Source: an uncultured Acidobacteriota bacterium (lineage in GTDB: Bacteria > Acidobacteriota > Vicinamibacteria > Vicinamibacterales > UBA2999). From it: a DNA stretch of 64,000 nucleotides. The stretch covers positions 30,902 through 94,901 of the forward strand of contig CAWHBF010000024.1 of assembly GCA_963827515.1 (NCBI GenBank), read 5' to 3'. The stretch's first letter is position 1. Every line of letters begins with the position of its first letter. Positions 1-64,000 of this stretch are shown in pieces. The notes under the pieces are model-generated. The model searched no databases. It had not been told where the DNA came from and worked only from the letters and a program-made list of their open reading frames with translations. A program made the position numbers and the translations under genes.

Positions 1-656
1 GCACCGGGCGGGTTCTCATCCCGACCGCTCGCGCGGGGCTTGAGGTTGTTGGGCTGGACTTGTCGCCGCGCATGCTGGCCGTGTGCCGCGAGCGTCTCCT
101 CGGTGAACCCGACGAGGTGCGAACACGGGCGCACGTAATCGAGGCCGACATGCGGCGCTTTGATCTTGGCCAGCGGTTCCGGTTGGTCATGATTCCGTTT
201 CGATCCTTTCAGTACTTGTTGACCATCGAAGACCAACTCACATGCCTTGAGGAGATTCGCCGGCACTTGGTCGATGACGGTGTCCTCATCCTGGACCTCT
301 TCAACCCCTCGCTGGAGTTTCTCACTGGTCCAACGGGCCAGGAGTCGGAAGACGAGGCGGACTTCTCCGCGGCAGACGGTCGACGGATTGCGTGCCGCTA
401 CAGGGTGGTGGCTCTCGATCGTCATCGACAGGTCAATCGAATTGAACTGATCTACTACGTCACTCACCCAGACGGTCGAACGGAACGCCTTGTCCACGCG
501 TTTTCGATGCGATATCTGTTTCGCTTCGAGGCCGAGCACTTGCTGATCCGCGCCGGCTTTGAAATCGCACATCTTTACGCGGACTACGATCGGACTCCGT
601 ACGGTTCGAAGTACCCCGGTGAGCTCCTGTTCGTGGCAAGAAAGACGCGATCATGA
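1..656 (+). CDS. class I SAM-dependent methyltransferase, 5' end cut by window edge
   Basis: Frame 3 is open from nt 3. Translation ...GLEVVGLDLSPRMLAVCRERL...DGVLILDLFNP... is typical of Rossmann-fold methyltransferases. Stop at 654-656. Confidence 0.8.
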   Translation, partial: TGRVLIPTARAGLEVVGLDLSPRMLAVCRERLLGEPDEVRTRAHVIEADMRRFDLGQRFRLVMIPFRSFQYLLTIEDQLTCLEEIRRHLVDDGVLILDLFNPSLEFLTGPTGQESEDEADFSAADGRRIACRYRVVALDRHRQVNRIELIYYVTHPDGRTERLVHAFSMRYLFRFEAEHLLIRAGFEIAHLYADYDRTPYGSKYPGELLFVARKTRS

Positions 657-781
657 GCATGCCGCCGAACAAGCGTTTGCGGCCGACGATGGCGGCGTGA
701 TCATGAGCCGCCTCGGCTGAAACGCGGGCGTTAGCGGAGCGGGACGTAGCGACTGTTGCGGAAAGCTGGCAGAATCAATCG

Positions 782-1269
782 GTGAGTCCGACCGTTCTCC
801 AGAGCGGGCCTATCGCTCTTTTTCTTCTCAAGCGACCGTGGTGAGCCCATCCACGTGCACGTGGCGCGGGACGCAGGCCGCGATTCTGGCTGGCCCGTCC
901 GACTCGACTACACCACCTTTGCCTCGATTGCTTCTCGAGTTGTTCGATCCCCACCCGATTATACTCTTTCTTCATCTCCTCCCTCCCCTTTTCCCCCCCT
1001 CCTCTTTTCAACCCTCCTTCTTCCCTCATGGTATCCACGCTTGGCTGAAGCGACGCCCCGCGAACGACGGAATTGGGCAGCTCATTGGTTCCGGTATCGG
1101 CGTTCACTGGCCAGACATCGACGAAGACATCTCGGTCGAAGCATTGCTGGCCGGCCTCGCATCGAACGAGAGCGCTACCTCGTTACGCCACTGGCGAGCG
1201 TCGCGGCAACACCCGGCTAGCAAGCGCTTGAAGCCGGCGGCACGTGGAGTCGCCAAGCGCCGCGGCTGA
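782..1269 (+). pseudogene. DUF4160-like / DUF2442-like gene-pair remnant, multiply frameshifted
   Basis: Fragments in different frames: PTVLQSGP.., ..AYRSFSS.., EPIHVHVARDAGR (DUF4160-like PxHVHV motif). Then RLAEATPRERRNW and GIGVHWPDIDEDISVEALLAG (DUF2442-like C-terminal motif). Interrupted by a polypyrimidine tract. Confidence 0.3.
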
Positions 1270-1519
1270 AGTGCGAACGTTGATATGGCTGGATTCTGTC
1301 AAGCGAGCAGATCGCTCCCCGCCTCACGGTTGTGAGTCCCTTTCTCAGCACGTTCTTTCTGTGCTCTTCGTTCTTCAGATCCGTCTGGTCGGCGGCACCG
1401 CGTTCTAGCGACGGTTGACGCTGCTGATATCCGCGGGTTGAGTACCGCCCAGACTGTGGTTCGTCGCGGAGCTGCCTCGCCCTAGGCACGGACGTATCGG
1501 TGGTGCTGATGTCCATAAC

Positions 1520-2800
1520 GTTTCCGAGGGTTCTCCACCTGACCGCGATGCCGCCGGCCTGACGGATCTGATCGCCGCGTCGGTTACGCGGGCGGCGCGG
1601 GGACCTCCCGTGCGATCGCCCAGATGAATCCTGTCAGCTCACGTGCAATCGCCGTCGCCACCTTTGGCTTGGCCTTGCCGCGTGCCACGAGTCGGCGGAA
1701 GCGGCCGTCAAGCGGAGCTGGGCGTTCCACGCAATGTCACGTACGGCCGGCGACAGCGCTTCTTGTCGATAGAGCATCTGCCGGCCAATGCGGGGCACTC
1801 CCTGATACGCCCACGCCGCTTCCGCCAGCAAACGGCGCGCGTGCGGATTGCCCGCCTTCGTGATCCCCCCTCGTCTGACACTCGGTCCGCTGGAGTACTC
1901 CGAGGGCACCAAGCCGAGATACGCCATGAGCTGGCGCGGATGCGTGAACCGGCGAATGTCACCCATCTCGGTGACGAGGCCCACCGCCGTGACGAACGAC
2001 ACACCGCGCAAGGCCTGGAGCGCATCCACGACCGGCGCCCAGCGCCACGGGGGCGTCAGCTGCCGGAGTTGCTCGGTGATCCGCTCGACGCGGCGTTCGG
2101 TTTCGTCGATCGTGTCGCGATACTCCTGCAGCGCGATGTGCTGCGGCGCGAGCGGGAAACTGAGATCGGCGAGCCAGCGACGATAGGGTCGAGTCCATCC
2201 GGCGCGTCCCGGATAGCGACGCCCCTGGCGGAGTAGGAAGGCTTTCAACCGATGCTTGGCTTGCGTGCTCAGGCCGACGGCGTCCTCGCGCGCGCGCACG
2301 AGGTCACGGAGCGCTTCATCGTCGGGCGTCGGAATGTAAATGGCCGTGAGCTCGCCCGCGCGATGTAATCGAGCGAGCGCGTCGCCATCGCGCCAATCCG
2401 TCTTGATGCGATCCCCACTCCGCTTCGGCATGCTCGAGGGATTGACGACCACGCAGTCTTCCCCCTGGGCGGTGAGATAGCGATGGATGCCAAAGCCGCA
2501 CGGGCCGGCCTCATACACGAAGCGCAACCGCCGCTGCGGTCCCCGAAGCGCCCGCACCATCTTGGCCACTGCCTCCAGGTCGCCGTTGATGACGCCGTAG
2601 TGGCGGACCTCGCCATCACGTCCCTCCTCGGCAAGGGACACGTCGATCGATTCCTTGTGGACATCCATCCCCACGAACATGCTACGTTTCGCCATGGCCT
2701 GCCTCCGTTGTATGTGGCTCTGCGCGGCACCCTCATCGGCGTCGCGCAATCCACGACTTACTACGTGAGGCAGGCCTCTGCTCCAACAGCCATACTGTCT
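1520..2800 (-). mobile_element. IS110-family insertion sequence (boundaries approximate)
   Basis: Contains the IS110-type transposase gene. This family lacks clear terminal inverted repeats, so ends cannot be fixed from one copy. Confidence 0.45.
1634..2695 (-). CDS. IS110 family transposase
   Basis: MAKRSMFVGMDVHKESIDV... (DEDD N-terminal domain). C-terminal ...LRGVSFVTAVGLVTEMGDIRRF...GLVPSEYSSG...GITKAGNPHARRLL (Transposase_20-like). ATG at 2695 chosen over the longer ORF start at 2749. Confidence 0.9.
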   Translation of the reverse strand: MAKRSMFVGMDVHKESIDVSLAEEGRDGEVRHYGVINGDLEAVAKMVRALRGPQRRLRFVYEAGPCGFGIHRYLTAQGEDCVVVNPSSMPKRSGDRIKTDWRDGDALARLHRAGELTAIYIPTPDDEALRDLVRAREDAVGLSTQAKHRLKAFLLRQGRRYPGRAGWTRPYRRWLADLSFPLAPQHIALQEYRDTIDETERRVERITEQLRQLTPPWRWAPVVDALQALRGVSFVTAVGLVTEMGDIRRFTHPRQLMAYLGLVPSEYSSGPSVRRGGITKAGNPHARRLLAEAAWAYQGVPRIGRQMLYRQEALSPAVRDIAWNAQLRLTAASADSWHAARPSQRWRRRLHVS

Positions 2801-2811
2801 AGACCGACACC

Positions 2812-3357
2812 ATGTTTCCGATTCGACTCAATGACGACGTGGCTCTGGAGCTCCTCGAGGTGCGTCACGCCGACGAGCTGTTTCGCGTCACAGATGCCAA
2901 TCGGGCGCATCTGCGGGAATGGCTTCCATGGGTTGATGGGACCACGAGCCCTGAGGACACCAAGGCGTTCATCCAGGTGGTGCGCAAACAGCTCTTCGAC
3001 AACAAGGGGTTCCAGACGGCGATTCGATTCCGAGGAGCACTGGTTGGCGTTGTCGGGCATCATGGAATCAACTGGGCCAACCGGTCGTCCTCACTCGGGT
3101 ATTGGCTGTCCGAAGACGCGCAGAGGCGAGGGATCATGACCGAGGCGTGTCGCGCCTACACCAGCCACGCGTTTGCAACATTGAAACTCAATCGTATGGA
3201 GATTCGTTGCGCCGTGGAGAACCGGAAGAGTCGAGCGATTCCAGAGCGACTGGCATTCCGTTCTGAAGGCACCATCCGGCAGGCGGAGTGGCTCTATGAC
3301 CACTTTGTCGATCACGTGGTGTACGGCATGTTGGCATCCGAGTGGGGGCACCTATGA
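2812..3357 (+). CDS. GNAT family N-acetyltransferase (RimJ/RimL-like)
   Basis: 181 aa: LELLEVRHADELFRVTDANRAHLREWLPWV...; ...LGYWLSEDAQRRGIMTEA..; typical RimL-like acetyltransferase pattern. Confidence 0.85.
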   Translation: MFPIRLNDDVALELLEVRHADELFRVTDANRAHLREWLPWVDGTTSPEDTKAFIQVVRKQLFDNKGFQTAIRFRGALVGVVGHHGINWANRSSSLGYWLSEDAQRRGIMTEACRAYTSHAFATLKLNRMEIRCAVENRKSRAIPERLAFRSEGTIRQAEWLYDHFVDHVVYGMLASEWGHL

Positions 3358-3470
3358 GTAGGGTATCGCGGCCTAACCTCCAGATGGAGCCGACGCGCCA
3401 GACGGTCCGTGCCCCATGTCGCTGAGGCGCTCGGCTCATTCGGCGCGTTAGGTCTCACAGTGACTCTCAC

Positions 3471-4049
3471 ATGGTGCCCACGAACCTGATCTTCATCATC
3501 GGAGGTTCTGGCACCGGCAAGACGACTCTTGCGCGAGCTCTCCAGGAGCGGCTTCTTCCCGACCAGTGGTTTCACATCTCCCCTGACACGCTTTTCTACT
3601 GTCTCCCGAAGTCAATCGTGGATCGAGCGGACTCCGCCAATGACTGGTCGGCAGTTGATACGAAGCTGATAACCGAACTCGCCTACAGTTGTGTTCGTGA
3701 GGCACTTCGATCGGGTGCCCGGGTAGTGTTCGATTGCGTGGTGATGACCGAGCGGCGCGCCAGGCAACTGCTCGCGGCCTTTGCCGGAGATGACCCGTTC
3801 GTGGTCGCGACCACGTGCGCGTGGGACGAACTGCTTCGCCGCACACAGGTCCGTGGCGACCGCACGCTTGAAGAAGTCCAACGGGGGTTTGAGACCGGCG
3901 GCCAGTTCCTTGAGCCGGACTGTGTGCTCGATACGACTGCGAGCCCTCCAGCGAAGTTGGTTGATGAGTTGCTCAACCACTTAGCCTATCGAGGCAGCAC
4001 CTCCGCCTGGCGCCGGAATCTGACTCGCTACAGGGAGCCAGGTGACTAG
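3471..4049 (+). CDS. P-loop NTPase / small-molecule kinase-like protein
   Basis: Walker A IIGGSGTGKTTLARAL at the N-terminus; 192 aa. The stop codon TAG (4047-4049) lies inside the CTAG at the left end of the adjacent IS. Confidence 0.65.
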   Translation: MVPTNLIFIIGGSGTGKTTLARALQERLLPDQWFHISPDTLFYCLPKSIVDRADSANDWSAVDTKLITELAYSCVREALRSGARVVFDCVVMTERRARQLLAAFAGDDPFVVATTCAWDELLRRTQVRGDRTLEEVQRGFETGGQFLEPDCVLDTTASPPAKLVDELLNHLAYRGSTSAWRRNLTRYREPGD

Positions 4050-5703
4050 CTACTTTCGCGGTGAAGAAATGACCGCGTAAGTCGTTGACTGGTACCGACA
4101 GCCGGCGGCCGGCTGTGACCGAATGGTTCATTCTGCGTTGCCTCGATCGATCCGTCGTACTACACTGCCCGCGCGTGATCGTTCATCAAAGGAGCGGGCA
4201 TGGTTCAGCGTCGCCAGCGCGAGCGCAGTCTGTTCGAAGTGTTCTTGCCCGACGGGCACAAGCTGTGGCCCGACTGGTTGCGGCGGATCGACACGCTGCT
4301 CGAGGACGAGGCCGTGATTGACACGGTCGTCGCAGGCGCTCGAGGCGCGCTGGCCGCAGAGTCGGCGCCGCGGGCGCCCCGGGACACCGGCCGACGTCGT
4401 GCTGCGGATGCTGATCCTGAAGCATCTGTTCGACTGGAGCTATGACGACCTCGAGCGCGAGGTGCGCGCCAATTTGGTGTATCGCGATGTTCACGCGCAT
4501 TGATGCGGGCGAGGTGCCGGACGCGAAGACGATCCTGAAGATCGCGCGGGCGCTCGGCCCGGAGGTCATTGAGCAGTTGCATCGGCAGGTGGTCGAGGTG
4601 GCGAAGCGTGCGGGGTCACGCACGGTCGTCGATTTCGCGTCGACACCACGGTCGTAGAAACGAATGTGCACTACCCGACCGACAGCACGCTCTTGCGGGA
4701 TGGGGTGCGCGTGCTGACGCGGACGATGCAACGGGCGAGCATGGCGTTGGGCGATCCGAGCCGGGCGCATTCGTAATCGGTTGCGGAGCGTGACCCGGCG
4801 CGTGCTGATCATTGGGTATGAAGCGCGATCGCCAAAGACGCGGGACGCGATGGTGAAGAGTTACCGCACACTGATGGCGACGACGCGGGCGGTGCTGCGT
4901 GACGCGGCGACCATGGTCCGGCGGCTGCGTCAGCGTGCGCGCACGGCCAGTCCGTCGATCCGACCGATCTTGCAGCGCGCCCAGGACGGGCTGGCGGCGA
5001 TGCGGCCGCTGGTCCAGCGCGTCGTCGATCAAACACGCGCGCGCGTCCTCGGCGGCGACACGCACGTCCCCGGCAAAGTCCTCAGCCTCTTCGAACGGCA
5101 CACGGTGACGATCCGCAAAGGCAAGATCGCGAAACCGAACGAGTTCGGGAACCTGGTGACCATTCAAGAAGCGGAACATCAGATCGTGACCGCCTTCGAA
5201 ATTCATGCGGGGCGGCCGGCCGACGTCACGTTGTGGACCCCGGCGTTGGATCGGCATCAGGCGATCTTCGGGCGCGCGCCGGATCTGGCCGCGGGCGACC
5301 GCGGTTTCAGCTCGGCCCGCAACGAACAGGCGGCGGTGGACCGCGGCGTGCGACGGGTGGTCTTGCCGCGGCCGGCGCCAAGTCGCCGGCGCGGCGCACC
5401 CATGAACGTCAACGCTGGTTCCGCCGCGGGCAACGCTGGCGCGTCGGGTGCGAAGGCCGCATCAGTGTGCTCAAACGTCGTCATGGTCTGCGCCGCTGTC
5501 GCTACCATGGCGTCGACGGCATGCACCGATGGGTCGGGTTCGGCGTCATCGCTGACAATCTGATGAACATCGCGACCTTTACACACGCGCGGGCCACCGC
5601 ATAGAGAAACGAGAGACAATGAAACGATCGGTCAGCGAACCGGCCGCTCGATCGCAGACAGAACAGCGCGCAAGCGGTCATTTCTTCACCGGAAAGTAGC
5701 TAG
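4046..5703 (+). mobile_element. IS5/ISNCY-like insertion sequence with about 28-bp terminal inverted repeats
   Basis: Left end 4046-4074 is ctagctactttcgcggtgaagaaatgacc. Right end 5677-5703 is ggtcatttcttcaccggaaagtagctag, its reverse complement apart from one indel. CTAG at both tips. Encloses a DDE transposase reading frame. Confidence 0.8.
4200..5604 (+). pseudogene. IS5/ISNCY-like DDE transposase, at least 5 frameshifts
   Basis: Segments in all three frames: LFEVFLPDGHKLWPDWLRRIDTLLEDEAVID; VLRMLILKHLFDWSYDDLEREVRANLVYR; FTRIDAGEVPDAKTILKIARALGPEVIEQLH; VDTTVVETNVHYPTDSTLLRDGVRVLTR; KGKIAKPNEFGNLVTIQE..DRGFSSARNE; RWFRRGQRWRVGCEGRISVLKRRHGLRRCRYHG. Confidence 0.75.
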
Positions 5704-5731
5704 ACTAGGACCAGGCTCCGAGAGACAGTCA

Positions 5732-6657
5732 ATGGGCAACGAGTTCAAGGGACAGACGGCGCACTCCGCGGAGTATTTCGGCGACACGCGCGATCACTGG
5801 TGGAACCTCGACTTCCTGCGGCTGATGGCGAAGCGCTGGAAGCTCGACGCCGTCCGCGACGTGCTCGACGTGGGCTGCGGCGTCGGTCACTGGGGCATGC
5901 TGCTCGCGTCGGTCATGCCCGAGAACGTGCGTGTCACCGGCATCGATCGCGAGCCGAGCTGGGTCGAAGAGGCGAGCGAGCGCGCGCTCGCGCGCGGGCT
6001 CGAGGGGCGCTTCTCGTACCGGCAGGGCGAGGCGGAGCGCCTTCCCTTTCCTGACAACTCGTTCGATCTCACGACCTGCCAGACGGTGCTCATCCACCTG
6101 GCCGATCCGGCCGCCGCGATCGCCGAGATGTTGCGCGTGACCAGGCCGGGCGGGCTCGTCGCGGTCGCGGAGCCCAACAACCTGACCGAGTCGCTGCTCC
6201 TCGATTCCATCTCGAACCAGGCGAGCGTCGACGAGATCGTGGAGCTCGTGCGCTTCCAGCTGACGTGCGAGCGAGGCAAGGTCGCTCTCGGCGAAGGCGA
6301 CAACTCGCTCGGCGATCGCGTGCCCGGGCTGTTCGTCGCGCAGGGACTGGCGGAGGTCGAGGTGCACGTCAACGACAAGGCGACCGCGGTCTTCCCGCCG
6401 TATGCCGCGGGCGCGCAGCGCGCCTTCACCGAGGATGCGCGCGACCGCGCTGGCTCGCCGCCTCTGGAACTGGAGCGAGGCCGACACGCGGCGGCTCTTC
6501 CTTGCCGGCGGCGGCTCCGAGGACGACTTCGTCGTCCACTTCGCGCGCGCGCTGGCCTCCCGCGAGACAGATCGTCCGCGGCTTGGACGACGCCACCTAT
6601 CACGGGATCATCGGCGGAGCGTTCTACCTGGTGGCGGGCCGAAAGACCGCAATCTAG
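5732..6657 (+). CDS. class I SAM-dependent methyltransferase (two frameshifts)
   Basis: VLDVGCGVGHWGMLLA (motif I), ..LPFPDNSFDLTTCQTVLIHLADP..RPGGLVAVAEPNN. The C-terminal part continues in frame 3 (WNWSEADTRRLFLAGGGSEDDFVVHFARALA) and then frame 1 (..YHGIIGGAFYLVAGRKTAI, stop 6657). The 440-aa ORF tail to 7054 is out-of-frame read-through. Confidence 0.7.
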
Positions 6658-6719
6658 GCAGCGCTGCGTGATTCTGGGCACCAGTTTCGGCAGCCGCTCG
6701 CGCGTATCATTGCGCCGCC

Positions 6720-7454
6720 ATGACAAGCAAACGCACCGCGATCGTCCTCGGAGGCTCCGGGTCGGTCGGAACCGCCCTGCTCCGCGAGTTGCTCCACGAC
6801 GATGGCTTCAACGCGGTCATCACACTATCGCGCCGATCGCTACCCGAGGCCGTCGCGATCGCTCGTACCGCCGGCCGCACACTGGTGGAGAAGCTCGTTC
6901 CCGACATGAAGCCCGCACCCCTCGCCGCAGCGACGATCGATGCGGCGAGAGAGCTCGACGGCGATTTAGAAGGATTCAGTGTGCTCGGCGTCGGTGCCGG
7001 CACCGCGAAGCTCACGCTCGAGGAACATCGCGCGGTGGACGTTGCGCTGAATGAAACGTTCGCGCGGGCGCTTCGGGATTCGGGCAAGGTCCGGCATCTC
7101 GCGTTCATGAGCGCCGTGGGTGCGGACCCGACGGCGAAGGCCAGCGGCAGTGGTGGCGCAGGCATGTCGCGGTACAACCGCGTGAAGGGCGAGTCCGAAG
7201 AAGCCGTGCGCGCGAGCGGGCCGGCGGTCGTGAGCGTATTCCGTCCCGCGATGATCATCGGTTCTCAGCACACGCCGTGGCTTCTCGAGAAGACGCTGCC
7301 ATTGTTCTCGTTCGTCATGCCGGCGAAGTACCGATCGATCCGCGTGGAACAGATCGCGAAGGCGATGATCGCGACCGCGAAGCACCACCCCGCGACCAGC
7401 GCCACGTATCACTACCCGGAGATGATGGCGCTGATCGCGAGCGGGCAGCGGTAG
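6720..7454 (+). CDS. NAD(P)-binding Rossmann oxidoreductase (NmrA/HTATIP2-like)
   Basis: TAIVLGGSGSVGTALLRELL glycine-rich dinucleotide motif; 244 aa; ..RYNRVKGESEEAV.. (YxxxK-like). Confidence 0.7.
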   Translation: MTSKRTAIVLGGSGSVGTALLRELLHDDGFNAVITLSRRSLPEAVAIARTAGRTLVEKLVPDMKPAPLAAATIDAARELDGDLEGFSVLGVGAGTAKLTLEEHRAVDVALNETFARALRDSGKVRHLAFMSAVGADPTAKASGSGGAGMSRYNRVKGESEEAVRASGPAVVSVFRPAMIIGSQHTPWLLEKTLPLFSFVMPAKYRSIRVEQIAKAMIATAKHHPATSATYHYPEMMALIASGQR

Positions 7455-7655
7455 TCCTCGACGCGAGTCAGAAGAGGGGCGCTGATAACATCAGCCAGTT
7501 ATTCATCTTGATAGCTAACGATCTGGGTCAGTCTACACTGTCGCTGAGGAACAGAAGTTCAGGATTCGGGCTACTCGGTTGGGCCGGAGGGGAGTATCGC
7601 CGTATCGTTCTCAACGATGATCTGCCAGCGCACGGCCTGAAGAGGGGCGGCGTCG

Positions 7656-8424
7656 TTACACGGACGGCGCCAACGCGTTTTCTTTTTGGGTACTCGGGGC
7701 GGCTCTGTCAGGGTCAGCAGTAGAGCCACACAGTATCTGCAGCGCGCGCACGCGTTCAGTCGTCACGCGGCCCGTTCGGCCTCCCTCGCACGCCGCTCCC
7801 CGCACGCCGGCGATATCTGCGCCGGCATCGCGCACGAATCGCAAGATCATCCGCCTGGAGTCTTCCGGCGACGGCCACGAGCAAGCCAGCCTCGTGTGCA
7901 CCTGCGATCCACGCGGAAAGTTCAGGCTGGGACACCAGTTCGCGCAGGCCGGGCCCGCGTTTATCAGCTGTATCGAGGAGCACGCCCCTCGCGCCCGCTC
8001 TAACGGCTGCTTCGGTTAGCGCGTCAGGGTCCAGACTTCCCACCACCTGGGCGTCCGCATAGGCGACCGCTACGACACCGCATCGGTCAGCGCTGCTTGC
8101 GGCCGCGCCACGGACCGCTGCCGACAGGAGTGACACCGCGCGTTCGATGCTCGAGGTCCCGGCGAACCCGACCTTGACCAATCCAGTGCCCGTGCTGGCG
8201 TATGCGCGGGCCATCCCCTCGATCGTCGCTTCGTCCTCCGCATCGCCGAGCGCTGCGGTGACGAGGTGCGCGGCGGGCGTGACGCGACGGATGTCGAGGA
8301 GCACCGGGATCGATACCGCGCCAAGAGGCCCGGACGCCGGGTTCTTCGCGTCGATGATATCGGCGCCGCCGGCAAGAGCCGCATCTGCCTCGTGCCCACT
8401 GAGCACGCTCACCAACAGTCTCAT
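7656..8424 (-). CDS. (5-formylfuran-3-yl)methyl phosphate synthase-like protein (MfnB/DUF556 family), one frameshift near 7850
   Basis: MRLLVSVLSGHEADAALAGGADIIDAKNPASGPLGA.. matches the MfnB-type N-terminus. The C-terminal part GADIAGVRGAACEGGRTGRVTTERVRAL is in the frame of ORF 7656..7901. Confidence 0.65.
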
Positions 8425-8443
8425 CGTAAAACCCATGCGTCAC

Positions 8444-8616
8444 GACAGTCCGCGCAGGCTGAAGCCTGCGCTCTACGTTCCGACGAGACAGTCCGCGTAG
8501 GCTGAAGCGATTTGCGTTTCGCCGTAGAGCGCACGCTTCAGCGTGCGCGTGTCCGCGGAGGCCAAAGCCTCCGCTCTACGCCGAATCGGAAAGCGGTCCA
8601 AAGCCTGCGCTTTACG
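8444..8616. repeat. REP/MITE-like nested-palindrome element, copy A (inverted relative to copies B-D)
   Basis: Contains gcgcaggctgaagcctgcgc, gtagagcgcacgcttcagcgtgcgc and gcggaggccaaagcctccgc hairpins. Shares more than 80% of its core with 40804-40959, 52698-52847 and 54624-54740. Confidence 0.8.
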
Positions 8617-8728
8617 GCCGGTCGGGAGCCTCATCGTCAGGTGCGCGCACCACGAGACGATGAACGGCCGGTGTATCGCGCCATCGGAGTCATTTGATCC
8701 GCGAAGAAGGTACCATGTTTCTCCGAAG

Positions 8729-9502
8729 ATGACAGACGCTGGACTCGGGTCGCTCTCTGGCCGCGGCGTGCTCGTGACGGGGGCGTCGAGCGGCATCGGC
8801 CGCGCGATTGCGCTCGCCTGCGCCGAGCAGGGGCGGACGTCGCGCTGACGTATCGAAGCAACGAGGAAGGTGCGCGCGAGGTCGAACGTCAGGTTCGAGG
8901 CCTCGGCCGTCGCGTGACGGTACCTGCGGGCGGACGTCTCCGATCAGTCGTCGGTCCGCGCGTTGGGCTCTGCCGCACGCCTGGCGCTCGGACAGATCGA
9001 CGTCTGGGTGAACAACGCCGGCGCGGATATCCTCACCGGCTCCGGCGCGACGCTCACCGACATCGAGAAGCTGGATCTCCTTCTCGCCGTGGATCTGCGT
9101 GGCACGATGCTCGCTTCGTGGCAGGCGGCGGAGCTGCTCGGCGCCCAGGAACACGGCGGGGTGATCATCAACATGAGCTGGGACCACGTGCTCACCGGCA
9201 TGGGTGGACGTAACCCTGAGCTCTTCGCCGCCGTGAAGGGTGGCGTGCTCGCGTTCAGCAAGTCGCTCGCGCGCTCGCTGGCGCCGCGCGTGCGCGTGAA
9301 TGTCATCGCTCCCGGTTGGATCGGCACCGCCTTTGCCTCGGCCGCGGACGAGCGCAAGCGACACGCCATCGCGGAGGCCACACCGCTCAAGCGGTGGGGC
9401 ACACCTGACGACGTCGCCGGTGCCGCCGTCTTCCTGGCCTCGCCCGCGGCAGGCTTCATCACCGGACAGACGATTCTCGTGGGCGGTGGAGTGGTTATGT
9501 GA
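8729..9502 (+). CDS. SDR family oxidoreductase (possible pteridine reductase), two compensating frameshifts
   Basis: VLVTGASSGIGRAIALACAEQG; middle segment GADVALTYRSNEEGAREVERQVRGLGRRVTV is in another frame (shifts at the G-run 8830-8833 and at CC 8923-8924). Then LRADVSDQSSV..IDVWVNNAG...; C-terminal ..GRWGTPDDVAGAAVFLASPAAGFITGQTILVGGG. Confidence 0.8.
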
Positions 9503-9573
9503 CCGGACGAACAGGTGCGAGGTCAGCGTGCGACGGTGCGGCGTGCCGCGGATCGTTCTGAGAGGGGGTCTTC

Positions 9574-9933
9574 ATGGCAGAGAAAGAAAAGACGTACGAC
9601 GAGGCGCAGATCGCGGAGCGCCTGGCAAGCCTTCCCGGGTGGTTTTTCGAAGGGGGTTGGATCCGACGCCACTACAAGACCGATGGTTGGCCCACGACGC
9701 TGATGCTGGTGACGGCGATCGGATACTGCGCGGAGGCGGCGTATCACCATCCCGACCTTGCGGTGACGTATGCACGCGTCACGGTGAAGCTGTCGACGCA
9801 CAGCGCCGGCGGGATCACGGACAAGGACTTCGAGCTGGCGCGCAAGATTGAAGAGCTTGCGTTGTGGCGACCGACGGGCGGTGCGCTCGAGGGCACGCCG
9901 AACAAGTTCGTCCGGGGCGGCGATCCGCGCTGA
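9574..9933 (+). CDS. 4a-hydroxytetrahydrobiopterin (pterin-4a-carbinolamine) dehydratase
   Basis: 119 aa: ..IAERLASLPGWFFEGGWIRRHYKTDGW..AAYHHPDLAVTYARVTVKLSTHSAGGITDKDFELARKIE is the PCD/DCoH signature. Confidence 0.85.
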   Translation: MAEKEKTYDEAQIAERLASLPGWFFEGGWIRRHYKTDGWPTTLMLVTAIGYCAEAAYHHPDLAVTYARVTVKLSTHSAGGITDKDFELARKIEELALWRPTGGALEGTPNKFVRGGDPR

Positions 9934-19900: not shown

Positions 19901-20265
19901 GGCGACCGGCATCGCCGAATCAGCGGGTCAATCAGGTGCTCGAGGACCCGTATGCGGCGGACAAAACGATCGACGCCTACCTGAACCGGGCGGCGTTCGC
20001 GTTGCCGGCGTCGGGGACGCTCGGCGACCACAAGAATGGCAGCATCCAAGGCCCTGGATTCTGGAATGTCGATCTGGCGATCACGAGGCTCCTCCCCATC
20101 ACCGGACGGCAGACACTGGAACTTCGGATCGAGACATTCAATCTTTTCAACACCTTCAACTGGGGCGACCCAGTTACCAACTTCAACGCCGCCACGTTTG
20201 GTCGGATTCTCTCCCAGACTGGCGATCCACGAATCATGCAGTTCGGCGTCAAGTACGGCTTCTGA
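16929..20265 (+). pseudogene. TonB-dependent receptor 1 (CarboxypepD_reg + plug + barrel), about 14 frameshifts
   Basis: AQLNGRVADESGAVLPGVTVTVTQTDTGFTRTVVTEGDGAYVMPNLPTGPYRLEVSLQGFRTY.. ; homologous segments can be followed through all three frames down to ..NLFNTFNWGDP..FGRILSQTGDPRIMQFGVKYGF with a terminal Phe. Confidence 0.8.
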
Positions 20266-20283
20266 GACGGTGCGGAGGATGGA

Positions 20284-23200
20284 ATGAAGCAAGTGATGAG
20301 GCGTGTCGGGATCGTGGCGTTGTTGCTCGCGATGAGCGGCGGATCCGCGTGGGCGCAGGCGACGGCTCAGATGAGCGGCACCGTGCGGGATGAAAGCGGC
20401 GCCGTGCTGCCGGGCGTGACGGTTACCGTGACGCAGACGGACACCGGCTTCACGCGAAGTGTCGTCACCGAAGGCGAAGGATCGTACGTGATGCCGAACC
20501 TCCCGACAGGACCGTACAGGTTGGAGGTGTCGCTGCAGGGGTTCCGGACGTACGTGCAGACCGGCATCGTGCTGCAGGTGGGCGCCGCTCCGACGATCAA
20601 CGCGGAGTTGGCCGTTGGAAATCTCGAGGAGTCGGTGACCGTGGACGCCGCAGCGCCGCTCGTGGACGTGCAGAGCGCCGGTATCTCCGAAGTCGTCGAC
20701 AACGATCGCATCGTGGAGCTGCCGCTTCAGGGGCGCCAGGTCACGAATCTCATCGTGCTCGCCGGTGCGGCGGTCAACACGGGTGACGTCAGCGGCCAGC
20801 GCAACCGTTCGGATTCCGTGGCGATTTCAGTGGCGGGCGGGCTTCGAACGGGTGTGGCCTACGTGCTGGACGGGGCGATGCACAACGACCCGTACGACAA
20901 CACGAACATGCCGTTCCCCTTCCCTGACGCTCTGCAGGAATTCTCGGTGGCGACGAGCGGGCTGTCGGCGCAGAACGGCATGCACTCCGGCGCGTCGGTC
21001 AATGCGGTCACCCGCTCGGGCACCAACGCCTTTCACGGCAACGGGTTCGAGTTCCTCCGCCATAGCGGGTTCAACGCCACCGACCCGTTCGCGCCCGTCG
21101 GGGCGGACGGCGACAGGGTAGACGATGGCCTCGTTCGCAATCAGTTTGGTGGGACGCTGGGTGGACCCATCATTCGAGACAAGCTCTTCTTCTTCGGCGG
21201 GTATCAGGGGACGATCACACGGCAGACGCCGGCGTCGTACGTCGCCTTCGTGCCGACGCCGGCGATGCTCGCCGGCGACTTCACGGGAATCGCGTCGCCG
21301 GCGTGCAACGCCGGCCGGCAGGTGCGCCTTGCGCGCCCCGTTCGTGAACAACCAGATCAATCCCGCCCAGTTCAGTCAGGCCGCGGTGAGTATTTCGAAG
21401 CACCTGCCGACGCCGGTCGATCAGTGCGGCGAGATCAGGTACAGCGTGCCGCTCGACAACAACGACAAGCAGTTCGTGGCCAGGGGCGACTATCAGATGA
21501 GCGCCAACCACTCGCTGTTTGCGCGGTATATCGACGCGTTCGAGAATCGACTGCCGACGTTGTCACGCACGGGCAACATCCTGACCGTGCGGCGTGAATT
21601 CGGCGCCAACAAGCAGGCGCGCGCGCAGGCCACGGCGTTCGGCGACACGCAGGTGTTCGGCGACAACACGGTCAACGGGTTCCGCGTGACCTGGAACCGC
21701 ACGTCCAACCACCTGAACGATCCGCCCGACGAGTTCTTCGATGCACAGGACCTCGGCATCAAGCTTTACTCGTACGTGCCGGGCGTGATCGGGCTGAACG
21801 TGACCAACGGGTTCACCGTCTCTGGCGGGAACTCGGTCAAGGTGCGGGTCGAGAGCCAGGCGTACCAGGTGGCGAACGACCTGTCGATCGTGCGTGGGCG
21901 GCACCAGCTGTCGTTCGGCGGCAACGCCTCGTACTGGGAAGTGGACAGCGAGGACAACGCTCGCGCCGCGGGGGACTTCAACTTCAACGGCCAGGCGACC
22001 GGCATCGGACTGGCCGACTTCCTGACCGGGCAGACGTCGCTCGTGCGGCACGGCGCGCCGGGCGTGCTGCTGAGTGACCAGTGGTACTTCGGTCTCTACG
22101 GTCAGGACAGCTGGCGGGCCACAGATCGCATCACGTTCAACGGTGGTGTGCGCTGGGAGCCCTTCTTCGGAGCGAACTCCAAGAATGGCGCGATCTCGAA
22201 TTTCGTGCTCGACAATTTCCGGCAGGGGATCACGACCCCACGGTTCATCAACGCGCCAGCCGGACTCATCTACCCTGGCGATCCGGGATTCCCTGACGGC
22301 ACCTCGGGTCTGAATGCCCAGTGGCGGAACTTCTCGCCCCGCGTGGGCGTGGCGTGGGACGTCGCCGGCGATGGACGGACCGCCGTTCGTTCCTCGTACG
22401 GGTTGAACTACGACTTCCCGAGTTCGGTGTTCCTCTACATCGCGGCGTCGGCATCCCCGTTCGCGAATCGCGTGGAGCTGAGCGGCGTGCCGTTCGAGGA
22501 TCCCTATCGCAACGTCGGCGGCGACACCCATCCGCTGGCGCCGGATCCCCCAGTCGACGCGCAGTATCCGCCGTTCGGCGCGTATGGTGTGATGGACCCG
22601 GACATCAATTCCACCCGCGTGCAGTCGTGGAATGTCACCCTCGAACGCCAGCTCGGCACGGTCATGGCAGGCCTCGGTCAGCTATCTCGGGAGCTACGCC
22701 GATCGCATGTGGGGTCAGGTGCACATCAATCCAGGCAACTTCATGGGTCTGGGCCCCTGCGTCATCCAGGGCGTTTCGTATCCGTCGTGCACGGTGACCG
22801 GCAACGTCGATCGCCGGCGAACGTTGTATCTCGAGAACCCGACGGAGGGGCAGTGGCTCGGCCCGGTCGTGGAGTATGCGGACGTCGGCGAGCAGTCGTA
22901 TCGCGGCCTGAAGCTGTCGTTCAGGCGCCGCGCCGACCAGGGGGTCAGCCTCAGCGGCAATTACACGCTCTCCCACTGCGAATCGGACACCGAAGTGAGC
23001 GGGAGTTTCAGCCAGTTTGCGAATGGCTACCTGGACCCGAACAACCCGTCGTTCGATCGCGGGAACTGCACGCAGAACAGGCGGCAGATCGGCAACCTTT
23101 CAGTGGGCGCACAGACGCCGGAGTTTGCCAACGCGGTGGTCCGCGCGCTGGCGTCGGACTGGAGATTCTCAGGGATCTTCAGCGCTCGTTCGGGGAGCTG

Positions 23201-23591
23201 GATCACCGTGACCACCGGTCGTGACATCGCCGGCACCGGCATCGCCGCTCAGCGCGTCAATCAGGTGCTCGACGACCCGTACGGCGACAAGAGCCTGAAC
23301 AACTTCCTGAATCCGGCGGCGTTCGCGTACCCGGCGGCGGGGACGCTGGGCGACCATCAAAACGCCAGCATCGAGGGGCCCGGGTTCTGGACCGTGGACC
23401 TGGCGGTATCCAGGCTCATTACGGTGGCATCTTCGCAGAGCCTGGAGTTGCGGATCGAGGCCTTCAACCTGCTCAACAACTTCAACTATGGCCTTCCGAA
23501 TGCAAACCTCGATGCGGGCACGTTCGGCCGGATCACCGCCCAGAGCGGCGAGATGCGGGTGATGCAGTTCGGGCTCAAGTACGGCTTTTAG
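20284..23591 (+). CDS. TonB-dependent receptor 2 (two frameshifts, near 21330 and 22660)
   Basis: Signal peptide + AQMSGTVRDESGAVLPGVTVTVTQTDTGFTRSVV..; ..[15 protein letters not shown]..; ..WQASVSYLGSYADRMWGQV..; ends ..MRVMQFGLKYGF. Paralogue of the receptors at 16929, 41035 and 45658. Confidence 0.85.
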
Positions 23592-23678
23592 AATGGACCT
23601 GCTGTACACTGCATGGCGCAATTGACGCAGGCGAGCAGTCTAGAGGTCCGTACGGGGCGACGCAGGGGAGCGAGCGAT

Positions 23679-24587
23679 ATGCATCAGGGGCGGCTCGGTT
23701 TGTCACAGTGGGGCCGTGTGCCCGTGCTGCTGTTACTCGTCATGTCAGTGAGTCAGCCGGCGTTCGCGCAAGTGGACATCTCGGGTCTCTGGCGTCCGTT
23801 GGCCCGCAACCAGGATGGGAGTGGGATGACGGGCGATTCGGCTGGCCTTCCCCTTAGTTCGGAGGGACAGTCTCGATCGCAGAGCTGGTCACCCGAAGAC
23901 TTCGACGTCGCCGAGTGGGTGTGCCGGCCACACTCATTTGACTACTCGCTCGAGGGGCCTCTCTCGGCGCTGCGTCTGTGGACGGAGCAGGATCGGCCCA
24001 CTCAGAAGATCGTCGCGTACCACGGGCACCTCAACATGATGGAGCAGGAAACCTCCATTTGGATGGATGGCCGCCCCCATCCTCCGGCGAATGCCCCGCA
24101 CACGTGGAGTGGTTTTTCGACTGGGGAGTGGGACGGCGACGTGCTGGTCGTCACGACGACCCACCTCAAGGAAGCGTACATGCGGCGGACGGGCGTGATG
24201 CGCAGCGATCGGGCGACGGTGCGCACGCGGTGGCGGCGCATGGGGAACTATCTGCAAGCGACTTCGATTCTGTACGACCCCGTCCACATGCTGGAACCGT
24301 ACGTGCGAAGCACGATGATGTGGGTCTACGACCCCGGTCTCGCCGAGGCGCCCTATCCGTGCGAGGAGGCCACCGAGACCGCCGTACCGCGGGGCAACAC
24401 ACCGCACTTTCTGCCGGGCCAGAGCCCGTTGCCCGGCCTGAATCCGAACTTGGCGGATCGCTTCGGCACGCCTCACGAAGCGCGGCTGGGCGGGCCCACC
24501 ACGATGTATCCTGAGTACATCGCGAAGATGAAAACCCTTCCCCGCCCGGCGACGGCGGCGGCTCCGGCTGGGGCCGCGGAGAACTAG
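23679..24587 (+). CDS. secreted hypothetical protein, distant relative of the HTEQLH family
   Basis: Signal peptide ..SQPAFA; VDISGLWRP..; ..IWMDGRPHPPANAPHTWSGFSTGEWDGDVLVVTTTHLK.. parallels FMDGRKHP..W.GHS.G.WEGDTLV.DT of the family. ATG 23679 has GGGGAG upstream. Confidence 0.7.
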   Translation: MHQGRLGLSQWGRVPVLLLLVMSVSQPAFAQVDISGLWRPLARNQDGSGMTGDSAGLPLSSEGQSRSQSWSPEDFDVAEWVCRPHSFDYSLEGPLSALRLWTEQDRPTQKIVAYHGHLNMMEQETSIWMDGRPHPPANAPHTWSGFSTGEWDGDVLVVTTTHLKEAYMRRTGVMRSDRATVRTRWRRMGNYLQATSILYDPVHMLEPYVRSTMMWVYDPGLAEAPYPCEEATETAVPRGNTPHFLPGQSPLPGLNPNLADRFGTPHEARLGGPTTMYPEYIAKMKTLPRPATAAAPAGAAEN

Positions 24588-24588
24588 C

Positions 24589-25641
24589 ATGAACCAACTG
24601 CAGCGCAAGTCGTCGGCCACTGGTCGGCTGACGTTCGTGTGGATGTCAACGATCGCGTGCCTGGGGTTGCTCGGTCTGAGCGAGCAGGTCTTCACGCAGG
24701 CGAATCAGAATCGCAGCCGGATGTGGGCGCCTCCCATCGCGGGCGCCGCGCCGGGGGAGATTCAGGTGCTGCCGGTTCAGGGCAACGTGCACGTGCTGAT
24801 CGGGGCGGGCGCGAACATCGCGGTGCAGGCCGGCGCCGACGGCGTGCTGATGGTGGACACGGGAAATGCGGCGATGAGCGCCAAGGTCATCGCGGCCATG
24901 AAGTCCATCTCCGGTCGCCCGCTGCGCTACATCGTGAACACGACGGACCGCGCTGACCACACCGGGGGGAACTCCGCGATTGCGGATATCGGCGAGACGA
25001 TTCCCTTCCGCGAACCCAATTACACGGCCGGCCCTCAGGGCGCTCTCGACGTTGGCCGCGCCTCCATCATTTCGTACTACACGGTGATGCACCGCATGTC
25101 GGCTCCCACGGGCAAGGCGGCGCCGATTCCAGAGTCCGGGTGGCCCGACAACACGTATTCGATTGAGCAAAAGCGGCTCTACTTCAACGATGAACCCGTC
25201 GTGATCATGCATCAGACGGCGAACAACGACGGCAATAGCATCGTGCTCTTCAGGAAGTCCGACGTTGTCAGCGCCGGCGACATCTTGGACCTCACGGGGT
25301 ATCCCTTCATCGACCCTGCGGGCGGTGGCTCGATCGGGACGATGGTGACGTCGTTGAACCGACTGATTGACGTGGTCGTCCCGAAGGCCAATGCCGCGGG
25401 CGGCACCATGGTCATTCCGGGGCACGGTCGCATCGCGGATCATGCTGAAGTGGTCTACTATCGCGACATGATGACCATCGTGCGAGATCGGGTTCGGGCG
25501 TCGATCGGCAAGGGGATGACCCTCGAACAGGTCAAGGCGGCCAGGCCCACCCGTGACTGGGACGCGCGGTTTGGCAGGGACACGGGCGACTGGACGACGA
25601 GCATGTTCGTAGAGGCTGTGTATCAAAGCCTCAAGAAGTAA
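24589..25641 (+). CDS. secreted MBL-fold metallo-hydrolase
   Basis: 350 aa with signal peptide; ..VLMVDTGNA..; ..RYIVNTTDRADHTGGN.. (variant of the HxHxDH motif); ..VIPGHG... Confidence 0.7.
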   Translation: MNQLQRKSSATGRLTFVWMSTIACLGLLGLSEQVFTQANQNRSRMWAPPIAGAAPGEIQVLPVQGNVHVLIGAGANIAVQAGADGVLMVDTGNAAMSAKVIAAMKSISGRPLRYIVNTTDRADHTGGNSAIADIGETIPFREPNYTAGPQGALDVGRASIISYYTVMHRMSAPTGKAAPIPESGWPDNTYSIEQKRLYFNDEPVVIMHQTANNDGNSIVLFRKSDVVSAGDILDLTGYPFIDPAGGGSIGTMVTSLNRLIDVVVPKANAAGGTMVIPGHGRIADHAEVVYYRDMMTIVRDRVRASIGKGMTLEQVKAARPTRDWDARFGRDTGDWTTSMFVEAVYQSLKK

Positions 25642-25661
25642 GTTTGAAAGGAGACACTCTC

Positions 25662-26051
25662 ATGGTTCGTACTATCTTGCTGATCATCGCCGGCATCACC
25701 CTTCTGGCAGGGGGCGATCGGGTGTTCGCGCACCACTCGTTTTCGGCGACGTACGATTCGGCCAACAAGGTCGAAATCGAAGGGGTGGTGAAGGAGTTCG
25801 TCTGGCGCAATCCGCATTCGTTCATGAGGATTGACGTCACCGACAAGGCAGGAGAGGTCAAGACGTGGGCGTTGGAGTGGGGGTCGACGAACGACTTGAC
25901 GCAGGCGCAGATCACCCGCACGACGCTCAAGCCCGGCGACAAGATCATCGTGACCGGCGAGGCCGCACGCGATCAATCGTCGCTTCGACTGCTCATCGTG
26001 AGCGTGAATCGGCCGAGTGACGGATTCTCGTGGCGGGGAAGGGTCGAGTAA
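25662..26051 (+). CDS. DUF6152-like small secreted protein, copy 2
   Basis: ..GGDRVFA / HHSFSATYD..VEIEGVVKEFVWRNPH... AAAGGAG lies 8 nt before ATG 25662. Confidence 0.8.
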   Translation: MVRTILLIIAGITLLAGGDRVFAHHSFSATYDSANKVEIEGVVKEFVWRNPHSFMRIDVTDKAGEVKTWALEWGSTNDLTQAQITRTTLKPGDKIIVTGEAARDQSSLRLLIVSVNRPSDGFSWRGRVE

Positions 26052-26053
26052 GC

Positions 26054-26815
26054 ATGCGTTCTCTGTGGCTGCCGCTGTGTGCGGTTCTCCTCGTCGGCGT
26101 TCCCGGTACTGCTGACGCTCAAGGGCGTGGGCGTGCCGGCGGCGGGCCACCACAAACCGGACGTGCCGCTGCTCCCAGAGACCTGACCGGGACCTGGGTG
26201 TCGGTGGTCACGGAGCACTGGCACTTGCGGATGCTCGTGCCGCCGAAGGGCGAATTCGCGATGCTGCCGCTCAATCCCGAGGCCCGAACGCTCGCTGGGG
26301 CATGGGATCCGGCCAAGGAGCCAGCGGCCGAGGCGTGTCGTTCGTATGGCGCGGCAGCCATCATGCGTGTACCCGGACGTCTCCACATCCAGTGGGTGGA
26401 CGACAACACGCTGCAGATGGACATCGACTCGGGCACACAGACTCGGATGCTGCGGTTTGGTGCGATGCCGCCGGCCAATCAGCCGCTCGAATGGCAGGGC
26501 TACTCGGTGGCGAACTGGGAAGCGCTGGGCGCGCGCGGCCGCGGCGCCATGCCCACGCAGCTCAGGGTCAGGACGAGCCGGATGCGGCCGGGTTACTTGC
26601 GCAAGAATGGCGTGCCCTATAGTGAGAACGCCACGCTCGAGGAGTACTACGATCGATTCACTGAACCAAACGGCGACGACTGGCTGGTGGTGACCAGCAT
26701 CGTGACCGATGCGAAATATCTGACTCAGCCGTACGTGACGACGAACCATTTCAGGAAGATTCCGGACAAACAGGGATGGGATCCGACGCCGTGTCGGGCC
26801 GACCAGGCCCGCTGA
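26054..26815 (+). CDS. secreted hypothetical protein (second distant relative of the HTEQLH family)
   Basis: Signal peptide MRSLWLPLCAVLLVGVPGTADA; RDLTGTWVSV.. (same D-[IL]-[ST]-G-x-W motif); C-terminal ..DDWLVVTSIVTDAKYLTQPYVTT.. parallels ..NYLQATSILYDPVHMLEPYVRST.. of the 23679 protein. Confidence 0.65.
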   Translation: MRSLWLPLCAVLLVGVPGTADAQGRGRAGGGPPQTGRAAAPRDLTGTWVSVVTEHWHLRMLVPPKGEFAMLPLNPEARTLAGAWDPAKEPAAEACRSYGAAAIMRVPGRLHIQWVDDNTLQMDIDSGTQTRMLRFGAMPPANQPLEWQGYSVANWEALGARGRGAMPTQLRVRTSRMRPGYLRKNGVPYSENATLEEYYDRFTEPNGDDWLVVTSIVTDAKYLTQPYVTTNHFRKIPDKQGWDPTPCRADQAR

Positions 26816-26848
26816 CGCCTACTTCCGTTTCGTAGGGGGGACCGATTT

Positions 26849-27941
26849 ATGCGCAGATTCCTCGTCGTTGCTTTCGTCCTCGCATTGCCGCTGGCAACTG
26901 CGGGCACCTGGGCCGCCCAGACTGCTCCGGCCGCTCCGGTCGGCACTGCCGCAGCTGGGAAGGTGCACTACACGTTCGGCAATACGTCGTGCTCGAACTG
27001 TCACGGGCATCAATGGCGAGGGCCGTTACGGTCCAGCGCTCGCCGGCCGAAAGCTCACGTACGCTCGGTTCCGAGCCTATGTTCGGAATCCGCTTGGCCG
27101 CATGCCAGCGTACCCGGCGACTGAGCTCGACGATCAGGAGATCGCCGACATGGTGGCGTACTTCGACACCCTCCCGCTCCCGACCAAGCCGGATGCGTGG
27201 CGCACCCCGCTGCCCGATCACGCCCCACGCGGACAGCAGCTCATGATCTCGATGATCGGATGCGGACAGTGTCACGGCGCCACGATCACGACACCGCGTC
27301 ATGGCGCTGCGGAGGTGAGCGGCGACTTCGAGTGGTTCAAGCGCCAGGTCTACACGCACACCACGGCGCAGCGCGAGCAGATGGCTGCCCTGGAACGCGA
27401 TGGTGTCGACGCCGTCACTCCTGGACACGTCGGCCCTCCCGGCCGCAACCGCCTTCGCATGGGTAACTACCTTCCCGCACGGCTGCCCGAGCAGACGCTC
27501 CGCGAAATGTGGGACTGGATGAAGACGCTCGGCGAGCACCTGCCGGTCCTGCATGCCACCGTAAAGGCGGGGGCACCTGGACCCGAAGGCGTCACGTATA
27601 CCGTCGAGCTGGAGAACGCCGGAGTCAAAGGTAAGGGCATCACGAATGAAGACGTCACGGTGTCCCTGGCGCTGCCGCCGGGAGCGAAGGTCGTGAAGGC
27701 CACCGGACCGTACGAAGGCTTGAAGCCCAACGCGGAAACGAAGAGTGAGGCTGCCCTGTGGCGCGTGCCGCGGATGGCCGCCGGAGACCGCCAGACCTTG
27801 ACGATTACCCTCGCGCAGCCCGCGGCGGCGCTTCGAGGCGTGATCCGTTGGGCCACGCCAAAGGTCAACGAAGAGGATAGTGACGTGGCCTTCGCGTACT
27901 CAGCCACCGGCGGTCGGGGCCGCGGGGGGGCAGGCGAGTAA
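26849..27941 (+). CDS. dihaem c-type cytochrome with C-terminal beta-sandwich domain (one frameshift at GGG 27005-27007)
   Basis: Signal peptide; CSNCHG then (after the shift) INGEGRYGPALAG...MPAY; second haem motif CGQCHG; C-terminal ..VTYTVELENAGVKGKGITNEDVTVSLALPPGAKV... Confidence 0.75.
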
Positions 27942-28092
27942 GTAGGCTGCCACGCGGACCAGTTGCGCGTTCGAACTCCGGCCTCACCAGTGCGCCTCGC
28001 GACGTGGCCGTCATGTCGCGAGAGCGCACGTCCCGCACGCATGCTGACTTCCCAATGATCCGCGAGTCTGTTACCGAAAGGGTCGATCCCAC

Positions 28093-28569
28093 ATGATGGA
28101 CGTGTTCACCTGGCTGGAAGGCAGCTCTCTATCGGTGTGGGTTCGCGAAGCGCCGACCATCTGGGCGTTTGCGACGATCATCACGCTGCACACGTTCGGG
28201 ATGGGAGTGCTCGTCGGTGCGTGCGCCGTGCTCGATCTTCGTCTTCTCGGTGTCGCCCGGAGCATTCCGATCGGGCCGCTGAGTACGCTCTATCGCGTGA
28301 TGTGGTTCGGTTTCTGGCTCAATCTCGTCACCGGCTCGCTGCTGTTTGCCGCTGATGCCACGTCCAGGGGCACGCAGTGGCTCTTCTTCGTCAAGATGTT
28401 CTTCGTGGTCACCGGCGTGGTGACGACGATGCAAATCAGGCGACACGTCTTCGATGGAAACGCAGAACCCATCGTGGTGAGTGCGCCGGTGAAGCGGCTG
28501 GCTCTCCTGTCGTTGGCGGCATGGGTGCTCGCGACGACGTCCGGCCGGCTCCTCGCGTACGTTCAGTAA
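28093..28569 (+). CDS. integral membrane protein (about 4 TM)
   Basis: 158 aa, hydrophobic segments IWAFATIITLHTFGMGVLVGACAVL, YRVMWFGFWLNLVTGSLLFA, FFVKMFFVVTGVVTTMQI, LALLSLAAWVLATTSG. Confidence 0.65.
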   Translation: MMDVFTWLEGSSLSVWVREAPTIWAFATIITLHTFGMGVLVGACAVLDLRLLGVARSIPIGPLSTLYRVMWFGFWLNLVTGSLLFAADATSRGTQWLFFVKMFFVVTGVVTTMQIRRHVFDGNAEPIVVSAPVKRLALLSLAAWVLATTSGRLLAYVQ

Positions 28570-28587
28570 GGATCGAGGTATCGTCCC

Positions 28588-29526
28588 ATGCTGCCCCAGG
28601 AGATCACGCACCTTCACCTCCTTCTCAATCACGTGCCCACCATCGGGACCGTCGTGGGCCTCGGCGTGTTCGTGATGTCGTTCGTGCGGCGGAGCGACCA
28701 TCTGAAGCACGTGAGCCTCGAGGTGCTGTATCTGATCGCCCTCGCGACGCTCCCGGCGTACATCAGCGGACTGGCTGCCCAGGCGATGATCGTCGGTCGC
28801 CCGGACATCTCCTCCGAGGCGATTGTCGCGCACCACGATGGCGCGCTCGTCGCGTTCACCTTCATCGAGATCATGGGATTCGTCGCGTGGCTCGGGCTGT
28901 GGCAGTACCGCAGGTTGGAGCGGATGGCTGCCTGGATCTCGCCGGCCATTCTGGTGCTGGGATTCCTCACCCTGGTCTTCGTCAGCAGCGCGGCCACGAT
29001 CGGCGGAGAGATTCGACACCCCGAGATCAAACTCGACGAGGCGGCGGTCGCGGCGGGCGGATGGTTCCCTGCGGAAGGGGTAGAACAGTTCGTGACCACC
29101 AATCCGTGGGTGTGGCCGACGGCCGAGGCCCTGCATTTTCTCGGGCTGTCGCTCCTGTTCGGCGTGCTGTTCACGGTGAACCTGCGGTTGATGGGTGGCC
29201 TTCGAGGCGCGTCCTTCGCGGCCTTGCACCGTCTGTTGCCGTGGGCCATGCTCGGCTTCGGCGTGAACCTCGTGACCGGCATGTTGTTCGTCATCGCGGC
29301 TGCCGACCAGTACATCGAGAACACCCCGTTCATCTGGAAGATCGCGTTCCTGATGGTGGCAGGTGCCAACCTGCTGTACCTGACCGTGTATGACCGGATC
29401 TGGGAGTTGAAAGCTGGCCAGGAACCGGTGCTCCTCGATCGCGCTGTCGCGGTGTCGGCGGTCGTGGTCTGGATGGGGGTCATTTACGCGGGCCGCATGC
29501 TGCCCTTCCTGGGGAACGCCTTCTAA
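28588..29526 (+). CDS. polytopic membrane protein (DUF2231-like N-half, C-half resembling the preceding protein)
   Basis: 312 aa; HLHLLLNHVPTIGTVVGLGVFV..; ..GGEIRHPEI..; C-half ..HFLGLSLLFGVLFTVNLRLMG..FGVNLVTGMLFV..KIAFLMVAGANLLY.. is similar to 28093..28569. Confidence 0.65.
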   Translation: MLPQEITHLHLLLNHVPTIGTVVGLGVFVMSFVRRSDHLKHVSLEVLYLIALATLPAYISGLAAQAMIVGRPDISSEAIVAHHDGALVAFTFIEIMGFVAWLGLWQYRRLERMAAWISPAILVLGFLTLVFVSSAATIGGEIRHPEIKLDEAAVAAGGWFPAEGVEQFVTTNPWVWPTAEALHFLGLSLLFGVLFTVNLRLMGGLRGASFAALHRLLPWAMLGFGVNLVTGMLFVIAAADQYIENTPFIWKIAFLMVAGANLLYLTVYDRIWELKAGQEPVLLDRAVAVSAVVVWMGVIYAGRMLPFLGNAF

Positions 29527-29618
29527 TGTCTCTCACCCTTATCGTCGCGTCCTTGGTGGCCGTCGTGGTGGTCCTGGTCGCTGTGGTCGGGCGCCTCATC
29601 GACGGCTCCGCCGAATAG
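29526..29618 (+). CDS. 30-aa single-TM micro-protein (not in the supplied ORF track)
   Basis: ATG overlaps the upstream TAA (TAATG). MSLTLIVASLVAVVVVLVAVVGRLIDGSAE, stop TAG 29616-29618. Confidence 0.4.
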   Translation: MSLTLIVASLVAVVVVLVAVVGRLIDGSAE

Positions 29619-29674
29619 TAGATACCGGGGTTGGGGGAGGGCGGCGCCGGCCGTTCGCGGCCCGCGCGTTCGGT

Positions 29675-29703
29675 TTGACAGTCGCTGTTGGCGGGGGTAG
29701 CAT
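29675..29703 (+). promoter_or_regulatory. sigma70-like promoter candidate (TTGACA-N17-TAGCAT)
   Basis: ttgaca 29675-29680, 17-nt spacer, tagcat 29698-29703; about 100 nt upstream of DUF6152-like copy 3. Confidence 0.45.
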
Positions 29704-29802
29704 CCGGCCGCGAGGCGTGCCGCAATGAACCCCGGGGTGCGGGAGTGTCCGACGTGGGCGGGAGGGTTTACACTAGACCCAACCGTGTCAGGAGGAGTCG
29801 CA

Positions 29803-30192
29803 ATGAGAATGAAGCGTGGAGTTCTGATCGCTGGCCTCGGTCTTTTCTGTCTGTCGGCGCCCCTCGCCGCCCATCACTCGTGGACAGCCGACTACGACGG
29901 CGGCAAGCCGGTCACCGTCAAGGGCGTGGTGACGAAGGTCGAATGGACCAACCCCCACACCCACTTCTACGTCGAGGCCAAGGACGAGAAGGGGACGGTC
30001 ACGATGTGGAACTTCGAGATGGCGAGCACGCTGTCGCTGGAACGCGGAGGCTGGACCCGGAAGACGCTTCCCGTTGGTGCGGAAGTCACGGTCGGAGGTT
30101 TTGGCGGCAGGGCCGTGCTCACCAGGGCCATCGCGGGTTCCATTACCACTGCCGACGGCAAGGCGCTGTTCGTCGGGAAACCGGGTCAATAG
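29803..30192 (+). CDS. DUF6152-like small secreted protein, copy 3
   Basis: MRMKRGVLIAGLGLFCLSAPLAA / HHSWTADYD..VTVKGVVTKVEWTNPH... AGGAGG precedes ATG 29803. Confidence 0.85.
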   Translation: MRMKRGVLIAGLGLFCLSAPLAAHHSWTADYDGGKPVTVKGVVTKVEWTNPHTHFYVEAKDEKGTVTMWNFEMASTLSLERGGWTRKTLPVGAEVTVGGFGGRAVLTRAIAGSITTADGKALFVGKPGQ

Positions 30193-30244
30193 CGCACGGC
30201 GAATCCTGCGACGTGTGCCGAATGTCAGGGCGGAGGAGGCTTAC

Positions 30245-31045
30245 GTGAGAAGAGGGCTCGTCGTCTCGATCGCAGTCATATGTCTGACCGTGCCGTTCCT
30301 CGCCGCATCGCAGGAGCTCGGTCGTCGTATCGGAGGCGCCAACGGGCCGCCTGCGGCCCCGCCGACGCCCGACAAACCGGCCCCGCGTCTTACCGACGGC
30401 AAGATAGATCTATCAGGTGTATGGACCGACGGCGGCGGGCAGACGATTGACCGCCTGTTGAAGCCGGGCGAGTTGGACACCATTCTGCTACCGAACACCA
30501 AGAAGCTGATGGAATCGCGGAACGACGGACAGGATCCCTACAACTACTGCCTGCCTGGCGGGCCGCTGCGGATCACCGGGGGCTTTGCCTGGCGGTTCAT
30601 TCAGCACCCGACGACCAACGCCACGCACATTTTCATGTTGCAGGAAGGGAACGCCCACACCTACCGCCAGATTTTCATGGACGGTCGCAAGCACCCCGAA
30701 GATCCGAGTCCGACGTGGTACGGTCATTCCATCGGCCGATGGGAAGGCGACACGCTTGTGATTGACACCATCGGTCTCAACACCAAGTTCTGGCTCGACG
30801 GGAGCGGCATCCAGCATACCGAACAGCTACACATGGTCGAGCGATGGACTCGAACGAACTACACGACGCTCCGCCGCGATGTGACGTTCGAGGATCCGGG
30901 CGCGTTCACCAAGCCGTTCACCGTGACCTACACCGCGAGGCTCTCGGAGCCTGGCAGCGAGATCATGGAATACATCTGCATCGAGAACAATCAGTATGGG
31001 CTCGCACAGGGTCACGGAGATCCGAGCGTCGTCGCCCCGAAGTAA
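30245..31045 (+). CDS. HTEQLH-family secreted protein, copy 1 (uncharacterised family)
   Basis: GTG start after GGAGGAGG; signal peptide; APRLTDGKIDLSGVW; CLPGGPLR; NAHTYRQIFMDGRKHPEDPSPTWYGHSIGRWEGDTLVIDTIG; QHTEQLHMVERWTR; DPGAFTKP; MEYICIENN. Confidence 0.8.
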   Translation: MRRGLVVSIAVICLTVPFLAASQELGRRIGGANGPPAAPPTPDKPAPRLTDGKIDLSGVWTDGGGQTIDRLLKPGELDTILLPNTKKLMESRNDGQDPYNYCLPGGPLRITGGFAWRFIQHPTTNATHIFMLQEGNAHTYRQIFMDGRKHPEDPSPTWYGHSIGRWEGDTLVIDTIGLNTKFWLDGSGIQHTEQLHMVERWTRTNYTTLRRDVTFEDPGAFTKPFTVTYTARLSEPGSEIMEYICIENNQYGLAQGHGDPSVVAPK

Positions 31046-31212
31046 TCGATTGTGCAGCTGGTAATCGCAGGCCGGGTGCGCGTCGAGCGTCCCGGCTTGC
31101 GCCGTTTTTGCGGTCCCGCGGCGGGCATCGTAACGGCGGGATCTGCGGGTGCGGTTTGGGTTAAAGTATCAACGGCGGGTCAGGCTGCGGCGCAGCCTAA
31201 AGGAGGGATCGC

Positions 31213-32043
31213 GTGCGTAGATTTCTTGTCGTGTCCGTGTTCGCGGCGGGACTTGCCCTGGCTGCGTTCGGGCATCTGCAGGCGCAAGGCGGCGTCGGCC
31301 AGATTCAGGTCGGTGGCAGCCCGGTTGTTCCAGACTCCGAAGTCACGAGCAAACCGGTTCCTCGCCTGCCCGACGGCACCGTGGATATCACCGGCCCCTG
31401 GGTGGGTGGCGGCTCGAATGGCAATATCGAGCGCGATGGCGGGTTGAAGCCAGGTGAGCTGCCGCTGCTGCCGTGGGCCAAGGAGCTGATGTCCAAGCGT
31501 CTCGAGAAGGACGAGCCCTATACAGCCTGCTTGCCGATGAGCGTGCCCCGCGTGAACCCATATCCGTGGAAGTTCGCGCTCTCCTACACCTCGAAGGGAC
31601 TCTCGCACATCTACGTGCTGCACGAGACGGGTGATGCGGGTGCTCATCGCGTGGTCTATATGGACGGACGGCCCCATCCGCCAGATCCGATCCCGACATG
31701 GTGGGGGCATTCGACCGGCAAGTTCGAAAAGGACACCCTGGTCATCGACACCGTCGGCTACAACGACAAGTTCTGGTTCGACAGCCGCGGAACGCCACAC
31801 ACGGAACAGCTGCACACGGTCGAGCGGTGGACGCGCATCAACTACGGACGAATCACCAATGACTTCCTCCTCGACGACCCGGGGGCATTTTCGAAGCCGG
31901 TCAATTTGAAGTTCACCGGCAGGCTGCTGCGGCCGGATCTGAAGACCGGAGGCGGTGACCTGATGGAGTTCATCTGTCTCGAAGGCAACGAGTATGGTGC
32001 GGCCGCCGGCTTCGTGCCTGGCCAGGGAACGGCCATCAAGTGA
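31213..32043 (+). CDS. HTEQLH-family secreted protein, copy 2
   Basis: VPRLPDGTVDITGPW; CLPMSVPR; VVYMDGRPHPPDPIPTWWGHSTGKFEKDTLVIDTVGYNDKFWFD; PHTEQLHTVERWTR; MEFICLEGN. Confidence 0.8.
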   Translation: MRRFLVVSVFAAGLALAAFGHLQAQGGVGQIQVGGSPVVPDSEVTSKPVPRLPDGTVDITGPWVGGGSNGNIERDGGLKPGELPLLPWAKELMSKRLEKDEPYTACLPMSVPRVNPYPWKFALSYTSKGLSHIYVLHETGDAGAHRVVYMDGRPHPPDPIPTWWGHSTGKFEKDTLVIDTVGYNDKFWFDSRGTPHTEQLHTVERWTRINYGRITNDFLLDDPGAFSKPVNLKFTGRLLRPDLKTGGGDLMEFICLEGNEYGAAAGFVPGQGTAIK

Positions 32044-32102
32044 TGAGTTCGCGCGGCTTTGACCTGCGCGTTGGAACCGGTGAATTTTTCGGAGGTACGC
32101 AA

Positions 32103-32528
32103 ATGAGAACGAAACTTGGAATCCTGGCGGCGACGATTGGCCTCGTCTGCGTGGCGGTGCCGGCCATCGCGCATCACGGGTTCGATACGGAGTACGACGC
32201 GAAGAAGAAGTTCAAGCTGCAGGGCGTTGTGTCGCAGGTGCTGTGGACCAATCCCCACATGCGCGTCCACGTGGACGTGACCGATGCGGCCGGGAAGGTG
32301 ACGACCTACAACATGGAGATCACCAGTCCCAACTCGGTCCAGCGTCAGGGCTGGGGCCGCAACAGCCTCCTGCCGGGTGAGAAAGTCGTCTTCGAAGGGT
32401 ACGGCGGCAAGGTTGTCGAGAGCAGAGGTTCGCTGCTTTCGATCGCGAAGCTCGATGCGCCGGACAAGCCGCTCTTCGTCCAGGGCGGGCCTGAAGCCGC
32501 TGCCGAAGGCTTCCCCGGTCAGCGGTAG
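32103..32528 (+). CDS. DUF6152-like small secreted protein, copy 4
   Basis: MRTKLGILAATIGLVCVAVPAIA / HHGFDTEYD..FKLQGVVSQVLWTNPH... Confidence 0.85.
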   Translation: MRTKLGILAATIGLVCVAVPAIAHHGFDTEYDAKKKFKLQGVVSQVLWTNPHMRVHVDVTDAAGKVTTYNMEITSPNSVQRQGWGRNSLLPGEKVVFEGYGGKVVESRGSLLSIAKLDAPDKPLFVQGGPEAAAEGFPGQR

Positions 32529-32597
32529 TCGGCGTCGAAACGCGCGCTCTGGCAAGCTGTAGACGTTCCGTTACCTTGTGTCAGCTGTGAGCCTGTC

Positions 32598-33080
32598 ATG
32601 AAAAAAATCATCCCGTTCGTCGTTCTCTCCGCGGCGGTCGTCGTGTTGGTGGTCGTGAGCGGGCGCAGCGTCTCGGGTCAGGCCGCGCCGGGTAGATTGG
32701 CGATATTCGCCGACTTTGCCCTGTTCTCTGGAAACAACCAGCCCAGGAACTGCTTCACGATGAACCGATTCAAGGCGGGTGAGCCAGTAGGCTTCCGCGT
32801 GACGGTCATGGACGGTGCGACTGGTCAGCCTGCCGCCGACGCCGAAGTCGTCGTGCATCTCACCTACGCAGGCAAGACAGTGGATGTGCCTGCGCGGTAT
32901 CGTGGCACCGGCCGCGGGAACCTGACCCCGAACCTGTGGAGTGCGAAGTGGGCCGTGCCCGCTGACGCCCCGACGGGCGTGGTGCAGGTGACGGTGACCG
33001 CGATGGACAAGAGTGGCCGCTCGGCCGAGTGGAAGCCCTTCCCGAACGTGGCCTCGCATCTCACGATCGTCAACGAGTAA
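32598..33080 (+). CDS. small secreted protein, probable beta-sandwich
   Basis: 160 aa, signal/anchor MKKIIPFVVLSAAVVVLVVV; ..FRVTVMDGATGQPAADAEVVVHLTYAGKTVDV..; no family recognised. Confidence 0.6.
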   Translation: MKKIIPFVVLSAAVVVLVVVSGRSVSGQAAPGRLAIFADFALFSGNNQPRNCFTMNRFKAGEPVGFRVTVMDGATGQPAADAEVVVHLTYAGKTVDVPARYRGTGRGNLTPNLWSAKWAVPADAPTGVVQVTVTAMDKSGRSAEWKPFPNVASHLTIVNE

Positions 33081-33108
33081 CGAGCGGCACCGCTCAAGCG
33101 GCTATCGA

Positions 33109-34597
33109 ATGCAAACCGTCCTCCGGTCAGGTCTCATCGTCACCATGGCCGGGGCCATGGCGATTCTCACGGCGTCCTGTTCCGGTCCCGCCTCATCGGC
33201 GGCGGCGACCCCCTGCGGCCCCAACCAGCGACACACCAGTTCAACAGCTTGCGCTCGTCTACGACAAGCCGGCGGTCGTGGGCGCTCGCGTGACGGCGTC
33301 AGCCATGGGTCTGCCCGCGGGAAGAATGGCCGACCTCCAGTGGGGGACGGTGACGGGCGGCTGGGTCATCGAGGACTACTACCACTTCCGAGGCAAGAAG
33401 TACGCGGACGCGTCGGCTTCGCTTGGGAGCTTCCCCATCGATCAGGAAGGGCGCTTCGAGGCGCAGTTCGTCATTCCCGAGGACTATGGCGGCGTGCACG
33501 ACGTCATCGTGACCGTCGACGGTCGTACTGTTGCCCAGAATGGGATCGAGGTCACGCAAAGCTTCGAGATGACACCGATGTCAGGCCCCGTCGGGACGAT
33601 GATCGAACTGCGGGTCAAGGGGCTCGGCTGGCGGACCATGGAGAGCACCTGGGCGGTGAATTGGGACAACAACTCGATCGGATGGGTCTCGGCTGCCGGG
33701 ACCAAGGGGTCGGCCGTGGCGAGATTTCGCGCAGCGGGGCCTGCCGGCGATCATGCAATCAAGGTCTACACCGGCTACCAGGGGCAACCGTACCTGAACT
33801 ACGAGCAGTCGCCGGTTGCACACCTTCCCAGACCGCAGTTCACGTTCCGCACGACGCCTGGCCGTCCGTCGATTCAAACCGCGGTCGCCGAGCCGTATCA
33901 GCCTCAGCCGGTTCCGGCGACCGAGATCACCGTCGCGAATGCTACCGTGGCCCTTTCGCCGACTCAGGGTCCCGTTGGGACCCGTGCGCGGCTGCAAGCG
34001 AGCGGCTTGCCCAGCGGGGCGGTTCTCGACCTCGTCTGGGAGACGGCCATCGGCAATCGCGTGAGCGGGGAGGGCTTCACGTCTCAGGCGAACGACCTCG
34101 CGCAAGTCACCGTCGGGAGCGATGGCCGGCTCGACGTGCCGGTGAGCATTCCGGATGACGTCGGCGGACTGCACGGGCTCGTCCTGCGAGCGGGCGATCG
34201 GATGTTGGCCCGAACCCATTTCGTGGTCGAAACGAGCATTGTCAGCATGACGCCCGCGTCCGGTCCGGCCGGCACACCGGTGACGATTCATCTCAAGGGT
34301 GTGGGCTGGACGGAGTACGACAATATCTACATCGCGACCTACGACAACGCCTACATGGGCTACGCCTGCGGTTTCAACAGCCAGGGGGATGTCGTCATCA
34401 ACTTCACCGCTGCGGGCCCGCCCGGTGTGCATCTGATCGACCTGTACCCGGGTATCTACCAGGGCCCTCCCACCGAACCCCAGCTCCTCTACCGGACGCC
34501 TCAACTGACGTACGCCGACGACCATCCGGGCAACAAGATCCCGGCCCTCCGGTTCGCCTTCGAGGTCACGCCGTCGGCGACGTTCGGCACGAGGTGA
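33109..34597 (+). CDS. lipoprotein with repeated Ig-like (IPT/TIG-like) domains (one frameshift near 33215)
   Basis: MQTVLRSGLIVTMAGAMAILTASC (lipobox) in frame 1, then frame 2. Three similar modules: ..FEMTPMSGPVGTMIELRVKGLGW.., ..VALSPTQGPVGTRARLQASGL.., ..VSMTPASGPAGTPVTIHLKGVGW... Confidence 0.65.
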
Positions 34598-34720
34598 TCT
34601 CGATAGCCCGAGCGTTCTGACGCGCTCGCGACGTTGACCGTTTGGCGGGCGGAAACTATACTCGCGCCGCGGCGAGCAGCCCGCAATCGGGTCAGTCACT
34701 CGGTGGAGAAGGAACATCAC

Positions 34721-35857
34721 ATGACGGTCGGATGCAAGCGCGCGATGTTCGGTACGTCTGTGTTCGTGCTCGTGGGCCTATTGGGTTTGGTATCCGTCGC
34801 GGGCCAGGCCGCCCAGGAACCGCAGCCGATGGCGGAGAACGTGTTCAAGAACATCCAGGTGCTCAAGGGCATTCCCGCGGATGAGTTCATGGACACGATG
34901 GGGATGTTCGCCTCCTCCCTCATTTATGACTGCACCGGCTGCCATGTCGAGGACATCCTCGTCAGACGGGAGGCGTTCGCCGAAGCCACGCCGCGCATTC
35001 AGAGGGCGCGGCAAATGGTCGTGATGGTGAACGCGCTCAACAAGCAGTATTTCGGCGGACAGCCCCGCGTGACCTGCTTTACCTGTCACAGGGGCAGCGG
35101 TTTTCCCGAGACCATTCCCGATCTGAACCTGCAGTACGGAGACGGACCGCCGGAGAATCCGAATGGCATCACGTTGTTCGGACCCGGACAGGGGCCTGCT
35201 GATCCGATTTTCGCCAAGTACATCAGCGCCATCGGCGGTGCGGACCGCGTCGCGAAGTTGACGAGCTACACCGCAACGGGGACCTACATCGGGTTCAACA
35301 CCAGCGGCGCGACGGTGCCCATCGAGATCTTCGCCAGGGCGCCGGATCAGCGATCGACCGTCGTCCGAGTGTTCGACGGCGACGCGGTGAGGACCACCGA
35401 TGGTCGCAGCGCATGGGCGGCCGAAGGCTGGCGTCAGTTGCCGTTGATGACGTTTACCGGGAGCAACCTCGTGGGGGCGCGCGTTGAGGCGATGCTCGCG
35501 TTTCCGATGGTGCTCCAGAAGGCGTTCAGCCAGTGGAAGGTCGGCGCCGTGACGATCGGCGATGCCGATGTACAGGTGCTCCAGGGGACTAACCCCGGAC
35601 AGCTTCCCGTGAACCTGTACTTCGACGATGCAGGACTGCTGGTGCGGTCGGTTCGCTGGAGCAGCACGCCGGTCGGGACCGTGCCCACGCAGACCGAATA
35701 TTCGGACTATCGGGACGTGGCGGGCGTCAAGATGCCACACCGGATGGTCGTGACCTGGACCAACGGGCAGAACACCATCGAGATCAAAGACGTGCGGCCG
35801 AATGTCGCGATCGACGCGGCGAGGTTCGCCAGGCCGGCTCCGTTCAAGCCCCGATAG
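34721..35857 (+). CDS. c-type cytochrome (reaction-centre cytochrome-c-subunit-like dihaem N-domain) fused to a C-terminal domain of unknown function
   Basis: Signal peptide; ENVFKNIQVLKGIPADEFMDTMGMFASSLIYDCTGCHV..; second motif VTCFTCHRG; about 250-aa C-terminal beta-rich region. Confidence 0.75.
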   Translation: MTVGCKRAMFGTSVFVLVGLLGLVSVAGQAAQEPQPMAENVFKNIQVLKGIPADEFMDTMGMFASSLIYDCTGCHVEDILVRREAFAEATPRIQRARQMVVMVNALNKQYFGGQPRVTCFTCHRGSGFPETIPDLNLQYGDGPPENPNGITLFGPGQGPADPIFAKYISAIGGADRVAKLTSYTATGTYIGFNTSGATVPIEIFARAPDQRSTVVRVFDGDAVRTTDGRSAWAAEGWRQLPLMTFTGSNLVGARVEAMLAFPMVLQKAFSQWKVGAVTIGDADVQVLQGTNPGQLPVNLYFDDAGLLVRSVRWSSTPVGTVPTQTEYSDYRDVAGVKMPHRMVVTWTNGQNTIEIKDVRPNVAIDAARFARPAPFKPR

Positions 35858-35989
35858 GAGGCCTATACGGCAGCCCAGGAATGCTTTGACAAGGCCGTCA
35901 TGGCTTTGACAAGATAATGCCCCACTACGGTCGTCCCCTGAGGTCCCCGGTAGGGTCCTTCTGGACCAAAATTCGCCTGGAGGAATGCA

Positions 35990-36379
35990 ATGAGAACGAA
36001 GCTTTCGGTGCTGCTGGCCGGCGTTGCCTTGGTGGGTCTGACGATGCCGGTCGTGGCACATCATGCCGTGGGCGCCGAGTACGACGAAGCCAAGGTCGTC
36101 AAACTGACAGGTGTCGTATCGAAGGTGGAATGGACCAATCCCCATGCGCGCATCTACTTCGACGTCACCCAGCCGGACGGGACCAAGGTCACCTGGAACG
36201 TGGAACTGACCGCGAGAAGCGCACTGGTCAGACAGGGGTGGACGGCCAACTCCCTGAAGATCGGCGAAACGGTGACGGTCGAGGGCAGCTTGGCGAGGTC
36301 GGGCGTGAGCGGGGTCAACGCCAGAAACGTCCTGAACGCCGACGGCAAGAGAGTGTACGGCGGCGACAACGTCCAGTAG
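35990..36379 (+). CDS. DUF6152-like small secreted protein, copy 5
   Basis: MRTKLSVLLAGVALVGLTMPVVA / HHAVGAEYD..VKLTGVVSKVEWTNPH... GGAGGA precedes the ATG. Confidence 0.85.
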   Translation: MRTKLSVLLAGVALVGLTMPVVAHHAVGAEYDEAKVVKLTGVVSKVEWTNPHARIYFDVTQPDGTKVTWNVELTARSALVRQGWTANSLKIGETVTVEGSLARSGVSGVNARNVLNADGKRVYGGDNVQ

Positions 36380-36423
36380 GTTCTCGCGGGTTTGCTGATT
36401 CAGCTGATTCAGGAGAAGGTAAC

Positions 36424-37248
36424 GTGAGAAAGCTACTCCTCGCCTCTGCGATGACCGCGGCGCTCCTCCCGCTGCTGGTGCAGTCGGCGTCGACGCAGGC
36501 CGGTCCTGAAGCAGGAAAGGTCGCGGCCGAGCGGCGAGCCGGACCGGAGAAGGGCCCGATCCCCAGGCATCCTGATGGGTCCGTGAACCTGATGGACGGG
36601 GTGTGGGTCGGCGGCGGACCTGTCCAGGACCTGGAGGCGCAGGGCGGTTTGAAGCCGGGCGAACTCGACGCCCTGATGCTGCCATGGGCAAAGGCCCTGA
36701 TGGCCACACGGGATGAAACCCAGGAACCGCACAACGCTTGCCTGCCGATGGGCGTTCCGCGTGTGACACCGTTCCCGTATCGGTTCGTACAGAACTACAC
36801 CCACAAGCCCGCCACGCACATGTTCATCCTCCACGAGGGGAACATCCATACGTACCGGCAGATATTCATGGATGGACGCAAGCACCCGGCGGAGCTTGAT
36901 TCGAGCTGGCTCGGGCATTCGATCGGTCACTGGGAGAAGGACACGCTCGTCATCGACACGGTCGGCTACAACGACAAGTTCTGGTTTGACCGCCGCGGCC
37001 ATCCGCATACAGAGCAGTTGCACACAATCGAGCGGTGGACCCGGCTGAATCTCGGGCAGATGGAGAACAAGTTCACCCTCGATGACCCGGGCGCGTATTC
37101 GAAGCCGATTACGATGACCTTCATGGCGACGAAGATGCCGCCCCAGGACGAGCTTCTGGAATACATCTGCCAGGAGAACAATCAGTACGGCGCAGCAACG
37201 ATCCCTGGCTACAGCGGCCCGAAGATGGGGAACCAGCCACAGAAGTAA
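36424..37248 (+). CDS. HTEQLH-family secreted protein, copy 3
   Basis: GTG 36424 after CAGGAGAAGG; IPRHPDGSVNLMDGVW; CLPMGVPR; NIHTYRQIFMDGRKHPAELDSSWLGHSIGHWEKDTLVIDTVGYNDKFWFD; PHTEQLHTIERWTR; LEYICQENNQYG. The 443-aa ORF start at 35917 is an artefact overlapping copy 5. Confidence 0.8.
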   Translation: MRKLLLASAMTAALLPLLVQSASTQAGPEAGKVAAERRAGPEKGPIPRHPDGSVNLMDGVWVGGGPVQDLEAQGGLKPGELDALMLPWAKALMATRDETQEPHNACLPMGVPRVTPFPYRFVQNYTHKPATHMFILHEGNIHTYRQIFMDGRKHPAELDSSWLGHSIGHWEKDTLVIDTVGYNDKFWFDRRGHPHTEQLHTIERWTRLNLGQMENKFTLDDPGAYSKPITMTFMATKMPPQDELLEYICQENNQYGAATIPGYSGPKMGNQPQK

Positions 37249-37597
37249 GCATCAAGACGTGGAGCTTGGGACTGGGACCCCTTGGTCCGCGAGTCCGGTA
37301 GCCGGGATGGCTGCCATAACTTACTGCCAAGATTTCCCCCAGTGTGGGCGGGTTTTTTCGGCCTCGGCGTGAACTGAATTCAACCATCCGTAGCATTCCC
37401 GGACGAACGGATGGATTCTTCGCCGAATTGAGGGGGTGCCTCTCGGACAATCGGCGTGTAAGTCCGCGGCACAGTTCTGGCTACACATTCTGGGTTTTTA
37501 GGTACAATGAGCGGCTATTTGAATTCCATTCCCGCCTCGGGTCGGGAGATGTTCATCCGCCTTGATGGGCGGGTGTCATCACAAGGAGGCTCTTAAG

Positions 37598-40563
37598 ATG
37601 ACGCGTGTTATGCGATTCCTTTTTCTCGCGTGCGGCCTTTTGGCGGTGCCAGCTGCGGTGTTCGCGCAGGAAGCGGTGCTCACCGGCACTGTGACCGATT
37701 CTACCGGCGGCGTGCTGCCGGGTGTCACCGTCGTGGCGGTGAACGACGCGACCGGAAACCGATACGAAGCCGTGACGGACGAGGGCGGTATCTATCGGAT
37801 CCCAGTGCGCGTTGGCGCCTTCACGATTACGGCGGAACTCTCTGGTTTCGCGACGGCGAACCGTACCGGCGTGCAACTACTGGTTGGCCAGACCGCCAAC
37901 GTGAATTTGCAATTGGCTCCTTCGACTGTTCAGGAGACCGTCACCGTCACCGGCGAGGCGCCTCTCCTCAACGTGTCGACGTCGAGCCTTGGGGGCAACA
38001 TCGATCCGCAGCAGGTGGAGGAGTTGCCGGTGCAGGGTCGTAACTGGATGGGTCTGGCGCTGCTCGCCCCTGGAAGTCGTACGGTCTCGGGCAACGCTCA
38101 GGCGCCCCTTCCCGATCGCAACAACGGCGAGGTGCGCGAGTTCCAGCTCAACATGGACGGACAGCAGATTTCGTCCGAGCTCGGCACCGGCAACCAGCCG
38201 AAGTTCAGCCAGGACTCTATCGCGGAGTTCCAGTTCATCTCGAACCGGTTCGACGCCACGCAGGGGCGGTCGAGCGGTGTGCAGGTGAACGTGATCACGA
38301 AGTCGGGCACCAACTCGCTGTCCGGGTTGTTCCGCACGAATTTCCAGAGCGACGACGTTCAACGCCGAAGACCCTGTGGTGGGCCGCAAGCTGCCGATCA
38401 GCAACCAGCAGGTACAGCACGGCGCTCGGCGGACCGATTCTGCTCAACAAGCTGCACTACTATGGCAATTTCGAGTACGAGCGCGCGCCGCTGGCCAGCG
38501 TGTGGACGACGCCGTACCCCGCGTTCAACATCGAGCTCAACGGGAAGTTCTCGCGCAAGATTGCCGGCGCGCGCGATCGACTACCAGGAGTCACGAGCAA
38601 CACGCGCCTCATGGGCCGCGTCTCGGGATCGCAGAGCTACACCCCCTTCGGCGGCGGGTCGGCAACCGCGCACCCGGCGTCCACGATCGACACCGACGAC
38701 CGGAACCGTGAGTATCTTGGGATCGTTGACGCAGGTGCTGAGCAACCGGGCCGTGAACGAGATCAAGGGTGGATACTCCCACTACGGATTCGAAAACAAG
38801 ACCCTCGTGAATTGGTCGAAGCACTGGCAGGCCTCGAATGGGATCACGAACGGCTACCCGCGCATGACGTTCACCGGCTTCTCCTTCAATGCCAACGCGA
38901 ATGCTCCGCGTCATCGCGACCAGAAGGTCACGCAGATTCGAGATGACTTCACGTTCTCGTACGAGGCGCGCGGCCGTCACGACCTGCGGGCGGGCTTCGA
39001 GTTCGTCGATCACTACGAGGACAGCCTGAACTGCAACCAGTGCGGCGGGAACGATCGACGCACGCGGGACACCAGCTGGCCTGCCGCCCATTCCGACGCC
39101 GGCGCAGATGGAGGCGTGGTTCCCGGATCCATGGAACGCGGACACCTGGAACTTTGCAGCGATCTCTCCCTGGATACGGACCTACACGATCGGCATCGGG
39201 GAGTTCCCGAACCAGTACCATCAGCCGAAGTACGGTGCCTGGGCGCAGGACGACTGGCGGATCACCGACAGTCTCACACTGAACCTCGGCCTGCGTTACG
39301 ACTTGAGCCAGAACTCGTTTGCGAACGACCTCGGGCTCGAGTACAAGGCCGGTCAGCCACCCTTCTATGCGCCGGGCCGACCGAACGACACCAACAACAT
39401 CCAGCCGCGCCTCGGGTTTGCCTATTCGCTGAACGACCGCACGGTGATCCGCGGGGGATCTGGGCTCTACTATTCCGACGCGCTGACGGTCGATGCGTTC
39501 TGGCCCAAGTACAACACCCAGCTGCTGCGAGACTGCAGTACACCAACGACGGCCGGGCGAACTTCGGTGCGGATCCGCTCAACGGCGCACCGTTGCCGAC
39601 CTACGATCAGGCGCAGACGCAGCTGTGCAACTCGGCGGCGCAGGCGGCGAACTTCGCCGCGTGGCGCGCGAGCCAACTTCGCCGGCACGGCGCCCTGCAT
39701 CCTCAACGCGCTCCAGGAGATGCCGGGGCCGGATGAATACATGGTGATGGCGCAGAGCTGGAACTCGTCCATCGGCGTTCAGCGGCAGTTCGGCTAAGGT
39801 GATGTCGCGTCGAGGTGGACTACATCTACACCAAGGGCACGGACGAGAAGGACACGATCCCCAACGTGAACCTGGCGTACGACCCGGCGACAGGGGTGAA
39901 TTATCCGTTCAACAACGCCAACCGAGCTCGGCTGCCCTGGCCGGATATGGGCGTCGTCTCGATGATTCCGCACAACACGCGCTCTGGACTGCGGTCGCTG
40001 CAGACGGCCTTCTCGCAAGCGCATGAGCAGCCGGTGGCAGGCATCGGCGACCTATACGCTCTCGTGGCTCTATAGCGCCGAGAACCAGCCGTTCCAGGGT
40101 CTGGACATCGTGCCGTTCGAGGTGGCACCAGACCTGGGCAACGAATACACCCTCGCGGGTGACGATCAGCGTCACCGCGCGGTGTTCAACGGCATCTGGG
40201 AGGTCGGCAAAGGCTTCCAGCTGAGCGGCCTCCACTACTTCGGCGCCGGGATTCGTGCGGCGAACGAGTACGGAGGCGACCTGCGCGTGCTGGGTGCGAC
40301 CGGATCGGCGCGGCTGCGTCCGAACGGCAGCCTCGTCGAGCGCAACAGCTACGTCCAGCCGTTCCAGAACAAGACGGACATCCGAGCGCAGCAGCGGGTG
40401 CCGCTCGGTGGGCGTGCGGGCATCGACCTCATCGCCGAAGTGTTCAACGTGTTCAATCGGCCGAACTTCATCGAGACGGTGCAGGAGAGTCAGCGCAAAC
40501 TACGGCAAGCCGGCGTCGGGTCAGTACCGCACGGCACAGCTCGGCTTCCGTCTGACCTTCTGA
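37598..40563 (+). pseudogene. TonB-dependent receptor 3 (different subtype from the other four), about 10 frameshifts
   Basis: Signal peptide + AVLTGTVTDSTGGVLPGVTVVAVNDATGNRYEAVTDEGGIYRIP..(CarboxypepD_reg); ..VEELPVQGRNWMGL.. (plug). Barrel segments are spread over three frames. Ends ..AEVFNVFNRPNF.. / ..YRTAQLGFRLTF. Confidence 0.75.
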
Positions 40564-40569
40564 TCGATA

Positions 40570-40632
40570 CCCGGCAGGTAACGGCCTGCCGGGTGTCCGA
40601 CTCTACTGCGCGGGGGCGTGAGCGCCCCCGCG
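40570..40632 (+). terminator. two consecutive GC-rich hairpins after receptor 3
   Basis: cccggcagg-taacgg-cctgccggg (40570-40593, 9-bp stem) and cgcgggggcg-tgag-cgcccccgcg (40609-40632, 10-bp stem). No clear U-tract. Confidence 0.5.
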
Positions 40633-40709
40633 TCGTCGCCACGTTCACTCCTCTTTCCTTGACCACGGACCGTCGCGGCTGACGGTCGATAGACGACCCC
40701 CTTTGGGCG

Positions 40710-40738
40710 TTGACACGTGTAGGGGCGCGCTATATATA
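40710..40738 (+). promoter_or_regulatory. sigma70-like promoter candidate (TTGACA-N17-TATATA)
   Basis: ttgaca 40710-40715, 17-nt spacer, tatata 40733-40738; about 300 nt upstream of receptor 4, with a REP/MITE copy in between. Confidence 0.5.
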
Positions 40739-40803
40739 AGCCTACTGCTCGAGGACGCACCGAAGTTTGGGGGTAGTCCCGCGCCGAATCTCGACGTCGA
40801 CCT

Positions 40804-40959
40804 CTAGACCGCTTTTCGATTCGGCGTAGCTGAGTGCGGAGGCTTCCGCCTTCGCGTAAAGCTTCGGCGGACCGCCGTAGCCTTGGCGGAGGCGGTTAGC
40901 CTCCGCGGACACGCGCACGCTGAAGCGTGCGCTCTACGGAGAAACGCAAATCGCTCTCT
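40804..40959. repeat. REP/MITE-like nested-palindrome element, copy B (long form)
   Basis: CTAG at both tips. Imperfect terminal inverted repeats: ctagaccgcttttcgattcggcgtag versus the reverse complement of the right end, ctagagcgatttgcgtttctccgtag. Internal hairpins gcggaggcttccgcc.., gcgcacgctgaagcgtgcgc. Confidence 0.8.
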
Positions 40960-41034
40960 AGCGTTCCCTACGCGCGAGAGCACTGGCGCACTGTTCGAAT
41001 CGTTCCTGGGCTGACCATATGCGAGGAGGATGGA

Positions 41035-44000
41035 ATGAAGCGCTCCCTGTGGAGTTTCTCGATCGTCGCGTTGAGCCTGCTGTTGTCGTGTGGTGTCGCG
41101 TGGGCGCAGGGAACGGCGCAGCTCAACGGCCGCGTGGCTGATGAGAGTGGTGCGGTGCTCCCGGGAGTCACCGTGACCGCCACTCAAACCGAAACCGGAG
41201 CCGCGCGGACCGCCGTGACGGACGAGACCGGTTCGTGGGTCATGCCGAACCTTCCGCTCGGCCCGTACAGACTCGAGATGTCGCTGCAGGGATTCAGAAC
41301 CTACGTCCAGACCGGCATCGTGCTGCAGGTCAACGCCAACCCGGTGATCAACGCCGCGCTGGGTCTGGGCAACCTCGAAGAGACGGTGTCGGTCGAGGCT
41401 GCGGCCCCCCTTGTCGACGTCCGCAGCGCCGGCATCAGCCAGGTGGTGGAGCAAGAGCAGATCGTGCAGCTCCCGCTGCAGGGGCGTAACGTCACGGACC
41501 TGATCATGCTCGCCGGGTCAGCCGTGAACACGGGCCGGGTGCTCGCCAATTTGAATCGTGCCGACGGTGTGGCCATCGCGGTCGCAGGCGGCCTGAGAAC
41601 AGGTGTGGCCTATACGCTGGACGGAGCGCTCAACAGCGATTTCTACGACAACACCAACCTGCCGTTTCCTTTCCCTGACGCGCTTCAGGAGTTCAGCGTC
41701 GCCACGAGCGGCCAGTCCGCGCAGAACGGGATGCACTCGGCTGCATCGGTCAACGCGGTGACGAAGTCCGGCACGAACAATCTGCACGGCAATGTGTTCG
41801 AGTTCTTCCGCGACAGCCAGTTCAACGCGCCCGCCTACTTCGCCCCTGTCGGACCAGACGGGAAGAAGAGCGGCGACGGCCTCAACAGGAACCAGTTCGG
41901 CGGGACGCTGGGTGGACCGATCGTTCGAGATAAGCTCTTCGTCTTCGGAGCGTATCAGCGCACGCGTGCTCGTCAGCTGACGAATGACAACGTCGCGTTC
42001 GTCCCCACGGCGGCCATGATGGCCGGCGACTTCACCGCGGCCGCTTCACCCGCGTGCAACGCGGGCCGACAGGTCGCGCTCCGTGCGCCGTTCGTCAACA
42101 ACCGGGCCGATCCGGCGCTCTTCAGTACGGCCGCGGTGAAGATGCTGGCCTCCGGGTTCATTCCATCATCGACCGATCCGTGCGGAGAGATCCGGTTCAG
42201 CGTGCCGCTCGACGACAACAACGGACAGGGCGTCGTCAGGATGGACTATCAGATGAACGCCAACCACTCCATCTTCGGCCGCTACCTCAATCACATCGAG
42301 TCACGTCCCGCCACCTTGGAGCGGACGCACAACATCCTGGCGATTCGAAACATCTTCGGTCCGAAGAGCCGCAAGAAGGCCGAGACGCTCGCGTTCGGCG
42401 ACACGCTGGTGTTCGGCACGAGCACCGTCAACGCGATTCGCGCGACCTACGTACGGACATCGACGCGGTCCAACTCGCCGGCGGACGAATTTTTCGACGC
42501 TCCCTCCCTCGGAATCCCCATTTACACCTACGTCCCTGGAGTGATGGCGCTCAGCGTGACCAACGGATTCGCGTTCTCGGGCGGGAGCTCAGTGGGTGGG
42601 GTCGTGGACAACCGGTCGTATCAGATTCAGGACGACTACTCGAGAATCTGGGGTCGGCACCAGGTGTCGATCGGCGCGAACGTGGCCTACGCGACGCTCG
42701 ACTCTTTCGACTACGCGAACGCCGCGGGAAATTTTGCGCTCAACGGCAGCGTGACCGGTATCGGCCTGGCCGACTTCATGGTTGGCCAAGTCTCCACGTT
42801 AACGCACGGGACGCCGAGCATCCTGCACAACCATCAGTGGTACATCGGGACGTACGTGCAGGATACGTTGAGGGCGTCGAATCGCCTGACGCTCAATCTG
42901 GGTATCCGGTGGGAGCCGTACTTCGGGACCTGGTCGGACAATGGCGCGATCTCCAACTTCTCTCCAGACAACTTCAGCAAGGGGGTCAAGAGCGCCCAGT
43001 TCCTGAACGCCCCGGCCGGACTCCTCTACCCTGGTGACGCGGGTTTCCCCGAGGGCAACACGGGGCTGAACAAGCAGTGGAAGAACTTCTCCCCGCGCCT
43101 GGGTCTGGCCTGGGACGTTCGCGGCGACGGTCGGCTGGCCGTGCGCACGTCCTACGCGATCAATTACGACATTCCAACGGCGATCTTCCAGCAGGTACCG
43201 GCGTCCGGCGCCCCGTTTGGCAATCGCCTGGCCTTGACGCAGGCGGGAAACATCCCGCTGGACGACCCCTATCGAAACTATCCGGGCGCGCACGTGCTGC
43301 CGGTGCCAGTTCCGCCGCCGGCGGATATCGTGTTCCCCAACCAGGGATCGTACGCAGCCATCGATCCGGACATCAACTCGACCCGTGGTCAGTCGTGGAA
43401 CGTGACCGTCGAGAAGCAGCTCGGCGCCACCTGGCAGGTTGCGGCTAGCTATCTGGGTACCTACCTTGACCGCATCTGGGGGCAGGACGCGCTGAATCCA
43501 GGCGTGTTCATGGGGCTCGGCCCGTGTACGCTCCGCGGCGTGAACTATTCTGTCTGCTCGACCGCCGCGAATACCGACGCGCGGCGCGTGTTCTCACAGG
43601 TGAGCGCCGAGGCGGCGCAGAAGTATTCGTATGTGTCCGAGTACCAGGCCACCGGCACGCAGACCTACCGCGGGCTGAAGCTCTCGTTCCAACGCCGCAC
43701 GGCGCAGGGCCTCAGCCTTGGCGGGAACTTCACCGTGTCGCACTGCGAGACCGACACACCGGTGACGGGTAACTTCGTCCAGTTCCAGAACACCTGGCTG
43801 AAGCCGGGCGACCCGTCGTACGATCGCGGTAATTGCCCCTACAATCAGCGCCTCATCTCGAACTGGACCGCTGCGTATCTCACACCCGAGTTTTCCAACG
43901 ATGTGCTGCGAGCCGTTGCCTCTGACTGGCGCGTCTCGGGCATCGTCACCGCGAACTCGGGTAACTGGTTGACGGTGACCACCACCTCGGATCTGGCGTT

Positions 44001-44358
44001 CAACGGTATCCCCAACCAGCGTGTCAATCAGGTGAACGACGACGCGTATGGCGACAAGTCGCTGACGAACTATCTCAACGCCGCGGCGTTCGCATTTCCG
44101 GCGGCCGGCACGCTGGGCGATCACGCCCCCAGGAGCATCGAGGGCCCTGGCTTCTGGAAGATCGATATGTCCGTGGCAAGAGTGGTGCCGTTGGGCAACC
44201 AACACACGCTTGAATTCCGCGTCGAAGCGTTCAACGTGACCAACAACTTCAACTGGGGCGATCCCAACACAAGTCTGAACGCCGGTACCTTTGGCCGCAT
44301 CACGACGCAGAACGGCGACTCGCGCATCTTGCAGTTCGCGGTCAAGTATGGTTTTTGA
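41035..44358 (+). CDS. TonB-dependent receptor 4 (intact, 1107 aa)
   Basis: GAGGAGGA RBS; signal peptide ..SCGVAWA; QGTAQLNGRVADESGAVLPGVTVTATQTETGAARTAVTDETGSWVMPNLPLGPYRLEMSLQGFRTY; plug ..QLPLQGRNVTDL..; ends ..SRILQFAVKYGF. Confidence 0.9.
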   Translation: MKRSLWSFSIVALSLLLSCGVAWAQGTAQLNGRVADESGAVLPGVTVTATQTETGAARTAVTDETGSWVMPNLPLGPYRLEMSLQGFRTYVQTGIVLQVNANPVINAALGLGNLEETVSVEAAAPLVDVRSAGISQVVEQEQIVQLPLQGRNVTDLIMLAGSAVNTGRVLANLNRADGVAIAVAGGLRTGVAYTLDGALNSDFYDNTNLPFPFPDALQEFSVATSGQSAQNGMHSAASVNAVTKSGTNNLHGNVFEFFRDSQFNAPAYFAPVGPDGKKSGDGLNRNQFGGTLGGPIVRDKLFVFGAYQRTRARQLTNDNVAFVPTAAMMAGDFTAAASPACNAGRQVALRAPFVNNRADPALFSTAAVKMLASGFIPSSTDPCGEIRFSVPLDDNNGQGVVRMDYQMNANHSIFGRYLNHIESRPATLERTHNILAIRNIFGPKSRKKAETLAFGDTLVFGTSTVNAIRATYVRTSTRSNSPADEFFDAPSLGIPIYTYVPGVMALSVTNGFAFSGGSSVGGVVDNRSYQIQDDYSRIWGRHQVSIGANVAYATLDSFDYANAAGNFALNGSVTGIGLADFMVGQVSTLTHGTPSILHNHQWYIGTYVQDTLRASNRLTLNLGIRWEPYFGTWSDNGAISNFSPDNFSKGVKSAQFLNAPAGLLYPGDAGFPEGNTGLNKQWKNFSPRLGLAWDVRGDGRLAVRTSYAINYDIPTAIFQQVPASGAPFGNRLALTQAGNIPLDDPYRNYPGAHVLPVPVPPPADIVFPNQGSYAAIDPDINSTRGQSWNVTVEKQLGATWQVAASYLGTYLDRIWGQDALNPGVFMGLGPCTLRGVNYSVCSTAANTDARRVFSQVSAEAAQKYSYVSEYQATGTQTYRGLKLSFQRRTAQGLSLGGNFTVSHCETDTPVTGNFVQFQNTWLKPGDPSYDRGNCPYNQRLISNWTAAYLTPEFSNDVLRAVASDWRVSGIVTANSGNWLTVTTTSDLAFNGIPNQRVNQVNDDAYGDKSLTNYLNAAAFAFPAAGTLGDHAPRSIEGPGFWKIDMSVARVVPLGNQHTLEFRVEAFNVTNNFNWGDPNTSLNAGTFGRITTQNGDSRILQFAVKYGF

Positions 44359-44386
44359 TTATTCGCGGGAGTCGTAGGAGGTTTCG

Positions 44387-44794
44387 ATGAACATGTTGAA
44401 GGTGTTCGGCGTGGTCACGGTGGCGGTCGGGGTGCTCCTGCAGCCGGCGCTCTCGTTGGCCCATCACTCGTTCGCGGCGGAGTTCGATGGCAGCAAGTGC
44501 CGTGACTTCACCGGAGTCCTGACGAAGCTCGAGTGGGCGAACCCCCACGGGTTCTTCTATGTGGACGTCAAGGACGCGAGCGGCAAGGTCGAGAACTGGT
44601 CGTTTCAGACCTATGCGCTCATCACGCTCAGGCGCGCCGGGAACGATCGGCAGCTGTTTCTCGACCACATCGGCAAGGAAGTGTGGGTGAGGGGATGTCT
44701 CGCCCGAAATGGCAGAGAGCACTACGCCGCCGCTGGATCGTTGAAGTTTGCGTCGGATGGCATCCTTCGCCAGATGGGCCAACTGCAGGACTAG
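44387..44794 (+). CDS. DUF6152-like small secreted protein, copy 6 (most divergent)
   Basis: ..LLQPALSLA / HHSFAAEFD..FTGVLTKLEWANPH... Confidence 0.8.
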   Translation: MNMLKVFGVVTVAVGVLLQPALSLAHHSFAAEFDGSKCRDFTGVLTKLEWANPHGFFYVDVKDASGKVENWSFQTYALITLRRAGNDRQLFLDHIGKEVWVRGCLARNGREHYAAAGSLKFASDGILRQMGQLQD

Positions 44795-44812
44795 CATCAG
44801 GAGCTGTCACAG

Positions 44813-45643
44813 ATGAAACTTCACCTTCGTTTCAGCGTCGCATGCACGGCCGCGCTGGTGGTCGCCTTCACTCTGTCCGCCGCGGCCCAGCAGGACGGGC
44901 CGCCCTATACGATCAACCCGTTGCCGCCAGGTGGTCCCGCACCGCGGCTGGCGAACGGCCATGTCGACTTCTCTGGGCACTGGCTGCCGAACGGAGCCGG
45001 TCAGGGGGTCAGCGGCCGCTTCGGTGTGAATCCAGCGGCGCGAGGGCAGTTCGATCCGAAGGTCACGCCGGAGGAGCGGCCGGTGTTCCAGCAGTGGGCG
45101 CTGGACAAGATGAAATCGATGACACCGACCGAAGTCGAGCTGTCGAAGTCGTCCGTGAATTGCATGCCGCGCGGCTTGCCCGCGATCTGGCTCCAGAATC
45201 CGTATTCAACCATGCTCGTGCACACGCCGCAGATGCTGGCGCAACTGTACGAGGTTCTCAACAACTGGCGCATCATTCACACGGACGGCCGAGCCGTTCC
45301 AAAGAACCCCGAGCCCTGGTTCCACGGCACGAGTGCTGCGCGCTGGGAGGGTGACACGCTCGTTGTCGACACCATCGGGATCGACGAACGAACCTACGTG
45401 CAACCCAACGGGTGGTTTCACAGCGACGCGCTCCGGATCACCGAGCGCTACACCCGTCCTTCGATGAATTACCTCATCGTCGAAATCACCGTCGACGATC
45501 CGAAGGTCTTGGCCAAGCCATGGAAGTCCGCCCCGCGCCGGTGGACGCTGGGTAACGGCGAGATGTACGAGTTCTACTGCACGAATAACAAAGAGGTCGA
45601 AGAGCTCGAAAAGCTCCGCGAGCAGGAATCACTGGGTAAGTAG
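44813..45643 (+). CDS. HTEQLH-family-related secreted protein, copy 4 (divergent)
   Basis: APRLANGHVDFSGHW; CMPRGLP; RIIHTDGRAVPKNPEPWFHGTSAARWEGDTLVVDTIG; FHSDALRITERYTR; DDPKVLAKP; YEFYCTNN. Confidence 0.75.
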   Translation: MKLHLRFSVACTAALVVAFTLSAAAQQDGPPYTINPLPPGGPAPRLANGHVDFSGHWLPNGAGQGVSGRFGVNPAARGQFDPKVTPEERPVFQQWALDKMKSMTPTEVELSKSSVNCMPRGLPAIWLQNPYSTMLVHTPQMLAQLYEVLNNWRIIHTDGRAVPKNPEPWFHGTSAARWEGDTLVVDTIGIDERTYVQPNGWFHSDALRITERYTRPSMNYLIVEITVDDPKVLAKPWKSAPRRWTLGNGEMYEFYCTNNKEVEELEKLREQESLGK

Positions 45644-45657
45644 TCAGGAGGATAGAC

Positions 45658-48600
45658 ATGCTTCGCGCCCTCGCAGGGATCGTCTCGGCGGTCGTGGGTG
45701 TCGTGCTCATGAGCAGCGTCGTCTGGGCACAGGGCACCGCGCAGCTGAACGGCCGCGTCGCCGACGAGAGCGGTGCGGTGTTGCCCGGCGTCACCGTGAC
45801 GGTGACCCAGACCGACACCGCCTTCACCCGTACAACCGTCACCGATGAGACTGGCAACTGGCTGATGCCGAATCTCCCGATCGGTCCGTATCGTCTCGAG
45901 GTGTCGCTGCAGGGCTTTCGCACCTACGTGCAGACCGGAATCGTCCTGCAGGTCGGCGCGACACCGACGCTGAATACGTCGCTCGCGGTCGGCAATCTGG
46001 AGGAGACGGTCTCGGTCGAGGCGGCCGCGCCGCTCGTGGACGTGCGAAGTGCGGGCATCAGCGACGTCGTCGAGCAGGAGCGAATCGTCGAGTTGCCGCT
46101 TCAGGGGCGGCAGGTCACGGACCTGATCACGCTCGCCGGCGCGGCCGTGAATACGGGCCGGGTGACCCAGCTCGGCGTCGCCCAGAGCGTCGCGATCTCG
46201 GTCGCGGGCGGGCTCCGCAGCGGCGTCGGGTACACCCTTGACGGCGCGATGCACAACAACACCTACGACAACTCCAACCTGCCGTTCCCCTTCCCGGATG
46301 CGCTGCAGGAGTTCCGTGTCGCGACTGGCGGCCTCGCCGCCGACACCGGGATGCACTCGTCGGCGTCGGTCAACGCCGTAGTGAAGTCAGGCACCAACAG
46401 TTTCCGCGGCAACGCTTTTTGAGTTCCTGCGCGACCGCCGCTTCAACGCCAAGTCCCCATTCGCTCCTTCAGGAGCGGACGGCCAGAGGCTGGACGATGG
46501 TCTCAACCGGAATCAGTTCGGAGGGACCGTGGGCGGGCCGATCGCCCGGGACCGACTCTTCTTCTTCGGCGCCTACCAGCGCACGCGCACCATCGAGACG
46601 CCGCCTGACAACCTGGCCTTCGTTCCCACGGCTGCCATGCTGGCGGGCGATTTCACGGAGGCCGCGTCGCCGTTGTGCAACAGCGGCCGGCAGGTGGCGC
46701 TGTCCGCGCCTTTCGCCGGCAATCGCATCGACCCTGCGCGGTTCAGCCCGGCGGCGGTGAAGATCGCGAACCATGAACTGTTCCCGAAATCGACGCACCC
46801 ATGCGGCGAGATCAGGTTCAAGCGTCCGGGCAACCTCAACGACGAGCAGTACGTCGCGCGGGTGGACTATCAGCGAACCGCCAACCATTCACTCTTCGGA
46901 CGGTACATGGACACGTTCGAGCGCGTGCCCGGCAGCCTCGCGGAGACGAAGAACGTCCTGACCATTACCGGTACGCCGAACATCAAGAAGCGGGCCATGA
47001 CGACCGCCTTCGGCGATACGCGTGTCTTCGGCTCGAACACGGTGAATTCGTTCCGAGCGACCTGGGTGAAGACGTCCACGAAATCCAATCAGCCGCCGGA
47101 GACCTTCTTCGACACCACGTCGCTCGGCATCCCGGTCTACACCTACATCCCGGGCCTCCTGGCCTTGGCGGTCACGAACGCGTTCAGTTTCGGCGGCGGG
47201 CCGTCGGTCGGCGCGATCTCCGACAACACCGCCTATCAGGCGCAGAACGATTTCTCCCAGGTCATCGGTCGGCACCAGATGTCCGCTGGTGTGAACGTGG
47301 CGTACTCGAAACTCGACCAGATGAACGCAGCGCTGTCGGTGGGCGACTTCATCTTCAACGGCCGGGCGACCGGCCTGGGCCTGGCCGACTTCCTCACGGG
47401 GCAGATCTCGCAGTTCCGCCATGGCGCGCCGGGGCTTCTCATCAACGACCAGTGGTACCTCGGCCTGTACGGGCAGGACACGTGGCAGATGACGAACCGC
47501 GTGACGCTCAATCTCGGCCTTCGGTGGGAGCCGTATTTCGGCACGAACTTCAAGGACGCCACCATCTCCAACTTCGTGAACGAGAACTTCGACAAGGGCA
47601 TCAAGAGCACGGTGTTCATCAACGCGCCGGCCGGCTTGATCTACCCCGGTGACCCCGGCTTCCCGGGAGGCACCAGCGGCTTGAAGATACAGTGGATGAA
47701 TCTCTCGCCGCGTGTAGGCGCTGCCTGGGACGTCAACGGCGACGGTCGATTGGCGGTGCGCACGTCGTACGCGATCAACTACGACTACCCGGGGGCGGTA
47801 TTCCAGAACACCGCCGTCCAGTCCGCTCCCTTCAACAACCGGATCGACCTGATCGGCAACCTGCCCTTCGACGATCCCTATCGGAACGTTCCCGGTGGGC
47901 AGCAGCACCCGGTGACTGGCGCGCCGCCACACGACGTCACGTTCCCGGGCCTCGGCTCGTACGCCGTGATCGACCCCAATATCAACTCGATGCGCGTGCA
48001 GTCATGGAATGTCACAGTCGAGCAGCAGATCGGCGCGGCATGGCAGGTATCCGCCAGCTATCTCGGCAACTATATGGACCGCCTGTGGGGGCCGGTGCAG
48101 ATCAACCCCGGCGTCTACCTGGGTCTTGGTCCCTGCACGCTCAACGGGGTCTTCCATCCGACCTGCTCGACGACCGCGAACCTGGAAGCACGCCGGGTCT
48201 TTACGCTGCAGGATCCGACTGAGGGCCGCCTCATGTCGAACGTCGCTCGTTATGACGACGTGGGAGAGCAGACCTACAACGGACTGAAGCTCTCGTTCCG
48301 GCGCCGGGCCGCGGACGGGGTGAGCCTCGCCGGCAACTACACGGTGTCGAAGTGCATGACCGATACCCAGTGGACCGGCAGCTTCATCCAGTTCAGCGCC
48401 GGGTATACCGATCCCACGAACCCGGCCTACGACAACGGCAATTGTTCCCAGAACCAGCGCCAGATCGCGAATCTCTCGGTAGGCTACCTCACGCCCCAGG
48501 CCGCGAACGCGGTGTTGCGCGCGCTGGTCTCGGACTGGCGCGTGACCGGTATTTTCAATGCCCGCACAGGCAGCTGGCTCACCGTGACCACCGGCCGCGA

Positions 48601-48970
48601 TCCCGTGTTCAACGGCATCCCCGGCCAGCGTGTCGATCAGGTCAACGACGACCCGTATTCGAGCGAGAAGACCCTGAACAGCTACTTGAACCCGGCGGCG
48701 TTTGCCTACCCGGCTGCCGGCAACTTCGGGAACCAGCCGAACAGAGGCTTCGAGGGCCCTGGATACTGGACCATCGACATGTCGCTGGCGCGGCTCCTGC
48801 CGGTGTGGAATGCCCAGACGCTGGAATTCCGTATCGAGGCCTTCAATCTGTTGAACAACTTCAACTGGGGGAACCCCGGAACGAACCTTGACGCGGGCAC
48901 CTTCGGTCGTATCACGACGCAGACGGGCAGCTCGCGCATCATGCAGTTCGCGATCAAGTACGCGTTCTAG
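45658..48970 (+). CDS. TonB-dependent receptor 5 (single frameshift in the T5 run 46416-46420)
   Basis: AGGAGG RBS; ..WAQGTAQLNGRVADESGAVLPGVTVTVTQTDTAFTRTTVTDETGNWLMPNLPIGPYRLEVSLQGFRTY... After ..SFRGNAF the frame continues as EFLRDRRFNAKSPF.. if one T is removed. Ends ..SRIMQFAIKYAF. Confidence 0.85.
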
Positions 48971-48986
48971 CGCGAAGGAGTGAGGC

Positions 48987-49400
48987 ATGACGTCGACACG
49001 TGCGTGGGTCATCGGCGCGCTCAGCGTTCTCGTCCCCTTCGGCCAGGCGCTCGCTCACCATTCGTTCGCGGCCGAGTACGACGCGAACAAGGTGATCGAG
49101 CTGAAGGGCGTTGTCACGAAGATGGAATGGACGAACCCGCACGTCCGCTTTTACGTGGACGTGAGGGACGAGAAGGGCGTGTCGACTTGGGACCTGGAGC
49201 TCCAGAGCGCCAACACCCTGACGCGTGACGGCTGGGACCGGGATGCGCTCAAGGTCGGGGACCAGATCACGGTCTCGGCATGGCTCGCGCGGGACGGCTC
49301 GAAGCGCGGCAACGCGAGAGGCAGCATCACGCTGGCCGACGGCCGCCAGGTGCTCAGCGGCGAGCGGCAGCGCGCCGCGGGTGAGGAGGTCAAGCGATGA
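48987..49400 (+). CDS. DUF6152-like small secreted protein, copy 7
   Basis: ..LVPFGQALA / HHSFAAEYD..IELKGVVTKMEWTNPH... AAGGAG RBS. Confidence 0.85.
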   Translation: MTSTRAWVIGALSVLVPFGQALAHHSFAAEYDANKVIELKGVVTKMEWTNPHVRFYVDVRDEKGVSTWDLELQSANTLTRDGWDRDALKVGDQITVSAWLARDGSKRGNARGSITLADGRQVLSGERQRAAGEEVKR

Positions 49401-50128
49401 GTCGGCGCATCATGATTGGCGCGGCGTCGGTTGCGGCGTTCGTCATCGTCCTGTCCGCGCCCGCGGCGGCCCAGGCGCCCAAGCCCGCCGCGAAACCGGC
49501 GTCTCCCGCGCCGCGCCTCGCCAACGGCACGCCCGACCTCTCGGGCGTGTGGATGGGCGGCGGCGGCGTGTCCGAGCGGAATCTGAAGCCCGGCGACGCG
49601 ATCATGCTGCTACCGGAGGCGAAGAAGCTCGGGGACTCGAGGCAGTTGAAAGACGATCCCGAGGCCCACTGCCTGCCCACGGGCGTGCCGCGCATGAACC
49701 CGTACCCATGGCGGATAGTGCAGTCGATCGACATGAAGTACGTCTGGATCCTCTTCGAGGGCAACATCCACAGCTACCGGCAGATCTTCCTCGACGGCCG
49801 GCCGCATCCGAAGGACCCCGACCCCACGTGGTACGGCCATTCGACCGGCAAGTGGGAGGGGGACACGCTTGTCGTCGACACGGTCGGGTACAACGACCTG
49901 TTCTGGTTCGGCGCCAACAAGCTCCCGCACACCACACAATTGCACACGATTGAGCGGTTCACCCGGACGGATCTCAACACTCTGTCCTGGGACATCACGA
50001 TCACCGACCCGGGCTCCTACGCCAAGCCGTTCACGGTCCAGACACGGGCGAGGTTCGAGCCGACCTGGGAACTGATGGAGTACATTTGCCAGGAGAACAA
50101 CACGAACGTGGGCCACATCACGCAGTAG
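49397..50128 (+). CDS. HTEQLH-family secreted protein, copy 5
   Basis: ATGA overlap with the upstream gene; APRLANGTPDLSGVW; CLPTGVPR; NIHSYRQIFLDGRPHPKDPDPTWYGHSTGKWEGDTLVVDTVGYNDLFWF; PHTTQLHTIERFTR; MEYICQENN. Confidence 0.8.
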   Translation: MSRRIMIGAASVAAFVIVLSAPAAAQAPKPAAKPASPAPRLANGTPDLSGVWMGGGGVSERNLKPGDAIMLLPEAKKLGDSRQLKDDPEAHCLPTGVPRMNPYPWRIVQSIDMKYVWILFEGNIHSYRQIFLDGRPHPKDPDPTWYGHSTGKWEGDTLVVDTVGYNDLFWFGANKLPHTTQLHTIERFTRTDLNTLSWDITITDPGSYAKPFTVQTRARFEPTWELMEYICQENNTNVGHITQ

Positions 50129-50158
50129 CAGCCCGGTGATGGTCCAGGAGGTAGCTCG

Positions 50159-50582
50159 ATGATGAGAACATACGCAGCGATATTGGCCGCCGTTACCCTT
50201 GGTCTCACGACGCCTGCACGGCCCACCATGCGGTCGGCGGGGAATACGACCCGAACAAGCCGATCACGATGACCGGCACGGTAACGAAGATCGACTGGGT
50301 GAACCCCCACGCGCGCATCTACTTCGACGTGAAGGATTCGGCTGGCACCGTGACCAATTGGAGCGTCGAATTGGCGGCGCGAGTCGTGCTCGAGCGGATG
50401 GGATGGTCGGGCAGGTCTCTCAAGCCGGGCCAGGTCGTGACCATTATCGGGGACCAGGCCCGGTCTGGAGCGCCGATGCTGAACGCGCGCGCTCGAGAGA
50501 ACCGCCTCGCGAGGACGGGAAGACTCCGGAGGAGTACCCGATTACGTTGCAGGACGGCACGCCGGTGCTGAACAACCGATAG
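50159..50582 (+). CDS. DUF6152-like small secreted protein, copy 8 (two frameshifts)
   Basis: MMRTYAAILAAVTLGLTTPA.. then, in another frame, AHHAVGGEYDPNKPITMTGTVTKIDWVNPHARIYFDV... The C-terminal ..PEEYPITLQDGTPVLNNR is in a third frame. Confidence 0.7.
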
Positions 50583-50621
50583 TTCCGTGCGTCTGTTCGA
50601 CGCTGCCTGGGGAGACGTAAC

Positions 50622-51385
50622 GTGAGAAACCTTCTTGTCGTGTCGGTGATGACCACCGTGTGCGTGGGACTGTTGACGCAATCGGCGTCAACGCAGGATG
50701 CCCCTAGCTGACGATCTCTCAGGCCAGGCGTTTGGGTCCTCCTAAGGGGCCCGTGCCGAGGCTGCCGAGCGGCCAGCCGGACCTGAGTGACGTCGCGTGG
50801 CTTGCGAGCGGGGGCAATTTCAGGCAGCACGACGCGCTGCTGCTGCCCGCCGCGAAGGCGATCCTGGACAAGCGAGACGTCACGCAGGATCCGCACAACT
50901 TCTGCATGCCCGATGTCGTGCCGCGGACAACGCCGTTTCCCATCCGGTTCTTCTTTAATTACACGCACAAGACGCCCACGCACATGGTGATCGTGCACGA
51001 GGGCAATATCCACAGCTTCCGCCAGATCTTCATGGACGGACGCAAGCATCCGCCGGAGCTCGATCCGACCTGGTACGGGCACTCGATCGGATGGTGGGAG
51101 AAGGACACCATCGTCATCGACACGGTCGGCTTTAACGACAAGGCGTGGTTCGACGGCCGGGGCACGCCGCACACCGAGCAGCTTCACACCATCGAGCGCT
51201 GGACGCGGCTCGATCTGGGGCGGCTCGAGAACAAGGTCACGATCGACGACCCCGGGGCGTATTCCAAACCCTTCGAGGTCACCATCAACGCCACGACGAC
51301 GATCGGCGACGAAGTGATGGAGTACATCTGCCAGGACGGAAACCAGTACGGCATCAACACGCTGCCGGGCTCTCCGACCAAGTAA
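50622..51385 (+). CDS. HTEQLH-family secreted protein, copy 6 (frameshift/stop near 50700)
   Basis: GTG 50622 has the same context (gtaacGTGAGAAA) as copy 3. Signal peptide VRNLLVVSVMTTVCVGLLTQSAST, then frame change. VPRLPSGQPDLSD; CMPDVVPR; NIHSFRQIFMDGRKHPPELDPTWYGHSIGWWEKDTIVIDTVGFNDKAWFD; PHTEQLHTIERWTR; MEYICQDGNQYG. Confidence 0.75.
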
Positions 51386-51406
51386 GGCGCGGCGGTCCGC
51401 CTATTC

Positions 51407-52677
51407 GTGCGACTGCTCCTTGACTACGGAAGCGACGGTCTCGAGGTTGAGCTCCCCGATGAACGGGTGACCGTCATCGAACCGGTCTTCCGACCGGCGG
51501 TTGCCGAACCGCATGTCGCGCTGCGAGAGGCCATCCGCTCTCCTATTCAGTGCGCGCCCCTTGGCGAGCTCGTGCGTCGGGGCCAGCGGGTTGCCATTTC
51601 CGTCTGCGACGTCACCCGCGCCCAACCGCGTCGAGAGATGCTGCTGGCGCTCTTCGATGAGCTGCCTCAGGTCCGAGCGGAAGACGTCACGATCCTGATT
51701 GCCACAGGCACCCACCGGGCGAACTCGCCTGCCGAGCTCGAGCGGATGCTCGGCCGCGACATTCTCGACCGCTACCGCGTGATCAACCACGATGCCCGCG
51801 ATGCGGCGTCGCTGGCCTATGTGGGACGGACGGCCACCGGTGTCGCCGTGCATCTGAACCGCGAGTTTCTGAACGCCGACATTCGGATCACCACCGGTTT
51901 CGTCGAGCCGCATTTCTTCGCCGGGTTCAGCGGGGGGCCCAAGATGGTGGCGCCCGGACTTGCGGGTCTCGAGACGGTCATGACGCTGCACGATGCGAAG
52001 CGCATCGGTCATCCGAGCGCCACCTGGGGCATCACCGAGGGCAACCCGATCCACGATGACGTGCGTGAGATTGCGCGAATGGTCGGCGTGCATTTCGCGA
52101 TCGACGTGACACTCAATCGTGAGCAGCAGATCACAGCCGTGTTCGCGGGCGAGCTGATGGCCGAGCACCGGGCTGCGTGTGCCTACGCCAAAGAGAAGGC
52201 GATGCGGGAAGTCCCCGCGCCGTTCGACGTCGTCCTGACGAGCAACGCCGGCTACCCGCTGGATCAGAATCTCTATCAGGCGGTCAAAGGCATGTCGGCG
52301 GCGGCGCAGATCGTCAAGCCCAAGGGGACGATCATCTGCGCGGCCGAGTGTCGGGACGGCCTGCCGACACATGGATCGTACGGCGCTGTCCTCGCGTCGG
52401 CCCGACGCCGACCGCGCTGCTCGCCATGATCAATGCAGAGGGGTATGCGATGCCGGATCAATGGCAAGTGCAAATTCAGGCACAGATCCTGCGGCACGCG
52501 GATGTGCTCATGAAAGCCTCGGGTCTGCTCTTCGATGAGCTGCGCGCTGCGCACCTCATGCCGATCGACGACGTGTCTGGCACCGTTCGGGACGCGCTGC
52601 GACGGTATGGCCCCGCGGCTACGCTATGCGTATTACCGCAGGGGCCTCAGACCATTCCGTACGTTCGGTCTTCCTGA
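51407..52677 (+). CDS. LarA-like (DUF2088, lactate-racemase family) protein (one frameshift near 52395)
   Basis: ..RVAISVCDVTRAQP..ILIATGTHR..VEPHFFAGFSGGPKMVAPGLAG..NPIHDD..; the C-terminal part continues in the frame of ORF 52177..52677. Confidence 0.75.
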
Positions 52678-52697
52678 TACCGTCGCGTGCGCTCGAC

Positions 52698-52847
52698 GAC
52701 CGCGTTTTGTTCGGCGTAGAGCGGAGGCTTCCGCCTTCGCGTAAAGCTTCGGCGGACCGCCGAAGCCTTGGCGGAGGCGGTTAGCTCCGCGGACTCGCGC
52801 ACGCTAAAGCGTGCGCTCTACGGACGGCGAAACGCACATCGCTCTAG
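52698..52847. repeat. REP/MITE-like nested-palindrome element, copy C (long form)
   Basis: Near-identical to copy B, including the internal ttccgccttcgcgtaaagcttcggcggaccgccgaagccttggcggaggcggtt block. The right-hand CTAG supplies the stop codon of the minus-strand gene 52844..53467. Confidence 0.8.
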
Positions 52848-53467
52848 GACACTCCGAGGTTGGCAACTTGAACTTCGAGGCGGTGGTTGATGCGGAAGCC
52901 GTAGGCGCCATCCGGCTTGGCTGTCAGCCCGGTTCTCGGCGTGGTGTGAACGGTCGTCCCGTTCACGCTGTACGCGATCAAGTCCGGCCTCACGCGCACC
53001 TCGAGCTCGTTGGTCGATTGGCCGTTGGCAGTCGGTCGACGGACGGCGGGACTGGCCTCACTGGCCTTCACGTCTTCAGTCGCGTTGCCGTTGCGGCGCT
53101 TGATGAGAAAGGTCCCGTCCTGCGCGACCATGAAATAGAGGTAGGTCTGCTGCGGACCTTCGAGGTCGCTGCCCCCGAACACGAGACCGTAGTAGTTCGT
53201 GTGGTCGCTCGGCTTCATGAGGGTGAACTGCCCCTTGAGCGTGTAGGTGCCGGAGGCGTTGGTCCCTGGCTTCCAGAAGACGGCCGCCTGGGGATTGATT
53301 GCGTGGAATCCGGCGCCCATGGCCATGAACTTGATGTCGCCCGCCCCATCGGGGTCAGACGCGCTGGTGCTGCGATCGGCTCGGATCTTCCAACCGGCGG
53401 TGCCTTGTGCGTCGAGCGTGACGATCGCGAGGAGAACAGTCAGGACGACGGCTACGAAGCGACCCAT
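52844..53467 (-). CDS. secreted hypothetical protein (beta-rich)
   Basis: 207 aa; signal peptide MGRFVAVVLTVLLAIVTLDAQG; ..YYGLVFGGSDLEGPQQTYLYFMVAQDGTFLIKRR..; no family assigned with confidence. Confidence 0.6.
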   Translation of the reverse strand: MGRFVAVVLTVLLAIVTLDAQGTAGWKIRADRSTSASDPDGAGDIKFMAMGAGFHAINPQAAVFWKPGTNASGTYTLKGQFTLMKPSDHTNYYGLVFGGSDLEGPQQTYLYFMVAQDGTFLIKRRNGNATEDVKASEASPAVRRPTANGQSTNELEVRVRPDLIAYSVNGTTVHTTPRTGLTAKPDGAYGFRINHRLEVQVANLGVS

Positions 53468-53550
53468 GATTCATGCCTCCTTTATGACTCCGTGGAGCGG
53501 AATCGTTGTTTGGACGTCGCGTGGCCCCTATTGGTCTGAGCGTCGGGTGA

Positions 53551-54579
53551 CTACGCGAGCGTCGTTCCAGCGGCCGTCTCGAGCAGGGACCAGGCCTTCG
53601 CGCCGAGTCGGCCCTTCCAGGTCTTGTAAAAACCCGACAACTGCCCGCGGAAGGGTGCTTGATCCACGTCGTTGAAGATGAGGCCGCGCTTCGTCAGCTC
53701 GGCGCGGAGCCGTCCGTTGGCGGCCTCCTGATCGGCGCGTTGCAGGCGAACCGCCCGCGTGACGTTCCGATCGATGGTCTGTCGGATGTCGGCTGGGAGC
53801 CGCTGCCATGTGGGCAGATGCGCCATCTGGTTGAAGCCCGACCACATGTGGTTGGTCATGCTGACGTACTTCACGACCTCATAGAGCTTGAACCCGTCGA
53901 CGAGCGCGAGCGGATTCTCCTGCGCGTCGGCCTTTCCTGACTTGAGCCCCGCATAGATGTCGATGCTGTTGATCGTGACCGGCTCGCAGCCGAGCGTCCG
54001 GAACATGTCGTCGAACATCGCGCCTGCGGGCACGCGCATACGCATCCCTTTCAGGTCCGCCGGCACGACAATCGGTTTCGAGACGGGCGTGATCTGCCGC
54101 ATCCCGTTGTCAAATGCGCCGACGGGGAACCCGTGGATGCCCTTGGCCGCCATCTCCTCCAGGATGTAGGCGCCGAGTGCGCCGTCCACGGCCTGGTGCG
54201 CGTGCGGCGCCGTGCGGAAGGCAAACGGCACCTGCTGGATTTCGGCTACGGGCACGGCAGCGCCGAGGACGCCGCCCATGAGCGTGAAAAACTGGATCTC
54301 ACCGGAGACCAGCATCTTGAGCGCCGTGGGGTCGCTCCCGGTGACGTTGTTGTTGAGCGGGAAGACCTGCGTGTCCACGCGACCGCCGGTCTCGGTTCGA
54401 ACGGTCGACCACATCTCCGACAGCCGCTTGTGGAGGGAACTGTCCGCCGTCTGATTGTGGTACTGCGTGAAAGCAAACTCCGCGCGGCCTTGTGCGGCGG
54501 CGCCGGTTCGAATGAACAACGACGCCGAACCGGCCGCTGCACCAGCGAGGAAAGAACGTCGCGTGACTGTTTTTCGCAT
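53551..54579 (-). CDS. TRAP transporter substrate-binding protein (DctP family) with Tat-type signal
   Basis: MRKTVTRRSFLAGAAAGSASLF..; ..TALKMLVSGEIQFFTLMGG..; ..ADLKGMRMRVP..; 342 aa. No DctQ/DctM genes are adjacent. Confidence 0.8.
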   Translation of the reverse strand: MRKTVTRRSFLAGAAAGSASLFIRTGAAAQGRAEFAFTQYHNQTADSSLHKRLSEMWSTVRTETGGRVDTQVFPLNNNVTGSDPTALKMLVSGEIQFFTLMGGVLGAAVPVAEIQQVPFAFRTAPHAHQAVDGALGAYILEEMAAKGIHGFPVGAFDNGMRQITPVSKPIVVPADLKGMRMRVPAGAMFDDMFRTLGCEPVTINSIDIYAGLKSGKADAQENPLALVDGFKLYEVVKYVSMTNHMWSGFNQMAHLPTWQRLPADIRQTIDRNVTRAVRLQRADQEAANGRLRAELTKRGLIFNDVDQAPFRGQLSGFYKTWKGRLGAKAWSLLETAAGTTLA

Positions 54580-54623
54580 GACTATTCCCGACCAGGTACC
54601 ACATTGACGGACTGACGCGCAGG

Positions 54624-54740
54624 CTAGACCGTTTTTCGATTCGGCGTAGAGCGGAGGCTTTAGCCTCCGCGGACAACGCGCACGCTGAAGCGTGCGCTCT
54701 ACGTCGAAAACGCAAACCGCTCTAAAGCCTGCGCTCTACG
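54624..54740. repeat. REP/MITE-like nested-palindrome element, copy D (short form)
   Basis: ctagaccgtttttcgattcggcgtagagcggaggctttagcctccgcggacaacgcgcacgctgaagcgtgcgctctacg..; lacks the roughly 45-bp internal block of copies B and C. Confidence 0.8.
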
Positions 54741-54744
54741 CTGG

Positions 54745-54872
54745 GACTAGCCGACTAGCCAGCTAGCCCGTAGCCAGTAGCTCGTAGCCACTGGCAAGAA
54801 CTGCTCAACGCTACCAGCTACCAACTACCAGCTACCAGCTACCGACTATCGGCTACCAGCTACCGGCTACTC
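54745..54872. repeat. inverted pair of heptanucleotide arrays (GCTACCA type)
   Basis: Right arm 54810-54872 in register: gctacca gctacca actacca gctacca gctaccg actatcg gctacca gctaccg gctactc. Left arm 54745-54796 carries the complementary words (..ccgtagc cagtagc tcgtagc..). Confidence 0.8.
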
Positions 54873-54875
54873 AAC

Positions 54876-56181
54876 CTACTTCCACGCCGCGTAGAGCGGC
54901 GCTCCTACGAGGTATGCCGGGTTCGCGCCTTTGCGGGGCGTAAACTTCTGCACGCGCCCGCCGCCCACTTCCACGGTGTAGAGATTGCCCTGCTGGTCGG
55001 TGCTGGCGCCGTGCATGTTCAGGAAGGAGCCGGGGAAGTCGCCCAGCACGCCCCACGAATACAGCAGCCGCCCGTTGAAGTCCCACTTGGCGATCTTGGC
55101 CGTCGTGTCGGTGAAGCCCCAGACCCCGGAGCGATCCGCAGGGATGATCAGGAACTGCAGGTTCGTCTGTGCGCCCACGGGCCACCAATCGACGACCTTG
55201 CCGCTATCACCGTCGAGCACCTGGATCCGCCGGTTCGAGCGGTCGCTCACGTAGACACGCCGGGTAACCGGGTCCGCCGCGATCCCATGCACGGTGTTGA
55301 AATAGCCCGGACGGATTTCCCTGCCACCGGGCATGCCGAGTTCTCCGGACGTCCACAGGAACTTGCCGTCCTTGTCGAATTTCGCGACGCGATTACCGTT
55401 GTAGCCGTCGGCCACGAAGAAGCTGCTGTCCGGCAGGAACGCCATGAAGGTCGGCCGGTTGAAATGCGAAGCATCCTGACCCTTCTGATTGGGCGTGCCG
55501 ATGGTCTGCACGATCTGCTTGCCGTCGTTCGTCATCTTGAAGATGGCGTGGCTGTGGTCGTCCACAATCCAGACGTGCTTTTGCGCGTCCCACGGGTTGA
55601 CGTAGACGGCGTGCGGCCGCCGCATCATCTTGTCCCACTGCGTCCACCCTTCGACGATGTCGCCGGCGGCGTTGAGTACCGACGATCGTGTGCTCCCAGC
55701 GGGCGTCGACGCCCATCCGTCCCCCCCATTGCTGCTTGGGATCGTCAGGGTCGGCGCCGGGCCCGCCGGCTCCTGGGGGGCTCGACGCAGGGCCTTGCGA
55801 GGCGTTTCGGAACGGGACCTGGCCCACCGGAAACGACAGGCTGGGGCCTATGTCTTGAACGGCACGGGCGGCAGGACGCTGCAGCAGCGGCAGCTCACCG
55901 CGCTGCACGACGTAGACGCGATTCGGGCTCTCGGCGAAGACACCCTGGACCGACCCCCAGCTCCAGCCGTCGTGACCTGGAAGCGCAGTCATCGGCTTCG
56001 GCCAGTCGGCGACCACGTCGTACGGGCCCGTGATGTCGAGGCCGCCTTTTTCGCCTGGCACCGCGGCGAAGGCCGGATTGGCCGGCGCCTGTCCCTGGAC
56101 GCTGGCCGGGTTTCCCGCGACGAGCCAGCCCACCGCGACGGCAGCGGTGACGCCGGTGAATAGAGCTGTTCTTGTCAGCAT
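54876..56181 (-). CDS. NHL-repeat beta-propeller protein (peptidyl-alpha-hydroxyglycine-lyase-like), one frameshift near 55650
   Basis: Signal peptide MLTRTALFTGVTAAVAVGWLVAG..; C-terminal frame ..FNRPTFMAFLPDSSFFVADGYNGNRVAKFDKDGKFL..VHGIAADPVTRRVYVSDRSNRRIQVLD..GNLYTVEVGGGRVQKF.. Confidence 0.7.
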
Positions 56182-56329
56182 CGGTGTCCTCTCGGTGATT
56201 CGTGTCGTGAGCGTTCTGGTGGGTTGAGGCCTGGGCCTCCGGTTCCGGAGTCTAGCCCTCGACCGACGGAACGTCAACGGCTAGACTTACAGAGAGACAC
56301 GGTCAGTTCAGGGATTCTGAGAGGAAGAC

Positions 56330-58471
56330 ATGCGCCGATATCTGCTCGCTTCGCTGATGGCGCTCGCTGGCGCCGGTGTGGTCGCGGCGCGTCAGACGCC
56401 CGCCACCCCTGCCGATCCGGGTCAGCAACCAGCGGTCACGTTCAGGACCGAGACGAATTTCGTCGAGGTTCATGCGATCGTGACCGACCAGAAGGGCGCC
56501 TTCGTCAAGGATCTGACTCGCGACGACTTCGAGATTTACGAAGACGGCCGGCTACAGGCGCCGACGGTGTTTTCCCTCGTGGACGTGCCCGTCGAGCGTC
56601 CGTTCGTGCCTGCGAATGCCAGCGAGCCGATTGAGCCGGACGTTCGCGCCACCACACGCACCTTCGACGGCCGCGTGTACATCATCCTGCTCGACGACCT
56701 TCACACCAACGTCACGCGTACCAACAACGTGCGCGACGTGGCCAAGCAGTTCGTCGATGAATACCTCGGGACGAACGATCTGGCGGCCGTGGTCTATACC
56801 AGCGGTCGCCAGGAGTCCGGGCAGGAGCTGACCGTCAACCGTCGGCTCCTGAAGGCGGCGATCGACAAGTTCCAGGGCCAGAAGCTGCCGTCGGCTGGCG
56901 CCGAGAAGCTCGCCGTCCACCTGCGGGACGTAGGCAACCAGACCGCCACGTCGGAAGAATCGCAGGAGATTCGCACGAGCGAGGGGCTGCAGCAGGCGCG
57001 GTCGATTCAGGATCCGTACGACACGCAGCGGGCGTTCAATGCCCGCCGGTCGTTGGAGGCCATCGAGAACATCTCCAGGTGGCTCGGCGATGTCCAGGGT
57101 CGGCGCAAGGCGTTGCTCTTCTTCAGCGAAGGCTTCGACTACGACGTCTATCAGCCCTTCGACATCGGGCGCGAGGGTTCGTCGATCATCACCGACGCGA
57201 GGGAAGCGGCGGCGGCCGCGCAGCGGGCCAACGTCAACGTGTACGGCATCGATCCTCGCGGCATGAACCAGTTCAGCGGGATGATCGAGATCAACGCACG
57301 GTCCGACTATCCACAGCTCGAGTACGGCACGTTCCGGGGCCAGCTACGGGAACTGCTGCTGGCGCAGGAGAGCCTGATTTCGCTCTCGGAAGAGACCGGC
57401 GGCTTGCCCATCGTGAACTCCGGTGATCTCGCGGGGGGCCTGGGGCGAATCGTGCTCGACAACAGTCGGTACTTCCTGCTCGGGTACTACAGTGATGCCG
57501 CGAGATGGTCGCGCAACAAGTTCCTGAAGATCGAGGTTCGTGTGAAACGCCCTGGTCTGCAGGTGCGATCGCGGAAGGGGTTCCTGCCGCCGGATACGAG
57601 GGCAATCGAGCGCGCGCGCGACGCGGACGCGAAGGCGGGTACCACGCCGGCTCTGCGTGCGGCTCTCGGCAAGGCGGTACCGGTCGGCGACTTGCCTCTG
57701 CGCGTATTCGCAGCGCCGATGCGAGGAGTCGACAACAAGGGCTCTGTCCTTGTGGCGCTGGAGATCGATGGTCCGTCGCTGAAGTTCGAGCCGCGCGACG
57801 GCCGGTTCGCGGAGTCGATTGAGGTCTCGATCGTGGCGGCGGACGAGCGGGCTCGAGTGCAGGGCGGCGATCGTCAGAACTTCAACCTGAACCTGGTGCC
57901 GGAGACGCACGAGCGCGTCAGCCGCACGGGCGTTCGCATGTTGACGCAGCTCGAACTTCCGCCAGGCCGGTATCAGATACGGGTGGGCGCGCACGAGTCC
58001 ACCGGCCGTGCCATCGGGACCGTGCCGTACGACCTGGAGGTTCCTGACTACAGCAAGACGCCCTTTGCCCTGAGCGGGGTGCTGCTCACCTCGTCGGCGG
58101 CAGGGTCGTTCGCGACCGCCAATCAGGAGTCAGACTGGAACGGGCTGCTTCCGACGCCACCGGTCGTGACGCGGACGTTCGCGGCGGCGGACACGCTGAC
58201 CTGGTTCGCCGAGGTGTACGACAACTCCAGTCGATCGGCTCACACGATCAACTACATCTCGACCGTGCTGGACGCCAAGGACGGACGCATGCTCATGGAG
58301 GCGCGCGACACTAGGACCGTGGGAGCCGACAGCAAGGGGCTCGCCCAAGGCTTCACGACCAGCCTGCCGCTCAGGGACTTCACCCCAGGCACCTACATAC
58401 TCCGCGTCGAGGCATCGCCCACCATGGGTAACCACTCGGCTCGCCGGGATATCTTGTTCGAGGTGAGGTAG
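56330..58471 (+). CDS. VWA domain protein (VWFA-related acidobacterial type)
   Basis: 713 aa; ..VTFRTETNFVEVHAIVTDQKGAFVKDLTRDDFEIYEDGRLQ..; ..RVYIILLDDLHT..; ..ALLFFSEGFDYD..; ..VNVYGIDPRG... Confidence 0.8.
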   Translation: MRRYLLASLMALAGAGVVAARQTPATPADPGQQPAVTFRTETNFVEVHAIVTDQKGAFVKDLTRDDFEIYEDGRLQAPTVFSLVDVPVERPFVPANASEPIEPDVRATTRTFDGRVYIILLDDLHTNVTRTNNVRDVAKQFVDEYLGTNDLAAVVYTSGRQESGQELTVNRRLLKAAIDKFQGQKLPSAGAEKLAVHLRDVGNQTATSEESQEIRTSEGLQQARSIQDPYDTQRAFNARRSLEAIENISRWLGDVQGRRKALLFFSEGFDYDVYQPFDIGREGSSIITDAREAAAAAQRANVNVYGIDPRGMNQFSGMIEINARSDYPQLEYGTFRGQLRELLLAQESLISLSEETGGLPIVNSGDLAGGLGRIVLDNSRYFLLGYYSDAARWSRNKFLKIEVRVKRPGLQVRSRKGFLPPDTRAIERARDADAKAGTTPALRAALGKAVPVGDLPLRVFAAPMRGVDNKGSVLVALEIDGPSLKFEPRDGRFAESIEVSIVAADERARVQGGDRQNFNLNLVPETHERVSRTGVRMLTQLELPPGRYQIRVGAHESTGRAIGTVPYDLEVPDYSKTPFALSGVLLTSSAAGSFATANQESDWNGLLPTPPVVTRTFAAADTLTWFAEVYDNSSRSAHTINYISTVLDAKDGRMLMEARDTRTVGADSKGLAQGFTTSLPLRDFTPGTYILRVEASPTMGNHSARRDILFEVR

Positions 58472-58477
58472 TTCGCC

Positions 58478-58780
58478 ATGTCCGCCTACTGGGTTGCCCG
58501 CGCTCGAATCGACGATCCCGTCCGGTACAAGAAGTACACGGACCAGGTTCCGGCCATCATCAAGAAGCACGGTGGCACCGTGCTCGCGCGCGGCGGTCGT
58601 TATCAGATCATGGAGGGACCGGAGGCCTTTCACCGGTTCGTCGTGATCGAGTTCCCGACCCTCGAGCAAGGTGTCGCGTGCTTTCAGTCCCCCGAATATC
58701 AGGAGGCCGCCAGCTTCCGTCGGGATGGTGGTGGGATTGTCGAGAACGTGATTGTCGACGGTGGGGACGCGACGAAGTGA
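58478..58780 (+). CDS. DUF1330 domain protein
   Basis: 100 aa: MSAYWVARARIDDPVRYKKYTDQVPAIIKKHGGTVLARGGRYQIMEGPEAFHRFVVIEFPTLEQGVACFQSPEYQEA.. Confidence 0.8.
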   Translation: MSAYWVARARIDDPVRYKKYTDQVPAIIKKHGGTVLARGGRYQIMEGPEAFHRFVVIEFPTLEQGVACFQSPEYQEAASFRRDGGGIVENVIVDGGDATK

Positions 58781-58788
58781 TCCGCGTC

Positions 58789-58872
58789 GTCTTTGGTCTT
58801 TAGTCTCTGGTCTTTGGAATGAACCAGAGACCAGAGACCACTAAAGACTAGAGACCAAAGACTAGAGACTCG
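58789..58872. repeat. palindromic heptanucleotide array between convergent genes
   Basis: gtctttg gtcttta gtctctg gtctttg gaatgaa ccagaga ccagaga ccactaa agactag agaccaa agactag agactcg. The left and right halves are roughly reverse-complementary. Confidence 0.8.
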
Positions 58873-58884
58873 TATCCGTCGCCG

Positions 58885-60114
58885 CTAGACGGGCGCCTTC
58901 TGCAGCACGCCGTCGGCGATCGTCTGGAACTCCTCGGACGTCAGCAGGTCCTTCTTCTCGAAGGATTTCGCCTTCACGCCCTGCAGCATCTCCATCTTCT
59001 GATCGTCGGTGGCGCTGATGTTCAGCTTCTCGCACCACTCCTGGATGGACGGTGGACCGCTGTTCTTGCCCAGCACGATGTTGACCGGCTTCTGGCCGAC
59101 CAGGTCGGGCGCGAACGGCACGTACTCGAGCGGATGCTCCTTGCGGCAGAGTCGCACCCAGCCGGCGATGATGCCGGATTCCACGTCGTACAGCCGCTCA
59201 CCAACGATCGGGCGGTTTGGTGGCTGCGTGACCTTGGCGAGCTCCATCACGTAACGCGAGACCTCGACGAAGTGCTGCGTCTTGATGCCCAGGTCCTTCC
59301 CGTACAGGCACAGGAGCGACATCACCACGTCCTCCATCGGGACGTTGCCGGCGCGTTCGCCGAGGCCGGTCACGGTGGTGTGCGCGACCGAGGCGCCTAC
59401 CTGGAGCGCTGCCAGCGTGTTGGCGACGCCGAGACCGAAGTCCTGGTGGCAGTGAATCTCAACGGGCTTCTTCAGGCGCTCGATCACCTTTGGGACAACG
59501 TAGCGGATCGCGTCGGGCGTCGTGCCGCCCACCGTGTCGGCGATCGTCAACGCGTCCATGTGGCCTTCGGTGGCCACCATCTCGACAATCTCCAGGAAAC
59601 GGTTGAGCTCGGTGCGGGTGGCGTCGATGGTGAAGAAGACCGTGTAGAGACCGGCTTCCTTGGCGGCCAGCGTGGTTTCGATCGACGCCTTCATGGCGCG
59701 CTCGATCGGCCACCCATAGCCGTTCTGGATCATGTGGTCGCTGGCCGGAATCTCGATGACGATGCCTTTGCAGCCGCAGTCCTTGATGACCTTCACCTCG
59801 GACGGGATGCAGCGCGCGAACCCGAAGATCTCGGCCTTGAGGCCCAGCGCGGCGATGTCGGAGATGGCCGCCTTGTCCGGCGCCGACACGGCGGGCATGC
59901 CGGCCTCGATACGGTGCACCCCAAGCGCGTCGAGCTTCTTGGCGATGGCGACCTTTTCCTCGCGGCGGAAGACGACGGCGGTTTGCTGCTCGCCGTCACG
60001 CAGGGTGACGTCGTGGATTTTGATGTTCTTGCCGAATGCGGTGTTCTTCGTGACCTCTGGCAGATAGTTCCAGGGGCTGATGAACCACTTGTCTGTTTTC
60101 CAGGGTTCCTGCAT
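58885..60114 (-). CDS. HMGL-like (pyruvate carboxyltransferase domain) synthase/aldolase, isopropylmalate/homocitrate synthase family
   Basis: ..IKIHDVTLRDGEQQTAVVF..ALGVHRIEAGMPAVS..; ..HCHQDFGLGVANTLAALQVGA..; ATG 60114 preceded by GGAGG; 409 aa, without a LeuA-type C-terminal regulatory domain. Confidence 0.75.
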   Translation of the reverse strand: MQEPWKTDKWFISPWNYLPEVTKNTAFGKNIKIHDVTLRDGEQQTAVVFRREEKVAIAKKLDALGVHRIEAGMPAVSAPDKAAISDIAALGLKAEIFGFARCIPSEVKVIKDCGCKGIVIEIPASDHMIQNGYGWPIERAMKASIETTLAAKEAGLYTVFFTIDATRTELNRFLEIVEMVATEGHMDALTIADTVGGTTPDAIRYVVPKVIERLKKPVEIHCHQDFGLGVANTLAALQVGASVAHTTVTGLGERAGNVPMEDVVMSLLCLYGKDLGIKTQHFVEVSRYVMELAKVTQPPNRPIVGERLYDVESGIIAGWVRLCRKEHPLEYVPFAPDLVGQKPVNIVLGKNSGPPSIQEWCEKLNISATDDQKMEMLQGVKAKSFEKKDLLTSEEFQTIADGVLQKAPV

Positions 60115-60283
60115 GTTGCCTCCGAGGAGAGTTGATGAACACACGATCCTAGCTCTTGCCGGGCCATGGCATCAAGCGGCCCTGGTTCCGTGGCGATGCA
60201 TCGCAATGCCCCTGGCGGCCTGCGGGCCTACGGTTGCCGTCCAGTTCCCCCCAGGGTGGTACGATGACGTCGAGGTTCCATAG

Positions 60284-63163
60284 TTGCCCAAGATTCAATT
60301 CACGCTGAACGGTAAGGCCACCGAAGCCTCATACGAGCCGGGAATGCACCTCCTCGAGGTGCTGCGCGAGGAGTGCGGCGTCGTCTCCGCGAAGAACGGC
60401 TGCGCGCCGGAAGGAGCGTGCGGCTGCTGCCTGGTGATGATCGACGGCCGGCCCGCGCTCTCGTGCCTGCGCAAACCCGAGCAGATGCAGGGACACCAGA
60501 TCGTCACACTCGAAGGTCTTCCCGAGGAGACGAGGCGCGTCATCGGGGAGGCATTCGTCCTCGAGGGCGGCGTGCAGTGCGGCTTCTGCATCCCGGGGAT
60601 CGTGGTGCGGGCAGCGTCACTCATCGAGCACGGCAAGAGCGGCGACCGGGATGCGATCTCGAAGGCGCTCGACGGGCATCTCTGCCGGTGTACCGGTTAC
60701 GGGCGCATCATCGACGCCATTCAGACCGCCGGCGAGGCCGCGAGCCATGGCGGCCAGCTCCCCGAAGAGCCGAGGCGCCACCATTTCTTTGGAGAGGATT
60801 TCGGACTCAGTCGGGATCCAGCGTTTGCCCAGGGGACCGGTTCACAGTCGGGGATCGGCCATTCGATCGCGCGTCAAGGCGGGTTGGCGCAAACACTCGG
60901 CGAAAAGCCATTCGTGGACGACATGCGCGTCCCCGGCATGCTGCACGGCGCCATGGTGCCCACGAAGCACCCGCGTGCCCGGGTGTTGAAGATTCGGACC
61001 GAAGCTGCCGGGGCGATGCCGGGCGTCGTGCGGGTGTTCACCGCCGCGGACATAACGGGGTCGCGGGGCATCGGACTCACGATCCCCGATCAGCCCGTGT
61101 TCGTCGCCGAGGGGGAAGTGACGTGCTGCGTCGCCGACTTTCTCGCGATGGTCGTTGCTGATACCCAGTTCCACGCGCGCCAGGCGGCAGCGGCCGTCGA
61201 GGTGGCCTACGAAGTGCTCGAGCCGCTGACGGACCCATTCGAGGCGCTGAAGCCGGGTGCGCTCGAGGTGCACGGGGCTGATTCCTTCCGCCCGGCTCCA
61301 AACCTCCTGCAACCCGTGACCGCCTTCGCGCGTGGAGACGTAGCGGCGGCATTGGCCGAGGCGACCCACGTCATCGAGGCGACGTTCCAGACCCAGCAGG
61401 TCGAGATCGCGTTTCTCGAGCCGGAAGCCTGTCTCGCCATTCCGAGCCCCGTCGCACCTCGTATGACGGTTCACACCGACAGCCAGGGCTCGGTGTATGA
61501 CCGCCTGCAGATCGCCAAGGTCCTGGGGCTCGAGCCCGAGGGCGTCGAGATCGTGCTGGCCGCGAGCGGTGGTGCCTTCGGTGCAAAGGAAGAGCTGTCG
61601 ATTCAGGCGCAGACGGCGCTGGCGGCGCACCTGCTGGAACGGCCAGTGAAGACGGTGCTCACGCGCGAACAATCCACGCAGCACCATGTCAAGCGACATC
61701 CCATGACGATCGCGCTCACCGTGGGCGCCGATGCCGAGGGGCGGCTGACCGCCGTGCGCTCGCGAATCGTGGCTGACGCCGGCGGCTATCACACCACGAG
61801 CGCCAAGTGCGCGCTTCGTGCGGCGTGCCACACGTGCGGCCCTTATCGCGTGGCGAACGTGGACGTCGAGTCCAAGGCCGTGCACACGAACAATCCCAAC
61901 AGCGGTGCGATGCGCGGGTTTGGCAGCAACCAGGCGCAATTCGCCATGGAGGGTGTCATGGACATCCTCGCCGAAAAAGTGGGCGTGGACGGCTGGGACA
62001 TCCGGATGCGGAACATCCTCGACCCAGGCGACAAGTTTGCGACGGGCCAGGTCATGCGCCAGAGCGTTCGGGGCATGAAGGCGTCGCTCGAAGCCGTGAA
62101 ACAGGTCTACAAGAGCGCGAAATACAAGGGGATCGGCTGCGGCATCAAGAGCACGGGACTTGGCAACGGCACGACCGAAGGCGGCTACATCACGATCCGC
62201 GTGGTCAAGGGCCGCTTGGGCGCCGAAGCCTCTGGCGAAGGCGCCAGGCTGGAAATTCTCAACGGCTACACCGAAATGGGTCAGGGGATTTTTACCGCCA
62301 CGCTGCAGGCCGTGTGTGAGGAGACGGGGCTCTCGCCCGATCTCATGCAGGTGCGCTGGGACAAGGATCTCGGCGACAAGTGCGGCGAGACGTGGGCCTC
62401 ACGCGGCACGACGTTGAGCTGCGCGGCGGCGAAGATCGCGGCGCAGAAGTTGATGACGGATCTCAATGAGGTCCGGCTGAAGCCGGACACTACGTACAAC
62501 GAGCCGAAGCCGGACACTACGTACAACGAGCTGAAGCCGGACACTACGAACAAGCCGGGGCCGGACACTGCGACGACGTCAGAGGCGTCCGCCGAGAAGG
62601 CGCTCGCGAAGCTCGTCGGCCGGGAGTATGTCGGCGAGTACGTCTTGAGTTTCACGACGCGTCCTGGCACGCCTGAGTGGGTGTTGAATCCGACGACACA
62701 CTTGACGTTCAGCTATTCGACGCAGGTCGTCATCCTGGACGAGGAGGGGAAGCTCGAACGCGTCGTGGCGGCCCACGATGTCGGCCGGGCGATCAACCCA
62801 AGGCTGTGCGCCGAGCAGATGGAAGGCGGCGTCCACATGGGCCTGGGCTACGCGCTGTCCGAGCGCTTTTCGTCCACCCGAGGTGTCCCCGACTCTCTCG
62901 CGCTGCGGGATCTCGGGATCGTGCCCGCCAAGCAGACCCCGCCGATCGACGTGATTCTCATCGAGGTGCCGGATGAGGTCGGCGGCTACGGGGCCAAAGG
63001 AGTCGGCGAGATTGGCTGTGTCGCAACCGCCGGTGCCGTGGCCAGTGCGCTGCATTCCTACGACGGAATCCGACGTCTCCGGCTGCCGATGGAGGACGCT
63101 CCGGCGGCGCGGCCATCCGTGCCGAAGTCCCGGGGTAAGACGACGACCCGAGGGGTGGGGTAG
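60284..63163 (+). CDS. molybdenum hydroxylase, fused [2Fe-2S] (CoxS-like) + molybdopterin-binding (CoxL/XdhA-like) subunit
   Basis: TTG start; FTLNGK..; CAPEGACGCCLVMIDG; GVQCGFCIPG..HLCRCTGYGRI; then aldehyde oxidase/xanthine dehydrogenase domains (..GSGGAFGAKEE.., ..GAMRGFGSNQ.., ..VGRAINP..EGG..MGLGYAL..). Confidence 0.85.
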   Translation: MPKIQFTLNGKATEASYEPGMHLLEVLREECGVVSAKNGCAPEGACGCCLVMIDGRPALSCLRKPEQMQGHQIVTLEGLPEETRRVIGEAFVLEGGVQCGFCIPGIVVRAASLIEHGKSGDRDAISKALDGHLCRCTGYGRIIDAIQTAGEAASHGGQLPEEPRRHHFFGEDFGLSRDPAFAQGTGSQSGIGHSIARQGGLAQTLGEKPFVDDMRVPGMLHGAMVPTKHPRARVLKIRTEAAGAMPGVVRVFTAADITGSRGIGLTIPDQPVFVAEGEVTCCVADFLAMVVADTQFHARQAAAAVEVAYEVLEPLTDPFEALKPGALEVHGADSFRPAPNLLQPVTAFARGDVAAALAEATHVIEATFQTQQVEIAFLEPEACLAIPSPVAPRMTVHTDSQGSVYDRLQIAKVLGLEPEGVEIVLAASGGAFGAKEELSIQAQTALAAHLLERPVKTVLTREQSTQHHVKRHPMTIALTVGADAEGRLTAVRSRIVADAGGYHTTSAKCALRAACHTCGPYRVANVDVESKAVHTNNPNSGAMRGFGSNQAQFAMEGVMDILAEKVGVDGWDIRMRNILDPGDKFATGQVMRQSVRGMKASLEAVKQVYKSAKYKGIGCGIKSTGLGNGTTEGGYITIRVVKGRLGAEASGEGARLEILNGYTEMGQGIFTATLQAVCEETGLSPDLMQVRWDKDLGDKCGETWASRGTTLSCAAAKIAAQKLMTDLNEVRLKPDTTYNEPKPDTTYNELKPDTTNKPGPDTATTSEASAEKALAKLVGREYVGEYVLSFTTRPGTPEWVLNPTTHLTFSYSTQVVILDEEGKLERVVAAHDVGRAINPRLCAEQMEGGVHMGLGYALSERFSSTRGVPDSLALRDLGIVPAKQTPPIDVILIEVPDEVGGYGAKGVGEIGCVATAGAVASALHSYDGIRRLRLPMEDAPAARPSVPKSRGKTTTRGVG
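62477..62578 (+). repeat. in-frame 27-bp tandem repeat (about 3.8 copies) inside the MoCo subunit
   Basis: ctgaagccggacactacgtacaacgag / ccgaagccggacactacgtacaacgag / ctgaagccggacactacgaacaag / ccggggccggacactgcgacgacg. Encodes LKPDTTYNE PKPDTTYNE LKPDTTNK PGPDTATT. Confidence 0.9.
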
Positions 63164-63270
63164 AACGGGGTCAGGCCGGCTCACCGCCGATTGCGGGCAG
63201 GACCCCTGACGTGGTACCTTTCCGTGGATGTCTCTAGGACTCTAGGGACACGAGGCCGGGTGCAAACCAC

Positions 63271-63298
63271 CAGCTACCGGCTACACGCTACCAGCTAC
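63271..63298. repeat. short heptanucleotide array (GCTAC type, 4 units)
   Basis: cagctac cggctac acgctac cagctac, flanked by tgcaaacca...tggttgca which could close a hairpin. Same word family as 54810-54872. Confidence 0.65.
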
Positions 63299-63339
63299 AC
63301 ACTTCTGGTTGCAGATTTTAGGGATACTCCGGAGACCTG

Positions 63340-64000
63340 ATGAAGGGGTTTGAATTCGTATCGGCCAAGGATTCCCAGCACGCCGTGGCGCTGCTCGCCC
63401 AGCACGGGCCAAACGTGAAGGTACTTGCGGGCGGCACCGATCTGCTGGCCGATCTCAAGTTCTCCTCCCATGCTCCGCCAAATGTCGTCGTCGACATCTC
63501 GCGCGCCGCGGACCTGCGGGGGCTGAAGATTACCGACAAGGGGCTCAGCATCGGGGCCCTCGTGACGCACACCGAGATCATGGGCTCGCCGATTGTCCGC
63601 GACATGTTTCCGGCGCTCGTGGACGCGGCGCACACGATTGGGGCCGTGCAGACGAGGAATCTCGGGACCCTGGGCGGCAACCTGGTCACGGCTGTGCCAT
63701 CGGTGGACAGCGGTCCAACGCTGGTCGCGCTCGATGCGCAGGTCACCGTGCTTGGGCCATCCGGCCGGCGGGAGATGCCCCTGGCCGATTTCTTCGTGGG
63801 ACCGCGCAAGACAGCCCTCAAGCCGGACGAACTGCTGGTGGAGATTCTCATTCCGACCGCCAGCCTCGGCAAGCCAACCGCCTTCCTGAAATTCGGTCTG
63901 CGCAAGGGACAGGCCCTGGCGCTCGTCAATGTGGGAGCCAGCTTCTGGGTTGACTGGGACAAGCAGACGTTCCTGACTCCGCGCATTGCGCTTGGCGCCG
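63340..64000 (+). CDS. molybdenum hydroxylase FAD-binding subunit (CoxM/XdhB-like), 3' end cut by window edge
   Basis: MKGFEFVSAKDSQHAVALLAQHGPNVKVLAGGTDLLADLKF..GALVTHTEI..TIGAVQTRNLGTLGGNLVTAVPS..; the frame is open to the end of the window (not in the ORF track because no stop is reached). Confidence 0.8.
   Translation, partial: MKGFEFVSAKDSQHAVALLAQHGPNVKVLAGGTDLLADLKFSSHAPPNVVVDISRAADLRGLKITDKGLSIGALVTHTEIMGSPIVRDMFPALVDAAHTIGAVQTRNLGTLGGNLVTAVPSVDSGPTLVALDAQVTVLGPSGRREMPLADFFVGPRKTALKPDELLVEILIPTASLGKPTAFLKFGLRKGQALALVNVGASFWVDWDKQTFLTPRIALGA

What the first reader, a model, noticed from the sequence alone, without database searches (positions are those of the whole stretch)
29803..30192. 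DUF6152-like proteins: predicted mature N-terminus His-His plus invariant W-x-N-P-H, a possible histidine-brace-type metal site
All eight copies place A-x-A directly before HH, for example LAA/HHSW, AIA/HHGF, VVA/HHAV, SLA/HHSF, ALA/HHSF. Signal peptidase I cleavage would therefore leave His1-His2 as the free N-terminus.

About 25 residues later every copy has G-[VT]-[VL]-x3-[VLDE]-W-x-N-P-H. Residues invariant across all eight are HH, the D of E-[YF]-D, G, W and NPH.

Inference: a free N-terminal histidine combined with a second conserved histidine is the arrangement used by copper histidine-brace proteins (LPMOs, CopC/PmoD-like proteins). Next to outer-membrane receptors this suggests a periplasmic metal or metallophore-handling protein. 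The family name DUF6152 is from memory and needs HMM confirmation.
Basis: partly seen in the sequence, partly recalled or inferred. Interest (0 to 1): 0.75.

Follow-up and report, generated by a model that had tools for sequence, protein, structure and literature searches.

The report
Secreted His-His OB-fold proteins with partner
The window carries eight copies of an uncharacterised secreted protein (DUF6152) that should begin with two histidines once its signal peptide is removed; it has a small barrel (OB) fold and is nearly always encoded next to a second unnamed protein, so a new kind of metal-binding pair is plausible but unproven.

Summary
All eight ORFs score as Pfam DUF6152. One copy, at 50155-50571, is frameshifted. 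Each has an Ala at -1 directly before His-His and a W-x-N-P-H exactly 24 residues later. The pattern holds across the family:
- In 126 full-length representatives, -1 is Ala in 118.
- In 31 secondary gene copies not selected for the motif, HH and the NPH histidine are present wherever the region is present.

- **Fold:** it is an OB fold (AF2 pLDDT 89.7), not an LPMO or CopC fold.
- **Main partner:** this is an unannotated secreted family I call P, roughly 250-280 aa with a calycin-like barrel. It lies on the same strand within 400 bp for 81 of 111 DUF6152 domains. In six cases it is fused, always in the order signal peptide, HH, D, P.
- **Outer-membrane receptors:** TonB-receptor-like barrels are adjacent in only about 14% of cases.
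- **Tandem D-D proteins:** no internal domain (0 of 9) keeps HH together with NPH.

This supports an N-terminus-dependent histidine site, most likely metal binding. I could not measure the geometry, and the metal is unknown. No metal-homeostasis genes are nearby, and no paper mentions the family.

The parts
29803..30192 (+). D3, the focal DUF6152 gene (129 aa). Signal peptide MRMKRGVLIAGLGLFCLSAPLAA, predicted mature N-terminus HHSW, and WTNPH at mature residues 25-29.
   Evidence: 87.6 bits; OB-fold model, pLDDT 89.7.
16432..16836 (+). D1, DUF6152 copy (AAA|HHSF), followed by a TonB-receptor-like gene.
25662..26051 (+). D2, DUF6152 copy (VFA|HHSF), preceded by a metallo-beta-lactamase-fold gene (24589-25641).
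32103..32528 (+). D4, DUF6152 copy (AIA|HHGF), directly downstream of partner P-d.
35990..36379 (+). D5, DUF6152 copy (VVA|HHAV).
44387..44794 (+). D6, DUF6152 copy (SLA|HHSF), 29 bp after T4 and 18 bp before P-f.
48987..49400 (+). D7, DUF6152 copy (ALA|HHSF), 16 bp after T5; its stop overlaps the start of P-g.
50155..50571 (+). D8, DUF6152 copy with two frameshifts (signal peptide from 50160 and the C-terminus are in other frames).
23613..24587 (+). P-a, divergent member of the partner family (no Pfam match).
26030..26815 (+). P-b, divergent partner copy downstream of D2; it lacks the conserved His residues of the main subfamily.
30245..31045 (+). P-c, partner of the focal D3 (GTG start with GGAGGAGG upstream).
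31213..32043 (+). P-d, partner copy (276 aa) used for the structure model. It has an N-terminal helical part followed by an 8-stranded beta region.
36424..37248 (+). P-e, partner copy downstream of D5.
44813..45643 (+). P-f, partner copy downstream of D6.
49397..50128 (+). P-g, partner copy downstream of D7.
50732..51385 (+). P-h, partner copy downstream of D8; its signal peptide (about 50623) is in another frame.
40927..44358 (+). T4, intact TonB-dependent-receptor-like outer-membrane protein (CarboxypepD_reg + OMP_b-brl_4), heading a T-D-P cassette.
   Evidence: 599 bits to PF25183.
45658..48970 (+). T5, the same kind of outer-membrane protein, split into two ORFs (45658-46422 and 46529-48970), heading a second T-D-P cassette.
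16833..23591 (+). T1 and T2, two further receptor-like genes (about 16833-20265 and 20284-23591), each broken over several frames.
37562..40682 (+). T3, receptor-like gene in fragments (37562-39736, 40023-40682).

Best explanation
DUF6152 (D) is a Sec-exported, roughly 105-residue OB-fold protein. Signal peptidase I cuts after an invariant Ala, so the mature chain starts His1-His2.

I infer that the free N-terminal histidine (or the His-His pair) together with the invariant His29 of the N-P-H loop between strands 1 and 2 forms a nitrogen/oxygen-donor metal site. This would belong to the N-terminal-histidine (histidine-brace-like) class. The donor set suits divalent Cu, Ni, Zn or Co rather than Cu(I).

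D does not work alone. It forms a two-protein module with an unannotated secreted partner P, which has a calycin-like beta-barrel with its own conserved His, Asp and Glu residues and a Cys pair. The module duplicates as a unit and is often placed behind a TonB-dependent-receptor-like outer-membrane barrel (T-D-P cassettes).

The most likely role is to hold a metal ion in the periplasm. That ion would either be handed to P, used together with P, or received from the transporter.

Shown here: family membership, signal peptide, conservation, OB fold, the D-P linkage, and the dependence of the motif on N-terminal position. Inferred: actual cleavage, metal binding, which metal, and hand-off.
For: **Cleavage site and conservation**
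- All 8 copies match PF19649.
- In 126 full-length 50%-identity cluster representatives, -1 is Ala in 118 and -3 is A, L or V in 111. The signal peptide has a median length of 23, with a basic n-region and a hydrophobic core. HH always follows directly, and W sits 24 residues on in 142 of 144.
- Ala|HH is the only SPase-compatible position shared by all eight window copies.
- In 31 secondary copies in genome loci, which were not selected for the motif, plus the 8 window copies, H1, H2, P28 and H29 are present wherever the region is present. D9 and W25 vary.

**Dependence on N-terminal position**
- About 384 of 389 N-terminal domains keep both HH and H29.
- Of 9 internal second domains in tandem D-D proteins, none keeps HH together with N-P-H. 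H29 is replaced in 7. The structural W46 and E49 are mostly kept.
- Six independent D-P fusions all have the order signal peptide, HH, D, P.

**Fold and composition**
- The AF2 model has pLDDT 89.7 and pTM 0.83, with b1-b2-b3-helix-b4-b5 topology.
- Foldseek returns only OB folds such as SSB, PriB and LysRS.
- Composition is Cys 0.1% and Met 1.5%, with no His-rich tails, so only N/O donors are available.

**Partner and context**
- 81 of 111 D domains have a same-strand P within 400 bp.
- D and P pairwise identities correlate at r = 0.70, against a permutation maximum of 0.23.
- One representative fuses D to a Metal_resist (PF13801) domain at 32.7 bits, cutoff 29.2.

**Precedent**
- Secreted DUF families with a conserved post-signal-peptide His1 (DUF4198 next to TonB receptors, DUF6702 with His1/His28/His32, Ang-1 and Ang-2) all proved to be metal binders (PMC12537917).
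Against: - No coordinates were available, so I could not test whether His1, His2 and His29 converge. The first ten residues of the model have a mean pLDDT of only 75.
- The window and the related loci contain no recognisable metal-homeostasis genes. There is no P-type ATPase, RND efflux system, Znu or Nik transporter, or CopCD. I found no AT-rich Fur/Zur-like palindrome in the promoter regions.
- Eight diverged copies in 35 kb, and many more per genome, is unusual for a metallochaperone. It looks more like a substrate-diversified system.
- Receptor adjacency is only 16 of 111 domains.
- The 150 representatives and 80 seed loci are biased towards motif-bearing members. The remaining roughly 16,000 clusters were not inspected.
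- Cleavage was judged with the -3/-1 rule, not with SignalP or by experiment.
Confidence: 0.45

Rival explanations
1. The D-P pair is a substrate-capture or processing accessory of the acidobacterial TonB-receptor-like transporters, functionally comparable to a binding-protein partner. In this reading the HH...NPH site binds or acts on an organic ligand, for example by acid-base chemistry or hydrogen bonding, rather than on a metal ion. The diverged P barrels would supply specificity.
For: - T-D-P cassettes recur in tandem in the window and in loci L001, L002, L009, L015, L016, L035 and L036.
- The C-terminal half of P resembles streptavidin, UnaG and lipocalin-type ligand barrels.
- D and P are strongly expanded and diverged: paralogues share 32-48% identity for D and 21-51% for P.
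- Neighbouring genes are catabolic or transport genes: MBL fold, PQQ dehydrogenase, MFS, amidohydrolase and cytochrome c.
- No metal genes are nearby.
Against: - It gives no reason why the histidines must sit at the extreme mature N-terminus, or why H29 is lost when the domain is internal.
- Only 14% of D domains have a detected receptor within 1.5 kb.
- The Foldseek support for P is weak (E about 8e-3, TM 0.45 on the target).
Confidence: 0.2
2. D is the catalytic copper centre of an oxidative enzyme, working like an LPMO but on an OB-fold scaffold. P would be its substrate-binding or activating subunit.
For: - It has the same N-terminal His logic as the best explanation.
- LPMO-like gene expansion is seen.
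- Redox neighbours recur, namely c-type cytochromes and PQQ dehydrogenases.
- Histidine-brace proteins act as oxygenases or peroxygenases (PMC10952591 abstract).
Against: - There is no evidence for copper specifically, for a flat substrate-binding surface, or for any activity.
- Three of the four signal-strapped families tested in PMC12537917 were non-enzymatic binders.
- The fold is unrelated to any known LPMO.
Confidence: 0.12
3. The A|HHSF N-terminus is a processing, sorting or protein-docking tag, for example recognition by the partner P or by an export or anchoring machine, and has no ligand-binding role.
For: - Positions +3 (Ser in 99 of 126) and +4 (Phe in 112 of 126) are also highly conserved, so the whole N-terminal peptide is constrained, not just the histidines.
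- Linkage and fusion with P are tight.
Against: - It does not explain the invariant N-P-H loop 24 residues away, or its specific loss in internal domains.
- In D-P fusions the tag would be unnecessary for docking, yet it is retained.
- I know of no such N-terminal His-His sorting signal.
Confidence: 0.1
4. D is a nucleic-acid-binding OB-fold protein or nuclease, as suggested by the JGI label 'DNA/RNA endonuclease YhcR with UshA esterase domain' on some homologues.
For: - The JGI names appear.
- There are weak Pfam hits to tRNA_anti-codon and tRNA_anti_2 OB domains.
- Foldseek hits are to SSB and PriB.
Against: - The protein is secreted, about 105 residues long, and has no nuclease or esterase domain.
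- The label reflects only OB-fold similarity.
- The conserved residues are histidines at the N-terminus, not an aromatic and basic ssDNA-binding surface.
- The Foldseek E-values are marginal (1.6e-3 or worse).
Confidence: 0.03

Closest known systems
Copper histidine-brace proteins (LPMOs AA9/AA10, CopC, the PmoB CuB site, X325/Bim1)
   Same: A signal peptide is cleaved immediately before a conserved His, so that its amino group and imidazole are available. A second conserved His lies elsewhere in the chain. The proteins are secreted or periplasmic. (Definition from the PMC10952591 abstract.)
   Different: - The fold is an OB barrel, not the Ig/FnIII-like sandwich of LPMOs or the cupredoxin-like CopC barrel (folds as I recall them).
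- D has an invariant His-His doublet, not a single His1.
- D has an obligate calycin-like partner.
- Copper binding and T-shaped geometry were not tested.
N-terminal-His 'signal-strapped' families DUF4198, DUF6702, Ang-1 and Ang-2 (Franco Cairo et al. 2025, PMC12537917)
   Same: - These are small secreted DUF proteins with a conserved His1 after the signal peptide plus further conserved His residues.
- DUF4198 sits next to TonB receptors and binds Ni.
- The proposed DUF6702 site is His1/His28/His32, close to the His1/His29 spacing seen here.
   Different: - DUF6152 is not mentioned in that paper or its supplements.
- Those families are beta-sandwiches, whereas this one is an OB fold.
- His1 conservation is 65-79% in DUF6702 and DUF4198, but about 100% here.
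- None of those families has the P partner.
CusF, the periplasmic Cu(I)/Ag(I) OB-fold metallochaperone
   Same: Both are small periplasmic OB-fold proteins. A low-confidence hhalign alignment places the near-invariant W46 and E49 of D opposite CusF W44 and M47 (the CusF sequence and site residues are from my memory).
   Different: - There is no significant homology (hhalign probability 8.8%).
- The His-Met-Met/Trp Cu(I) site is absent, and D has almost no Met or Cys.
- CusF is encoded with the CusCBA efflux system, not with a P-type partner.
YcnI (DUF1775), a copper-binding domain in the Bacillus ycn copper-uptake operon
   Same: An N-terminal His exposed by processing binds copper in a small extracytoplasmic beta-protein that works with a neighbouring gene product (titles and abstracts; site details from my memory).
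   Different: The fold, partner (YcnJ, CopCD-type) and taxa differ, and there is no sequence relationship.
Generic OB folds (SSB, PriB, LysRS anticodon-binding domain)
   Same: These are the best structural matches (TM 0.5-0.7), and there are weak Pfam hits to tRNA_anti-codon, DUF4131 and TOBE.
   Different: They are cytoplasmic nucleic-acid binders. They have no signal peptide and no HH or NPH motifs. The similarity is at fold level only (E 1.6e-3 or worse).

Membership tests
Pfam PF19649 DUF6152 | HMM score above the gathering threshold (27 bits) | tested here: met
   All 8 copies score 62.9-100.7 bits. All 115 members of alignment A3 match.
OB-fold superfamily | Five-stranded closed beta-barrel with a helix between strands 3 and 4 | tested here: met
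   AF2 model with pLDDT 89.7 and elements E8-24, E31-37, E43-49, H53-58, E71-79, E85-93. All top Foldseek hits are OB folds.
Histidine-brace metalloproteins (functional class) | Histidine at position 1 of the mature protein after signal-peptide cleavage | tested here: met
   Met at the level of sequence prediction only. The Ala(-1)|HH site obeys the -3/-1 rule in all eight copies and in 118 of 126 representatives. No SignalP run or experiment was done.
Histidine-brace metalloproteins (functional class) | A second histidine positioned to coordinate the same ion as the His1 NH2 and N-delta (T-shaped 3N geometry) | not testable with these tools
   A candidate exists: His29 is invariant and is lost in internal domains. 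Model coordinates cannot be read, and the N-terminus has lower confidence.
Histidine-brace metalloproteins (functional class) | Binds copper | not testable with these tools
   This requires expression with a native N-terminus followed by EPR, ITC or ICP-MS.
LPMO (AA9/AA10 etc.) and CopC/PmoD families | Homology and fold: Ig/FnIII-like sandwich, or the CopC beta-barrel Pfam family | tested here: not met
   No Pfam hit other than DUF6152 and weak OB families. The fold is OB.
CusF family | Sequence homology and the His/Met/Met/Trp Cu(I) site | tested here: not met
   hhalign probability is 8.8%. There is no CusF_Ec Pfam hit. Met content is 1.5% with no conserved Met.
TonB-receptor-associated periplasmic metal binders (DUF4198-like context) | Consistent adjacency to a TonB-dependent receptor and metal regulators | tested here: inconclusive
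   A receptor-like gene lies within 1.5 kb for 16 of 111 domains. This is a lower bound, because a single phmmer query was used. No NikR, Fur or Zur genes or operator sites were found.
Calycin / streptavidin-like barrels (for partner P) | Eight-stranded up-and-down beta-barrel | tested here: inconclusive
   The AF2 model has pLDDT 84.3 with 8 strands between residues 119 and 239. The best Foldseek hits are streptavidin, UnaG and SAHS at E 8e-3 to 4e-2 and TM about 0.45 on the target. There is no Pfam, NCBIfam or PDB sequence hit.

The most novel reading that the evidence does not exclude
DUF6152 and its unnamed partner may form a previously unrecognised and very large two-component periplasmic metallo-system: about 16,000 50%-identity clusters for D and more than 7,900 detected homologues for P. 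It would combine an OB-fold histidine-brace-type centre, a new scaffold for this chemistry, with a substrate-specific calycin-like barrel. The system would have expanded together with the TonB-receptor-like transporters of Acidobacteriota and would act catalytically, for example in oxidative processing of imported substrates, rather than as a simple metal carrier.
Probability: 0.12. Interest if true: 0.85.

Novelty: new variant of a known kind. Interest (0 to 1): 0.62.

Why it matters
If the mature His-His end binds a metal, DUF6152 would add an OB-fold scaffold to the N-terminal-histidine metalloproteins. It would also assign a function to two large families of soil-bacterial proteins that currently have none. 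The tight D-P pairing is a concrete, testable two-protein system: D and P are sometimes fused, and they often sit behind the very abundant but poorly understood TonB-receptor-like barrels of Acidobacteriota. A handful of expression and metal-binding experiments could settle it.

Tried and rejected
- **Direct-coupling analysis.** I ran it on 359 D sequences (Meff 211) to see whether N-terminal residues contact the NPH loop. The top couplings were gap artefacts and recovered no strand pairing, so it was uninformative.
- **Model coordinates.** I looked for them in the sandbox to measure His-His distances, but they are not provided.
- **PDB sequence searches.** The D and P profiles gave only chance hits: PapC usher at E 1.6 and YebC at E 0.14.
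- **Metalloregulator operators.** I searched eleven intergenic regions for AT-rich palindromes and found none. Only sigma-70-like TTGACA promoters turned up.
- **CopD relationship.** A lenient Pfam scan of the two membrane proteins at 28093-29526 showed only DUF6644 and DUF2214.
- **Structure prediction with locus sequences.** I repeated it with database homologues.
- **Literature.** Searches for DUF6152, PF19649, 'histidine brace' + OB-fold, and 'N-terminal histidine' + periplasmic + OB-fold returned 0 papers.
- **Nuclease reading.** I rejected the 'YhcR endonuclease' interpretation. The label is an OB-fold artefact.

Full report
**1. The observation**

A six-frame scan finds exactly eight ORFs with W-x-N-P-H, all on the + strand. 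Their coordinates are 16432-16836, 25662-26051, 29803-30192 (the focal copy), 32103-32528, 35990-36379, 44387-44794, 48987-49400 and 50155-50571.

In their alignment the invariant columns are Ala(-1), His1, His2, Asp9, Gly18, Trp25, Asn27, Pro28, His29 and three more glycines (mature numbering of the focal copy).

Some details need correcting:
- The -3 residue is A in three copies, V in two, and L, S and C in one each, so 'A-x-A' is literal in only three copies.
- E-[YF]-D is not universal.
- The eighth copy has its signal peptide and its C-terminus in other reading frames.

The start at 29803 is supported by an AGGAGG Shine-Dalgarno sequence and by 129-aa homologues.

**2. Conservation across the family**

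A profile search of 1.84 billion cluster representatives gives 16,439 clusters at E <= 1e-3. Among 126 full-length representatives:
- position -1 is Ala in 118, and -3 is A, L or V in 111;
- the leader has a median length of 23 residues, with basic residues and a hydrophobic core;
- HH follows immediately, then Ser (99) and Phe (112).

The spacing from HH to W is 24 residues in 142 of 144.

Those representatives, and the 80 genome loci found with an AHH pattern, are biased towards the motif. I therefore looked at 31 secondary copies in the same loci plus the eight window copies. H1, H2, P28 and H29 are present wherever the region is present, whereas D9 and W25 vary.

A rule-based enumeration shows that Ala|HH is the only SPase I-compatible position shared by all eight window copies, although five copies also have other permitted sites. 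There is no lipobox Cys and no twin-arginine motif. Exposure of His-His as the mature N-terminus is therefore well supported by sequence, but it has not been shown experimentally.

**3. Fold**

An AlphaFold2 model of the mature focal protein, built with 115 aligned sequences, has mean pLDDT 89.7 and pTM 0.83. Its elements run in the order strand 8-24, strand 31-37, strand 43-49, helix 53-58, strand 71-79, strand 85-93. That is OB-fold topology.

Foldseek against the PDB returns only OB folds, such as Rim1/SSB, PriB and the LysRS anticodon domain. TM scores are 0.5-0.7 and E-values are 1.6e-3 or worse. Weak Pfam hits go to DUF4131, tRNA_anti-codon, DUF5666 and TOBE. This explains the misleading JGI label 'YhcR endonuclease'.

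The N-P-H motif lies in the loop between strands 1 and 2, and W46 and E49 lie on strand 3. The protein is therefore not related to LPMOs, CopC or PmoD. A profile comparison with CusF, the known periplasmic OB-fold copper chaperone (sequence from my memory), is not significant, with probability 8.8%.

The first ten residues of the model have a mean pLDDT of 75, and I could not obtain coordinates.

**4. Evidence that the site depends on the free N-terminus**

- **Tandem proteins.** Several representatives are tandem D-D proteins. Their first domain, directly after the signal peptide, keeps HH and NPH. None of the 9 genuine internal domains keeps both. H29 is replaced by R, N, I, A or S in 7. The two that keep H29 have lost the HH segment or changed it to HQ, and have altered N27 or P28. 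The structural W46 and E49 mostly survive. About 384 of 389 N-terminal domains keep the full set.
- **Fusions.** Six D-P fusion ORFs from different genomes all have the order signal peptide, HH, D, P, and never P then D.

Both patterns are what a site using the alpha-amino group or imidazole of His1 predicts. A purely internal ligand site or a generic structural motif would explain them less well.

The composition (Cys 0.1%, Met 1.5%, no His-rich tails) leaves only N/O donors. That points away from a CusF-like Cu(I) site and towards Cu(II), Ni(II), Zn(II) or Co(II).

**5.

Directly beside the D genes lie eight copies of a secreted protein of about 240-325 aa that has no Pfam or NCBIfam match. 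It has more than 7,900 database homologues, all labelled hypothetical and none with a Pfam domain.

Evidence that D and P belong together:
- In 80 genome loci from Acidobacteriota (Vicinamibacterales, Bryobacterales, Terriglobia) and some Gammaproteobacteria, 81 of 111 D domains have a same-strand P within 400 bp: 64 downstream and 17 upstream.
- Pairwise identities of D and of its adjacent P correlate at r = 0.70, against a maximum of 0.23 in 999 permutations. The pair duplicates and diverges as a unit.

The AF2 model of P (pLDDT 84.3) has an N-terminal helical part and eight strands between residues 119 and 239. Foldseek weakly matches streptavidin, UnaG, SAHS and lipocalin-type barrels at E 8e-3 to 4e-2. 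P has an invariant Cys pair and, in the main subfamily, near-invariant His155, His166, His196 and His201 plus several Asp and Glu.

**6. Outer-membrane receptors and other context**

The window holds five CarboxypepD_reg + OMP_b-brl_4 (TonB-receptor-like) genes. Two of them head tight T-D-P cassettes, with gaps of 29 and 18 bp in one, and 16 bp followed by a 4-bp overlap in the other. The same cassette recurs in tandem in other genomes.

However, a receptor was detected within 1.5 kb of only 16 of 111 D domains. This is a lower bound, because a single query was used.

Other recurrent neighbours are MBL-fold proteins (13 of 81 loci), PQQ dehydrogenases (10), MFS transporters (9), and c-type cytochromes and amidohydrolases (6 each). 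I found no metal-homeostasis genes, metalloregulators or operator-like palindromes. One representative fuses D to a Metal_resist (PF13801) domain and sits near a PQQ dehydrogenase. This is a single hint.

**7. Interpretation**

The best-supported reading (about 0.45) is that D is a periplasmic OB-fold protein whose processed His-His N-terminus and loop His29 form an N-terminal-histidine metal site, and that D works with P.

The closest precedent comes from the signal-strapping study (PMC12537917). In it, four secreted families chosen only for a conserved post-signal-peptide His1 all bound metals. One of them, DUF4198, sits next to TonB receptors, and another has a His1/His28/His32 site. DUF6152 is absent from that paper and its supplements and from the searchable literature.

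Two things argue against a simple chaperone role: the lack of metal genes nearby, and the heavy paralogy. Both fit better with a substrate-diversified system in which D contributes a constant site and P contributes specificity. That system could be non-metal (rival 1) or catalytic (rival 2 and the novel case).

**8. Verdict**

The new information is the OB fold, the obligate and unannotated partner family with natural fusions, and the position-dependent loss of the motif. This counts as a new variant of a known kind (N-terminal-histidine secreted metal sites), pending biochemistry.

Noticed in passing
window 16833-23591, 37562-40682, 45658-48970, 50155-50731: Four of the five TonB-receptor-like genes are split over two or more reading frames. 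DUF6152 copy 8 and the partner gene after it have their signal peptides in a different frame from the rest of the protein. This looks like either many indel errors in the assembly or a decaying gene array.
   Followed up: partly
window 23613-24587, 26030-26815, 30245-31045, 31213-32043, 36424-37248, 44813-45643, 49397-50128, 50732-51385: These are eight copies of a large secreted protein family with more than 7,900 homologues and no Pfam, NCBIfam or PDB relative. It has an invariant Cys pair, conserved DGRxHP, WxGHS and PHTEQLH motifs, and a predicted calycin-like barrel. It would merit its own family definition.
   Followed up: partly
window 9864-16324: A gene run encodes DUF6513 + pterin-binding (dihydropteroate-synthase-like), a PabB-like chorismate-binding enzyme, a glutamine amidotransferase, a class IV aminotransferase, DUF447 and a GHMP-kinase-like protein. 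It resembles a p-aminobenzoate / methanopterin-type pterin biosynthesis cluster, which would be unusual for an acidobacterium.
   Followed up: no
window 26868-27941 and 34634-35857: Two secreted c-type cytochromes (Cytochrome_CBB3 + DUF11, and CytoC_RC-like + DUF6544) are interleaved with the D-P modules. A CytoC_RC-like cytochrome recurs in 6 of the related loci, and PQQ dehydrogenases in 10.
   Followed up: partly
window 28093-29526: Two adjacent membrane proteins (DUF6644, and DUF2214/DUF6644) lie immediately upstream of the focal gene. A lenient scan showed no CopD relationship.
   Followed up: partly
window ~16385-16420, ~29675-29710, 35885-35925, 40710-40745: Sigma-70-like TTGACA-N17-TAxxxT promoters lie upstream of D1, D3, D5 and T4. 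The one before D5 has a duplicated GCTTTGACAAG. No shared operator-like palindrome was seen.
   Followed up: no
window 1634-2749 (-): An IS110-family transposase (DEDD_Tnp_IS110 + Transposase_20) lies near the left end of the window.
   Followed up: no
protein P0217 (JGI metagenome 3300047160, 4.5-kb contig): This is a natural fusion of DUF6152 (N-terminal, HH after the signal peptide) with a Metal_resist/LTXXQ (CpxP/Spy/ZraP-like) domain. It sits next to a 349-aa unannotated protein and a PQQ dehydrogenase.
   Followed up: partly
window 51407-52429, 53551-54579, 60284-63163: A LarA-like (lactate racemase family) gene, a TRAP DctP solute-binding protein, and a fused [2Fe-2S]/molybdopterin xanthine-dehydrogenase-family enzyme lie to the right of the array. 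I see no evident link to the finding.
   Followed up: no

What the first reader, a model, noticed from the sequence alone, without database searches (positions are those of the whole stretch)
30245..32043. 'HTEQLH' family: strongly conserved, uncharacterised secreted proteins with two invariant cysteines, here as a tandem pair
Six close paralogues share an ordered set of motifs:
- P-R-[LH]-x-[DNS]-G-x-[VIP]-[DN]-[LIF]-x-[GD]-x-W just after the signal peptide.
- C-[LM]-P-x-[GSV]-x-P-R.
- N-[IA]-H-[TS]-[YF]-R-Q-I-F-[ML]-D-G-R-[KP]-H-P.
- W-x-G-H-S-x-G-x-[WF]-E-[GK]-D-T-[LI]-V-[IV]-D-T-[VI]-G.
- H-T-[ET]-Q-L-H-x-[VI]-E-R-[WF]-T-R.
- D-D-P-G-[AS]-[FY]-[ST]-K-P.
- E-[YF]-I-C-x-[ED]-[NG]-N.

The two cysteines are conserved in all six, consistent with a periplasmic disulfide. 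Many His, Asp and Glu residues are invariant.

Four copies use GTG starts, three of them in a shared cGTGAGAA context (gtaacGTGAGAAA at 36424 and 50622; cttacGTGAGAAG at 30245; the GTG at 31213 sits in a different context), so even the translation-initiation region is paralogous. I cannot match the family to any named domain.
Basis: seen in the sequence. Interest (0 to 1): 0.7.

Follow-up and report, generated by a model that had tools for sequence, protein, structure and literature searches.

The report
Unnamed secreted beta-barrel family partnering DUF6152
The two genes belong to a very large, unnamed family of exported, probably disulfide-stapled beta-barrel proteins that almost certainly work with a small histidine-tipped partner protein (DUF6152), outer-membrane TonB-dependent receptors and DUF6644 membrane proteins in a cell-envelope system nobody has studied.

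Summary
30245-31045 and 31213-32043 are intact genes for exported proteins of about 240 mature residues, and they have paralogues in the window. I count five close copies and three distant ones, not six close ones. One close copy (50622) is frame-broken.

No Pfam, NCBIfam or PDB sequence match exists, and every public name is "hypothetical protein". The family is nevertheless huge: 17,426 clusters at 50% identity, mostly Acidobacteriota, plus cultured Sphingomonadales and Sinorhizobium mexicanum.

AlphaFold2 (pLDDT 80.5) predicts an eight-stranded antiparallel barrel that resembles calycins only weakly (Foldseek E about 1e-2). Both cysteines are 99% conserved.

The "tandem pair" is really DUF6152-HTE-HTE-DUF6152. 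HTE is my label for the family, from its H-T-E-Q-L-H motif. Every close copy in the window has its own DUF6152 partner, an OB-fold protein with an invariant mature N-terminal His-His. The modules recur with TonB-dependent receptors and DUF6644 inner-membrane proteins across phyla.

Best reading, at moderate confidence: HTE is a periplasmic binding or hand-over component of an uncharacterised envelope uptake system, possibly for a metal. The function is inferred, not shown.

The parts
30245..31045 (+). HTE-A: exported HTE-family protein, 266 aa, GTG start
   Evidence: The ORF and its SD sequence are.
31213..32043 (+). HTE-B: exported HTE-family protein, 276 aa, GTG start. This is the protein that was modelled.
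   Evidence: The AF2 model has pLDDT 80.5 and pTM 0.75, with eight strands between residues 119 and 239.
29803..30192 (+). DUF6152 partner d2 of HTE-A. The probable ATG start is 29803; the ORF opens at 29725.
   Evidence: Pfam PF19649 matches at E 1e-24. An AGGAGG SD sequence lies before 29803.
32103..32528 (+). DUF6152 partner d3 of HTE-B. The probable ATG start is 32103; the ORF opens at 32040.
   Evidence: Pfam PF19649 matches at E 4e-26. A GGAGG SD sequence lies before 32103, and the start peptide MRTKL is shared with two other copies.
28093..28569 (+). DUF6644 four-helix inner-membrane protein, directly upstream on the same strand
   Evidence: Pfam PF20349 matches at E 7e-7. The same family sits next to HTE/DUF6152 in 6 of 7 alphaproteobacterial loci.
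28588..29526 (+). Double-length membrane protein whose C-terminal half is DUF6644/DUF2214-like
   Evidence: Pfam matches are.
36424..37209 (+). HTE-C, preceded by its DUF6152 partner d6 at 35990-36379
35990..36379 (+). DUF6152 d6
48987..49400 (+). DUF6152 d5. Its stop overlaps the ATG of HTE-D by 4 nt.
   Evidence: Pfam E 5e-29.
49397..50128 (+). HTE-D, 243 aa, ATG start
50155..50568 (+). DUF6152 d8, with two apparent frame breaks
50622..51385 (+). HTE-E. The signal peptide and the mature part are in different frames, and one inserted base at 50705-50710 restores the ORF.
44387..44794 (+). DUF6152 d4
   Evidence: Pfam E 3e-17
44813..45643 (+). HTE-F, a distant paralogue at 27-35% identity to the close copies
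23613..24587 (+). HTE-G, a distant paralogue. A metallo-beta-lactamase-fold gene separates it from DUF6152 d1.
25644..26051 (+). DUF6152 d1
   Evidence: Pfam E 5e-26
26030..26815 (+). HTE-H, a very distant family member that keeps both cysteines
   Evidence: The profile hit has E 2e-8 in the window-only search. The cysteines are at 103 and 255.
16432..16836 (+). DUF6152 d7, followed directly by a TonB-dependent-receptor-like gene
40927..44358 (+). Intact TonB-dependent-receptor-like outer-membrane protein (CarboxypepD_reg + OMP_b-brl_4), directly upstream of d4 and HTE-F
   Evidence: Pfam E 2e-179
45658..48970 (+). TonB-dependent-receptor-like gene split into two ORFs, directly upstream of d5 and HTE-D
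37562..40682 (+). TonB-dependent-receptor-like gene in several frame-broken pieces, directly downstream of HTE-C
16833..23591 (+). Two further TonB-dependent-receptor-like genes, both frame-broken, lying between d7 and HTE-G

Best explanation
**What it is**
- HTE-A and HTE-B are functional genes for Sec-exported proteins of a very large, unnamed family.
- Predicted: each protein folds into an eight-stranded antiparallel (calycin-like) beta-barrel. A conserved N-terminal arm wraps the barrel.
- Inferred: the two near-invariant cysteines staple a C-terminal tail to that arm.
- Inferred from strand order: the conserved loop motifs DGRxHP, PHTExLH and DDPG lie at one end of the barrel and form a single functional site.

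**What it works with**
- Shown by gene order, co-duplication and a rare fusion: HTE works 1:1 with a DUF6152 protein.
- DUF6152 is an exported OB-fold protein whose mature N-terminus is an invariant His-His.
- Shown by recurrence across phyla: the pair belongs to a wider envelope system. This comprises a TonB-dependent outer-membrane receptor, HTE plus DUF6152 in the periplasm, and one or two DUF6644 four-helix inner-membrane proteins.

**How it probably works (inferred, not shown)**
- HTE is a periplasmic binding or hand-over component. It receives cargo that entered through the receptor and passes it, together with DUF6152, towards the DUF6644 membrane proteins.
- The cargo is most plausibly a transition-metal ion or metal chelate.
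- The many paralogous modules would serve different receptors.
For: **Real genes and a real family**
- Paralogues and homologues are strongly significant, and the family has 17,426 clusters at 50% identity.
- The two cysteines are 99% conserved. R146, D151, R153, S167, E204, R205, R208, D222 and E252 are 90-98% conserved.

**Export**
- The N-terminus is a hydrophobic helix ending in an AxA-like site.

**Fold**
- The AF2 model has pLDDT 80.5 and eight strands.
- The only Foldseek matches are calycin-type barrels: SAHS/FABP-like proteins, streptavidin, Tp0751 and nitrophorin.

**Partnership with DUF6152**
- The window holds 8 HTE and 8 DUF6152 genes, in seven adjacent pairs.
- In 80 genome loci, 69 of 112 HTE genes have a same-strand DUF6152 neighbour. 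The array types are 39 DH and 9 HD.
- Stop and start codons overlap at 49397-49400, and also in Novosphingobium humi and Sinorhizobium mexicanum.
- Paired paralogues co-diverge: r = 0.63, Mantel p = 0.005.
- One of 150 representatives is an HTE-DUF6152 fusion.
- All 9 plasmid records that carry HTE also carry DUF6152.

**DUF6152 as a metal binder**
- A|HH, D32 and NPH are invariant in 64 sequences. HH is also kept in the distant Paracoccus and S. meliloti copies.
- The fold is OB.
- A conserved N-terminal His after signal-peptide cleavage is an established predictor of metal binding. One example is the Ni-binding DUF4198, which sits next to TonB receptors (PMC12537917).

**Wider system**
- Receptor-DUF6152-HTE cassettes repeat in the window and in Vicinamibacterales loci.
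- A DUF6644 pair lies directly upstream of the finding and next to HTE/DUF6152 in 6 of 7 alphaproteobacterial loci. One of these is a one-strand DUF6152-HTE-DUF6644-DUF6644 operon in S. mexicanum.
- DUF6152+DUF6644 pairs without HTE occur in Paracoccus, S. meliloti, Azospirillum and Achromobacter.
- 18 of 150 representatives carry the same N-terminal CarboxypepD_reg domain as the receptors.
Against: **No direct evidence**
- There is no biochemical or genetic evidence for any step.
- The calycin resemblance is weak (best E 1.4e-2, TM <= 0.5).
- I had no model coordinates. The one-site claim and the disulfide therefore rest on strand order and conservation only, and the C-terminal tail that carries the second cysteine is modelled at pLDDT below 50.

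**Incomplete associations**
- About 40-50% of HTE genes in the genome loci have no adjacent DUF6152.
- Only 16 of 99 arrays have a same-strand receptor within 600 bp.
- DUF6644 lies within 6 kb in only 3 of 80 acidobacterial loci.

**Points against a metal cargo**
- Eight paralogous modules in 35 kb, and thousands of clusters, are unusual for a metal chaperone.
- HTE's histidines are lost in the distant paralogues.
- Other neighbours are heterogeneous: c-type cytochromes, PQQ dehydrogenases, metallo-beta-lactamase-fold proteins, LigB, hydrolases and sulfonate genes. They do not point to one cargo.
Confidence: 0.4

Rival explanations
1. The system is a periplasmic redox enzyme. DUF6152 carries a histidine-brace-type metal centre, for example copper, that oxidises a substrate held in the HTE barrel. 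Electrons come from co-located c-type cytochromes or PQQ dehydrogenases, or cross the membrane through DUF6644 proteins, whose single invariant transmembrane His could ligate a haem.
For: - The A|HH mature N-terminus and the NPH His of DUF6152 are invariant.
- HTE has a strongly conserved polar constellation that looks more like an active site than a variable binding pocket: R146, D151, R153, H155, S167, H196, H201, E204, R208 and D222.
- CytoC_RC+DUF6544 cytochromes occur in 7 of 80 loci and PQQ-dehydrogenase/cytochrome c fusions in another 7 of 80. They often sit on the same strand right next to the module. The window has examples at 34634-35857 and 26868-27941.
- DUF6644 has one invariant His in its first transmembrane helix and occurs as a tandem pair.
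Against: - Each redox neighbour occurs in fewer than 10% of loci.
- There is no fold similarity to any known oxidase.
- HTE's histidines are not family-wide.
- Neither the proximity of the DUF6152 histidines nor haem binding by DUF6644 could be tested here.
Confidence: 0.2
2. HTE is a carrier for small organic molecules, as classical calycins are. It ferries hydrophobic or aromatic nutrients that enter through TonB-dependent receptors, and paralogues are specialised for different substrates. DUF6152 would be an adaptor, not a metal site.
For: - The barrel is of the calycin type.
- The massive paralogy parallels that of the receptors.
- The neighbours include catabolic genes: LigB ring-cleavage dioxygenases in L064 and L086, Amidohydro_2, Abhydrolase_10 in L035 and L083, Zn-dependent and PQQ-dependent dehydrogenases, a Mo hydroxylase, MFS transporters and GntR/LysR/TetR regulators.
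Against: - The most conserved residues are charged or polar and are almost identical across paralogues. This argues against diversified hydrophobic pockets.
- It does not explain the invariant His-His N-terminus of the partner.
- It does not explain the DUF6152+DUF6644 pairs that exist without HTE.
Confidence: 0.2
3. The genes are decaying or non-functional repeats, or the similarity is an artefact of a repetitive or poorly assembled region.
For: - HTE-E, DUF6152 d8 and four of the five receptor genes in the window are frame-broken.
- A 99%-identical contig from another assembly is also full of fragmented genes.
Against: - A and B are intact, have SD sequences and show coding-type GC3.
- The paralogues are only 45-71% identical yet keep the same residues.
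- Thousands of homologues keep the motifs.
- One inserted base repairs E, which fits long-read indel error.
Confidence: 0.02

Closest known systems
Calycin superfamily barrels (avidin/streptavidin, FABP-like SAHS proteins, bacterial lipocalin-like Tp0751, nitrophorins)
   Same: HTE shares the eight antiparallel strands in consecutive hairpins, the small single-domain size and the exported location. The conserved loops appear to gather at one barrel end, which is where calycins bind ligands.
   Different: - HTE has no sequence relationship to these families.
- Foldseek reaches only E about 1e-2, with TM <= 0.5.
- HTE adds a conserved N-terminal arm of about 70 residues and a Cys-linked C-terminal tail.
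- The conserved site is charged, not hydrophobic.
Exported N-terminal-histidine metal binders that partner with membrane transporters: CopC-CopD, YcnI-YcnJ, DUF4198 beside TonB receptors, and 'anglerase'-HupE/UreJ (PMC12537917, PMC8424229)
   Same: The partner DUF6152 has an invariant His directly after the signal-peptide cleavage site. It sits next to a small polytopic membrane protein (DUF6644) and often next to a TonB-dependent receptor.
   Different: - DUF6152 is an OB fold, not a cupredoxin-like or beta-sandwich fold.
- DUF6644 gives no CopD hit in Pfam at E <= 1.
- None of the known systems has an HTE-like third component.
- Metal binding is untested here.
ZinT/YodA, a periplasmic calycin-like zinc-binding protein with a His-rich N-terminus.
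   Same: Both are periplasmic proteins with a calycin-like barrel and a cluster of His residues, and ZinT acts as an accessory to a metal-uptake route.
   Different: - There is no sequence match to any PDB chain, including ZinT.
- ZinT is not among the top 50 Foldseek hits.
- In the HTE system, the N-terminal His motif lies on a separate protein.
SusC/SusD-type receptor-plus-accessory cassettes of Bacteroidota
   Same: In both, repeated cassettes pair a receptor that carries an N-terminal CarboxypepD_reg domain with non-enzymatic accessory proteins, and the cassettes are amplified many times per genome.
   Different: - There is no SusD-like TPR lipoprotein.
- The HTE and DUF6152 signal peptides have no lipobox-like cysteine (read by eye), so they are soluble exported proteins and not surface lipoproteins.
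- Only 16 of 99 HTE arrays abut a receptor.

Membership tests
Calycin / lipocalin-like superfamily | Eight-stranded antiparallel up-and-down beta-barrel | tested here: met
   DSSP on the AF2 model gives strands at 119-126, 129-137, 145-149, 166-172, 175-181, 201-210, 213-221 and 230-239. pLDDT is mostly above 90 in this region. This is a prediction, not an experimental structure.
Calycin / lipocalin-like superfamily | Significant structural superposition on solved calycins | tested here: inconclusive
   The best Foldseek hits in the PDB are all calycin-type barrels, but only at E 1.4e-2 to 1e-1 and TM 0.4-0.5 on the target. None reaches E <= 1e-3.
Calycin / lipocalin-like superfamily | Sequence-profile match to a lipocalin, avidin or FABP family | tested here: not met
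   Pfam gave no hit at E <= 1 for A and B. None of 150 representatives hit over the core. hhalign against the fused DUF3471 domain gave probability 0.8%.
Pfam DUF6152 (PF19649), tested on the neighbouring genes and not on HTE itself | Score above the Pfam gathering threshold of 27 bits | tested here: met
   Five copies scored 62.9-100.7 bits. A further three (35990, 16432, 50155) were found only with a local profile. HTE itself gives no DUF6152 hit.
Histidine-brace or N-terminal-His metalloproteins, tested on the DUF6152 partner | His as the first residue of the mature protein after signal-peptide cleavage, conserved across the family | tested here: met
   A|HH is invariant in 64 sequences, with canonical -3/-1 residues. 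It is also present in the Paracoccus, S. meliloti and N. humi copies.
Histidine-brace or N-terminal-His metalloproteins, tested on the DUF6152 partner | A second His positioned to complete the brace, and measurable metal binding | not testable with these tools
   The NPH histidine is invariant among the 64 aligned sequences (PPHP in the distant Paracoccus and S. meliloti copies).
SusC/SusD-like polysaccharide utilisation cassette | A SusD-family TPR lipoprotein encoded next to the receptor | tested here: not met
   No SusD-type Pfam hit was found in any gene next to the receptors in the window.
CopC-CopD copper-uptake pair | The membrane partner belongs to the CopD family | tested here: not met
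   The DUF6644 proteins hit only PF20349 and PF09980 at E <= 1, with no CopD match. There is no PDB relative.

The most novel reading that the evidence does not exclude
HTE, DUF6152 and DUF6644 together form a previously unrecognised class of envelope machinery. An OB-fold protein with an N-terminal His-His metal site and a disulfide-stapled calycin-like barrel form a periplasmic heterodimer. This heterodimer either relays a metal or metallophore from TonB-dependent receptors to a new type of inner-membrane permease, or acts as a new histidine-brace oxidative enzyme. Acidobacteriota, a dominant soil phylum, would have amplified it into dozens of cassettes per genome as a main route of nutrient acquisition.
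Probability: 0.25. Interest if true: 0.75.

Novelty: new variant of a known kind. Interest (0 to 1): 0.5.

Why it matters
- Acidobacteriota are among the most abundant soil bacteria, and their many TonB-dependent receptors have no known accessory proteins.
- A family with more than 17,000 sequence clusters has no name, no model in Pfam or NCBIfam and no structure.
- It is tied to DUF6152 and, less uniformly, to DUF6644, two other uncharacterised families that are not mentioned in any paper of the searched library. This marks a sizeable blind spot in envelope biology.
- The system also occurs in cultured bacteria: Novosphingobium humi, Novosphingobium sp. PP1Y and Sinorhizobium mexicanum. The HTE-less core pair occurs in Paracoccus denitrificans PD1222 and S. 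meliloti. The hypotheses are therefore directly testable.
- If DUF6152 proves to be a new N-terminal-His metal site on an OB fold, that would also extend the known range of histidine-brace-like proteins.

Tried and rejected
**Searches that found nothing**
- Pfam and NCBIfam scans of all paralogues gave no hits on the HTE core.
- A Pfam scan of 150 diverse representatives hit only fusion partners.
- Sequence searches of the PDB with a single protein and with two profiles gave nothing credible.
- The intact receptor and DUF6644 also have no PDB relatives.
- Full-text searches for DUF6152 and DUF6644 returned no papers. DUF2214 returned two papers, and I did not open either because their titles suggest generic DUF surveys.
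- A paper on lanthanide systems in Acidobacteria did not treat these genes.

**Comparisons that were negative**
- hhalign of HTE against the DUF3471 domain fused to some members, and against DUF6152, showed no relationship.

**Context analyses that were not informative**
- Clustering all neighbours in 80 loci for a third universally conserved gene found none in more than 9 of 80 loci.
- A sulfur-scavenging link was considered. tauD and sulfonate genes lie beside the Sphingobium locus, and cysDH lies beside the S. meliloti pair. The link does not recur elsewhere, so I dropped it.
- LLM monooxygenases are not shared with the other Sphingomonadales loci.

**Other dead ends and one correction**
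- An exact look-up of HTE-D found no contig on record.
- I first took the GTG at 32040, which overlaps the HTE-B stop, as the DUF6152 start. The SD sequence and the conserved MRTKL start place it at 32103, so I withdrew that overlap claim.
- The terminator-like and promoter-like matches in 29.4-32.7 kb are no more frequent than in shuffles.
Full report
**Naming.** I call the window's copies A-H and the DUF6152 genes d1-d8.

**1. The observation**

The window is about 64% G+C. Both ORFs are present on the + strand at the stated coordinates, and both have coding-type third-position G+C.

The GTG starts at 30245 and 31213 each sit 6-8 nt downstream of a Shine-Dalgarno sequence.

tblastn with either protein finds these other copies:

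| Copy | Coordinates | Relation to the close copies |
|---|---|---|
| C | 36424-37209 | close |
| D | 49397-50128 | close |
| E | about 50622-51385 | close |
| F | 44813-45643 | distant, about 26-35% identity |
| G | 23613-24587 | distant, about 26-35% identity |

The close copies match at E 1e-58 to 1e-83 and are 50-71% identical in the mature part. A family profile adds an eighth, very distant member, H, at 26030-26815 (E 2e-8 in the window-only search). H keeps both cysteines.

Copy F matches only the first.

The 9-mer ACGTGAGAA occurs exactly three times in the window, always at an HTE start, against 0.6 expected. This is what recent duplication predicts. C and E, which share the longer context, are the closest pair at 71% identity.

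One correction concerns copy E. The GTG at 50622 opens only a signal peptide that ends in a stop, and the mature part is in another frame. A single inserted base at 50705-50710 restores a complete ORF.

**2. The family outside the window**

A word-indexed search returned more than 4,300 homologues. All are named "hypothetical protein" where a name exists.

An exhaustive profile search of 1.84 billion cluster representatives gave these counts:

| E-value cut-off | Clusters at 50% identity |
|---|---|
| <= 1e-3 | 17,426 |
| <= 1e-10 | 9,971 |
| <= 1e-30 | 1,438 |

Among GTDB species representatives, at least 596 stretches encode a relative. Of the best 80, 72 are labelled Acidobacteriota (Vicinamibacterales, Bryobacterales, Terriglobia). 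The rest carry Gammaproteobacteria, Pseudomonadales or improbable labels.

tblastn against plasmids also finds the family in cultured Novosphingobium, Sphingobium, Croceibacterium and Sinorhizobium mexicanum.

No named domain covers the family:
- Pfam gave no hit at E <= 1 and NCBIfam none at E <= 0.1.
- None of 150 diverse representatives has a Pfam hit over the core.
- Three sequence or profile searches of the PDB found nothing credible.

Across 210 diverse members, conservation is as follows:

| Residues | Conservation |
|---|---|
| The two cysteines | 99% |
| D222 | 98% |
| S167 | 96% |
| E204 | 95% |
| R205, R208, E252 | 94% |
| R146 | 93% |
| D151 | 92% |
| R153 | 90% |
| H196 | 82% |
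| H155 | 80% |
| H201 | 74% |
| H166 | 69% |
| H132 | 41% |

The HTEQLH histidines therefore mark the main subfamily, not the whole family. Copies F, G and H lack most of them.

**3. Structure**

AlphaFold2 on a 60-sequence alignment gave mean pLDDT 80.5 and pTM 0.75. The model has these parts:
- an N-terminal helix, which is the signal peptide;
- a disordered linker;
- a well-predicted, mostly irregular arm (residues about 48-118), which contains the PRLxDGxxDLSGxW and CLPxGxPR motifs;
- eight antiparallel strands between residues 119 and 239;
- a poorly predicted C-terminal tail, which carries the second cysteine.

Three of the strand connections are two-residue hairpins, so the sheet is a meander. 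On that basis (inference), the long conserved loops all lie at the same end of the barrel:
- DGRxHP (151-156)
- GxND..W.D..G.PHTExLH (182-201)
- DDPGxxxKP (221-229)

This points to one functional site. I could not inspect coordinates. The site and the Cys106-Cys255 disulfide remain inferences.

Foldseek against the PDB returns only calycin-type barrels: FABP-like SAHS proteins, streptavidin, Tp0751, nitrophorin and OlmO. All are weak, at E 1.4e-2 to 1e-1 and TM <= 0.5. The fold is calycin-like, but membership is not established.

**4. The "tandem pair" is two modules**

The genes flanking A and B are DUF6152 (PF19649, E 1e-24 and 4e-26). With corrected starts at 29803 and 32103, the order is d2-A-B-d3.

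A local profile finds eight DUF6152 genes in the window. The adjacent pairs are d2-A, B-d3, d6-C, d4-F, d5-D, d8-E and d1-H. The stop of d5 overlaps the start of D by 4 nt.

Pairwise identities of the HTE copies correlate with those of their DUF6152 partners (r = 0.63, Mantel p = 0.005). The modules therefore duplicated and diverged as units.

In 80 loci from other genomes:
- 69 of 112 evaluable HTE genes have a same-strand DUF6152 neighbour, 50 upstream and 22 downstream.
- The array types are 39 DH, 9 HD, about 14 longer mixed arrays and 50 solitary HTE genes.
- No other neighbour family occurs in more than 9 of 80 loci.

Fusions support the link and suggest oligomers:
- One of 150 representatives is an HTE-DUF6152 fusion.
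- About ten are double-HTE proteins.
- 18 carry an N-terminal CarboxypepD_reg domain.
- 9 carry a C-terminal DUF3471 domain.

**5. The partner, DUF6152**

DUF6152 is a confidently predicted OB fold (pLDDT 88.4; Foldseek to SSB and LysRS OB domains at E about 4e-4).

In 64 sequences the signal peptide ends in an invariant Ala followed by an invariant His-His. An Asp eight residues later, a Trp and an N-P-H motif are also invariant.

The His-His start is kept in distant copies from Paracoccus, S. meliloti and N. humi.

A conserved His at the first mature position is an established marker of metal chelation. A systematic search built on that idea found the Ni-binding DUF4198, encoded beside TonB receptors, and "anglerase" domains that feed metal permeases (PMC12537917). 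That paper does not treat DUF6152. Metal binding by DUF6152 is therefore my inference.

**6. The wider system**

The whole stretch from 16.4 to 51.4 kb is on one strand. It interleaves the HTE/DUF6152 modules with five TonB-dependent-receptor-like genes (CarboxypepD_reg + OMP_b-brl_4). One is intact, at 40927-44358.

Receptor-DUF6152-HTE cassettes also repeat in related Vicinamibacterales loci. Over all loci, however, only 16 of 99 arrays abut a receptor.

Directly upstream of d2-A-B-d3 lie two membrane-protein genes of family DUF6644 (28093-28569 and 28588-29526).

The same association appears in Alphaproteobacteria. In all 7 loci fetched, HTE is adjacent to DUF6152. Six of the seven have a tandem DUF6644 pair nearby, and five have a TonB-dependent receptor. 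Examples:

| Organism | Gene order |
|---|---|
| S. mexicanum | DUF6152-HTE-DUF6644-DUF6644, one strand |
| Sphingobium sp. TomTYG65 | HTE-DUF6152-HTE-DUF6152, back to back with DUF6644-DUF6644-receptor |
| Croceibacterium atlanticum | DUF6152-DUF6152-HTE-receptor |

DUF6644 proteins have an invariant His near residue 33, in what I read as the first of four hydrophobic, probably transmembrane, segments. They also have invariant Arg, Lys, Trp and Gly-Arg positions.

DUF6152+DUF6644 pairs without any HTE occur in Paracoccus denitrificans PD1222, S. meliloti, Azospirillum and Achromobacter.

All nine HTE-bearing plasmid records also carry DUF6152.

The picture is a core of DUF6152 plus DUF6644. 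HTE and often a receptor are added to this core in Acidobacteriota and Sphingomonadales.

In acidobacterial loci, DUF6644 is rarely within 6 kb (3 of 80). This may mean that many modules share one membrane component, but I could not test that.

**7. Mechanism**

What is shown:
- export signals (read from sequence);
- conserved cysteines;
- a conserved polar constellation;
- gene pairing;
- co-duplication;
- fusions;
- cross-phylum recurrence with receptors and DUF6644.

What is inferred:
- that the partners make physical contact;
- that the conserved motifs form a single site at one barrel end;
- that the two cysteines form a disulfide;
- that DUF6152 binds a metal through its N-terminus;
- that cargo moves from the receptor through the periplasm to the membrane.

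I favour a periplasmic binding or hand-over role for HTE in an uptake route, probably for a metal or metal chelate (confidence about 0.4).

The main rivals each score about 0.2:
- a periplasmic redox enzyme, with DUF6152 as a histidine-brace centre. Recurrent c-type cytochrome and PQQ-dehydrogenase neighbours support it, as does the enzyme-like invariance of HTE's polar residues;
- a classical calycin-style carrier of organic nutrients, supported by catabolic neighbours.

Weak extra evidence: H196 is His in 95% of DUF6152-paired HTE genes but in 69% of solitary ones. This is not corrected for phylogeny.

**8. Assembly quality**

Four of the five receptor genes, HTE-E and DUF6152 d8 are frame-broken. 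A 99%-identical contig from another assembly (ERZ25039555 contig_4134) is similarly fragmented. Indel errors, perhaps from long-read assembly, are the simplest explanation. A and B are unaffected.

**9. Novelty and verdict**

The family is unnamed and unstudied.
- Its fold is probably a variant of a known kind, the calycin-like barrel.
- Its system resembles known receptor-plus-periplasmic-binder and N-terminal-His/permease arrangements without belonging to any of them.
- The function is not established.

I rate interest at 0.5. The size of the family, its place in a dominant soil phylum and the existence of cultured hosts make it a worthwhile target. Uncharacterised exported families are common, though, and no surprising mechanism has been demonstrated.

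Noticed in passing
window 16833-23591, 37562-40682, 45658-48970, 50155-50730; L081: Four of the five TonB-dependent-receptor-like genes, DUF6152 d8 and HTE-E are split by frame breaks. One inserted base repairs HTE-E. A 99%-identical contig from another assembly (ERZ25039555 contig_4134) is also fragmented. This fits long-read indel errors better than pseudogenes.
   Followed up: partly
window 34634-35857 and 26868-27941; L001, L003, L006, L065, L070: c-type cytochrome genes (CytoC_RC plus DUF6544; Cytochrome_CBB3 plus DUF11) sit on the same strand next to HTE/DUF6152 modules. The CytoC_RC+DUF6544 type recurs in 7 of 80 loci.
   Followed up: partly
window 24589-25641; 9 of 80 genome loci: A metallo-beta-lactamase-fold gene is inserted between HTE-G and DUF6152 d1. 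The same family is the most frequent other neighbour of HTE genes elsewhere.
   Followed up: partly
L064:5456-5836, L074:5230-5715; C-termini of P0219 and P0222: A further small exported domain of about 110 aa (motif ...GxWxGxW...NWDGKxxxG...) is encoded next to HTE in some genomes and fused to the HTE C-terminus in others. It has no Pfam hit.
   Followed up: no
L089 (Paracoccus denitrificans PD1222 plasmid 1, 311088-311948) and L090 (S. meliloti): Model organisms carry a two-gene DUF6152+DUF6644/DUF2214 unit without HTE. It lies next to the paa/penicillin acylase genes in Paracoccus and to the cysDH/bet genes in S. meliloti. This offers an easy genetic entry point.
   Followed up: partly
window 29675-29703: The only sigma-70-like promoter match in 29.4-32.7 kb (TTGACA-17-TAGCAT, 10 of 12) lies just upstream of DUF6152 d2. 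The count is not above the shuffled expectation.
   Followed up: no
window 14793-16324 and 51407-52429: The supercluster is flanked by a DUF447 gene plus a GHMP-kinase gene on one side and by a LarA-like (lactate racemase family) gene on the other. No link to the HTE modules is evident.
   Followed up: no
window 32598-34597: Two exported-looking proteins of unknown function follow DUF6152 d3. The first is 160 aa with a weak MG2-like hit, and the second is 522 aa with no hit. L081 has called genes at the corresponding position, but I did not test whether they are equivalent.
   Followed up: no
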